A stretch of DNA of 59,032 bases, counting the filler, from Basidiobolus ranarum (taxonomy: Eukaryota), in NCBI GenBank assembly GCA_040143965.1. It is 9 parts of 9 records of this genome, joined end to end, with 100 filler letters (N's around TTAATTAATTAA, not from the genome) between each part and the next. Parts side by side here need not be neighbours in the genome. Positions count along the whole stretch, not along the records: positions 32,920 to 39,381 come from JASJQH010008187.1; 8 more parts are not named here. One strand, given 5' to 3'. A model generated the notes under the pieces. It made no database searches. It was given only the letters and a program-made list of their open reading frames with translations, and was not told where the DNA came from. Below are positions 1 to 59,032 of this stretch, one piece after another. Made by a program: the position numbers and the translations under genes. The first letter of the stretch is position 1. Each line of letters begins with the position of its first letter.

Positions 1-351
1 ACCGTTGGAGTCACCAATGAGAACGAAAGCCTTGAAACGGGTTCTTTGACCAGCAGTAGTTTGCTTTTGAACAGGCATGATCTTGACAACTTCATCCTTC
101 AAGGTAGGAAGGAAGAAATCGATGATTTGGTATTCCTTGACAGGGAGAGAGAAGAGGTAGATTTGTTCCATAGACTTGATCTTTCCGTCCTTGACGAGAC
201 GACCAAGCTTGGTAACAGGAACCCATTGAGTTTCTTCGTCCTTGCGTCCACCACGACGACCACGTCCACGTCCACCGCGATCACCACGTCCGCGTCCACG
301 TCCAAAACCACCGCGTCCACCGCGACTATCGGCCGGAGCTGAGTCAGCCAT
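1..351 (-). CDS. RPS2: 40S ribosomal protein S2 (uS5), 5' part, truncated at window start
   Basis: Manual minus-strand translation from ATG at 351: [21 protein letters not shown]...[79 protein letters not shown]-rich N-terminus followed by the uS5 core. Confidence 0.97.
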
Positions 352-354
352 TTG

Positions 355-503
355 CTAATGGATGAATGAGTTAGTAAGTACAACAAAGAAGAGTATCGCT
401 TGGTAGTATCGATTCATTCACACAATGCATCCATCCAGTACCTGAATACCAATGGATGCAATAGGAACGGATACAAAGTGATGATTGATGCAAAACTACT
501 TAC
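355..503 (-). other. 5'-UTR intron of RPS2
   Basis: On the minus strand: GTAAGT donor at 503, TACTAAC branch point at 376-370, CATTAG acceptor at 355, three nt before the ATG. Confidence 0.75.
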
Positions 504-597
504 ATAATCTGACTAAATAAAATAAAACACCAAGGGTGTAGGAGAAGGAAAATCGTTAACGATGTCAAACTCTTTTAAAGTCTAGTCGAAGTGATCG

Positions 598-726
598 GGG
601 TTAGGGTTAAACATCACCAATCAGCGAATGATCGAGAAACAAATTGAAAATTATGACTCGGAGATGAAAAAATTTGCACCTAGAAAACAAAGACTGATGC
701 CCTGATGGGGACCTAGGGTTAGGTTA
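598..726. promoter_or_regulatory. TTAGGG-like motifs upstream of RPS2 (candidate Tbf1/telobox-type sites)
   Basis: GGGTTAGGGTTA at 598-609 and TAGGGTTAGGTTA at about 714-726, in a ribosomal protein promoter. Confidence 0.45.
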
Positions 727-1099
727 AGCATACTCTGGTCTTACACAAAACTTATTGCTTACACTAAGCAATGTTCTTGAATCTAAATCAGTGTTAGGAT
801 TATACCTCCTGCCTTGACCAAATCTATGATGAAAAACCGCTCTCCTATTATTATCTACAACTATGACATCAGATCCTACGCCAAGTTTATACTATGAAAG
901 AAAAGTTGCTATTTACAGAGTGTTTATTGCGCCTTTATTCACTAACAAATATATGACCAGGAGTTCAGCCAAACTAGATGCAAGTGCACACTCATCCCCT
1001 ATTGCCCAATCGATCTTTAGATGTTGAAGCCCTTTTAAAGTCGCTGCTTTCCCCTTGTTGGTTCTTTGATTTCAAACTCATCTTGAGTATAGAAGAGCC

Positions 1100-1749
1100 A
1101 TGAAAATATTTACTTTTACTAGTCTTTTACTTGGTGCTGCTTTTGGTACGCTTTAATATTCAAATATCTTCCTACATCTCTTTACTAATATTTCTTTGCT
1201 GCAGTTTCTGCACTGGAATTTAATACCAAGGTTGTCAAGCAAGAGTATAATGTTGGAGATACACTTGAGGTCTCCATTGTAAATAACTATGACCAGGATC
1301 ACTGGATGGTTGGAATACCTGCGACAGCTATTAGCCTATACGATGTGTCTGGCACTACCAAAATTTTCAGCATTCAAGAAATGAGCCAGCTCAAAGCGTT
1401 TCCTAATTACGGTCAGTCTCTAACAATCGCTAAGTGGGTCATACCCGAAGAACTCGAGACTGAATACAAAATTGGAGAGACATTTTCTTTAGAAATTGAC
1501 TATCAACAATCCAAACGTGGCACTGCAAAGCCTATTAGTCTAAACATCCATCAACCGATTACTATTCATGGAATTCGTGGTACTGGTTCAAAGGCTTTAC
1601 CTCCTCCTCAACCGCGTAATCAACCAACTGGTTGGGATGATGAGGAAGCCCCTTCTGCTGAAGCTAATGAACCAAACGCTCAAGCTCAATACAGTGCCAC
1701 TTGGGCATACAATATGATCAAAGCTTTATTAGTGAATCATCTCATGTAA
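1100..1749 (+). CDS. Secreted hypothetical protein, probable beta-sandwich/Ig-like fold; exons 1100-1145 and 1205-1749
   Basis: ATG at 1100 gives signal peptide MKIFTFTSLLLGAAFVSA. A GT..CAG intron (1146-1204) joins in frame to ORF 1306-1749. Pro/Glu-rich linker near the C-terminus. Confidence 0.75.
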
Positions 1750-2210
1750 ATATCTTGGAATCTTTTTTCAATGACTTTCAACCAGCCACTTAACGAATCA
1801 TTTTAATAAATTTAACACTATCTCCCAATCACATCGAAAAGCTAAAAATAATTCATTGGATGAAATATTACTTGTGAACCTGCTTATCTACCTGATCCAT
1901 AATTATTGTACGAATCTTCTTTTCTTCATCATTTCTATAACGTTCACCTATCATGTGAGAATCAAATCATATATAAAAATGAATCATTTTAATCATCATT
2001 TATCTATGGTGATTTACGAAATCTTCGAGATCCGATCCCAGTGTAAATATGTACTTTGTAATATCTATCTAATGTCATTTTTCATCAACTATACTTTCGA
2101 TAGCAGCCTACATGCACAGACTGCATACAGTAACATGATTGGATTCAGATGTAATACCCACGCTAATTTACCTGAGTAGGAATACTGAAAACAAACAAAT
2201 CATTTTTATC

Positions 2211-2283
2211 AAAGAGTACAGAGCATTGGTAACGTTCACTTAAAGAGTACTCAAAGAGTACAGAGCATTGGTAACATTCACTT
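2211..2283 (+). repeat. Short direct duplication, about 31 bp x2
   Basis: AAAGAGTACAGAGCATTGGTAAC(G/A)TTCACTT occurs twice. Confidence 0.8.
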
Positions 2284-2463
2284 TGGATAAAAAATAATCT
2301 TCGAGTCATTTTTGCAAATATTCTATACTTTTCTATTGGGGTTCCAATTATCTATTAGAATATATAAATATCTCTTCTTGATATGGTATATTTTGAAAGT
2401 ACTCCCGGTGTTGAAAATAGTTAATCAGTATTTGTTAGGATTTAGTTAGACAAATACTTGGGC

Positions 2464-2759
2464 TGTTAAAGTATTTTGGGAACCGGTTGGAAGTGGTTTG
2501 GAGTTAGAGAAATTGGTGGTTTTCACTTATTGATTTAATGAGTTGAAAGTTGACATTTATAGTTTTTTAGTATGTAAGCAAACTAATGAGTAGAATGTGT
2601 TAAGGAAGGTCCCAGGTGTTGAAGTATTTGGGAGACTGTTGGAAGTAGTTTGGAGAATTAGAGAAATTGGTTGTTTTCACTTGGTGATTTATTGAGATGA
2701 AGGCTGACATTTCAGGTTTTGTCAAAATGTAAGCAAACTAACATATAGAATGTGTTAAG
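2464..2759 (-). mobile_element. Two truncated copia LTR-A fragments in tandem (2464-2616 and 2617-2759)
   Basis: Each is the reverse complement of the 3' about 150 bp of the LTR at 2760-3107, starting TGTTAAAG and TGTTGAAG. Confidence 0.85.
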
Positions 2760-4689
2760 TGTGGAAATTAGTATTGTCTAAACACCTATATAGTCATATA
2801 TAACTTAGTACTTAGTTATCTTATATTTCACTAAGATATTATCAATTATTCTCAATTAAAATTTACTTCAATTATTTTTACCAACTTAGAAGTTCTCAGA
2901 TATATAGATTTTTCAAACTTGTGCTAGAAGCCCCAAACTTTGCACACATGTTTCTGGGACCTTTCTTAGCCCACTCTACATGTTGGTTTGTCTATGTCTT
3001 GACAAAACTATAAATGTCAACTTTCTACTCAATAAATCAACAAGTGAAAACCACCAATTTCTCTAATTCTCAAAACCACTTCCAACAGACTCCCAAATAC
3101 TTTAACAAACAGGTTATGTGCCCCAAGCTTGCACTCTCTGTAATGTCTACTTCTTAAATTTATGGAACTTTTCCCTCTTCTGAAAAATTGGATGGAACCA
3201 ATTATCAAGTTTGGAAAATTAAAAAGAAAATGCTGCTGCAAGAAAAAGAACTCTAGGACACTGTTGTGGGAGAAGAAATCAATGCAAAACTATCTGAAAC
3301 CAAAGTTTTACTCCAGGTTAAAAAAGAACCAAGTGCCTTTAACACAATTTGTCTTAATGTTAAAGACAAACTGCTGGTTCAATGTTCAAGAGCTAAAACT
3401 GCCAAGAAGGTATGGAAAGCCTTGGAAGACACCTACCAAACAAGTTCTGCTGCCAACAAGATGTTACTAAGAAGACAATTCTTCAACTTAAAGATGAAGC
3501 CAGGAGAAGACATTCAATCACTAATTAAAAGAGTCACTGTTTTAGTGGATGAAATGGAAGGCATTGGAGTACCCACCACTGATCAAGATATCATAGTTAC
3601 CATCCTGAATAGCTTGCCACATATTGGGAAAATATGAGCTGTTTGGAGGAACTTTAGAAAAGTGAAGTTGTGAAATAGCTATGTGAGATAATTCTTTATT
3701 GTCCAGAAATAAAGCATTTATACTTTTTGGTGGAAATACAGAAAACTAGCACTGGGGTTATGTTTAGAACATCAGTGTGAGTAAAATGAGCTACTTTTGG
3801 GGCATTTTGAACAAGTTTGAAATTTCCAATATGGAATTGCTAATTCTCACATTATTCACATATATATATAATATATTTTCTGATTTGCAACTAAGTGATA
3901 TTTGACTAAGTAATGTTAACTAACATATATGTGATAGATGAAATAGTTAGGTGTATAAAGATGGAGATAAAAAATATGATAAAGACAATAAACTTCAATA
4001 CCTCACAAGTTTCAAAGCCTGGTAATGGCTCTAGAATCAAGAACAGAAAATTTGACCTTAAATTATGTATTTGGCAGACTTCTGGATGAAGCTTTATGCA
4101 AATTGGGATCCAATCAAAAGAATGAAGAAAATGCTTCAATAGGCTATGGGAAACCTTCCTATAAAGGTCTGAAGCACTTTAAGAAGAAAAGTAATACATT
4201 CTGTGATTACTCTAGAAGAACTTGCCATTTAAGGAAAGATAGCTTTAAAAGAATTACAAAAGAAGATAAATGTACTAAATCTGGAAATGTGGTTACAACA
4301 GAAGATCACTGGTTCATATCTGCTCTATCTATGACTATCAACAAGGATTCCCAGATGAGGTATATTGATTCTGGAGCTTCCCAACATTTCACAAATGAAA
4401 AACATTGGTTTATGGATTACAAAGAAATTTCAATTAGAAAGATTTCATGGGAGATGACCACACATTGGATGCTATTAGAAAGGGAACAATTCAAGTCAAT
4501 TTCACTGGAGCTTCTGATGAGAAAGTATATACTTTTAAGGATGTATTTCATGTTCCAGATATTGCCAAGTATTTAACATCTGTATACAAGGCCACCTCAG
4601 AAGGGCTAAAATTCAATTTTGATAAGTTAGGATGCACCATCACTGATCAATATGGGAATTATTTGCTTTGGGAGAAAAGGGTCAGAACT
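2760..4689 (+). mobile_element. Degenerate Ty1/copia retrotransposon, 5' part: LTR-A (2760-3107), PBS (about 3112-3125), gag, protease
   Basis: TG...CA LTR that recurs elsewhere in the window; PBS GGTTATGTGCCCC; gag motifs EKLDGTNYQVWK and UBN2-like TAKKVWKALEDTY...ILNSLP; protease YIDSGASQHF; frameshifts present. Confidence 0.92.
3622..4000. mobile_element. 379-bp insertion (probable solo LTR, TATTG...CAATA ends) within copia gag
   Basis: Interrupts gag at NSLP/HKFQ and is flanked by CCACA/CCTCA. The empty site is visible in the paralogous copy at about 25780 (CTGCCACACAAGTTTC). Confidence 0.8.
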
Positions 4690-6500
4690 CCCTAACAAAA
4701 ATAAAATCAATTTGATCTGGATTGGATCCACCCTCCAAAAACTGTCAGAGAACCATCATAATATTGGTGGCTGACATTCTGCCAGGGAATTTGATGGTGT
4801 GACAATGGTCTTTTGATGGTATTCATACATGTTAAAATATTGATCCTCAGATTTGGCATGCATTATTCAATATCTGGCAATTTTTGCAAAATCTGATTTT
4901 CAAATGGCAAATTACTGGGTTTACTGCTGTAGGAATTCAAATCAATATGCATGCCTTTATTTAAATACTTTGGGCTTTGTATTCCAGCCATAATGAGAAT
5001 CAAAAAATACAAGAATCTTGTTGTGTTTAGTCTCTACATATGCACATACTTGACTGATTAGACATAACTCAACAACATCAATATGCTTTATCAGCAAACT
5101 GGACTTGTTCCATTGTGCCAAGATTTATTGGACCTTGGATCAATATATTAGAGTAAATGTGATTGAAATTGATCATGCCAGAGGGTGATAGATAGTGCCA
5201 AATTGTGCCTCATAAATTTTAGAATACTTTATCCAATATGATATATACAGCACAATCTGGCACTATCACAGAGAACAAGTCCACTAAAAGTGGAAAAATT
5301 GCTAAACATCCAAAATTTTGAATAGCACTGATACTTGGCAAATAGCTGACTCTTGTTACCATTCACAATGAGAATAAGCTCTTGGATTTTGGCAAATTTC
5401 CATAATTAATTCAGCAAATATATCCCCAACTTGCAGTCAACAAATGTCCTGCCACAAGTAGATATGTCATTGCTTGAATAGATTACACCATGGCTAAAAC
5501 AATAATACTGCATATCTTGATCTAGCACACCAAGAAGTCTGTCTTGCAGCTTTCCTAAAATTACCATCAGATTATTACACAAACAAATTAGTCCAAATTA
5601 TAGAGGTACATACTCTGTGTTTATGGATTGGGCTTTGTTGCTGTTATTGCACTCAAACAATGCAAAAACCTGTGAGCACATTGAAAAGAGCCCTTTGTTG
5701 GAAGGTTAATATACACTGGAGTTGCCTTAACCAATTGCATTACATCCATCACTGATTTTGCTGATATGTTGTTTATCAGATTAGCATATGGTAATACTGA
5801 CAATTTCACATGGAGCATCATTTCACCACAGGTGTGCTCCATTGGAAACTCCCAGAATGTATAGCAAGGGCCTATAATCTCTAAGCATTGTGAAAGATGC
5901 AGCAGGGAATGTATTGAATACTGGCATAGATTCAGTCTATCTTCTTTAAACCTGTAATAAAGTTTTTCATATCCAATTACAAAATCTTTGCACAGTTGCT
6001 GTATCTGCCTGAGATCTGCCAATGTGAGTTGATGCCATAAGAATATATTAACAATATCAACAAACAACTCCCAATGTTGCCAATACTTATCAGGCAGAAA
6101 TCTTTTCAAAATTCCACTTGAATATATACAAATCCAATACTTCCAGTCTTTGCATTTGAATAAATGCCTAGATGAGTGGATATTGATGGGAGTCCTGGTA
6201 AAATATGATGGTATCTTGACATTTTCAAGCATTTTCCCAATTGATTCAAACTTTGATCCTATCTTGAGTGGCTCATTTATATTAAATTTCCCACTATATA
6301 GCTGGGTAAGTAATATTGGAATATTGTTGAATAGTATACACATAGTGCCTAATTCGAAACTTTGGCTCCAGCTGATCCCCTTTAGCAACATAATCTTAGG
6401 CTTATGGCTAATACCAAGTTTGATGTTAGACTGACTATTTGGTGAATTGATATCAGTGATCATGTTGAAATCTGACCAGGCTCTTGATGGTAAAATCATG
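4690..6500 (-). mobile_element. CACTA/EnSpm (Tnp2-type transposase) DNA transposon, 3' half with terminus
   Basis: ORF 5621-6499 contains FKCKDWK, CQYSIHSLLHL..C....GP....WEFPMEH. The terminus CCCTAACAAAA is shared with copies ending at 16009 and 18474. Confidence 0.88.
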
Positions 6501-6600
6501 NNNNNNNNNNNNNNNNNNNNNNNNNNNNNNNNNNNNNNNNNNNNTTAATTAATTAANNNNNNNNNNNNNNNNNNNNNNNNNNNNNNNNNNNNNNNNNNNN
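6501..6600. other. Artificial contig linker N-TTAATTAATTAA-N; also at 13096-13195, 19676-19775, 26249-26348, 32820-32919, 39382-39481, 45937-46036 and 52487-52586
   Basis: Identical 100-nt N-padded spacer with stops in all six frames; the flanking segments decrease monotonically in length. Confidence 0.97.
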
Positions 6601-6842
6601 CTATTCACAATGGTGAGCTTGCACATGCAGAGTTTGAGAACTACCCTATTTTCAACATTGTGATTACCAAGAATGTCAGCAATGTGCCAAGTGAAGTGTT
6701 GAATCCCTCAACAGCTTGGACAGGCACCAAGGAGACATACGTTGCTACAGTTGAGAAGCTAGCTGGTCTCTTCAATGAGAACTTCCAGCTGTATGCCGAT
6801 CAAGCTACACCTGAAATCGTCAATGCTGGGCCTCGTCTATAG
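6601..6842 (+). CDS. PCK1: Phosphoenolpyruvate carboxykinase (ATP), C-terminal fragment
   Basis: IHNGELAHAEFENYPIFNIVITKNVSNVPSEVLNPSTAWTG...KLAGLFNENFQLYADQATPEIVNAGPRL* matches the PEPCK-ATP C-terminus; cut by the contig edge. Confidence 0.92.
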
Positions 6843-9800
6843 CTCAGGCATTGATTTCAAAATGATTTATTTCCTCGTTTCCCCCTAAATTTGTATAAAG
6901 ATTAAAGTAAATGGGGTAATACCCTAATAATATGTGAACATCATTTTTCATTACTATCAGTAAAGTGATTTAAAGTAGATTCTAGTTTGGAACTTTCTAC
7001 TCATTATCTGGTAGGTTTGAAGCTGGGAATCTTAGGAATTCTGACTTTAGATAGAAGCAATTGTGGAATTCACTTTCGTCAAGTAATTACTTAACTTTAT
7101 TCGATTCTGCTTATTTTTTGTCCCACACGTATTTGATTATTTTAAAGTTAGTTGTGCTGAAACCAAAAGGAATTCAATCATTTGACTTATGGAAACTCTC
7201 GTCACCAAGGAAGGATCATACACTGGTCGATTTATATACGGTCTCATTACTACTAGTTGTAGCAGTATCATGAGGATTGACAACTGATAGGTCGGATCGA
7301 TTAATGTAGACCTCAGTGGTTAGCTTAGTGTCATGGTAATAGTGTAGTAGAAATCGAAATTGAAAAGGAAAGTTCCCTTCATACTACGCGTGATAGTTAC
7401 TTGGATTTAAAATAGATGCTTCGGAGTTCTGGTTTGTTCCCTTTTGGGTTAGGTATTCGAAATTGTCTACTGCTTTAAGATTATGAAGAATATCCATGGA
7501 GAGTTAGCGAAGTCCGGTTCTAACTGGTACCAGTGTCATTCAATAGCATAATATGAGGCAGCTGATGATTACCTTTATGACGTGGCACACGCTGTCGAAG
7601 GTTCCGATTGAACAGAGTAATATATGTTAAACTAGGTTGCATTTAATATGCCAGATTCATGCACTATATTGGGTGAGTAGTTTCACCTTAAAAAGGCCGA
7701 GAAATTTCACTAATGTGAATACTCCGCTAGCAATACGGAGATGAAACAACACCCATATTTAGAATGCTCTATCCAGATGGATAATTTCAGATTTCCGATT
7801 GAAATTCTCAGAACCCCAAAAATAATTACAATTCTAACATCGAAGGATCCTTGATATTCCCATGTTACGAAATGTTGGCTTGATAGGTTATTCGGTTCCA
7901 ATACTGTGTGTTTCCTAACAGGCTTACTAATGAGAGGATTGATGTTGTACTGATCTCGACAAGTGCAACTGCCACGCTATGTTGAATAATCAAAGTAATT
8001 GGGGCTACAATTCCTTCGATTACAAGATTCATTCGCCTACTTGGATTATACACTTTAGAGTCGTACCGAGAAAACTTTACCACTTGGACTTCCACAACTT
8101 GTTATAACTCCAATGTACTCATGGCATTTGTAGATTCGTAGATGTTGAATATTAATAACGCTGGAGTTGCTACAAAGCTTGATTATTGACAAATTGGTAA
8201 AATCTAATCCAAGCCATCAGCAACTATTTGAAACTACTGTGAGGGGGCGTGTTTGTTGTATATAGCATGCATGCTGACAGGCGAGTACTGGAGCAAGATT
8301 TGAGATTCAATGCCAGACGAAGGGCTATGATGATGCTCCGCCACACGTTTATGCTGTATTCCTGATCACTGTATCTACGGACCGGGAGTTGGCAGGAATT
8401 TTGGATGGTTCTCAGCTCCGTTTTGGTCAGGTTTATTGACGCAATATGCATTCAGAAGATGTGATAGGCTGAGGTACATGCAAGTTGGATCTTTATACTT
8501 TGGGTCCCATCCCGCATAACTGTTAAATTCTTAGACATTGAATGCAGTCAAGTATAATTGCTCCCCTCATGATGATTCTTTGATGAAGTGTCAGTTTATA
8601 GATCTAAATTACTATTACTATATCTCACTGATGTGATTGTAGTCATATTTCATCAGCAAATAGCAAGCTACATTGTCAGAGCTGTGACATACAAACATTG
8701 AATCAATGCAAAATGATGAACATCATTGAATAACTCCTTATATGATTTACCATAACAAAATATGTAATAATTTATCCTGGTAAGCATGACATAATAATGT
8801 ACAAGATCCACATAGCTATAGCAAGATGGATATTACTTGTATTATGCAGTGAGTAGGAGATATCAATTCCAAATATTGCTGGAGACATACTTGGTTTCAC
8901 TTATAAACACAGATATATGCGTCTAACTCTATTTAATAGAATAGCTCTTCCAACATGGCTGATTGTATTCAATGTGCTGACATAGCGCAACGGTCAATGC
9001 ACCTACTCATATACATTGCTGAACACTAAGTTGTAAATACTGTATTACTAACCAAGTAGCCATTAGCTAAATCAAAGTATTCCTCTTTCTGTTCATACTG
9101 GATTCTTATTTTTAAATTTTATAAATCCCAGGTGGGTGTATCTGAAATGCAACATCTACTAACGTTTGATCCCAATTTTGAATATTTTGATAGCCACATC
9201 GAATGTTATTGGCTAATAAACAAGTGATCAAGCATTTGATGGAGCTTCTTTCAATGCATGTATTTGCTATCATACGCGAAACAGAACTTGTCTCCTTCAA
9301 CTTTCATTTCTAATAAAGTCATTTTGTTCACCAATACATGGCAAATTATGAAAAGATTTGGAAATATCTTATGTCAGGAGTCACCTTCCATGTGCCCATT
9401 ACTGAAAAGCAGCATTTTTTTAACACATGAAGTTGTGTTTATCAATGGGGAAAAATTTGTTACATTGAACTTGTGATAACATGATAGATATCTAACAGAT
9501 ATTTATTGATTATAAGAGATTTGATTGGTGCTAGTAAGCAAGATTTATATGTAACATTCTATTAGGTTGATCAAACCTGCAATGTTAAAGCTCCAAATCA
9601 TATAGAACATAAGATATAGAGATGTAACTAACAATGAATAATACTAGTGCAAAAGGCATGTCGAACCTAAAACTGATCCATGCACTCTGATGAATAAATA
9701 TGCATTTAGTATCGTCAAGAGTTGTGGATTCACCTTGAGAACATGAAACATTGTTATTTGGGCTGTGCTTAGGCAATGTGACAAATATCTGGGTAGTATA

Positions 9801-11999
9801 TTGACTAAATGCTGAGATATTGTCATTTGAAAAATGCACGCAAAAAAGTAAATCAATCATAAGTGCTAGTATTTATATAGGTATTCAAGATCATAGTAGG
9901 TCTTAGAAGATATTGTAAGTATAAAATCATAAAGTATCAGCAGACATAAAAGTTCAAGGTTAGCGTGAAAGCATCATTATTCAAATTCAAGATATGAAGA
10001 ATTGAACTAATTGCAAATCATGCTAAAGAGAAGCTGTAATAGAACAAACATATAACGCACAAGTTACGAATTTAGAAGGATACCCTTCAACATGCAACTC
10101 TTCATTGACTTATTTGATGTACAAATCATACTTCGTTCAGCATCACGCACTCTAAATTGTCTATGGAGGTTAATCTACCTCAATCCTCCTTATCTTTCGA
10201 CTCGCAATTCAAAGTAATGTGGGCTATTATTATCGATTTTGTTTATTTTTGTAATGTTTGTGAGCTTAGGAGAGGAGTCTAATCTAATTGCTGCAATCAT
10301 TACAACAGTGGCGTATGAATACTAGTGTTAATCCCTATTGACAGGGGAAATCAATCAGGCGGATAATGTGGTTTAATTCACTGATACTAGCCACCTGGGT
10401 ACTATCAAGGATATTATCAATGAGCAGGATCAACATGCTTCTCGTGGGAGTAAAATAATCTTTTCGATTCAAACTCCGGCTACACAGAAGCTAACAAAGC
10501 CAAATTGAACATGCTTTCTGAAACAGCCGTTCGCCGAAATTCAAAAGTGGTTATTTTGGAATAGAGATTCAAGGACATTTATTCATGTATTGTATGGTCT
10601 ATCCAAAACACAATCCAATGATTTGAACAATGGATAAATGCCTGGTATCAAATATTACCAGCTATAACAAATGATCTTTCTAATCATCAGAGTTAGGTTG
10701 ATATTGACGATAGTAGCAACCGTATGAGCAGATTCAGTGAAATTTTTGGATGCAGTGAAGGGCCCGGTAAGTGCCGAGTAGTAACTTAAAGCCACTGATT
10801 CACTTCGACGCTTATTCCTGAACAACTTACTCGGTGGTGCAGAGGAACTCTTTATGCTACAATGAAATGCGTCAAGAGTCATCCACCGAGTATTTACTTC
10901 TATTTGAGATCTACAAATATATATCGTACATAGTAATTACTAAGTTCCCAGTGAGAATTCAAAATATCCTAATTGATAGATTTCAATGAAGATACATAGG
11001 TGGTGCATAAGGCATCAAGCAGAAGTTATCATTTACGTTAATAAATTGATTTTGGCAGGTTAGTAGAGATCAGACGGTGCATTTCGTTAATAAATATTTG
11101 TAGCCAACTGTAACTACAATTATTCCCAGTTCCCATTAACTCTGGCATGAGAATGCATCGACTCTCACTGGAGCATCCATAACATAGCCACATTGTTGTT
11201 GTACTAATCATTCCATTTAAGTTAGTAACGAATTTATGGCAGAAATTACAACATTCGTCAGACTGGGATTTAGCCTACCCTTGCACAAAAATGAGTATGA
11301 GCCACATGGGATGACAGAACTAATAGTGGTAGAGAAGTGTAGGAAAATTAGGTAACTATTATTTAATAAGTAGAATGCAATCCAATTCTCCGTAAGAGTT
11401 CAAACCAAGTATCCTATCCTGGGAAAGTATGCAGGGCTTAATAAATCGATTTTCCCGCCACTAGCGCGTCCTACAATACGTGACACAATGATACCGAAAA
11501 TTCTTTCATCAACGTAACTCATCAAATCCTTGTCTCATTATTTAAAAATTTTGAACGCTCTGTTGTTGACATTGCCATGTGAATTGAAATTTTAACCGGT
11601 TCCTATTTCACCACCTCTGGGTGCGCATGGTCTAGAATAGTAGTGGATGTAGGACGATACTGAGCAGAGCGACATTCCATGCCTGTTAGTTGTACAACAT
11701 TAGGATTTTTCCTTTTTGCTGTATATCGGTCCGGGTGTTATCATGTTCCTGTTTCTATAGCCAGTAAATTTAGGAGATTGAATAAGATAGATCGAAATGA
11801 AATCATCTTGGTGTGGAACCTGGTATTCTCATTAATTTTACAGGTGTTATACAAACTGTATTAGATATACTGAATTTGCTCGATAAACGCGATCACAAGT
11901 TAGCAGTAGAATGGAGAATTGGAAAATATATAAAGATGTCTCATATCATCCTCTAAAGATACAATAAACTCACCTTCCTTAACCAACCCTTTGAGAGAA

Positions 12000-12515
12000 A
12001 TGAAGAGCTGGACTATTCTTATTTGCTTGACCTTTTTGCTCCTACAAGTGATACTGGTTATTGCTGGTCAGGATGGCAACTATGTGCAGTGCGCTAGCAA
12101 ACCTCCCAAGAAAGTGAAACCCTCTCCTGTAAAAGTGGTATCCGGTAATGGTGATCTTCAGAAAATGCTCGCTCTAGTTAATCAGCAGCGTCAACAGAAT
12201 GGCATTAAACCACTTAAGCTCAACAATCTCTTGGTGCAGGCAGCTCAAAAGCATACCGATTATCAGGCTCGTGTTAACCAAATGACTCACGATGAACCTG
12301 GAAGACCTTTGAGTACCCGCGTCTCAGAAACTGGATTCAATTGGAGAGCTATTGGAGAAAATGTTGCCATGGGCTATGGTAGCATCGAGATTGTCATGCA
12401 AGGTTGGATGAACTCTGCCGGCCATCGTCGCAACATCCTTAATCCACAGTTTACTTCCTTTGGCTCTGGTTATGTTGCCAATGGAAACTACTGGACTCAA
12501 GTCTTTGGTGCCTAA
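12000..12515 (+). CDS. Secreted CAP/SCP (YkwD-like) domain protein
   Basis: Signal peptide MKSWTILICLTFLLLQVILVIAG; motifs LVNQQR, AAQKH, GENVA, WMNSAGHRRNIL, YWTQVF; intronless; TATATAAA about 70 bp upstream. Confidence 0.93.
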   Translation: MKSWTILICLTFLLLQVILVIAGQDGNYVQCASKPPKKVKPSPVKVVSGNGDLQKMLALVNQQRQQNGIKPLKLNNLLVQAAQKHTDYQARVNQMTHDEPGRPLSTRVSETGFNWRAIGENVAMGYGSIEIVMQGWMNSAGHRRNILNPQFTSFGSGYVANGNYWTQVFGA

Positions 12516-12986
12516 ATCACCTTACTTCGTGAGATGTTCATCATATTGATATGAAATTATTTAATAAATGATAATACACGATTACTTCACTGCTTATGCG
12601 CTGTGATCTTTTTTACTATTACTTGTAGCTGAACAAGTCTTAAATTTCAAGACAGTGATCCAAACTTGTATACCCTAGTAAGGGTTAGGGCTAGGAATGT
12701 CATAAAAACTTAGAATCTTTTTATGAAATAATGTTTGTCGAAAGACATTTAATATTATCAAGATTATAAATATGAAACATTAGCATTATGCTATTTGTAA
12801 TTGTTATGCATGGATTTATTACCCTATTTATGAGTAATCATTACGTTTGTTTAGTTTTTAGCTATACTACCTTTGAAATATTTATTGTATTCTCCTGTAC
12901 AGCAGCTTGTAATGATACCATTTTTCTGTAATGCCACTTGTAATGCTGGTATTGTCCAGTCACACAGTATAAAATCATGGTATTTT

Positions 12987-13095
12987 TGTTAAAGTATTTG
13001 GGAGCCTGTTGGAAGTGGTTTGGAGAATTAGAGGAATTGGTGGTTTTCACTTATTGATTTATTGAGTAGAAAGTTGACATTTATAGTTTTGTCAA
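12987..13095 (-). mobile_element. Copia LTR-A fragment cut by contig end
   Basis: Near-identical to the start of the copy at 45444 (TGTTAAAGTATTTGGGAGCC...). Confidence 0.88.
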
Positions 13096-13195
13096 NNNNN
13101 NNNNNNNNNNNNNNNNNNNNNNNNNNNNNNNNNNNNNNNTTAATTAATTAANNNNNNNNNNNNNNNNNNNNNNNNNNNNNNNNNNNNNNNNNNNN

Positions 13196-16009
13196 GACTT
13201 TAGTTTTGCCTATTGAGTCCACTGACTGTAGTTTGCCTCAAAGTTTTGGTAACACTGCCAAAAGTCAAGATACCGTGGAGTTACCACAGTTATATGACCA
13301 GAATGATGTAGGTCAAAATGCAACTTTGGTTGAACCAGTAAGTCCAGACAGCTTTGAGGACTTGCTGCTAGATGTTGACCTTGGTTATTCCAGTACAGAT
13401 GGTAGTACATCAGAAGTTGAAGAAGAAGACAATGCTTTTGTCATGGACTCTTTGTTATTGGCAAACATTAGCCCTGTTATAACATGCACAACAAAGTAAG
13501 CATTTTGATTATTGAGGAGTGGAGGGTTCAATCCAATCTTAGCAACCAGGTGTTTATTGGTTTTCTTACACTTTTACCATGGTTGATTGGCAACAGTTGC
13601 TTGCCACAGATCTGGTACAAGTGAAAAACACTTGTCAATCATATGACTTAAGATCCATCAGTAATTAAAATACCTGCATGTCCAAATGGTTGTTTGGCTT
13701 TCACCAGTGATCTGAAAAACCTGAAGTCATGTACTGTTTGCTCACAATTGGCCATCACTGAATCAGGTAAATATTTTTCATATTTGGCATTCATACCATT
13801 GATTCTCTGTCTTAAAGGTTTGATGAAAGCACCCAAGTATATATCATTGATCCATTACCAAAGTACTCACCGTAAAGCTGATGATATTACCAATATACCC
13901 ATTGAATATCACTACCAGAGTCTGAAAAGTCAGGGTTTCTTTGTGAACAAATATGATCATGCAATTGCCTTGGCCCTAAATAGCTTCTCACTAAACAAAT
14001 ATAACATTAGAGATGCTGCTGGCCCATAATTATAATTAAATTGAATCTCCTCCTGACAAATGGTATAAGAGTCAAGATATTTGGATACTATCCATCATAT
14101 CTGGACCTAAATCACCGGTGCTTATAGATAGCTTCTTTGAGGCTTTCATGGTAGAATTCAAATGGTTATCTAATGGGGTTCAGATAGGTTAATAATTTTT
14201 TAAAGCCAATATCATTGAATGTATTGGTGACACTCCTGCAATCAGTAGAAATGGAGGTTTTTGTGAGTACAATTCACTATCTTGCTGTAGATTTTGTCAT
14301 ATCAATGGAGCTTTCTCAACCAGTTACATGCATTACTACTCTCCAAAAGCAACACTAAACTCCATGATTTTACCATCAATAGCCTGGTCAGATTTCAACA
14401 TGCTCACTAATATCAATTCACCAAAAAGTCAGTTTAACATCAAACCTGGGATTAGCTGTAAGCCTAAGATTATTTTGCTAAAGGGGATCAGCTAGAGCCA
14501 GATATTCTCATTAGGCACTATGTACTTACTATTCAACAACATTCCAATAATACTTACTCAGCTTTACAGTAAAACTTCAATCTGAATGAGCTATTTGAGA
14601 TTGGATGAAAGTTTGAATTGATTGGAAAATGCTTGAAAACATCAAGATACCATCATATTTTACCAGAACTCCCATTAATATCCACTCATCTAGGTATTTA
14701 TTCAAATGAAGAGACTGGAAGTAATGGATTTGTATATATTGCAGTGGAATCTTGAAGACATTTCTGCCTGATAAGTATTACAAAATTGGCAGTTGTTTGT
14801 AGATATTTTTAGTATATTCTTATGGTATCAGCTCACATTGGCCTATCTCAGGCAAATACAGTGACTGTGTCAAGATTTTGTCATTGGATATGAAGAACTT
14901 TATTACAGGTTTAAAGAAGATAGATCAAACTTATGCAGGTATTCAGTACATTCCCAGCTGCATCTTGCATGATACTTAGAGACTATAGGCCCTTGCTATG
15001 AATTCTGTGAGTTCCCAATGGAGTGCGCCTGTGGTGAAATGATGCTCTGTGTGCAATTGTCAGTATAACCATATACTATTCTGATTAACAATGTATCAGC
15101 AAAATCAGTGATGGATGTAATGCAATGGGTTAAGGAGACTCCAGCCTAACCATAACCTTAACCTTCTAACAAAGGGATCTTTTCAATCTGCTCATGGGTT
15201 TTCATACTGTTTGAGCACAACAACAGCTACAAAAACAAACCCATGGACTCTGAGTAAGTACCTCTATAATTTGTACTAATTTGTTTATGTGATAATCTGA
15301 TGGTGTTTTTATGAAAACTCCAAGACAAACTTCTTGGTGAGATAGATCAAGATATGCAGTATTATTGTTTTAGCAAGAGGTAATCTATTCAACCAATGAC
15401 ATATCTACTTGTGGCAGGACATTTGTTGACTGAAAGTTCAGGATAATTTGGCTGAATTCTCTATGGAAATTTGCCAAAGTCCAAGAGGTTATTCTCATTG
15501 TGAATGGTAACAAGAGTCAGCCATTTGCCAAGTGTTGGTGCTATTCAAAATTACAGATATTTAACAATTTTCCATCATTAGTTTGCTGGTAAAGCATATT
15601 GATGGTATTGAGTTATGTATGATCATTTAAGTTTGTGCATATGTAGAGACTAAAGACAACATGATTCTTGCATTTTTTGAGTCTCATTATGGCTGGAATA
15701 CAAAGCCTAAAATAACAAAATAAAAGCATGCATACTAACTCAAACTCCTATAGCAGAAAACTCAGTAATTTTCCATTCAAAAATTAGCTTTTTGCAAAAA
15801 TTGTTGGAAATTGAATAATACATGCCAAATATGAGCATCAATCTTTTACCATGTTTGAATATCATTAAAATACCATTAAGAAGCTGCTATATTAACATCA
15901 AAATTCCTGGCAGAATGTAAGCTACCAATATTGTGATGGTCCCCTGACAGTTTTGCAATCCAGAAGGGTGGATCTGCTCCAGATAAAAGCCATTTTATTT
16001 TTGTTAGGG
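13196..16009 (+). mobile_element. CACTA/EnSpm Tnp2 transposon, degenerate near-complete transposase plus 3' terminus
   Basis: CPNGCLAF...CTVC zinc motif, IISGPKSP, IGDTPA, CRFC; many stops and frameshifts; ends TTTTGTTAGGG at 16009. Confidence 0.9.
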
Positions 16010-16561
16010 TATAGAAAGAATAAAAACAGCTAAACAGTATCTAATATGCAGAAAGTTAATAAACCTAGGTAAAAAGTAAAGGAGTTGGTGAGTTTTGGCT
16101 CTATTGTCAGATTAACCAATTTCTTAAACACCTTTACAAAGACATGTATTTCCTAAATTGGCTACACCAGCAGATATACTGACAGAAAAGCTTGATTTTA
16201 CTGTGCAACTGAGACCACCACTGTAAGAGTTTTAAAGTCAGAAGTGTATCCAATACCTGGCACATCTCAACAATTTATACCACCATCAAATAAGACTCAT
16301 GGTGCTCCAACCTCAACTTGTATACTTCAAAGTGTTGAAATTAGCCCCAACTTAAATACATGCAAAAAATCACCCAAACATTCCAAAGCACACCAAGTAG
16401 TATCACACAAATAAGGATGTAAAAATTGCTAAAAGTGCTTGAAGAGTATCTTAAAAAGTGTGAAGGGAAAACACCATGCAAGTATGCAGCAAGTGGCTTC
16501 AGAAGAAGTATATTCAAGTTGACATTCAGTTTGGTGTTGACTGTTCAAATATCTGGGAAGA

Positions 16562-16693
16562 ACTTAACATAGAGTGGCATAATACTGCAGGGATTCCACC
16601 AGATAGTGGGAAGAAAGTTGAGTCAGTAACATTGATACCACAGTGAGTTTGATGGAGTTACTGATATAAACTCATGTTGGATATAAGCTCAAC
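16562..16693 (+). repeat. Unclassified dispersed repeat; homologous copy inverted at about 45805-45936
   Basis: Clear nucleotide similarity between contigs; coding-like translation EELNTEWHNIAGYLPDSWK...LIQTHVGYELN. Confidence 0.7.
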
Positions 16694-18473
16694 ATTGTTT
16701 ATGAAGCACCTTTTAACAGCATTCAGGAGAATATATTTGAGAAACTAGGGACTTCAATGGTGATAAACAAGCATTCAAGTGGTAAATGTCTAAAATTTGT
16801 GTTTCAATCTTTTCACATATGTGGATCCATAGCTCTCTGATATTGGAACCATCATGTGCCACTACATAGCAAGATTGTTACACTTCACTCAAAATTGTTA
16901 GTTTCACTCCTAGAATTGAAAGAATTCATCAAAATCAATGCCAACTTGACAATTTCATGATGGTAAGTAACTGGTCAACCTAAAATGAATTTGTTGGGAT
17001 TTGCTCTCTTATGATAATCCTTCACAAATTTCTGTTAGGATACATTGTGTGTAAGCAAATCTCACACTTCACCATCTTCTTTATTTGCACCTCTCCTGCA
17101 CATCTTGAAATCCTCATAGTAATAAACAATATGTATAAATCTTGGAAACTGCTACACAGATTATTCTTGAGCCACACTCAGCAAATTCCTTTATATTTTT
17201 CTATCATCAGTGAGCATTTGAAAACCAATAATTAGTGGAGACAAAAGTTATTGGATATTAGAAATTGGCAGTTGCTGTAAAAACTAGTTTTGATTGCTCT
17301 CACAGCCAAATCTGGCAAAACTCAGCTCAAATTTTTCTGTTCAACTCTATCAGAATCACACAATGAAAATAGAGTTAATCAGAGAGATTTATTTTGAAGG
17401 AAATTTCATGATCCAACCCACCTGAGGAGCTGAGCAAAACTTGACAAGAATAAAGATTTATCTACTGCAAATGGAGTTGCTGGCAGCTTTGATACCATTA
17501 ATACATGCATGAATATGTTTGGCAGGTGATTGGAAACACACACAAAAGGAGCAAAAATATTTCTTTTCATCAATCATTTTATTTACCTTTGACTCATTAA
17601 ACACATTATTAGTCAGTGAAGTGTGTTTATACATTTTAGCAAAGAAAAATAGTATTTATTTAGAAATAAACTTAAAATGGAACTCTTTAAGGGTTATAGA
17701 ATGTTTGGGACCTTAAGTAAATGTTATGTTAACAAATACAAGTATGGGGTATCAAATTAAATATTTGACCTTAAGAAATAGCTTTATGAGAATTCCAGAC
17801 ATGTGATATTCAGTTTAGTATAAACATGAGGCATGATTGATTTCAAATAACAAAGTAAATATAAATATGCATCATTGAGTTAGTGACCATGTAAACTTTT
17901 GTTTAAGAGTATATTCCAAATGTAGAGGTTATATTATATATGGGAGCTACAACAAAATTAGTGGTAAAAGATGTATCAGTGCTGATATCAACATGACCTA
18001 AATATCAGTATAATTCTATCAAACTTAGCATTCACATAATATATCAAAATCTCAATTGCCTTTTCCAATGTATTTTATTGGAATTCTTTTCCCAACATGG
18101 AAGTCAGACAATATATGGATTTTTGAAGCTTATTCACGAGATACTCTGCTTCCCACACATTTTCACACAATCTTCCTTGCCACATTCCAAATACTTATTA
18201 GTTTAGCTTTTATCCAATTCAGGGTATCACCACAAATCATTAGCTTTATGAGGCACATTTAACAATCTTTCACCACTGCAAATACTGCAGATTCATGACA
18301 ACACTCTTCATATATCTCTACCTAATTGTATATCTTATTTGTCCAACATAGTGTTACATCTTCTTAGCAATGAAATATCACATGCTCTATGAAAGATTTA
18401 AATAAAGTGTACTAGTTCTTTTTGTACAAGTTATGAATCAGTGGATTACATATTATCGATCAATTCCATCAGA

Positions 18474-19675
18474 CCCTAACAAAAGTAAAATTCATTTGAT
18501 CTGTATTGGATCCACCCTTCTAGATCACAAAACTGTCAGAGAACTATCACAATATTGGTGGCTTGCATTCTGCCAGGGATTTTGATGGTGTGACAGCAGT
18601 TTCTTGTCAGTATTTTGATGGTATTGATACATGTAAAACTATTGATCCTCATATTTGGCATGAATTATTAATTTCTAGCTATTTTTGCAAAAATTAAATT
18701 TTTGAATGGCAAATTACTGGGTTTACTGCTGTAGGAATTTGAATTGATATGCATGCCTTTATTTAGATATTTTTGGCTTTGTATTCCAGCTATAATGAGA
18801 ATCAAAAAATGCAAGAATCTTGTTGTATTTAGTCTCTACATATGCACATACTTGACTGATCAGACATAACTCAACAACATCAATATGCTTTACCACCAAA
18901 CTAATGGTGGAAAGATTGCTAAACATCTGAAATTTTGAATAGCACTGACACTTGGCAAATAGCTGACTCTAGTTACCATTGACACTGGGAATAAGCTCCT
19001 AGATTTTGGCAAATTTCCATAAAGAATTCAGCCAATATATCCCCAATTCACAGTGACCAAATGTCCTGCCACAAGTAGATGTGCCATTGCTTGAATAGAT
19101 TACCCCATGGCTAGAACAATAATACTGCGCATCTTGATCTATCTCACCAAGAAGTCTGTCTTGCAGCTTTCCTTGAGATACCATCAGATTATTACACAAA
19201 CAAATTAGTACAAATCATAGAGGTACTTACTCTGTGTCAATGGATTGGGCTTTGTTGCTGTTATTGTGCTCAAACAATGCAAAAACCTGTAAGCACATTG
19301 AAAAGAACCCTTTGATGGAAGGTTACTATTATCTGGAGTCTCCATAACCTACTGCATTACATCCATCACTTAATTTGCTGATACATTGTTAATCAGATTA
19401 GCATACAGTAATACTGATAATTTCACAAAGAGCATCATTTCACTGCAGGTGTGCTGCAGTGAGAACTCCCATAATGTATAGCAAGGGCCTATAATCTCTA
19501 AACATTGTGAAAGATGCAGCAGGGAATGTATTGAATACTGGCTTGCATTCAGTCTATCTTCTTCAAACCTGTAATAAAGTTTTTCATATCCAATTACAAA
19601 ATCTTTGCACAGTTACTGTATCTGCCTGAGATCTGCCAATGTGAGTTGATGCCATAAGAATATATTAACAATATC
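18474..19675 (-). mobile_element. CACTA/EnSpm Tnp2 transposon, 3' part with terminus
   Basis: Starts CCCTAACAAAA and is closely similar to 4690-6060. Confidence 0.9.
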
Positions 19676-20103
19676 NNNNNNNNNNNNNNNNNNNNNNNNN
19701 NNNNNNNNNNNNNNNNNNNTTAATTAATTAANNNNNNNNNNNNNNNNNNNNNNNNNNNNNNNNNNNNNNNNNNNNAAGTGATATGGACAAGATTTGGATT
19801 TGTGAATTATACACATGAGTTTTATTGAATTGAATATATCCTATTTGAATTTTACTATGAAATAGGATTATTGGACAAGCTCAGATCATAACAAGCATGC
19901 CTGTCAAGCATGGGTGAAAATTTCAGGTGATTTGGAGAAGTTTTGAGAAAATAGTGAAAATTGGTAAAAGTGATCTAATTGATATTTCTATCAATTAGAG
20001 CAATAAACACATGTTTTTGAATGGCAGAATTGAGTGCTAAATAATCAGAATATGAATAAACTAACTACTAAATAATGAGTTGCTATTTACCTATTTTCGA
20101 CAG

Positions 20104-20370
20104 GTTGAAGAAGCAATAACCACCAAATATAAACCACAAGGTAGATGACTTGCTCCAACACATATTGCCATGCAACTGCAGCCACAGCCAGTTGCAAGAG
20201 ATGAAGCTTCTACTGTGGTGGAAGAGGCAAGTACTGCCACACACAAATCTCAAGGTATAAAACTTCCTCCAACATGTAGTGCCATGCTACCATGGCCACA
20301 GTCATTTAAAAGTGATGAAGTTTCTACCATGGTTAAAGAATCAAGAACTATCAAGCACAAACCCCATGTG
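20104..20370 (+). repeat. Degenerate 114-bp (38-aa) coding tandem repeat, about 2.3 copies
   Basis: Units start at 20104, 20218 and 20332: VEEAITTKYKPQG.., VEEASTATHKSQG.., VKESRTIKHKP. Confidence 0.7.
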
Positions 20371-21185
20371 AGACATTCTGGTGTGATGTGTAGAACTGTA
20401 CACCAGAAGCAAAGACTGGTTGACTATTAAGTGAAGGCTCCACATTGGAAGAAGATACAATAGATACAAACAAACTACAAACTAGACCAGACAAGCCAAT
20501 GCATACCACAGCACATCAACCTTGAGCCACAACCTATGCTGGCCAAGGTGGAGGAACTTAGGCAGAATCAAACTAACCAACCCAGTGCAGAGGTTCAAGC
20601 AAAGTTCCTTTTGCGGAAAATCAAGGAGACAACAAAAAAAGCACAAGCAAATCAGTATGTACTGCTTCAAAACTGGGCAACTGCTAAGTGCTCTTGTCAA
20701 TGCTTACATTATCCTCTCTTTAATGTTTAGTGCATCATGTATAATCAAAATGGATTGCAGTTAAATATATCATAAATGGGCTCAGTTGGATCATGATTAC
20801 TTATGTGTTTATGAAACACTGATGGTGTGAAATTGTCATATATCAAAGATATCAATGATATCCTATTAATAGAAACTGTTTCACTACAAATAAATGAAAA
20901 ATGTCTGTCAATAAAAAGCTTGTGTAGCCATATTGGCTTGATAGGGCTTAATCTGCTAACATTCTCACCCAATTAGAAGCTTACGTGCTTGAATGAATAA
21001 TTTGCAGATCCAAAAATGAGGAATCAAGCAATTCTGATCAATGCTTTCACACTGCAGATTGCTTGATCATCAAGTGCTCCAATTTGCCACTGGTGTGCCA
21101 AAACTACAAGTGTTTCTTAATGCAGGAGCCGTTGGGCTCAATTGGAGACCAGAATACTGTATGAGTGAGAGACCAATGATTGGCC

Positions 21186-21538
21186 TAAAAATATGTGAAT
21201 GTCTTGGTTAAACATTTGATTGGGTAAGTTACAGTATAAATTGCTTATTGTTACAAATTCATTAATTAGCAAGTTATAAGCTATGGGATGAACTTGCATT
21301 GTCAGTTACCCAAGATGTTAATTTGGCAACACTAAATTGGGTAATGTGGTACAAGCTAACACAATATCTCCAAAAAAATCATTGTGTCTGATTGTGATGG
21401 GATAATACCATATTGTTCCTTATAGTGTCCAATCAAGTGCTATAGGACTTAGCCATGGTAACAGACTGATTGTGCCAGATAATCTGTTAGCAGGCTGGAT
21501 TGTCCAGCACAATCAACCTGGTCAGATGGAACAAGTCT
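21186..21538 (+). repeat. Unclassified dispersed repeat; homologous copy inverted at about 39030-39381
   Basis: About 350 bp of clear similarity between contigs 4 and 6; CpG-poor. Confidence 0.75.
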
Positions 21539-21819
21539 CTTAATTGATTCTTTCAATCTTCATGGGTTTTATGGCATTTTTTCTTGCAAACTTCTGAAGG
21601 TATGAAGATATAGTATTCACTCTAAAGCAGAGTCAAAAGTTGATACCACTTTTGTCTAATGCCCCCTTCCCCAGAATGTGTCCAGTATATTAATAACTTC
21701 CATAAGTCCAAACAAGAAATCATAGTGGATACCTAAGCATCTATAAAATCATTAGATGCCAGCTGCTTAGCACCACCTACACAATCATTTGACTTCACAC
21801 AGAAAATTCTCCAGACTAG

Positions 21820-23466
21820 ATTAACCTTCCAACAAAGGGCTTTTTTCAATGAGGTCATGGGTCTTTTCACTGTTTGAGCACAATAACAGCAATAAAGCCC
21901 ATTCCATGCACTCAGAGTAAGTACCTCTATAACTCAGACTAATTTGCTTGTGTAATAATCTGATGGTATTTCTTGGAAAGCTGCAATATAGACTTCTTAG
22001 TGAGATAGGTTGAGATATGCAATATTGTTGTTTCAGCTATTGGGCAATATATTGAGCAATGACACAGCCACTTGTGGCAGAACATTGGTTGACTGCAAGA
22101 CAGGAAGATTCTTGTATTTTTTGATTCTCATTATGGCTTGAATACAAAGCCTAAAGTGTCTAAATAAAAGCATGCATATTAATTCAAATTTCTATGGCAG
22201 TAAACCCAGTAATTTGCCATTTGAAAATTAATTTTTTGCAAAAATTGTTGGAAATTAAATACTGCATGCCATGTATGAGGATCAATAGTTTACCATATAT
22301 GATTACTTTCAAAATACCATCAAGAAGTTGCCATCTCAACATCAAAGTCCCTGGCAGAATGCAAGCCACTAATAATGTGATGGTCCTCCAATGGTTTTGC
22401 AATCCAGAATGGTGGATCCAATTTGGATCAAAACAATTTTATTTTTTTCAGAGAGTTTAAAGAGATCATGTGCCCAAGTGTCCTTTGAAGTGGACCTGTG
22501 ATGAGAAGATGCTTCAGGTGAAATCATTAGTGCTACCTTATGCTACTCCTATTAGCAATGTAATAACAAAATCATTGATGGATATAATGCAAAGGTTTAA
22601 GGAAACTCCAGGCAACAGTAACCATCCAATACAAGGCATGTATCAGTATGCTCATGGGCTTTTGCATGGTCTGAGCTCAATAATAGCAATAAAACCAAAA
22701 CTGTAGATAGTTAGTAAGTATACCTTGCATATATATATTTCATTGATAGCATGATCTATCAGCATACCTAGGAAAGCTGCAAGAGAGACTTCTTGGTGAC
22801 AGAGATGAGGATACACAATACTTTTGCTTTAGTCATGGTATGATACATCAAAGTAACAATACTTCCACTTGCAACAGGATGTTTGCTGATTGTAAGTCAG
22901 GGATATTCTGGCTGAGTACCTTACAAAGATTTGCACAAATTAAGGAGCTTATTCTGATTTTCAGTGTCAGCAAAATTCATTTATTTACAAAGTGTCAGTG
23001 CAATACTAAGTTTCAGATGTTCAGCAATTTTGCACCACTATTGTGATGCCCAAGCACATTGATATTGCAGAAATGTGTCTGATTATTACAGTATGTGCAT
23101 ATGTAGAGACCAAACTGAACAAGATGCTACTATTTTTAGACTTCATTATGGCTGGATTACGTGACCCAAAATGCATAAATTAGAGCACGCAAGTTTATTT
23201 GAATTCATAAAGCAGCAAACCAATGAACATGCAAGTCAAAGAATGAATTTTTGATAATCTTACATAATATTGTATTATTCATACCAGAATTTCAGGATCA
23301 ATGTTTGAACATGACCAAATACCATTAGAATAGTATTCATTAACAACAATAAGACCACAAGAAATCTGGCAAAATACCAGTTGACAATTCTGTGACAGTT
23401 CCTAATGGGATCACTTCCATTGACCATGGATTAAATCTGGATCAAATTGATTTTATTTTTGCCAAG
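21820..23466 (+). mobile_element. Two tandem, internally deleted CACTA/EnSpm 3' fragments (about 21820-22450, and a more diverged 22470-23466)
   Basis: Both are similar to 15010-16009 and end in degenerate versions of the TTTTATTTTTG..GG terminus. Confidence 0.8.
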
Positions 23467-25460
23467 GCGCATAAACAGAATTTGGTTTTCTCCAAAGTCT
23501 TCAAGTCATCAGTTGCTATCATGAGTTCATTTTTATACAGAGCTAAAAAAGCTGCATTTGTCTTATCTAGACTGATGTGTATGCTATAGTCAGTATTACA
23601 CTCTTGGAATTTGAGTGCTTCCAACACAGCTTTTATTGTCTTATTCCAAGCTGTTGGAGATTTTTTAAGCCATAGAGTGTTTCCAGAGTCTGAATACTTT
23701 TTTAGAGTTCTCTGGGTCCACAAATCTATCTGGCTGGTACATATAAATCTCCTCAGCCAGCTTATCTTTCAAAAAGCTGTTTACCTTCTAGTGGATGTTT
23801 AATAAACTGATAATTAGCTGACATTGCTACATTTAACCTAATTGAACTAAGCTTTGCTACAAGAGCAAAAGTTTCTGTACAGACTATTCCTGGTGTTTGG
23901 GAATAGTCTGGCACTATTATACTAGCTTTGTACCTTTCTATATTGCCACCTGAGTGGTATTGGACTTTGAATACCCATTGTCAGCCAATTAATTTTCTAT
24001 TATTAAGTAGGTTGGTTAAAATCCAAGTAAAGCTTCTGACTATATATTTTGAGCTTGATTAGCCTGAATTTTGGTTCAAGGGTCCACAGGCATATTATTT
24101 TCCTCACTGTTGTGGTTTGAATCAATTTGCATGATTGGACTGGGAGAAAATTGAATTTTGTCATCATCTGGGATCTTTTTGGGTGAAAACTTTGCGTTTT
24201 CGTCAAACAAAACATTCCTAGACTTGATTAGCTAGAGGTTTTTGGTATCATATGGTCTTTAGATCTCAGTTTGAGTACAATAACCTAGAAATAAGTATAA
24301 CTTACTTCTAGGATCAAATTTTGACTAATTTTTGTTGTAGTTTTGATGTAAATATGGAATTCAAGAATCTTTAAAATTTTACATTAGGTTTAACTTTAAA
24401 CCAAGCTTGACATGATATAGAGTTATAAGAACTTCTATTATAACTCCTGATCTTCAGATATACCGCTGTAGAAATCAATTAGGCCTAATATATACATAAT
24501 AAAAGTTGTGCATTTATCATATATCTTGCTATTCCTATCATTTCCCTGTTAGCTATTTCAGCAACTCTATCATGTTGAAGTGGACAGGTAGCAGTAGTTT
24601 CTTGCTCTATTTCATGAGCTTTGTAAAAGTGATTAAATAGTAACAAAGTGTATTCTTCACCTTTATCTGTACATTTTTTCTTGATTGTAGTTCCAGTATC
24701 AGTCTTGACAAGAGTTTTAAGATCTATGAAGATAGAGTGAGCATCTTCTTTTCTTTTCACAAGGTTGACCCCATTTTATGTTGTACTATCATCAATAAAT
24801 GTGATTAAATAAATTTTTCCGCCTAAAGATAAGTTTTGCTTAGGTCCCCACAATTTGAATGAATTAGATCCAATTTGTTGACAGATTTGATTAAACGGGA
24901 GCTTTTGAATGGTTGACTAGCTTGCTGCCCATATATACAACCTTCATAAATTTCCATTTTGGTTGGAGGGTTTATTTGAAATCATGAAATTAAGCTATTT
25001 GCAATCATTTTGCTCAAATGATCAAATCCTTCATGTATTTGCACTTAAACATCTTGGATCATATGCATATATGAATAAGTTCTGATTCTTTGATCCCAAA
25101 CCTGAATATTCCCTATTTTCCCAGTGATTGTGCATCCAGGCTTTTCAAAATTGCCCTTCTGAGGTGGCTTGTATACAGAAATTAAATTCATGGCAATATT
25201 TGGAACTTATAGTACATTCTCAAAAGTATACACTTTCTCTTCAGCAGCTCCAGTTGAATTAACTTATATTGTTCTCATTCTAATGGCTTCCAATGTATGG
25301 TCATCTCTTATGAAAACCATTCCAATTGGGTTTTCTTCATAATCCATAACTAATGTTTTTCATTTGTGAAATGTGAGGAGGCTCTAGAATCAATATAACA
25401 TGTCTGAGAATTCTAATTGGCAGTCATAGACAGATCAGATACAAAAAGTGATTGCCTATT
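23467..25460 (-). mobile_element. Degenerate Ty1/copia pol: protease, integrase, reverse transcriptase
   Basis: Minus strand: YIDSRASSHF (about 25380); integrase TDKGEEY...PLQHDRVAEIANR; RVT_2-like WVFKVQ..RYKA..ETFALVAK. Order PR-INT-RT is copia-type. Confidence 0.88.
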
Positions 25461-25585
25461 TGTTGGAGGATCTTGACATAATGGTGTTGGACTTTGTATA
25501 TTAGTGGCAACTTATGATAGTATTTTTTTGTTACTTCATTCTTAAGAGAAAATGGTGACTTCTATAGTAGAGAAGTAAATCAATT

Positions 25586-25777
25586 GTTTGAGATATTCAG
25601 GGGTTTGTGCAATAAGATATAATAGATAAGTGCAGGTAATATGACATACTAGTTATAAAGATATAGAGATACTCCTATTTGCAATATAGGGGCTGTTAAT
25701 ATGTTGCTTTCTGTTTCTGATGTATATTTCATAACTAAAGTTAACTATGATGTTGAATAAAGATTAATTATCCAACA
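25586..25777 (-). mobile_element. LTR-B solo LTR, about 192 bp
   Basis: TG...CA ends; inverted homolog at 26055-26247. Confidence 0.75.
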
Positions 25778-26054
25778 GCCTGCCACACAAGTTTCAGAGA
25801 CTAGTAATGGCTCTTGAAGCAAGAACTGAAAATATGCCCTTATATTATGTATTTATATTAGGATCCAACCAAAAGAATGAAGAAAATGCCTCAACAGGCT
25901 ATGGAAACCCTCCTGAAAGATCCAAAGCACATAAAGAAGAAAAGTAACACATTCTGTGATTAATGTAAAACAACTGGCCATTTAAGCAGTAATTGCTTTA
26001 CAAGAATTGCCAAAGAAGAAAAACTTACCTAATCAGGATATGTGGTTGAAACAG
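25778..26054 (+). mobile_element. Copia gag fragment (zinc knuckle region)
   Basis: Homologous to about 4001-4302 (LPHKFQRLVMALEARTE...FCD*CKTTGH..NC). Confidence 0.85.
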
Positions 26055-26247
26055 TGTTGGATGATTAATCTTAATTCAACATCTTAGTTAACTTTAGTTA
26101 TGAAATATACATCAGAAACAGAGAGCTATATATCAATAGCCCCTATATTGCAAGTAGGAGTATCTCTATATCTTTAGTACTAGGATGACATATTACCAGC
26201 ACTTATCTATTATATCTTATTGCACAAACACCTGAATAGATCACACA
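26055..26247 (+). mobile_element. LTR-B solo LTR, about 193 bp
   Basis: TGTTGG...CACA; reverse complement of 25586-25777 with substitutions. Confidence 0.75.
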
Positions 26248-26661
26248 ANNNNNNNNNNNNNNNNNNNNNNNNNNNNNNNNNNNNNNNNNNNNTTAATTAA
26301 TTAANNNNNNNNNNNNNNNNNNNNNNNNNNNNNNNNNNNNNNNNNNNNCTGGAACTGTCTGTCAAGGTGGTGTAAACCAAATGTCCTGTGGCTTTTAGTT
26401 TAGGAATTGATATTAACTCAACTAATAAATACTTCATGACGACAACTTAGTCTCGATATGATTGGACAACGTTTAAAGGTGATTAGGCAGATCTGATTTG
26501 TTAAAATGCCGATCATAATATGGAGGCAGGGCTTTATTTAGGTTAGCTTTGTGTAAGCTACTCGAGAATAGCCTTTCTCTGATAAAATATGGCAAAGGTT
26601 TATTTATGAAAGTATTAAGCGCAAAGGACATTAGTAAGCTGAAGAGTATACATAACATGAA

Positions 26662-28309
<1,648 letters not shown>

Positions 28310-29166
28310 GGCTTATGAATTTTATTTGAACAAGTAAGAGTTGAAGAGAATACACTATGTCGCGTTTCTTATAAACCAAGTGCATCTGCATCCATGGTTT
28401 CAATGTAATATCAGGAGAAGGGGGAGTGAATCAATAACCAAATTGAGTAGAATTCATAGCTATCTTGCATAAAAATTATTTAACGCCCCTCCCTTGGTAT
28501 CAAGAGCAGGAGTGTGATAAAAACAGCATAGAAAAAGGGGACTATCTAATGAGAATCTCTAAACGCCATGAACATAATCATTCCAATTGTTTCACCCGCT
28601 GTTTCCAATGTTCCTTTAACCAGAACTTATGTGCCTACCCTAGGTTGGAAGGAGAAGAATAAGGTAGGGGAACAAACGTGGTGAATATAATTTAATAATA
28701 TCAGCAAATGGAGAAGAGTACACAAATGTGGCGTAATAGTACAACTTTATAATGAAAGATAGACATAAGGATTGCAAGGTAAATATCGAGTAACATAAAA
28801 TACATTTTTCATGAACAAAAACTAAACAAAAAACGCATGTGGAAGAGAGCTCCACTAGTATTACGAATAAAAAAGAGCAAAAGTGTTAAGAACATAAAAG
28901 AACAGCCGTGATCGATGGATAATGCTAACATATAAGAGTGGTTCACTTCAGGTGGTCAACTCACTGCTGCTAAATATATAACCATGGACCCGCCAGCACG
29001 TGGATATGTCAAAAAGAATATGGTAGAATGGTCATTAAAACAGGGAGATTGCAATGGAAAAGAATGGAGGACTGCAATGAAAAATAGCTTACAAACACAT
29101 AGTATGTCAAACATAAATCGAAAGAAATTGAGTCAGACATGGATTTATCCAAGTATTACCGAGATT

Positions 29167-31931
29167 TCAATAGAATGGAAAGCGATGATTGTTGACTCCC
29201 ATCGCGTTCATAGAAGCGTGCTTATATTCTGGACGCATGGCTTTATACCCAACATTTGCTATCGGTGCTGTAGGCTGAGTGGGGAAAGCATTGGGATGAG
29301 CCTGTTCCCTCAAAAGCTTCCCTTGAATGCGCTTCCCATATGGAGTATTTTTAATGAACGGGATCATAGGCTTGATGCACTCAACTAATAGAGAGCGTTG
29401 CACAGGGTCTGCATAATCCAAGGCAGTTTGAACCACATAATTAGCGAATGAGTCTCTCAACATCTTCTCCAACTGTTCGGGGTTCAGCAATTCCTCAATA
29501 AGACCTTTACGGGTTTCGTGATCAGCAACTCGAATACACTTCTCAATCACGTTGGAACTGAACTTCTGGATAGAGAGCACGCATACACTACCCCAGAATG
29601 TTCTTATCAAAGAGTTCGAAAAATGGTCCTCGCCCAGATCCAACACGTATTGAACTACATAATTCCCAAATGGATCTTGGACAAGCTTCAGCCCATTCAC
29701 TGTAATCTCGCTGATTAGTTGAGCCTTCTGAGCAGGAGAGGCATAGTCAATACACCGTTGGAATACACAACAGCCGTGACGATGAGAAGCAACCTCGATG
29801 CAATGATGACAGACCGCATCATATATGAACTGGTTGTTTTCTGCTGACATGGAATTCAAACATTTCTGAATAACATGATTTCCATTCAAATCTTTAATAA
29901 GAGGAACTACGCTTGGAGTCAAGGCGACGATAACCAACTGAATCTGCTGTGCGTTCGATAAATATTCGATTAATTTCTGGGCTGCTCGCGTTCCATGCAT
30001 GTTCAAAGAAATGTTAACCAGTTCTGGGGCCACTTTTCCCACCAAAACGGTTCTTTGCTCATCTCTAGAGTACTCGAGCAATTTTTGGCATAAATAGTTG
30101 CCAAATGGGTCGGTCATCAAATCAACAAAATATCCGTTCACTTCTTCGAAAATGAAATCCGTGTAAACCGGGTTCTGCTCCTCTAACTTCTTTTGCAAGT
30201 AGCGACACCCGTACTGATCTCTGCACAATCCGTGGATCTCACCAACTAGACTTTCCAAGCTAACCCCTTGGAACCGGTTCATTAACTCGACGTCATTCAC
30301 TGGTTTCTTGTGGTTGCCTTTGTTAGAGGATGGCTTGGAATTCTTTGCAGTATTTGTTTTGGGATGATGATAACCATTTTGATGGCTATTAGCTGGATTA
30401 CCGGATCCAAAATCCCCAGAACCATTAGGTTTGTAATGATTCTCGTGGTAGTTACCACTAGGCACCAGCTTTGGTACCAGATGGTTTGCTTCAACTTCAT
30501 GAGAATAAGCTGGTGGCTTACGTATTCCACCACTCTGCTTGAAGTATTGATGGCGAGGGTCATGCTCCATCGTCACGGGGTACCCGTCACCAATCACATC
30601 AAATAGGTCGGGTGTAAAGAAGTTTTGATTTCTAGCCGAGCTTGGTATAGAACCCAGGTTATCGTATGAATTCATCTTTCCGCGAATTGGTCGACCCTCG
30701 ACCCTTGCGGTAGTAACAAAGGGTGCCCATGAATTTGGATTGATATCTTCAGCTGCGGCCATTTGGTGGGATACCGCAGTGAATGAGGAAATATCTAAGC
30801 CAGGAGAAGTAGTGGAAAGCTGCTTGGCCATTACAAGTGAATTAGAATCAATGATTGATGTTTGAAGACCTCGTTATGTACTTACAGTGGTGGGGAATCT
30901 ATCGGTTTCCTTTTGGATACGAGGATTTCTGTGAGAATATGGCCCGCCTATGTATACCATTAGTTTACAATACCCAACATGATGAAGGCAATAACTATAC
31001 GTGCCTTGGGGATTGAAGTTACTATCAAATACAGATGCCAAGCCAGTGTGTCCATTTAAGTAGTCCTGCTTGAAATGTAAATCTTTTGAAGATTTGCTGT
31101 TGTACAATATATTACTTTCATCCAAATACGATGATCTTCTAAGTTGAATGCTTAATATCAGTAAATATCGAAACAAACCACCATTAACGAAATACTAACT
31201 CTTTTAATCTTTGTGAGCCAATATCTTCCATTTGAAGCTTATTAAATCTTTCCCAAATATTGCTATCATCACTGGGAAAGCGTTTGTAGAGTGAATGTCT
31301 CTTATCTTGAGCTACTTCGGCATGTTGTGCTTCAATACCATGTCTATTCGGAAGTCCTGTATACTCTTCCGAGAAACCAGGCTCTTGAAACAACCCCTCA
31401 TTTTTTAAGGTTGACGGCATAGTATTAGCTCGATGTCTGTTTTCGAGGAAGACTGCTTTCGGCGGAAGAAGTTGAATAGGTTCAGTTTGTAGTCTAGCAA
31501 TACCAAAGTATGACTAATATTCAGAAATCCAAGTTAGTAAATTTAGTCAACGAAGAATGGGTTGAAATGTATTGTACCTGATGAGAAGTTTCTTCTATAG
31601 GATTATCGAAAGTAGTACCACGATGATCATATGAACCTCTTTGAAATGCTCCCTCACTTGGAGGAAAAGGGCCGTCACGAATAAAATCAAGGGATCTATT
31701 GTTGGAGTTTGGTGGTACCTCCTCACGTCGAGATAACAACCTTTCACGCGAATTTGAAGGCTTAACGCGAGCATCCGAGAGGTTTTCTGGCATGTAGTCC
31801 GTGGGATGGTGAAGTACCTGTTCACTCGTTGACCTATTTAGAGTGCCGAGTTTTCTTTTGGAAATGTCTACATCAAAAGTACTTTGGTCACGTCCATTAT
31901 TGGAGTCGTGAGCGGCGCGTTCTTTAGACAT
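29167..31931 (-). CDS. PUF4: Pumilio/PUF RNA-binding protein, Puf4/Puf5 clade, multi-exon
   Basis: Eight PUF repeats with recognition motifs CRYLQ, NYLCQ, TRAAQ, NHVIQ, CCVFQ, NYVVQ, SNVIE, NYVVQ (Puf4-type). Upstream low-complexity exons lie in ORFs 30874-31931; the exact 5' structure is less certain. Confidence 0.9.
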
Positions 31932-33787
31932 CTATTGACAGCTTTCTACGAATCTTTGAGTGTGTTTATTGGATTAATGTACAATACTATAAGGAAGGAA
32001 ATATTAAATTAGAAAAAAACCAAGGTTACACATAAAGAGAAGTAATGGTGACGAGAGAAAAGAATTATCAGAGCAATTGAACTTGGTAAATACTTACATA
32101 TTAAAAGTACCCCTTTTAACGTAAACAGAATACAGAAACAGTCGATAGATATTAGGAAATAATATAGTATACAAAGTGGAATTCTAACGATAGAGAGGCA
32201 AGTACTCCAAGATAAGAATCTAGGGCAATTCAAGAAATAATGAAAAGATAAAAACAAGATTCAGAGTGAATCCGAGATAATAACAAATATAAAAAGGGTT
32301 TCTTAAAAATCGGAAACCTGAGAAACCATACGGAAAAACATCATGTACATATACGGAATGGGATATTTGAATAGATCATGATATTTAAATCACCAATTAA
32401 AGCTTCACTAATAGATTACGATGGTGTACTGGGGATAGACAATGGCAAGTGGAGTTGGGTAAACAAATGGGTCACTAAATTTAGCTCACTCGAACGCGAG
32501 ATGACTCTTGGAGCGCCATAATCTATTTTGTGTTCAGTCTTGGGTGTTCAGCCATATTCTAGCATCGGAACACTGGCGAGCTGTGTAGCGTGGCCGTGTT
32601 TCTGACCATGTTTCTCATCATCTCGGTAATACTAACATAGACCAAGAGAAATATTCTCCTTCATAGATATTTATTCTGACTGAGATTGTTGGATTATAAA
32701 GTCAAGGAGTGGGAATGCTGAAGTTTGAGAGTAACGTCAAGAATTGTGTGAATAGTGATTTTCTACAAGAAAGGGTAAAGGATGTGGCATGGTCATAGTA
32801 AATAGGGTAGAGATGTAAGNNNNNNNNNNNNNNNNNNNNNNNNNNNNNNNNNNNNNNNNNNNNTTAATTAATTAANNNNNNNNNNNNNNNNNNNNNNNNN
32901 NNNNNNNNNNNNNNNNNNNATTTTAAACCGTGATCAATTTCTAGGTGGCTGAATATCCATATTACTATTTGCCCATTGACCAATAAAACACCTTACAAAA
33001 AACAAATTGTGGCTCATTTTTGATGATAATAAATAGCAGGATTCTAGCCATTAATGCCGATTACTCCCTAACCGTACTACTCTTCCCCAGGTAACCCTGA
33101 ACAGAAAATCCAAATAACACCCTGGAGATAACCTTAAATAGTTTAGTTCGGGATTATCGATTGATGCGGGAAAATCATATAAGTAAACTTGATTGGTATG
33201 ACACTAACCCCAGAAACATGGGATTGTCGGTTTGAATAAAAGGTTAACTGCTACTAAAATGCTTGGTATTTCTCGGTGTAGTAACTGCGTTATATAAGAT
33301 TCAGTGGTTAGTTGGTTGGAGTGGTTCGTTGATTGGAATATACAGTAGTTACATTCATAATTTCAAACTGGCAAATCTACATTCCTAACATGTTACCACA
33401 TGTCAAAGTTTGAACTGTTCACTGAGAAATGACTACAGCTAGAATACAAATCAAATGCAAAAATCTAAAATCGCAAATAATCTAATTAATGAGCCACTTT
33501 ATGTGATGATCTTTTACTTCGCATCGCTGAACACCAATCTGAATTTAGTGGTTAATAGACTTTAATAGTTACGATTGGTATACTAACTGGTCATCCAGTA
33601 AGAATGTAGGGGTTCCCAGTATTTAGGAATTTGATAACCAAATTACTGGGACACCTAAATGATAACTGAGATTTATGCTAGATATTTATGCTTTTCCCAA
33701 GGTTGCTATCTTATCTATTTAGTGTAACATAACGAGAAGTTGTCATCGGCGTTTGTGACTAGAATCCATTAATTCCCTAAATGGGTC

Positions 33788-33866
33788 AAAACGTGATATC
33801 TTTCTGTTTTATTAATGAATCATCGACTAGCAAACTAGTAAATCACCTATCAATTGGTCACGTTTT
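33788..33866. promoter_or_regulatory. Inverted pair of TCACGTTTT motifs (Pho4-like bHLH sites)
   Basis: AAAACGTGA at 33788-33796 and TCACGTTTT at 33858-33866, 370-450 bp upstream of a secreted phosphoesterase gene. Confidence 0.4.
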
Positions 33867-34238
33867 AAAAAGCGAGCATCCAACGCGAATGGTGAAAACT
33901 TATTCTGAGTTGTCATAACTTGTACAGATGTATTTTACGTGGTCTGTGTAAAGTATAAACGAATTATTACCTCATTTCAGTGGCTTTTGATAGACTGTAA
34001 TGTAGATACTATCAATCTGGAGCGACAGCATGAATAATGCCCAAGTTCTTATTTGGTCTACTAATGTAAAGTCTACCAGTCTGCTGCACTGAAATAATTT
34101 CAACAGGAGGGGGTAGTTGGCCATGTCATTTTCTAATGAAAATTTTTTCACCATTGATTGTGTACGCATTGGAGGTATATAAGGCCATCAAACTGTCTTT
34201 ATTCTCATCATCCATTTGCAATCCAACTAATCTTCAAT

Positions 34239-35463
34239 ATGCAAAAGTCTCTTTCATTGATTGCTCTGGCATGCCTTGCTTCACATGTTACCCTGGGCCA
34301 AGCTGCCTTCCGCCCAGATGCTAACAATGATGGACTTGTGAATGGAGACGACGTTACATTCGTCAACGGTTTCTTGGGTTCAAACCAGGCTAGCTCCAAC
34401 TGGCAAGTAGCCAAATCGGCGGATGTAAATGGAGATGGTCAAGTGACATCCACTGATGTTGACCTTGTTAATGCTCGAATCAATCAATTCCCAAAGTCTG
34501 AATTCAAGCGGGTTGTATTCATCGGGATTGATGGTGGTGGTAACTTCTTGCAGTGGGCCAACACACCGGTTCTTAAGCAATTCCTATCCTCCGGAGCTTC
34601 TACTTTGAACGCTGCTGCAATGACACCAACCATTAGTGGTCAAAACTGGGGTTCAATGATCACCGGTGTGACTCCTGCTAAGCATAAGCTCACCAACACC
34701 AATGCTGCTGCTGATCCTTATCCTGAGAATTCGGCTTATCCCACCATATTCAAGCTGCTTCTCACTGAACGTCCAGCTGCCAAATTGGCTGTCTATTCTG
34801 TATGGAAGCCAATCATTGATGGAATGGTTGAACGTTCTTTGAATGTTACCAAAGTATCTCAAGGTGATGAGGAGCTTACTAACAGTGTTATAAGCTACAT
34901 TAAGGCGCAAGGTGCGGAGACTCGTTACCTCTTCATCCATTATGATGCTATGGATCATGTTGGACATGGTATGTTAGAGTTCTTTAACATTCAGTAGAAT
35001 GAGGGAAATATGCTTGGGAAAAAGCGAGTCAGCATAAGATTTTCTTTACTAACACGTTCATTTTAGCATCTGGATACAACTCCACTGCTTATATTAATGA
35101 ATATCCAAAGGTTGATGCTCGTGTTGGCCGCGTCTTAGACGCCATCAATACAGCTGGCCTGGGCGACGATACACTTGTACTGATGACCGCAGATCATGGA
35201 GGTACCCCTGGCGGTTCCCATGGTGGCACCACCGCGGCTGAAGTGAACATCTTCTGGGGAGCCAAAGGAAAAGGAGTGAATGTAGCCAAGTTGGCAAAGG
35301 GAGTACGCAATATGGTTAGTATTGAGATGTGGACTTGATGTCGTTATGACTTAGAGTCAAGTATTAACGATGATCTTTATAGGACATTGCTGCTACCGTA
35401 GCCAATGCGCTCCGTTTACCACAACCAGCTAACTGGGATTCCAAATTTGTCCCCATTTACTAA
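34239..35463 (+). CDS. Secreted dockerin + alkaline-phosphatase-superfamily (type I phosphodiesterase/NPP-like) protein, 352 aa; exons 34239-34968, 35067-35314, 35383-35463
   Basis: Signal peptide MQKSLSLIALACLASHVTLGQA; duplicated DxNxDGxVxxxD loops; metal and catalytic motifs FIGIDG, PTISGQNWGSMITG, DAMDHVGH, TADHGG..SHGG, NMDIAAT; two GT-AG introns (TACTAAC in intron 1) give one open frame. Confidence 0.9.
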
Positions 35464-35915
35464 AGCAATCAAAATGGAGTTGTTCATATACTTTATTACG
35501 CATATTTTATAAGAAATAAATGCATTTCCAAACATTTCGCGATATTCATTATGCTGCATATGTGAAGATATTATGGATATTGGAAAGCTAGATGCTTTGG
35601 ATGTTAAGCTGGCCATTATTTGGTGCATACATCCTCATTAGCATTACTTGTACACACAAAACATTTCTTTCAGCGTTCTCTAATTTGGTAATACTGAGAG
35701 AAAATCTAATATAAGACTATACATTACATCAAGGTTGTCATCACTAATCCCTTCCGTTGCAAGATAAATGACCTGGGCTGAGTATAAATCACTATTTTAT
35801 GTCAGAATCAACGTCCCGATCAATATTTTCAAATGTGCTTCATATCATTATTGTAAAAAAGCTGACATTGCTTATTACCCTTCTCTTCATGTAGCCTACC
35901 ACTACTACCTGCTCC

Positions 35916-36445
35916 CTAATCGTAATCCTCTTTGCTCCTCTTCCATTCAGACTTTTTGCTGTGGTTTACTCCCGTAGTCTTATGTGAATTTTTACCACTA
36001 GCACCCTTACCATCCTTGGTTCCATGTTCTTTTTTACCAGGAGTCAATTTGTTGTCATCACTCTTTCGCTCATGATCTTTGTTTCCACTGTGTATTCCTA
36101 CTGGATTAACTTCGTCACTATGTTTACCTCCATCTTCACGACCGTTGCCACCATTATTTTCATGAGTGTTTTTGTCAACCACTGCTCCAGCATCATAGCT
36201 CCTTCTGCCAATATGGTTTTCGTTGCCATTTCCTGGTCGAGATTGAGGGCATTGCTTGTCATCACACTTCAAGTCGAGACTGTTAGCACTCTAGACTAAA
36301 AATTTGTAATCCTTCCTGTTGAGAGGAGTGAGGTTACTGTCCAAGTTGTTTATACTGACATGATCACAGAGCATTACGTCCAAGCCTTTACCATAGGCTT
36401 TCAATGCAGCAACAACACCCCGGAAATACTGGCATATGACATTCA
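35916..36445 (-). pseudogene. Probable pseudogene: Cys-motif domain followed by G/K/H/D/N-rich low-complexity region
   Basis: SGVVAALKAYGKGLDVMLC resembles the motif repeated at 44076-44985; in-frame stops; hydrophilic ORF 35916-36272. Confidence 0.4.
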
Positions 36446-37479
36446 ATCGGGTGAGCCCATTAATAGGTCAACTTGCTAAAAGTAGTAAAACAAGCCTATC
36501 TTTTAAATGTTACATAATAACGAGTGCTCAGCGTCAATGAAACCATGATAATACGAGTTACTAAGGATTACACATGGATATTGGTTGAAAAATATGCTCC
36601 AGTATGGTACTTCCCATAGCGCTAAGCGCTATACTTGGAATAGGAATATACCATATTAGAAGTAATAGAGGCTTCGATGCCTGGCTCAACATCATCAACT
36701 AAGTTCATTAAATCCAGGACGTTCTTACCGGAAGAGTGTAATTCCATTCAGTCTTTAATTAAGGCGATGTGACGATATACTAATACTAATACATATTATA
36801 GGTAGGGTATATCTCCCTACTACTTGAACACCAGATTTTTACCCGAGTATGTTTCAGTCAAGCACTCACATCACTCTCCTAAACAGCTACGTAAACATCA
36901 GAGTCGAGTTCTTGCACTTCCAGTACATTCATGGTGTCTATTTCCGTCACCTATTCCAAGGCAATGGTGTCTATCCCAATATCTTGGTCAATGCTCTTTA
37001 CTTATGACTCCTTTTGCACCATTTTCTGCTATAGTCCCCGTGAAAGTCCTTTACATAAGCATCCTCTATAGCCATTCTCTTTGTAGTCGTTTTCAGTGCG
37101 ACCGGTCTCTCTATGATGCTTTGTATATCTATTCATTTCCAATAATAGCACTCTTAGTATAGTTATCGCCGCCATTACTTGCGGTGTAATATTGAGTTGG
37201 CACCAATCACTAATGTAGTTTATTAGTGTCTTTAACTGTTTAAGGGCAGCATCCCAATAAAGTACGTGAGCAAAATACAAAATGAAGTACTAGAACAGAA
37301 ATAGAATGACTATTTTACAGTCAGTATCTTTCATCCAAACTTAGCGCTCCTGAAATCATCAATATCAATCTATATATATCTCATACGGGAACAAAAGATC
37401 TCAGTTGATGCACTCTAAGGTAAAATTACCCTGGACCAAAAATATATTATTAGTTACTTAATTGGATTTCAACAAGTAA

Positions 37480-38480
37480 GATTTAGCAAAGAAGTGTCTC
37501 TTGTGACTTTCTCAAAAAAGCCACTAGATTACTATATCAATAAAATAGTTATATGAGAAGTATATATACCTACTGTTGATGGATCTGATTTTATTGCTGA
37601 TATTGTCCTCAATCAATGCAAGAACCCATGAGTACACTGATACAAGTTCTATGTTGGATGGTTACGGTTGTATGGAGTTTTCTTCAACCTATGCATCATA
37701 TTTAACAGTGATTTTTCTGCTATGATGTTATTGAGATTAACATATAGTAGTGCTGATAATTTCACCCATTGCCTCATCTCACCATAAGTACATTCACTGG
37801 GGAATTCCCTGAATATATAGCAAGGGCCTTTGATATCTAAACACTGTGAAAGTTGTGGTATGGTGTTTATCAAATACTGGGATAGATTCAGTCTATCTGC
37901 CCTAAATCTGTAACAAACTTTATCATGTTCATGTTCAAAATCTTCACACTGCTGCTATATCTCACTAAGAGCTGCCAATGTGAGTAGAAGTTGTAGGAAC
38001 CTTTCTGCAATTTCCACAAACAACTCCCAATGTTACTAATACTCATCAGGTAGAAATCTTTTCAAGATCCTACTGCAGTAAATACAAATTTAATACTACC
38101 AGTCTTTGCATTTAAAAGAGGACCTAGATGAATAGATGCTTATGGGAGACCTTGTAATGTATTCTGGCATCTTAATGTATCAAGCTTCTTAACAACTGCT
38201 TCAAACTTGAATCTTATCTTTTATGGCTCATTCAGATTGAACTTTTCACTGCAGAGCTGTGTAATTGGTACTGGAATGTCATTGAACAACAAGTTCATAA
38301 TACCAAAGCAAAAGCTATGGCTCCAGCTAATCCCCTTCAACAATACAATCCTAGATATATTGCTGATCCCAACTTTGATATTAGACTGACCATTGGTATA
38401 TTGATATCACAAACCATACTGAAATCCATCAAGGGCTTGATGCTATATTGATGGAGCTTATTGTTGTGCTTGGATGGTAC
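37480..38480 (-). mobile_element. Diverged CACTA/EnSpm Tnp2 fragment
   Basis: Similar to 5550-6500 (LSQCLDIKGPCYIFREFPSEC; FKCKDW). Confidence 0.85.
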
Positions 38481-38559
38481 TATCTGGCATGATGTTATTT
38501 ACTATGTCTACGTAATTATTTTATTTTTGTAGTAAATTTAGAAAAAGTGCTTGTGGACA

Positions 38560-39029
38560 TTTTGAACATTAAAAAAATGTTGAAAGCTTTATTCTTGTTG
38601 TCTCAAGTCTAGAGCTCTTAATGGATTTCTTTGAGTGTGAATGTATTGAGAATTAATCAAGATTTTGACTTCTTTGCATAACTTTGATTGAAGCTTATAA
38701 AATGATTTTCCTCTATGCTTTCCTGTCAAAATGCTATATCTCTTTAAGAAGCCAAAGCTATGCTCTACTCTTGCTCTGAGATGGGAAAAATATTATTGAA
38801 AGCTTTTGCCTCTTTGTAAGTATTCCTCTTCTAGACCTCTTGTTAACTGTGACCAATTCTAGCCTTTTGCATTCTTCACCAACACAAGCTAAATCAGCCA
38901 TAGTCTTTTCATGTCTTACAAATGGTCCATCCTTCTGTATGTAAAGCCTTTTGTCATGGTGTCTCCCTGGATGAGGTCCACTAAACCAAATGATACTTGC
39001 TTCCAAATGTTGAAGTTTATTGTCTTTAG
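38560..39029 (-). mobile_element. PIF/Harbinger-IS5-like transposase (DDE_Tnp_4) C-terminal fragment
   Basis: SGPHPGRHHDKR...MADLACVG...LTKRQK, then after a frameshift LRARVEHSFGFLKRYSIL. Confidence 0.8.
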
Positions 39030-39973
39030 ACTTGTTCCATTGGACCAGGTCAGATCATGCTGCTCAATCCAGCCTGCTAGTACACCATCTGGCACAATCT
39101 GTCAATTACCATGGCTGGGTCTTATAACACTCAATTGGACACTATAAGGAACAATATGGCACTATCCCACCACAATTGGACATGATGATTTTTTTGGAGA
39201 TATTGTGCCAGCCTGTACCAAGTTACCCGATTTAGTATTGCCAAATTACAATTTTGGGTAACTGACAAAGTAAATTCATCCCCTAGTTTGTAACTTATGA
39301 ATTACTGAATGTGTAACAATAAACAATTTATACTGTAACTTACCCAATCAAATGTATAACCAAGACATTCACATGTTTTTANNNNNNNNNNNNNNNNNNN
39401 NNNNNNNNNNNNNNNNNNNNNNNNNTTAATTAATTAANNNNNNNNNNNNNNNNNNNNNNNNNNNNNNNNNNNNNNNNNNNNAAGCAAACGGTCATGAGCA
39501 GAGCTAGGAACAGATTGAACTTGATCATGGTAAAGGAAGTGATTTCTTGCTCGTACTCCTAGGAGTTGTTAATCATTTATACACTACCATCATATAAGCA
39601 AAATTATAATGACGATTACAGTTGGATATAATAAGTTATATATTCATCTCAACTCAAGGTTAAATCCACTACCTCGCACTAGAATTCAATAAGTATTGTG
39701 CTCACCCAGTTGCTGTAGACTTTAGAAAAACCGATGAAGAACAAAATCCCTCTTAGTAACCCCACTAGCGAAAATGTTATTTTCATCATAACAGTGTTCA
39801 CGAGTGGACTGTCAACTGGTAAACTACTTAATGAAGAAGCTACTAATATGTAATGTAGAGATGATATTGCGTGGTTATAATACAATCATTCATTTAAGGA
39901 CAACATCCTCGACATGAATCGAAATTATCAAGCCTCCACTCAACTAGTCCCTCAGAAACTTTGGCTACAGGCA

Positions 39974-40070
39974 GATGCCACTTACCCTTCTGATAAATTT
40001 TTTAATAAATGCTATATAGTGATGCCACTTACCCTACTGATAAATTCCTTAATAAATACTATATAGTGAT
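39974..40070 (+). repeat. 47-bp tandem duplication x2
   Basis: GATGCCACTTACCCT.CTGATAAATT..TTAATAAAT.CTATATAGT at 39974 and 40021. Confidence 0.85.
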
Positions 40071-40934
40071 TTATAGTATTCCAAATTTTAATTTAGAACC
40101 TGTACCATTAGCAATATGCACCAAATCCATGTTAGCCAAAATGAATATTACCTCGCCTAATCAAAATTAACAACTGCTTACATTCACTTGAGATATCCTA
40201 GCATTGTTTACAGCTTGTTGTCAAATTAAGACATGTTGCAACTTATTTGAATTATCAAATGGCCCTTACGACTAGTCTTTAACTGCGAAAAGTAATTAGC
40301 ATCTTTGTCCAGGATCTTAATCTGCTTATGGTATTTGATCAGGTATTTAATTAGGCTGAGGTCAAAGATTATTCACTAACAGAACTTGCATTCTGTAACT
40401 TCTCCTTGCTGCACATAATTCTCCACCTCAAAGTTCAGGCTGGGTTGATACTTTACGGCAAATATCCTTCATTGTTGAAACCCGTATCATTTAAACTATT
40501 ATGGTTTCTAGTATCGGAAGTGAAAACTGGCTAGGTTATGTCTCAACGCTTGCTGACTGCTAATTGTTCTGATTAGAGAATCTGCTACGGAGGTGAATTT
40601 AGGGGGTTTCAATCCTTAATTAAGCGATTATCTCTGATAAAATATAGTAATCTCCATATTTAGAACTGAGATTATGTTACGGTCAGGTACTCTTTCAGAA
40701 TTGCGGAAACCATCACTGCTTTCTATTTCCAACATTATTCTATAGTGTATCCTCGATCATTGGTCAGTTCCGAAACATCTAAATGTATTTGAAGCTCAGA
40801 TTAACTTCTATATTTGATACCCTGGGAAAATATGATTAAGAAACCCTGCAAATTAAGATGCACAACAATTATAAATTGTATCTCGATCTCAATATCTCTC
40901 ATAAACTAGTCGTTCATCCTCTTTACTCTATACT

Positions 40935-41845
40935 ATGTCCGAAGCACCAGCAATGGCGGGAGTTCAATCTCATAGTGAAGTGATCAATGTTTCTCGCGTG
41001 GATGAATTTTATAACAAATGGGCAGATGTAAGTGAAACTATACTATCATTTTTGTATCTTCATGCTTAATTATCGAACTCTTTTCCTATTAGATATATGA
41101 CCACGATGGAAACGTACTACAACAAATAGATGATCACCGATTTAATGATGTTATGCCAAAGTTAATGAGTGAATATTCACCATCACCTTCAAAGAAAACT
41201 CTTCGGATCCTGGATTTTGGATGTGGAACTGGTAGAAATCTCATCAAGCTCGTGGAAATGCAACAGAAAAGATCCGACTCGAAGGAAGAGGGGAGAGGAT
41301 GGGAAGAGGTTGAAATAGTTGGGATGGAGGTGTCCCCAGGTATGATGTCTAAGGCTCAAAAGAGAGTTGCTGAAGTGAATGATCTTCAGTCATCTACTTC
41401 CTCTCCTACTGTATCTGTTAGTTGGCTTCTCCATGATATCATGTCAGCTCTTCCGGTTCCACTTAAAGCACAAAATGTCGACATCCTTTACACCACTCTT
41501 GTCTTGGAGCATCTCCCTGAGCTTACACCATTCTTTAAGTTTGCCAGGGAGATTTTAGTTCCTGAAAATGGAAGACTTTACATCTCAAATATGCATCCTG
41601 ATATGGGAAAGAACACCCGTGCCGGTTTTACAGATGCACAGACTGGAAAAAAGGTTATAGGGTTCTCGGCCAATCATTCCATTGAAAGTTTAATACAAAT
41701 AGCTGAGAGTAATGGATTCAAGCTGAGGCAGAAGTTTGAAGATGGTGTTGAGGATTCCGATCACGCCAAAAGGTTAGGATCACGAGGTGAGAAGTGGATT
41801 GGAGTTACGATGTTGGTGGCCTTAGTTTTTGATATTGCTAACTAG
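40935..41845 (+). CDS. Class I SAM-dependent methyltransferase; exons 40935-41027 and 41093-41845
   Basis: ATG at 40935, GTAAGT..TAG intron, spliced YNKWADIYDHDGNVLQQIDD; motif I ILDFGCGTG; TLVLEHL. Confidence 0.88.
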
Positions 41846-44075
41846 TATCTCCATAGAATATGATGTAATAATATATAGCCTAGTTTATTAGCTAAATAAA
41901 TCGATAATCTTGCTATTCGTGGTTTAAAAACCAAACTCAGAAGATGCTGAAATAAATAAATAGAAGTTTTTGGAGCAAACAGTGACTATCTTAAGTATGA
42001 TCATATCCAATAGTTAGCTTTACCGAGTAATATGGTGTAGATGTAAAAGTAGTACTTTTTGTCTTTTCTATCCGAATTCTTGGATTTTAAGTTTGGTATT
42101 ATGGGCAATTGGTTGACATTTCTCTAATATTATATGATATAATAGTAATGCACAATCAATGCAGCATTGTGTTAGTATCGGCTTTGGCAGGGGGCTCTAA
42201 GCTTCATTGTCGAGCTAGAATTTGTTCTAAACTTTCACGCTGCGTATTTAATGCATTAACAGTTTCACCAGCATTAGCATGTGAATGGTTTAACACAAGA
42301 TATAACTTTGTTGCGTTTCATCCATACTTACTAATTTCCAATAACTTAAGCTCTGTGTGGTCAAATTTTTTTCTCTCAAGTTTAACTATACGTTGTTGAA
42401 TTCTATTTCTGAGTTAGTAATTCAATAAACACCCAAGATATCTCAGCTATTTCAAATAAGTGGGCTTGTTTTCTAAGGATTTAACTTTGGGTTTTCTCGA
42501 AAACTGCGGATTCTTTTCTGGAGTTAACCTTACACAACGTTAATGTGAAATAAGTTGAAATTATTTATATGATTATTACCTAATGGGCTGGTATACCTTA
42601 TTTTTAGCTCGTATCTTTGGTAACAGATTCTTAGTTTGTAAAGATATGTATAGCCCTTTTCTGTGGTCCGACATCTCAAACGGAATTTCAACCCCTAAAA
42701 AGTACATCTGATCCTAACCCTTCCAAATTTCGATCCCTTCGGTATTGCACTCTCTTTTGTGTATATTCCAAGTACAATATCTACTGCCCATGGTTCGACT
42801 GTGGCTACCCCATCTATTTCCAGATTTCAGTATCCAACTTTATGCAACATCAACGACGAATATATATCACCCGAAGATAATTACTGCTGCTTTTAAAGTT
42901 GGTGATGCTAGAGTTTTTTTGAAATTGTAAGTGTTGTGATAGATATCAAAGTGGTTATGTAAGTAAACTGAGGTTAATAATGGCATGGTCTTTACTACCT
43001 AAGTAAAGCTCTGTATTATGAGTGTGCAGAATGAGGTTGAGATTTGATAGCGATATTATAGCCCGTGCGGATTCTACCATCCAATTGATTACATACCCCA
43101 GAGTCAACTCTAACCCCAGTAATCTGGGCAGCACCAACGATCACGCGACACTTATATACCTTTACTATACCCTAAGATACAATCAAAGCAAATGTATAAC
43201 ATAGTAAGAGTGGTATATTTGGACGTACTTCTTTAGTCCACAAATAACGATGTGCTACCTATTTAGAATTGTTATTGTTACTTTTATGATAGACCCCATA
43301 TATCAGATCAAAGAATGTTGTTTACACTAGTGGCATAAACAATCAAAGCGTTGATCCAATGCAAATAGTTCATGTGATGATATACCGCTAACCGAATAGC
43401 ATATCAGGAAATCGAGGCATACCAGTACTTGATGAGGCGTTACTAAAGTAGTACAAATTATAATTTAGTCAACAAAGACAGGCTTTTTAACTCCATCCAA
43501 CTAATTCGAGGGCATAGCATTTTGAAACTATATCTTGTTAGATGTTGAATTGAATTCCAAACTTAAGGTATAGTCATGGCTTTGGAGTACATAATTAATT
43601 CAAGTTCATTTCTAACTACAATATCGAGATATCCCATTAAGAGTTTGAATCCTTAATTTGATGCATTGCAACAAATTATAGCCATATTTACGTCTCTCAT
43701 CTTGGATAACATATGCCATAGTTTAGTCAACACTATTCTGTACACTAGCAATATTTAAGGTTGCTTAAATAGGTAATTCTACCAGGTTGGAATGGCACTG
43801 TGACTTCAACCAACTTTTGTATTGATTGATGATCTGAATATTCGTGTTTTTGAGTAGGAGCAGCGTTCGTTGGTCTGATGTATGCCATCACTTATCATGA
43901 CAATAACAATAAGACTACATAAGCGAGAAGAGGTTGCACATCAATATATGCTGATTGATCTCTTTACACTACGCTAGGGTGTAGTAAAGATATTTAAGTG
44001 AGATCCATACTTCATCAGTACATCAAGTTAGCCATTCTCAAGTCACTTTATCAATATCCTCAATTGTGCTGAATC

Positions 44076-44985
44076 ATTAAGCTCTTTGCAAGTGCCCTGG
44101 TATTATTACCTACTGTGCTCGTAATGGCCGACGAGTCAACCTTCTTGAACACCTCACAAATTGTTGAAAAACATGCAAACTCTGTCTGTGACGGTGTTGT
44201 TGCAAGACTCGCGGTCTTCGGCATCCATGCAGACATCAATGTATGCGTTAATGCTGAACTCGCTTAACTTACTACTCATATAAATATTCCCTACATGATG
44301 ACTTGTGCCGAAGTTATCGCTGCCGCGAAGATTCTTGGAATCAAAGCGGATGTGAAAGTGTGTGCAGTCACTAATAGCCATGGTAAAAAGCATGGAAAGG
44401 TATATGAGAAGAGAGGTGATGAGGACTATGTAAGCATCATGTACAACAAACCTCCGATTCAACCCTCAACATCCACTTATCCTGAGAAACCCTACAAATC
44501 TGAGTACCCATTAACACCACCAGGCTACCCCACTACACCAGACAAGCCCCCAGTTCAGCTGCCAGCACCCGAAAGATCTCGTTGTATGGCATGCAAACCT
44601 CCTAAGCCTCTGGTTTATCCACCAATCACCGAGAAGCCTCCTTGCAAGACATGCAGACCTCCCAAGCCACCTATTCAGCCTCTGGTTCCCCTACCAACAA
44701 ACGAGAAATCTCCTAAGCCTCCAGTCTACCTGCCGGCTCTACCACATATGCCTCCCACTTGCCTGCCAACTCCAGACAGACCTTGCAGCCCAAAAATCAT
44801 GTGAAGAAATCATCACCAAAATCCATACAGTGTGCAGTGCCAATATTGACATCAATTTCTGTCTCAACTTGAGAATCAATATCGATTCTCTTCGCCTTGA
44901 AAGTCTCAAATGTCGCATGATTGCTAGTGCTGCTCAGATTGCTGGCACAAACATGGATCTTGGAGTCAGTAATTGTTTAGATGGT
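44076..44985 (+). pseudogene. Disrupted secreted Pro-rich protein with four Cys-bounded hydrophobic repeats
   Basis: Signal-peptide-like IKLFASALVLLPTVLVMA begins at ATT rather than ATG; in-frame TAA at 44265; Pro-rich middle; frameshift near 44795 leading into two further repeats. Confidence 0.6.
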
Positions 44986-45034
44986 AGAACACGTGTTGGG
45001 TTTCACAAATGCACTTGCTACCAACATAATATTG

Positions 45035-45377
45035 AACGTGAGTTATTATTGATTCATTGTAAATTGATATTTATGATTTTATCAAGAAGTAAATAAACCA
45101 ACGTGTAGAATATGTCCAAGAGGATTGCACAAACATATGTAAAGCGTTTGGGGTCTCTTGGACATGTTTGTGAAAATCTCATAATCTGAGAATTTCTAAG
45201 TTGGTTGAGGCATTCACATATCAAAAATATTGAGTAGAAAGCTGGCATATACAACTTTGACAAGATAACAAACAAACATAAAGAATATCTTAAGCAAAGT
45301 GCAATGAATATGTAGGCAGAGTTGAGGGCTTTTGGCACAAGTTTGAAAAACTTTACATCTGAGAACTTGTAAGCTAG
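45035..45377 (-). mobile_element. Two highly degenerate LTR-A-like fragments in tandem
   Basis: Both resemble 45510-45670 (..TTTG.AAAA....ATCTGAGAA.TT.TAAG). Confidence 0.55.
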
Positions 45378-45443
45378 AATAATCCCTTAAGTAAATTCTG
45401 ATTCAGCATATAGGATGATATCGTGGTCAAATATAGTATAACT

Positions 45444-45790
45444 TGTTAAAGTATTTGGGAGCCTATTGGAAGTGATTTGGAGAATTAGAGGAATTGGTGG
45501 TTTTCACTTATTGATTTATTGAGTCGAAAGTTGACATTTATAGTTTTGTCAAGATGTAAACAAACTAATGTGTAGAATATGTTAAGGAAGGTCCCAGGAG
45601 CATGTGTGCAAAGTTTGGGGCTTCTAGCACAAGTTTGAAAAACTATATATCTGAGAACTTCTAAGTTGGTAAAAATATTCCAAGTAAATTCCAATTGAGA
45701 ATAATTGATAATATCTTTGTGAGTTATAAGATAACTAATTACTAAGTTATATATGACTATATAGGTGTTTAGGCAATGCTAATTTCAACA
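45444..45790 (-). mobile_element. Full-length copia LTR-A, solo
   Basis: TGTTAAAG...TTTCAACA; reverse complement of 2760-3107 and 53214-53561; no matching target-site duplication. Confidence 0.92.
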
Positions 45791-46334
45791 CTTCATACCC
45801 GAGGTTTAGCTCATACCCAACATGAGTTTGTATCAATATCTCCATCAAAGCCCACCATTGTATTAACATTGCTGAATCAACATTCTTCCAGCTATCTGGC
45901 AGATACCCTGCAATATTGTGCCACTCTGTATTAAGTNNNNNNNNNNNNNNNNNNNNNNNNNNNNNNNNNNNNNNNNNNNNTTAATTAATTAANNNNNNNN
46001 NNNNNNNNNNNNNNNNNNNNNNNNNNNNNNNNNNNNACAATACACATACCCACAATACCGTATGTACACTGCGGCTCATATATCTGAGATGGAATCTAAT
46101 CAGTCTTCGTCTTGATTTAAAATGTACTTCAAATGATTTAAAATAGGCCTCTTTTGGAGATAAGGATAATCTCATTGCTCCATTAATCCAGATGTGATAT
46201 TGAGCGGATGCCGATGATTGGCAAGATTATCTTGGTCCACTGATTCTGAATCATAGAGGATTAGGTTTAGTATATGTGCAGGTACGGGTATGTGCGTGAA
46301 TAAGAGTGGCGAGATGAGTTTGACAATCGAATCT

Positions 46335-46455
46335 TAGGGTTAGGGTTAATGGGGGAGAGCGAATGACGAGAGGAGGAGATGGGATGTGAAACTTCTATGC
46401 CATTCGATCCCAAAGCCTCAAGATCTACCAACCCGACCATACATATTCTGACTCA
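46335..46455 (+). promoter_or_regulatory. SNZ1 upstream motifs: TTAGGGTTAGGGTTA and TGACTCA (Gcn4/AP-1 consensus)
   Basis: Telobox repeat at 46335-46349; TGACTCA at 46449-46455. Confidence 0.45.
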
Positions 46456-46645
46456 CGATATACAATACAAGGGTGGGTATTATAAGGGTTAGGATAGATA
46501 TTCACTCCACCAATAAAACTCCCCAACCCATTTTTGGTGGTGATTATTGGGCCTAAGAACTGGTCGAGAATGTCAAATGGATATATAATCCGCTAAGAAA
46601 ACATTCCAATTTACTTCATACCTCTTCACTCTTCGCTATTACATC

Positions 46646-47675
46646 ATGTCCGCTGCCAACTTCGCTACTCCTCAAAATTTAACTGCTCAAAATGGTGTTC
46701 AATCCGTTGAAGACCGTAAATCCGCCTTCGCTGTCAAGGCTGGTTTGGCTCAAATGTTAAAGGTATGGTGTGATATGATGTGACATGATATACGATCAAA
46801 GTCTCCTTCCAAGAATTGTTATTCATTCCAATTTATTCATTTAGGGTGGTGTTATCATGGATGTTATTGACGCTGAACAAGCCCGTATCGCTGAAGAAGC
46901 TGGTGCCTGTGCTGTCATGGCTTTGGAGAGAGTACCCGCTGATATTCGTAAGAACGGTGGTGTCGCTCGTATGTCCGACCCTAAGATGATCAAAGAAATC
47001 ATGGCCGCTGTTACCATTCCAGTTATGGCCAAGGTTCGTATCGGTCACTTTGTTGAGGCCCAAATCTTGGAAAGTGTTGGTGTCGATTATATTGATGAAT
47101 CTGAGGTCTTGACCCCCGCTGATGAAGCCAACCACATTGACAAACACAAGTATAAGGTTCCTTATGTTTGTGGTTGCAAGAACCTCGGTGAAGCTCTCCG
47201 TAGAATCAACGAAGGTGCTGCTATGATCAGAACCAAGGGTGAGGCTGGTACCGGTAACGTTGTTGAGGCTGTTCGTCACGCTCGTACTGTTGCCTCAGAT
47301 ATCCGTCGCGGTAGAGGTATGACTGATGAAGAACTTTATGCTTATGCCAAGGATCTCCAAGCTCCTTATGACCTTCTCAAGGAAACCGTTCGTTTGGGTC
47401 GTCTCCCAGTTGTCAACTTCGCCGCCGGTGGTGTTGCCACTCCTGCTGATGCTGCTTTGATGATGCAACTTGGTTGTGATGGTGTCTTTGTTGGTTCCGG
47501 TATCTTCAAGTCCGGAGACCCAGCCAAGCGTGCCAGAGCCATCGTTCAAGCTGTCACCCACTACAACGACCCTGCCGTCATTGCCCAAGTTAGTGAAGAT
47601 CTTGGTGAAGCTATGGTTGGTATTAACATTTCCGATATCCCTGCTGATCAAGTTTTCGCCAAGCGTGGATGGTAA
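46646..47675 (+). CDS. SNZ1: Pyridoxal 5'-phosphate synthase synthase subunit (PdxS/PDX1); exons 46646-46762 and 46845-47675
   Basis: [17 protein letters not shown]...[11 protein letters not shown]...RTKGEAGTG...[14 protein letters not shown]...AKRGW; strong codon bias. Confidence 0.98.
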
Positions 47676-47975
47676 ATATCTGGGGGAAAGAAACACGAAC
47701 CTTTTGTAAATCTATATATAACAGTTAGTTCGTTTTGCATTCCATATATCAGCATATATACATGTTAGACAAAATACATAGTTTATCTTTTTAATTCTAA
47801 GCATTTCAATAAATCCTTTATCTTTCTTGGAAGGTATCTAAATTATTTCATTCGCACCAATCAACCGACAATGGGTTCATTTTTTTTTCTCTTATATATA
47901 CACACCTATAACTGGTCTTATGAATCCAATATACACTTTGATTCAATCAATTTTATCCTAGTGTATTTCCGAATT

Positions 47976-48284
47976 ATGTGCGTTGAAGATACCCCTTCTA
48001 CCACTCCAACCACCTCTTCACTAACTAAAGCAGAAGTTAAAATTGGAGAAGAGCATTTCAACCAAGTAAGAAGCAAATGGACCGGTATCTCTTATCCTAG
48101 AGAAAGTATACCAGAAGATGAGGATTGGACAGTAACCTCACCCGAACTTATATCCAAAGAGTTACGAGTTTTACATAAAGGCTTACTAGTTGAACAAAAA
48201 ACTTTAAAAAAACCAGTACCCTTATCCAAAGTTGTAGAAGCTGTATCGTTTAGATGGAGATTTGAAGAGTGGTTTCCACATTAA
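47976..48284 (+). CDS. Small DUF4050 / Gag1-like clamp domain protein
   Basis: GEEHFNQVRSKWTG...LKKPVPLSKVVEAVSFRWRFE fits the remembered family pattern G..W...R..W.G...P.PL..V..L...W..E; start codon uncertain. Confidence 0.6.
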   Translation: MCVEDTPSTTPTTSSLTKAEVKIGEEHFNQVRSKWTGISYPRESIPEDEDWTVTSPELISKELRVLHKGLLVEQKTLKKPVPLSKVVEAVSFRWRFEEWFPH

Positions 48285-48391
48285 ACCCTATATAAAACTA
48301 AAAGATACTTTGGGAAAATTCCCTTTGGTAAAATTGAAGTGTTGGTGAAAAAGGTTTCTTTGGATGGAATTCTCCTTTATTCTTGGGAAAA

Positions 48392-49916
48392 TTATTCTTG
48401 TTTAATACCAATGGCATTCAACCTTTCTACCAAAGGTGGATGAGAATAATGATATGTAGAATACCATGAATCTGGGTTCATGTTTCCTTTGTTCTTGGTA
48501 TGTAATTTGATCAAACCAGATTTGAGTTGTTCTGCGTATCCTAGTTTCTCTGCATAGGAATCTAAATAAAAGTCAAGTATAGGTTAGGGTTTCGGTTAGG
48601 TAGGGGATAGGGTTGAATGAAATTGAATAAGAATATATTACCTGCTTGGAATTCGTGCTTTCTACTCAACACATTCATAAAGAATCCAAGAAGACTTTCA
48701 ACGGGGGAGAAGATATAACTGAACAACATGAAACCAACCAAAGTTGGGGTAACATTGAAACCGAAATCTTGATAAAGCGTTTGACTGGAGATGAACTTGG
48801 AGAACATATAGAACAAAGTGAAGAGATGTACTTGAGAAATACCAAACAGTTTAAAGACATGATTGAACTTCCAGTGACCAAGTTCATGTCCTAATACTGC
48901 GCATATCTCTGGGTTGGTGGAATCCTCTAATAAAGTATCAAATAGTACAATACGCTTGTTCTTAAAGAATCCATAGAAATAGGCATTGCTGTGACTGGAC
49001 CGTTTGCTTCCATCAATCACGTAAAGTTGAGTTAGGGGGAATTCAATACGTTTAGCTAAAGCTTCAATATCTTTTCTCAATTCATTTTCAGGCAATGGGG
49101 TGAAGGTGTTGAACAATGGTTGAATGTAAGTAGGATAAATAGTGACCATCAAGATTTGGAACATCAACCTAATGAAATGATTAATTAGTGACATGAATGA
49201 ATGATATGATAGCTTCGTTACTTACATGAATACCCAAATGTAAAAGTAAAATTGTTCACCAGTCGACTTGATAATCCATAAGAAGGCACTGACGAGTGGG
49301 ATTCCTATAGCTCCACCCAAAAGATATCCCTTAAGCATATCCTCAAAGAACAACTTGTATGTTTGTTTGTTGAAACCATGACGTTGCTCAATGACAAAAG
49401 TACTGTATAGACTAAAGGGAATCGAGGTAATGGACCCAATCAAAGAAATGATCACGAAGAAAAACACCGATTGAACGATCTAACAAAGTGAGTTAGTAGG
49501 TAACCGGAGTTGAATACTGGTAAATGAAAACACACCTCATATTCACTACCATATCCAAAGTAACCGATCAAACTACCAGAGACACCCCAGGCCCAAGCCA
49601 AAAACTCATACTGAATTAGCATAGTATTCTCAAATTGAGACCAAGCACCAGATATGAAACCAAAGCGTGACTTGTCTAAACCATACTGTCTAGCTTTTTC
49701 AAACTCTTCTTCAGTAACTATATCTTCGATAGCTTTGGGTCGTCGTGGCTCTTGAAGCTTACAATGCTGACGATAGCTATATTTACAGGGTAATAATTAG
49801 AGAAAGAACGCACCATATTTAAAGGAATAGGATGAAGAGTAGAAATACCTTAAGTATGTTTCAAATAGATACACCGCCCATGAGAACGTCAGAACGTAAC
49901 TCTTGTAAGAACCCAT
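48392..49916 (-). CDS. STE24: CAAX prenyl protease 1 (M48 zinc metalloprotease), multi-exon
   Basis: FETYL-SYRQH, FVIEQRHGFNKQT, VIDGSKRSSHSNAYFYGF, HELGH, SRKHEFQA-D, YHYSHPPLVERLNAI. Confidence 0.96.
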
Positions 49917-50456
49917 AATTGTAGTTTAGGTATGGGTGCTGCCAGTGTTCGCAAGTGCTGGCGGCTATAAAATCAAGTAAAGGTTTTATGTGATGAAGTC
50001 ATATATGATTGGTGAATTCAAATTTGTCAAATGGATTGATTCAACCTGATCGACTATATATTTATTACCTAGTTTTCTTGAATTATTAAATACAAATTCT
50101 ATGCCAGATGTTGTTGCTTAAATCAAGAAGTTCGTGAAAGGCTCAGGCCAAATCTAAGGTTAAGTTTAAACAGATCGTCTAAACCAGAATCCAAATCCTG
50201 ACTTTCAGCCTCCATTATATTTAGCACACTTCGTCCAGATGCCTGTTTCGATAACGTTATCATTAGGATGAAGCACAAGAGACAACTAGAGTATTGAACA
50301 AACATGATGTAGAGCTAGCTATTACCTCAATTATTGTTGTGACTTTATACTTTCAATCTACTCCAAAACGTAGCTGAGACAACCCTGATTCTCAGACTTG
50401 TATGATCATTGTTACTGTGTAGCAAATGTTGTCATACAGCAGTTGTAAAAACAAAA

Positions 50457-50529
50457 CGATCCGGGTGGGGGTCGAACCCACGACTTTCTCCTCCGGAGGG
50501 AGACACTCTTTCCACTGAGCTACAGGACC
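50457..50529 (-). tRNA. tRNA-Arg(CCG)
   Basis: GGTCCTGTAGCTCAGTGGAAAGAGTGTCTCCCTCCGGAGGAGAAAGTCGTGGGTTCGACCCCCACCCGGATCG folds to a cloverleaf with anticodon stem TCTCC/GGAGA around CCG and a TTCGA T-loop; followed by a poly-T Pol III terminator. Confidence 0.93.
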
Positions 50530-50967
50530 GTCATACTGCGTTACTGCTTGTATTAAAAATTGATGTTAAAATACTAAGAAATCTGGGATGGCACTCCATA
50601 TATAACACGGTTCTTGCTGGATCCACATGAATTCTGAAAGAGATGGAAGAGGACAAGGAGAGAAAGGCTGCTAAAGAGAACGGTGAGGTAGATACAGTAC
50701 CACCACCTATGAGTCATGACGAGAAGAGAAGATTGGAGGATATGGTGCAGGAATAATTGTTAATAATGTTTTAAAACATAATCCCTAGTACTTTGTCGAT
50801 AACTCGTGCTCAAACATCTTTAGAGATGGGATAGGCACCTTTGGCATGTACATACAAACTTTAGATATACAAGGAATAGGAGTTGAGCCACAGTAGGCTG
50901 ATTTATTTATTATATTATTAAGATTAGTTTCTAAGTCTAAAGCTGCTGTACAATGAGTGAAAATAAA

Positions 50968-52071
50968 TTAGATATAAATAGAATGGACTAATTTCGTGTC
51001 GGTATGAACCATAGATGGTGCATCAACAGAGATAATCATCTCGGCACCTTCATCAAGGTCGAGGTCAAGGTCGGAGAAGACCTCACTGGTATTATCCAAA
51101 GGAACATATCCATGACTCCCAATGTGGGTTGGTAGTAACTCCGGAGTTCCTTTAACAGGACCATGCCATTGCGGAGCGATACGCCCTTTGTAAACAATTA
51201 TGAAACATACAAAAGCGTAAACGAATCCTCCAATTAGATCGACAATGTAGTGATGACGGAAATATAAACAGGCCCACCAGATCCATGTGATGTATAGGAA
51301 ATTGAACGGAATGAGATATGGCTTTAAATGGCCCAGGAAAAGGTTGATCATGACGGCACATCCGCTATGTAAGCTAGGAAATGCTCCAAATACCAATGGC
51401 GAGTTATGAAAGGTATTTCCGTATAAATCAATCTTCAATATCTCATCTATACGAGCCAAACCTCCAGGCTCACCATGAATCGAGTAGTCCGCAGGCTCCA
51501 ACCCATAGAGATACAAGTACCAGGGAGAAGCAGTGGGGAATAAGAGTTGAGTAATGACACCAGCCAAGTTCATATATCCATACGCACGAACAAACTTAGG
51601 TAGAGTGCCTTTAGGTCCGAGGAGATACATCACTGGAACAGCAACGAATCCATTGACAAAGTGTAATATTCCATATACAATCCAAGCTAATACATCCTTC
51701 CAGTCAGATGTGTTACTCGCTAAGACATCCGATAGATTACCACCGAAAAGAAAAACCTCGGTTTTGGGTAAGAAAGTAGTATTGATACTTGGGCGAAGAT
51801 CAATGGGAACATTACCACAGGTGATAAATAAAGATAACCAGGTTATCACCGGTAATGCAGGTCGTATGATTTCGCGTGATCGAGGGATGAAGTAATAGAC
51901 ATTAGCACCGATAAGAATAACCGACAACTTCAATGCCCAGTGTAACGGGTTCCAAATGAGAAATGGGACTGAAGCAAGACATAAAAATGGTAGCTCAAGG
52001 TAAGACAGGTAAAGAGTGAACCGGTCGAAAAATCTGTAGTATGCCTTAATAAATGGCTGCAGACTCTTCAT
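50968..52071 (-). CDS. AUR1: Inositol phosphorylceramide synthase (PAP2 superfamily)
   Basis: DVLAWIVYGILHF, GYMNLAGVITQLLFPTASPWY, GGLARID, FGAFPSLHSG, HHYIVDLIGG; intronless. Confidence 0.94.
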   Translation of the reverse strand: MKSLQPFIKAYYRFFDRFTLYLSYLELPFLCLASVPFLIWNPLHWALKLSVILIGANVYYFIPRSREIIRPALPVITWLSLFITCGNVPIDLRPSINTTFLPKTEVFLFGGNLSDVLASNTSDWKDVLAWIVYGILHFVNGFVAVPVMYLLGPKGTLPKFVRAYGYMNLAGVITQLLFPTASPWYLYLYGLEPADYSIHGEPGGLARIDEILKIDLYGNTFHNSPLVFGAFPSLHSGCAVMINLFLGHLKPYLIPFNFLYITWIWWACLYFRHHYIVDLIGGFVYAFVCFIIVYKGRIAPQWHGPVKGTPELLPTHIGSHGYVPLDNTSEVFSDLDLDLDEGAEMIISVDAPSMVHTDTKLVHSIYI

Positions 52072-52586
52072 TGTGAAATTAAGATACGTTTACATGAGGT
52101 TTAGCCATGCAATATATATATGTTCAGATATCCGGAAAAAACCGATATCCTGATTTCCGAAATATCAATATTTTCTTATCATCGTGTTCATCATTTTTCA
52201 TTACCCGAATGCGGGAATAACGCGATTGACTTATACCTTAAGTGTCGCTTTATCCATGATCAGATTGCTATAAAATCAGGTAAACCCCAACATTTTCTGC
52301 TACGGACTCAAAAATTCTGATGCCGAGGATTATTATAAATCGGAAATTCGGCTCCAATCATGACTAGAATATTCTATAAGATATCCCTTTCTGCTTAAGG
52401 ATTGATTTCCATATTTAAATATTATCGATTCCCTCGGATAAAGCATTCATAAACGCGAATACCTTCTGACGACTTAACTTTATTTCNNNNNNNNNNNNNN
52501 NNNNNNNNNNNNNNNNNNNNNNNNNNNNNNTTAATTAATTAANNNNNNNNNNNNNNNNNNNNNNNNNNNNNNNNNNNNNNNNNNNN

Positions 52587-52708
52587 GTTTGTTTACATCT
52601 TGACAAAACTATAAATGTCAACTTTCTGCTCAATAAATCAATAAGTGAAAACCACCAATTCCTCTAATTCTCCAAACCACTTCCAACAGGCTCCCAAGTA
52701 CTTTGACA
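52587..52708 (+). mobile_element. Copia LTR-A 3' part, abutting pol sequence
   Basis: Matches about 2985-3107 and ends TTTGACA. Confidence 0.88.
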
Positions 52709-53561
52709 ATATTCTGGATCAAACTTTGATATGATGGGATATTCAGATGCAAATTGGGGAAGAGATATTGAAGACAGGACATGAACAAAAAGATACTTAA
52801 TTCTTTGCTGTAATGGAGCTATTTCTTGGAATTCAAACAAGCAACCTACTATAGCACTTTTAACAACCCAAACTGAATACATGGCTACCTGTGAAGCAAC
52901 AAAAGAACCATTATTTCTAAGAAAACTCTAAACAGATTTAGGCTATTCATACAATTCACCAACTACAGCATTTCAATCTAATCATGGTTGTGTCAAATTA
53001 GCTAAAAATCCCATGTTTCCTAATAGTGGCAAACATATAGATATTAGACATCACTTCATTAGAGACTATAGAGAATAAGCTTATTGACTTGACTTATTGT
53101 TCTACTGAAGACATGATTGCTGATATACTAAACAAACCATTAGCCAGACAGAAATTTGAGAAATTTAGACTTTCCTTAGGATTAGTTTAAAAGACTATTT
53201 AGTTGAAGGAGAGTGTCAAAATTAGCATTGTCTAAACACCTATATAGTCATACATAACTTAGCACTCAGTTATCTTATATTTCACTAAGATATTACCCAT
53301 TATTCTCAATCAGAAATTACTTGGAATATTGGCACCAACTTAGAAGTTCTCAGATATATAGATTTTTCAATCTTGTGCTAGAAGCCCCAAGCTTTGCACA
53401 CATGTTCCTGGGACTTTCCTTAACATATTCTACACAATGATTTGCTTACATCTTGACAGAACTATAAATGTCAACTTTCAACTCAATAAATTAAAAAGTG
53501 AAAACCACCAATTTCTCTAATTCTCTAAGCTACTTCCAACAGGCTCCCAGAAACTTTAACA
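52709..53561 (+). mobile_element. Ty1/copia 3' end: RNase H, PPT (53202-53213), 3' LTR-A (53214-53561)
   Basis: GYSDANWG, AISWNSNKQ..EYMA, KHIDIRHHFIRD, TEDMIADILNKPL; GTTGAAGGAGAG purine tract immediately before a TGT...ACA LTR. Confidence 0.93.
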
Positions 53562-56039
53562 AATTCCACTCTTAATTTAGGTGTAGTCTTGCTTAAACAT
53601 CATATATGGCCACCTCTATTAAGGGAGAAAGTCAAAAAATTGTTATGGGCAACAAAATGATTTAAAACAGTGTGAGTTCAAAACCAGTTCACTGCTAGAG
53701 TGGAATACACTTGAAAAGCAAATTAGTTGTGGGTACTAATGAATGTTCCAATTTGGAACTAACTGATATGACAAAATGACCTTCATCAAATTAGATGTGT
53801 ATATGCATTAGTTAGGTATATAAATATATGAATAGCAATTGGGATTGAGATTATTAGAACCTACTACTTTGATGTTTTATAACTGGGCAAAAGCAAAGAA
53901 ATTGACTAAAATAAGCTTTAATCATCGAGCAGTGTCATTAAAGATATGATTGCTGATGTATTAGGGTTAAGTACCGGTATCTTTGCTTCCAACTGGAGAA
54001 TGCCATTTTACAAGTCTTAAATATTTCGAAAGTAGCCTATACTTTTGCAATGTGTCTCCAAAATGGTGAGCTTAAACAGTTTAAAGCGGCGATACTGGCT
54101 TTTCAACTTCACTAATACCCTATAGTTACATTCTGGTTATGTAATTAGCCCCAATATTTCTAACTAATCCACATGCATATATAATAGTTGTAAACAGTAG
54201 AAGGAACTTGTGTGTAAGAATGTGTTACCTTAGAGATTAATAATCAGTCAGAACGAGGTGGTCAAAAGCTCACCAGAAAATTACATGGTTTTCACATTCT
54301 GAATAATCAACTCATATCAATGGGGTTAGTATATCAGATAGTACAATAATTCAAGAGACAGGTAAATAACCACAAGGGACACCAAACTTTTCCTTTCAAG
54401 CTTTGAGTAAGGAAGTACGGCAACTCTGACACTATACAGTGAATCGTAGATGTAAACCAAATAATATGAAATTACCTCCGGATAAATTCGTATCTGGGTG
54501 GCTGGAATATTGGCTATAAGTATGCGAAGTAAAAGATATATGACTTGCACGAAAATCAATGAAAAGTGAAATGCGAGAGTGCTTGGATGAAGCCCAAGTG
54601 TTGACATTGTGTCTGAATATGAACTGGTTACTACTTCTATGCTTCTCAAACATAGCTCTAAGTAATCTACAAATATGTATGATCTGTAAAACAAATGACA
54701 GTGTGCAGAGGGACTCAAGCGGGCTTTGCTGAGCAAGAATATCCACATATGCCTGCATTTTGTTTACTCGTTAGCTCAGATTTGTAAATATTATTTGTAT
54801 TCTTCAGGGCCACACTGATACAGGTGAAGTTCACTGACCTGGATCCTCGATAACTAATTACCTAGAGCTAATACACCGATTCATACTAAATTACATCCCA
54901 AACAAATACAAATCACGAGAGTAACCGCAATACATACTGACGTGCATGAAAATTTGCATTGATCTAGTAGTTGTCAGAGATCAATTCATCTGCACACTAT
55001 GCTCCTGTCACTAGACCATTCATTTCAATACTTATCGCCAAGAACTCAAGGCGTCAAGCAAGCATCATTCATACTTCCATGAAATCACTTACCAGTGCAA
55101 CTGGCTTCTGTTTGGAACTTCTTGAGCATCAGATGCAATTATCTCAATCTGATCCCCGTTCAAATCACTTCATTATTATACCATTGTACTATTTCAATTA
55201 ATTTAGTAATCCAAGTTTGTACCAAGTGCTTTCTCTTCTCGGATATGATGTGGGGAAACCATTGTCCTCCACTATACTAACTGTACACTAATAACGCCAT
55301 TCTGGGGCAAATCCATCGTTTTTTTTACGAAATCAGGCGTTCCCCGCCGATTACCGAGTGTCACTTCTTTGAGCGCATAGGGATATGCTACTGTCACACC
55401 AATGACTCACTCAGCAGCGTGGTTTAAGAAATCACCCCAGTGTATTCGTCTGGTAGCTAGCGATAAGAAACATGGAGTCTACAACCTAACTTCACAAATA
55501 CTCAGATACAGCGTATTCACTCATCCATTGCAGGTAATAAACCCGCACTTGGAGAGTATAAAGTGAAAAGATAAGGAATGTAGTGGATAGAAGGGCACGA
55601 TTCAAATAACTGTTGGGCTGTTTACTAGTAAGAAACAAGAATATGAATTTTCATTTTACGTGATAAGAGACGTAAGAAGAGTATAGAAAGAATCTACAAA
55701 ATGCTCAACAAGGAAGGATTTTGGTGTTCAACGAGTTACTATGAACATAACATAAATCTCCCAGTTGGTAAGATATAAAGGAGGAGGGAGGACAAGATAC
55801 ACCTATGGTTTACAAAACGCCATGACTAGTAATTAAAATGCTCTAGGATTTCCGATTATGAAGGGGAAGGGGGAAAGTACTTTTTCCGAGGAACCACTTC
55901 GATAATTCCTCTTCAAATTACGTAATCAATGTTGGGAAATGAAAGGGAATAAAAGTAAAACAAAAACTACATGAGAACTACAAAGAGTGAATATGTGAAG
56001 AGAATGTCAAATGAAGGTCCGATGAATGTCAGATGTTAC

Positions 56040-57361
56040 TTATTGAAAGTATTTGTCTCTAGAAGCACTTCGTAATGGCGTTTGTCCCCCAATACTAGAT
56101 CCACCAATGCTTGACACTCCATCTGCATCAAATTCAAATTGGGCATCTGATTCGTCATCGGCATTTAGTAATTCGCGAACTTCCCAATTGTATGCGTTAT
56201 CTCCAAAAGTGTATTCCAAATCTTCTTTGGTAATGGAATCCCAGTATTTGTAAACCATCATGACCGCTAACAAATTGAATATCACTCCAAAGAATGGCCC
56301 ATCTATGTAGTGATTGGTACTGTTACAAATGGTTTTGGAGAAGAAATGCGAGATCACGTTGGCTCCAACAAATGAGATCAATGCTAGAATGACATCGCCT
56401 AAAAGTGAATTGTCAGAGTCTATTCAAAACCATAATAATTTGCATGCGGACTTTACCTAGTGGCCAGCGTTCTTGCAAGGTCCCTACCACCAGTATAACT
56501 TGTAGAACGAAGTATATGAACACTGCGGCTGGGTTAAAGATCCAATAGATAACCCATAACACATAAGGCTTATCTGGGCTAAATCCGGTGGTCCAGCTAA
56601 GAGTAGTACCGATAGTCGTGGCATAAACCAAGCCGAACACAACAAGAGAGGAGATTCTCAATGACTTTAAAATAAAGCAGGTCAATGACTGTTGAAGGAA
56701 AATCAAGATCGCTCATACTCACCCAAAGTGACAATCTAGAGCCATCCTCGGCAAACTGGAACCCTATGAATCCATTCACAAGAAGTGCCCATATAGTAGT
56801 AGAAATTAATGAGATGTGCACCGCGACAATATACTGTTTGAATTTCAACATGTTAGATGATGTGTTTACTGAACACGTGCATAACATATACTGTACTTTA
56901 TAAGCTCCATTGGAAGCAGGTATCAACCCAGACATGGTGATAAAATCGAATACAAGCGTGAGAAAATACAGATAGAAGAATATGAGCATCTCCTTGCGTC
57001 CTATAAATAAATGAACGGTGTAAGAATCCACTACAAGGGAAGGCACCACCCCACGAGTACAGAGACAAACTTACCCACTGCAGTATACTTTAGAAATACG
57101 TTGTATACCATGATAACGGTCATTACCATTGCAATCAAGTCCATAATAAGTAAACCTAGTAAAATATTCGGCTCAGAAAGTGTGTAGTGAAATTCAATAT
57201 TGAACTTGAAAAGTACCAGGCTCTAAAAACAGGGTTCCTCCTATGTCTATGTTACGTGCAATGCAGCTAGGCTCTAAGCCTCCCGGCTGAGGGCCCACAA
57301 GAGGACATATTGGGAGCGCGAACTGATGGCAAAGATCGGTAAACTGACCAAACTGACCCAT
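56040..57361 (-). CDS. CHS7: Chitin synthase III export chaperone, multi-exon
   Basis: MGQFGQFTDLCHQFALPICPLVG...CIARNIDIGG, KYTAV-GRKEM, LLVNGFIGFQFAEDG, LQERWPL-GD, HYIDGPFF...LLAVMMVYKYWDSITKEDLE. Confidence 0.96.
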
Positions 57362-59032
57362 AATGTAAAAGAATGTGCTGTGTTGTCCAACAAGGAAGGT
57401 TACGAGAAAGTGAAGCGAGAGAGATGGATAGTAATCGCGTGTTTTAAGGAATTAGGTTATCAGTTTCTAGAGAAGAGTAGAAAAGGTAAAGAAGGCACCA
57501 AGTGTAATGGAAAAGAAATGCCAAAATTTCCGGGCTATCTGCGACCTGATGAGCAATTTATTTGTATTCACCAAGCACTGAAAAGGCACGCTTCCAAATT
57601 GGTAATTCAATACAGTATGGGCGTATTAATGATAGATTTGGGGTATCTGTAGTTTCCTGGATCTTTTTTGTTCACAATCAGAGATAGCCCAGGTTTCCGT
57701 CTCATTTGCATCTACGCCAATCACATGTAGTTGTCAAACTCGCTAAGAATCCCTACTTGCGCAGATAATTATCTAATTGAAATGGATGGACATTTTTGGA
57801 TCAAAGCTTTAAATTAAAAAGAATCCAATTTAGATCTCTGATGGCCTAATTTGTCCAGCTAATGAATTTTTGATCAAAACTAGATTGAGATAAATTTATT
57901 CAAGCTTAAATTGGATTAAAGGAATTGAATTTTATTTGCGTGGAATTCACTCGGCCAGTTGACCATTCACTTCTCTCTTCCCAATCACCCCATTGGCATC
58001 AGACTCTACGCGGAAAAAAGACCAGCAACAGTGATGACCATCTTCGTATCCTATGGCGAAAGATGCTCGGTGGAGAAATGGACATTCAGTTGAGGATGGC
58101 ACCTTAGTCTCCGATACCCTGCTCCTGCGATCTCTTTCTTACCAAAGGGCGTCATAATCACCGCATAGGCAATCTAGATTGACTAGTTGTTAGGTGCTAC
58201 GTTGGTTTGTTTCTCCTTCATATTGGAACCTCTCCCCCATCAGGTTTGTGCTATAATTAGGCTCCTCAGGTCCTTATGATTGGTTTTCGGCAAAGTGTTC
58301 GAGTAGAATCCTACGGGTCAAGATCTCCATATTTACGAGATACCCTTATTTGGAATTTAAGCCAGGTATGGACATGCTCGGAGGCTGTTTTGATTTGCTA
58401 TATTCTAGATAATGCTGGATCTTGGCTTCATCGTACTGTAACTGTAAAATCGCAGTTGAAAGCCGAAGCGCTCAGGATTAGGTTCGGAGGTTTCTAACCG
58501 CAAGTGCTTGTGTTTTCGATGGCATGGAGTTCGATTTTTGTGGTCGCAATAAAGGGGGAATTCTATAGATTTGTATAGATTTAAGGAGATGCGACATACA
58601 GATTAAGAATGACACCATATTGACTTGTTTAGAGAGTTAGAGTCTGAGCCCAAGGTCGTCCTTCACATCGATCTAGCTCAAACTATGCTGTGAGGTTCGT
58701 TCCTGTGTACCGATCCGGATCGGATTCTCGATTTTATTCTCAACGAATTTCAGGCCAACCGGGCTTAGGGCTGATTTCGGACTCATCATTGGTACGTTAT
58801 CTCTGAATAGAAGTACTCCAAAAGGTTTAGATTGGATTGTATCCCTTTCTGGGTTTCGTTATTTCATTTTCTTAAGGACATCACCATTGTCAAGTCCGAG
58901 GCTTCATGTCTTTGTTTACAGATGCTTATGTAGTGTATATATTTGATGAAGCTTTCTGTGCCTATCATCACATAACTTGGTACTACATCAAAGACTAATG
59001 AAGAAATTGAAAACACCGTATCCCCATTCATA

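Follow-up and report, generated by a model that had tools for sequence, protein, structure and literature searches.

The cellulosomal type I dockerins of Clostridium thermocellum and C. cellulolyticum are built from a duplicated calcium-binding loop-helix unit, and a dockerin loop is defined by aspartate or asparagine at positions 1, 3 and 5 together with aspartate at position 12. In C. thermocellum a Ser-Thr pair at loop positions 10-11 is tied to cohesin recognition. Dockerins are not confined to cellulosomes, and noncellulosomal versions are reportedly the subject of work by Peer et al. (2009). On the enzymatic side, the nearest structurally described relatives of the protein considered here are the NPPs of the alkaline phosphatase superfamily, such as that of Xanthomonas, in which the Thr of the motif ‘PSLTFPN’ is the nucleophile. 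The anaerobic fungi also have dockerins, which, according to the pertinent part of one study, are CBM_10 modules unrelated to the type I dockerin (PMC11291939). Basidiobolus, in turn, is a fungus in which 2–5% of the genes look bacterial, with Firmicutes among the sources, as indicated by the relevant portion of an analysis focused on secondary-metabolite genes (PMC7466969). The word dockerin is absent from the main text of the latter, the HGT candidate list of which may include the B. meristosporus orthologue discussed below. Likewise, no relevant paper on a Basidiobolus dockerin, or on PF00404 in fungi, was found in the literature searched, and the fungal proteins ORY01472, KXN65220, KXN66455 and KXN66457 (the last three from Conidiobolus) do not occur in the examined supplements of PMC11291939. 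Here, we describe a gene of Basidiobolus ranarum in which a type I dockerin directly precedes a small phosphoesterase domain. We posit that it probably descends from a dockerin-enzyme module that passed as a whole from a bacterium to a fungus long ago, with the dockerin being retained in Basidiobolus alone, a reading that offers the best explanation of the data overall.

The gene (positions 34239-35463, plus strand, as are all its parts) codes for a 352-aa product in three exons. It lies on a contig of 6462 b (32920-39381), the sole stretch physically linked to it in the 59-kb window, i.e., the whole DNA analyzed, which is composed of nine contigs of 6.45–6.5 kb each separated by 100-base artificial spacers (44 N + TTAATTAATTAA + 44 N). 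Exon 1 (34239-34968) specifies residues 1-243 and the first base of codon 244, thereby covering a putative signal peptide, the dockerin and the first two-thirds of the catalytic domain. The putative signal peptide (34239-34304; residues 1-22, MQKSLSLIALACLASHVTLGQA) was judged from the sequence by eye, and residues 3-15 form an N-terminal helix in the AF2 model, though with low confidence. Intron 1 (34969-35066; 98 b, phase 1, GC 0.34) displays a GTATGT donor, a TACTAAC branch-point-like motif and an AG acceptor. It is followed by exon 2 (35067-35314), which completes codon 244 and runs to residue 326, by intron 2 (35315-35382; 68 b, phase 0, GC 0.34) with a GTTAGT donor, a TATTAAC motif and a TAG acceptor, and finally by exon 3 (35383-35463), which supplies residues 327-352 and the TAA stop. 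The reading frame is broken unless both introns are removed, and joining the exons at these splice sites brings the protein back into gapless colinearity with its intron-less bacterial homologues. A database protein (P0004, B. ranarum K7432_013379) matches the spliced product at every residue (100% identity), while the gene model of a paralogue (P0006) stops at the position of intron 1. The original prediction of an intact frame across two spliceosomal introns is borne out, with both this colinearity and the gene model in the database indicating that the introns are real.

The dockerin module (34314-34499; residues 26-87) contains two loop-helix repeats starting at residue 26 (DANNDGLVNGDD) and residue 61 (DVNGDGQVTSTD), with a spacing of 35 aa, the calcium loops of which span residues 26-37 (34314-34349) and 61-72 (34419-34454). 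The Pfam Dockerin_1 model (PF00404) matches with 36.7 bits in exon 1 and 40.4 in the segment (E 3e-10 to 5e-9), and with 35.9 in the whole protein, relative to a gathering cut-off of 22.9 bits. The two tandem 12-residue loops conform to the calcium-binding pattern of dockerins, and each is followed by a helix in the AF2 model (residues 36-43 and 71-82). When modeled by itself the module attains a pLDDT of 90.7, and the first 30 PDB matches listed by Foldseek are all dockerins, with TM scores of 0.53–0.69 and probabilities of up to 0.99, although with a query of 64 residues no E-value is better than 0.046, which is weak. The reading of the repeats as a eukaryotic EF-hand pair is excluded by the profiles, with the EF-hand models (PF13499 and PF00036) yielding 11–20.6 bits, all under their cut-offs of 25–30, and by the structural comparison, in which EF-hand proteins rank after the dockerins with TM scores of at most 0.35. 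The CBM_10 model (PF02013), which describes the Cys-rich dockerin of anaerobic fungi, is absent from the Pfam matches of the protein at E <= 0.01 and at E <= 1. Hence, the Pfam scores, PDB sequence matches and Foldseek results uphold the proposal that these repeats form a bacterial type I dockerin rather than EF-hands. As loop positions 1, 3, 5 and 12 are kept in both loops in all three Basidiobolus proteins, the module appears to be maintained under constraint in this genus. A search with the dockerin alone (residues 22-90), which is of low sensitivity, returned 11 candidates of 193–616 aa, of which those from Basidiobolus were just the three proteins already mentioned, and gave no sign that the module has spread to other fungal proteins.

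We envisage the dockerin as a calcium-dependent accessory module that might serve in targeting or stabilization. Such a role need not involve cohesin, since there are bacteria that carry this module and have no cohesin match. In the genomes of five bacteria with the dockerin-enzyme protein, cohesin (PF00963) is present in three and gives no match in two, and in one of the latter the dockerin-enzyme protein is the only dockerin. A view along the lines of the original prediction, which we find unlikely, is that the dockerin still binds cohesin, anchoring the secreted enzyme to a fungal cohesin-like scaffold or to cohesin-bearing surface proteins of bacteria. It draws on the type I sequence and fold of the module, the two intact calcium loops conserved in the three Basidiobolus proteins and the Ser-Thr pair at positions 10-11 of the second loop, as well as on the cohesins of the three carrier genomes and a cohesin domain within one member of the family itself (P0014). 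Against it stand not only the two genomes without a cohesin match but also the 29 ORFs flanking seven of the bacterial loci, among which there is no cohesin; moreover, the dockerin is internal, with a fixed junction to the catalytic domain, unlike the usual terminal, linker-borne dockerins, and it has been dispensable in three other fungal lineages. A complex prediction asking whether the dockerin (residues 24-87) packs on the catalytic domain (residues 88-352), run without an alignment or controls, scored 0.00, which speaks neither for nor against such packing. In the boldest form of the docking idea, a bacterial dockerin would have stayed functional in Basidiobolus over hundreds of millions of years through use. 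It would tether the secreted phosphoesterase either to cohesin-bearing surface proteins of the Bacillota that share animal guts with the fungus or to an unrecognized fungal cohesin-like scaffold. We rate this as a long shot. If true, the former arrangement would constitute a cross-kingdom cohesin–dockerin contact by which an enzyme that releases phosphate sits right on the bacterial cell wall, and the latter would be the first bacterial-type cohesin–dockerin system in a fungus.

The rest of the protein (34500-35460; residues 88-352), split by both introns, is a catalytic domain of the alkaline phosphatase superfamily, more specifically of the Phosphodiest type (PF01663; 78.1 bits in the spliced protein as compared to a cut-off of 23). 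Across an alignment of 67 sequences D98, S133, D239, H243, D286, H287 and H295 are invariant, and these residues are predicted to form a complete bimetal site, with S133 as the nucleophile and the remaining six as metal ligands. S133 aligns with the above-mentioned Thr of the Xac NPP. The AF2 model (pLDDT 94.6) has a Xanthomonas NPP as its best Foldseek match (E 5e-14, TM 0.60–0.62), and 496 matches are obtained at E <= 1e-3, with the same superfamily throughout the matches listed. Thus, the enzymatic half of the claim that the gene encodes a secreted phosphodiesterase/phosphatase holds, in terms of both the superfamily and the full active site. No close characterized relative was found, with identities to PDB entries not exceeding 16% and every NCBIfam match falling far under its cut-off. 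In this layout, a compact (~265 aa) predicted two-metal phosphoesterase with a serine nucleophile directly follows a two-loop type I dockerin, and might hydrolyze extracellular phosphate mono- or diesters, for example in scavenging phosphate from microbial or host polymers.

Homologues of this domain that lack the dockerin are found in Calcarisporiella, Entrophospora and Conidiobolus, and together with the Basidiobolus gene they form a single clade nested inside bacterial diversity. None of the 12 other proteins of the fungal clade matches Dockerin_1 at E <= 0.01. Among the 30 matches that were looked up and the further named matches, eukaryotic members come from these four early-diverging fungal genera only. 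The dockerin-less fungal homologues have their own hydrophobic N-termini, except that Entrophospora and three other clade members show no obvious signal peptide, indicating that secretion is not family-wide. In unrooted trees computed from the catalytic columns only, the fungal clade receives support of 99/96 (56 rows) and 96/90 (52 rows) under mixture models, and of 97 (111 rows) and 70 (231 rows) in FastTree. These trees are dominated by Bacillota, and the fungal clade joins their backbone beside the dockerin-bearing Bacilli, with its place relative to the dockerin-bearing and dockerin-less bacterial groups shifting between the 56-row and 52-row trees. A bacterial origin of the gene, as originally proposed, is the best reading of these unrooted trees. 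In contrast, acquisition specific to the Basidiobolus lineage does not survive the placement of its catalytic domain in one clade with those of the other three genera. Vertical inheritance across fungi, the pattern named as contrary to the original prediction, is also seen in part, namely within the early-diverging fungi.

An alternative to an old transfer is that Basidiobolus took the dockerin-enzyme gene recently and directly from a gut or soil bacterium resembling Bacillus or Paenibacillus, with other fungi separately obtaining dockerin-less versions, so that the fungal clade would be spurious, produced by thin sampling of the donors or by a drift in composition common to its members. This scenario, which we consider unlikely, accommodates the restriction of the dockerin to Basidiobolus (0/12 among the other fungal-clade proteins), the closest full-length matches being proteins of Bacilli (41–45% identity over residues 27-348), and the fall of the clade support to 70 in the largest FastTree. 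It also fits the 2–5% of Basidiobolus gene models that, in the portion of the study bearing on them, look bacterial, Firmicutes included (PMC7466969). However, both mixture-model trees recover the fungal clade with the high support given above, and a tree constrained to unite Basidiobolus with the Bacilli that bear the dockerin is worse by 14.8 lnL units (p-AU 0.029), a rejection that we treat as mild, with the group having been chosen after viewing the tree. Moreover, the Calcarisporiella proteins are the most similar outside Basidiobolus (50–52% identity versus 41–45% for bacteria), and the gene is fully ameliorated, with two introns. Under the preferred scenario of an old transfer, the module would have entered fungi early, or alternatively have spread among fungi after its arrival, and the dockerin would have been lost from the homologues in Calcarisporiella, Entrophospora and Conidiobolus. 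The presence and absence of the dockerin on the tree require at least four state changes, and if Basidiobolus is the only fungus to have kept it, the others must have lost it independently two to three times. The Basidiobolus copy would later have acquired its two spliceosomal introns, adapted its codon usage to the host and undergone duplication.

The bacterial homologues themselves suggest that dockerin and enzyme were inherited together, as a ready-made module. The source would be a family of the Bacillota whose present-day sampling is best in Bacillaceae and Paenibacillaceae. A scan of 1.84 billion representatives returned 4630 matches at E <= 1e-3, several of the bacterial ones forming a single alignment that begins at residue 26-27 of the query and extends to about residue 348; these are named as belonging to the Bacillus cereus group, Paenibacillus, Litoribacterium and Brevibacillus. 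Similarly, a search of genome contigs yielded 80 bacterial loci, 10 of which match residues 27-348, all ten from Bacillaceae or Paenibacillaceae. In these loci and proteins the dockerin HMM match ends 0–4 residues ahead of the catalytic start, and the dockerin of this Bacillota family is always immediately N-terminal to the catalytic domain, usually behind LamG and Big_2 domains. The alignment of the 62-aa dockerin of the fungus with those of 10 Bacilli is gapless and shows an invariant Trp in the inter-repeat linker, a feature beyond the generic calcium motif. Identity to the bacterial proteins is 26–44% in the dockerin and 41–45% over the whole match; thus, dockerin identity does not exceed that of the whole match, and nothing indicates that the dockerin was captured separately at a later date. 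The family had no description in the literature found on dockerin, alkaline phosphatase, Bacillus and cohesin, which, going by the titles, comprised engineering papers and reviews. The original prediction described a fungal gene fusing the two parts, but a fusion made in the fungus is undone by the same abutting pair, in the same order, in proteins of Bacillaceae and Paenibacillaceae. The related possibility, that the dockerin was joined after the transfer to a separately acquired or native phosphoesterase, can appeal to the enzymes without a dockerin in other fungi. Nevertheless, the order, junction and gapless dockerin-enzyme alignment are the same in the 10/80 bacterial loci and in further bacterial proteins, and the dockerin is as diverged from its bacterial counterparts as the enzyme, such that this possibility appears already contradicted and extremely improbable.

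The gene is a genuine nuclear gene of Basidiobolus ranarum, the product of which is most likely secreted, judging from sequence features. Its GC3 of 0.42 falls within the 0.38–0.45 of fungal genes of the same assembly, with which its synonymous codon usage correlates at r = 0.83, and its contig has dispersed repeats in common with other contigs of the assembly and a similar GC content. In an independent Basidiobolus assembly, that of B. meristosporus, an orthologue of 352 aa (83–86% identity) sits on a contig of 187,922 b, and the B. ranarum paralogue lies on one of 35,538 b. None of the 11 ORFs of at least 70 aa on the 6.46-kb contig has a Pfam match at E <= 0.1, and hence the contig itself gives no linkage to a fungal gene. 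Genes for PUF, Chs7, Ste24-like M48, SNZ and PAP2 proteins were rejected as linked context; being on separate contigs of the window, they show only the fungal nature of the assembly. Contamination is unlikely in light of the introns, host-like codon usage, shared repeats and the orthologue on the 188-kb contig. The notion of contaminant or mis-assembled bacterial DNA has in its favor only the shortness of the contig (6462 b) and its want of another recognizable gene, and is scarcely credible given two canonical spliceosomal introns without whose removal the frame is broken, the much longer contigs (188 kb and 35.5 kb) bearing the orthologue and paralogue, the repeats, GC and codon usage in keeping with the host, and a bacterial identity of at best 45%.

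None of this overturns what was known, as Basidiobolus is already recognized to hold bacterial genes and dockerins to occur beyond cellulosomes. Rather, an old transfer of the whole module would offer a clean, datable case in which an extracellular enzyme of bacteria, made of several modules, came into fungi as a single unit, with a bacterial protein-interaction module surviving intact in one early, gut-associated fungal lineage, Basidiobolus, while being trimmed off in its sister lineages. It also draws attention to a bacterial family, of some size and apparently unstudied, in which a dockerin is welded to a small alkaline-phosphatase-like enzyme, which calls into question the reading of every dockerin as a cohesin-binding anchor. 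For the biology of Basidiobolus, it adds a candidate secreted phosphate-scavenging enzyme of bacterial descent.

In comparison with known systems, the fungal dockerin shares with the cellulosomal type I dockerins the duplicated loop-helix architecture, the three-helix fold and the Pfam family, with identities of 21–35% to solved dockerins. Unlike these, it is N-terminal to, and welded onto, an enzyme that is not a glycoside hydrolase, and is found in a eukaryote. The catalytic domain has in common with the NPPs (Xanthomonas NPP, 2gsn/7n1s, and ENPP1/3/5/7) the superfamily fold and the two-metal ligand set, and these are both its best structural matches (E 5e-14, TM 0.60–0.64) and its best PDB sequence matches (E 6e-7). 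However, it differs from them in being ~120 residues shorter, with only 13–16% identity and a Ser in place of Thr at the aligned nucleophile. Closer is the catalytic domain of the fungal homologues, i.e., the Calcarisporiella thermophila proteins VTP21DRAFT_7917/7918, the ‘alkaline phosphatase-like proteins’ of Conidiobolus coronatus and the Entrophospora proteins (37–52% identity), although in those of Calcarisporiella and Conidiobolus it comes straight after the signal peptide, unlike in Basidiobolus. The closest counterparts in architecture are the Bacillota ‘LamG - Big_2 - dockerin - alkaline phosphatase family’ proteins, such as an 852-aa ‘Ig-like domain-containing protein’ of the Bacillus cereus group and proteins of 680–716 aa from Paenibacillus and Neobacillus. 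In these the dockerin abuts the same small domain of the alkaline phosphatase superfamily, and they have in common with the fungal protein 41–45% identity over residues 27-348, the gapless dockerin, the linker Trp and all catalytic residues. The two differ in that the bacterial proteins have N-terminal LamG and Big_2 domains and no introns, whereas the fungal protein carries a putative signal peptide alone in front of its dockerin.

The dockerin-phosphoesterase gene is read on the forward strand as three exons, of which exon 1 (34239–34968) opens with the ATG at 34239 and continues in an open frame, exon 2 (35067–35314) is read directly from the window sequence, and exon 3 (35383–35463) ends in TAA. 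They are separated by intron 1 (34969–35066; GTATGT donor, TACTAAC motif and AG acceptor) and intron 2 (35315–35382; GTTAGT donor, TATTAAC motif and TAG acceptor). Among 5.8 billion proteins searched with a word index, a 352-aa database protein is 100% identical to the exon 1 product, and the three-exon model (1059 b, 352 codons when spliced) equals the full sequence of 'hypothetical protein K7432_013379 [Basidiobolus ranarum]', named 'Dockerin domain-containing protein' in UniRef. At both splice junctions gap-free alignment with the intron-less bacterial homologues is restored, and this colinearity is the best support at hand for both introns. The same search also gave a 352-aa orthologue in B. 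meristosporus CBS 931.73 (83–86% identity) and a B. ranarum paralogue from outside the window (P0006; K7432_002374) with 80% identity. Since the 248-aa model of the latter ends in '...GHGKYIC', the exact position of intron 1 in the window gene, it was probably truncated at an intron common to both copies and missed in annotation; this intron is probably older than the Basidiobolus gene duplication. By reading the sequence, we note a TATATAA motif (34176–34182, about 57–63 b upstream of the ATG) as a candidate promoter element and an AATAAA (about 35524–35529, some 60 b downstream of the stop) as a candidate polyadenylation signal. On the opposite strand, roughly 450 b downstream of the gene, lies a 124-aa open frame (35916–36290) with many G, K, H, N and D residues and no Pfam match; it may encode a secreted protein of low complexity or have arisen by chance.

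Nine contigs, descending in size from 6500 to 6446 b, make up the window and are set apart by eight artificial 100-base spacers (6501–6600, 13096–13195, 19676–19775, 26249–26348, 32820–32919, 39382–39481, 45937–46036 and 52487–52586; each 44 N, TTAATTAATTAA, 44 N). Hence, fungal genes elsewhere in the window are unlinked to the gene, and, as adjacency across a spacer is not physical, neighborhood arguments are confined to a single piece. On the gene's own piece (32920–39381, 6462 b), none of the 11 ORFs besides the gene is recognizable. Unlinked contigs carry the fungus-typical Chs7 (56600–57070, reverse strand) and ordinary fungal genes, namely those for a PUF-repeat protein (29170–30873), a Ste24-like M48 protease (48565–49221) and a PAP2 protein (50971–52089) on the reverse strand, and a SNZ/PdxS homologue (46845–47672), a CAP-family protein (11934–12512) and a methyltransferase (41093–41842) on the forward strand. 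The GC content of the gene's contig is 0.379, as compared to 0.345–0.393 in the other pieces, the GC3 of the gene is 0.42, as compared to 0.38–0.45 in the fungal ORFs of those pieces, and its synonymous codon usage correlates with that of the fungal ORFs of the window (r = 0.83). Dispersed repeats of 68–85% identity, which may be transposon remnants, are common to the gene's contig (37489–38453 and 39028–39381) and three other pieces (5532–6500, 14334–15335 and 21186–21538); one of these partner pieces has a Pol polyprotein fragment at 3992–4573. The orthologue of B. meristosporus, a species sequenced independently, lies on a 187,922-b contig and the B. ranarum paralogue on one of 35,538 b. 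The introns, GC content, codon usage, common repeats, and the orthologue and paralogue on longer contigs are what links the contig to the fungal genome.

Behind a hydrophobic N-terminus, the product combines an intact two-loop dockerin with an intact two-metal alkaline-phosphatase-type site whose nucleophile position is occupied by a serine. The Pfam Dockerin_1 match spans residues 27–82 (36.7–40.4 bits against a cut-off of 22.9), while every EF-hand model scores below its cut-off in this region. Likewise, in phmmer searches against PDB sequences the N-terminal part matches Clostridium dockerins, with no EF-hand protein among its matches. When residues 25–88 are modeled alone (pLDDT 90.7), dockerins of types I and II make up all of the first 30 PDB matches listed (TM 0.53–0.69), with EF-hand proteins ranking after them (TM ≤ 0.35); as is to be expected of a query of just 64 residues, the E-values of these matches are weak, the best being 0.046. 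Phosphodiest covers residues 92–292 in a whole-protein Pfam search (78 bits), overlapped by weaker matches to Metalloenzyme and Sulfatase of the same superfamily, and the enzyme part matches Xanthomonas NPP and ENPP1 in the phmmer searches. Across a 67-sequence alignment D98, S133, D239, H243, D286, H287 and H295 are invariant and N153 nearly so. S133 aligns to the threonine of the 'PSLTFPN' motif of NPP, the residue that serves as the NPP nucleophile. An AlphaFold2 model of the whole protein from the same alignment (pLDDT 94.6, pTM 0.91) finds its best solved matches by Foldseek in NPP-type enzymes and other alkaline-phosphatase superfamily members, with a TM of about 0.6 and an identity of only 13–16%; this is a phosphoesterase subfamily without a close solved or characterized relative. 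What the original prediction observed, namely two dockerin-type calcium-binding repeats, an alkaline-phosphatase-superfamily domain with its full metal-ligand set, and a frame intact over two introns, is thus confirmed in every particular.

A full HMMER search of 1.84 billion representative proteins yielded 4630 relatives at E ≤ 1e-3, including 278 at E ≤ 1e-30. In twelve of the best 150 the alignment begins no later than query residue 35 and so runs through both dockerin and enzyme; among these twelve are proteins from the Bacillus cereus group (852 aa), Paenibacillus, Litoribacterium, Brevibacillus centrosporus, Brevibacillus laterosporus and an Oscillospiraceae MAG. The usual bacterial architecture comprises LamG, one to three Big_2, Dockerin_1 and Phosphodiest domains (Pfam). 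Across prokaryotic genomes, each species being represented by one, there are 427 stretches coding for relatives; 10 of the best 80 loci, all from Bacillaceae or Paenibacillaceae, match residues 27–347/348. A purpose-built dockerin HMM finds the module in precisely the same ten, one further locus of the 80 being cut by its contig end, and the dockerin of the bacterial carriers always ends 0–4 residues ahead of the catalytic domain. The 62-residue alignment of the fungal and ten bacterial dockerins has no gaps, and, besides the calcium ligands, a serine and a tryptophan in the inter-repeat linker are invariant. The fungal dockerin is 26–44% identical to the bacterial ones versus 41–45% for the whole match; being no better conserved, it looks as old as the adjoining enzyme domain. 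As the same module with a gapless dockerin pre-exists in bacteria, the fusion is bacterial and not fungal, contrary to the earlier reading of the gene as a fungal fusion.

The bacterial relatives show further architectures. A Brevibacillus centrosporus protein (P0172/P0018; 333/314 aa) has the minimal dockerin-plus-enzyme architecture seen in the fungus, but it lacks the surroundings of the D239 ligand owing to an internal gap of some 60 residues, and may be inactive or mis-assembled. In P0014, a homologue of 1753 aa, the phosphoesterase domain occurs together with LamG, two stretches of cohesin, FIVAR and LRR_5, and the B. laterosporus protein P0141 (927 aa) has dockerin, enzyme, Big_2 and then three SLH repeats; the label 'amylopullulanase' that it bears in several records looks like a misnomer. 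Several long ORFs with adjacent cohesin and dockerin within one protein occur in the genomes of bacterial relatives (Paenibacillus mendelii G004, C38:35263–35802 and C37:707050–707622, and contig C52 of the relative's genome G002), and are non-cellulosomal pairs in aerobic Bacilli.

Beyond Basidiobolus, the eukaryotic homologues with a named source are two tandem genes of Calcarisporiella thermophila (50–52% identity), at least three of Conidiobolus coronatus, and others of Entrophospora; none of 12 such homologues has a dockerin match. In unrooted trees of the catalytic columns, from which the sister group cannot be named, the fungal rows form one clade (support 97 with FastTree on 111 rows, 99/96 with an IQ-TREE mixture model on 56 rows, 96/90 on 52 rows with Entrophospora added, and only 70 with FastTree on 231 rows) attached to the backbone beside the Bacillaceae and Paenibacillaceae proteins with a dockerin directly N-terminal to the same domain. 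The 56-row tree splits the fungi and these dockerin-bearing Bacilli from all other rows (99/96); in the 52-row tree, these Bacilli form a grade, the fungal clade groups with the other rows that are left (91/89), and the dockerin state requires at least four changes. Constraining Basidiobolus with the dockerin-bearing Bacilli, apart from other fungi, a grouping picked after the tree was seen, is 14.8 log-likelihood units worse (p-AU 0.029). An acquisition by Basidiobolus only is at odds with the single fungal clade, which includes Calcarisporiella and Conidiobolus; the acquisition instead appears old and common to several fungi. We posit that the whole module entered early-diverging fungi once, long ago, or entered and then spread from fungus to fungus, with the dockerin subsequently lost two or three times and kept in Basidiobolus.

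The product is likely secreted and would act extracellularly, hydrolyzing phosphate mono- or diesters. In bacterial relatives the phosphoesterase domain is paired with LamG, Big_2, SLH, cohesin, LRR, FIVAR and PA14, partners which point to cell-surface or polymer-associated substrates; a fungus that lives in guts and litter could plausibly use it to scavenge phosphate from polymers of microbes or of the host. Conservation of both calcium loops in all three Basidiobolus proteins speaks for a real dockerin function. We lean slightly towards the dockerin being a calcium-dependent stabilizing or targeting module of the enzyme. Its classical docking role, anchoring the enzyme via a cohesin, seems unlikely: the junction with the enzyme is fixed and linker-less, two of five bacterial genomes with the module have no cohesin match, one of these cohesin-less genomes has its only dockerin in this very protein, none of 29 flanking ORFs at seven bacterial loci encodes a cohesin, and the dockerin is dispensable in three fungal lineages. 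These observations favor the stabilizing or targeting module.

Dockerins outside cellulosomes have reportedly been described already in a review, and database records already bear the automatic labels 'dockerin' and 'alkaline phosphatase-like'. In the literature searched, no fungal protein is reported to carry a type I dockerin, and we found no description of the bacterial dockerin-phosphoesterase family; the supplements of PMC7466969 may list the B. meristosporus orthologue. B. meristosporus is among the genomes of a 44-genome HGT survey, and its orthologue (ORY01472) and three Conidiobolus accessions are absent from those supplements of the survey that were examined (PMC11291939). According to PMC7466969, 2–5% of Basidiobolus gene models are bacterial-looking, their apparent donors include Firmicutes, and a minority have introns. 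The gene is a genuine and well-preserved case of a type of event already known, and it raises a testable question, namely the role of a bacterial dockerin inside a fungus.
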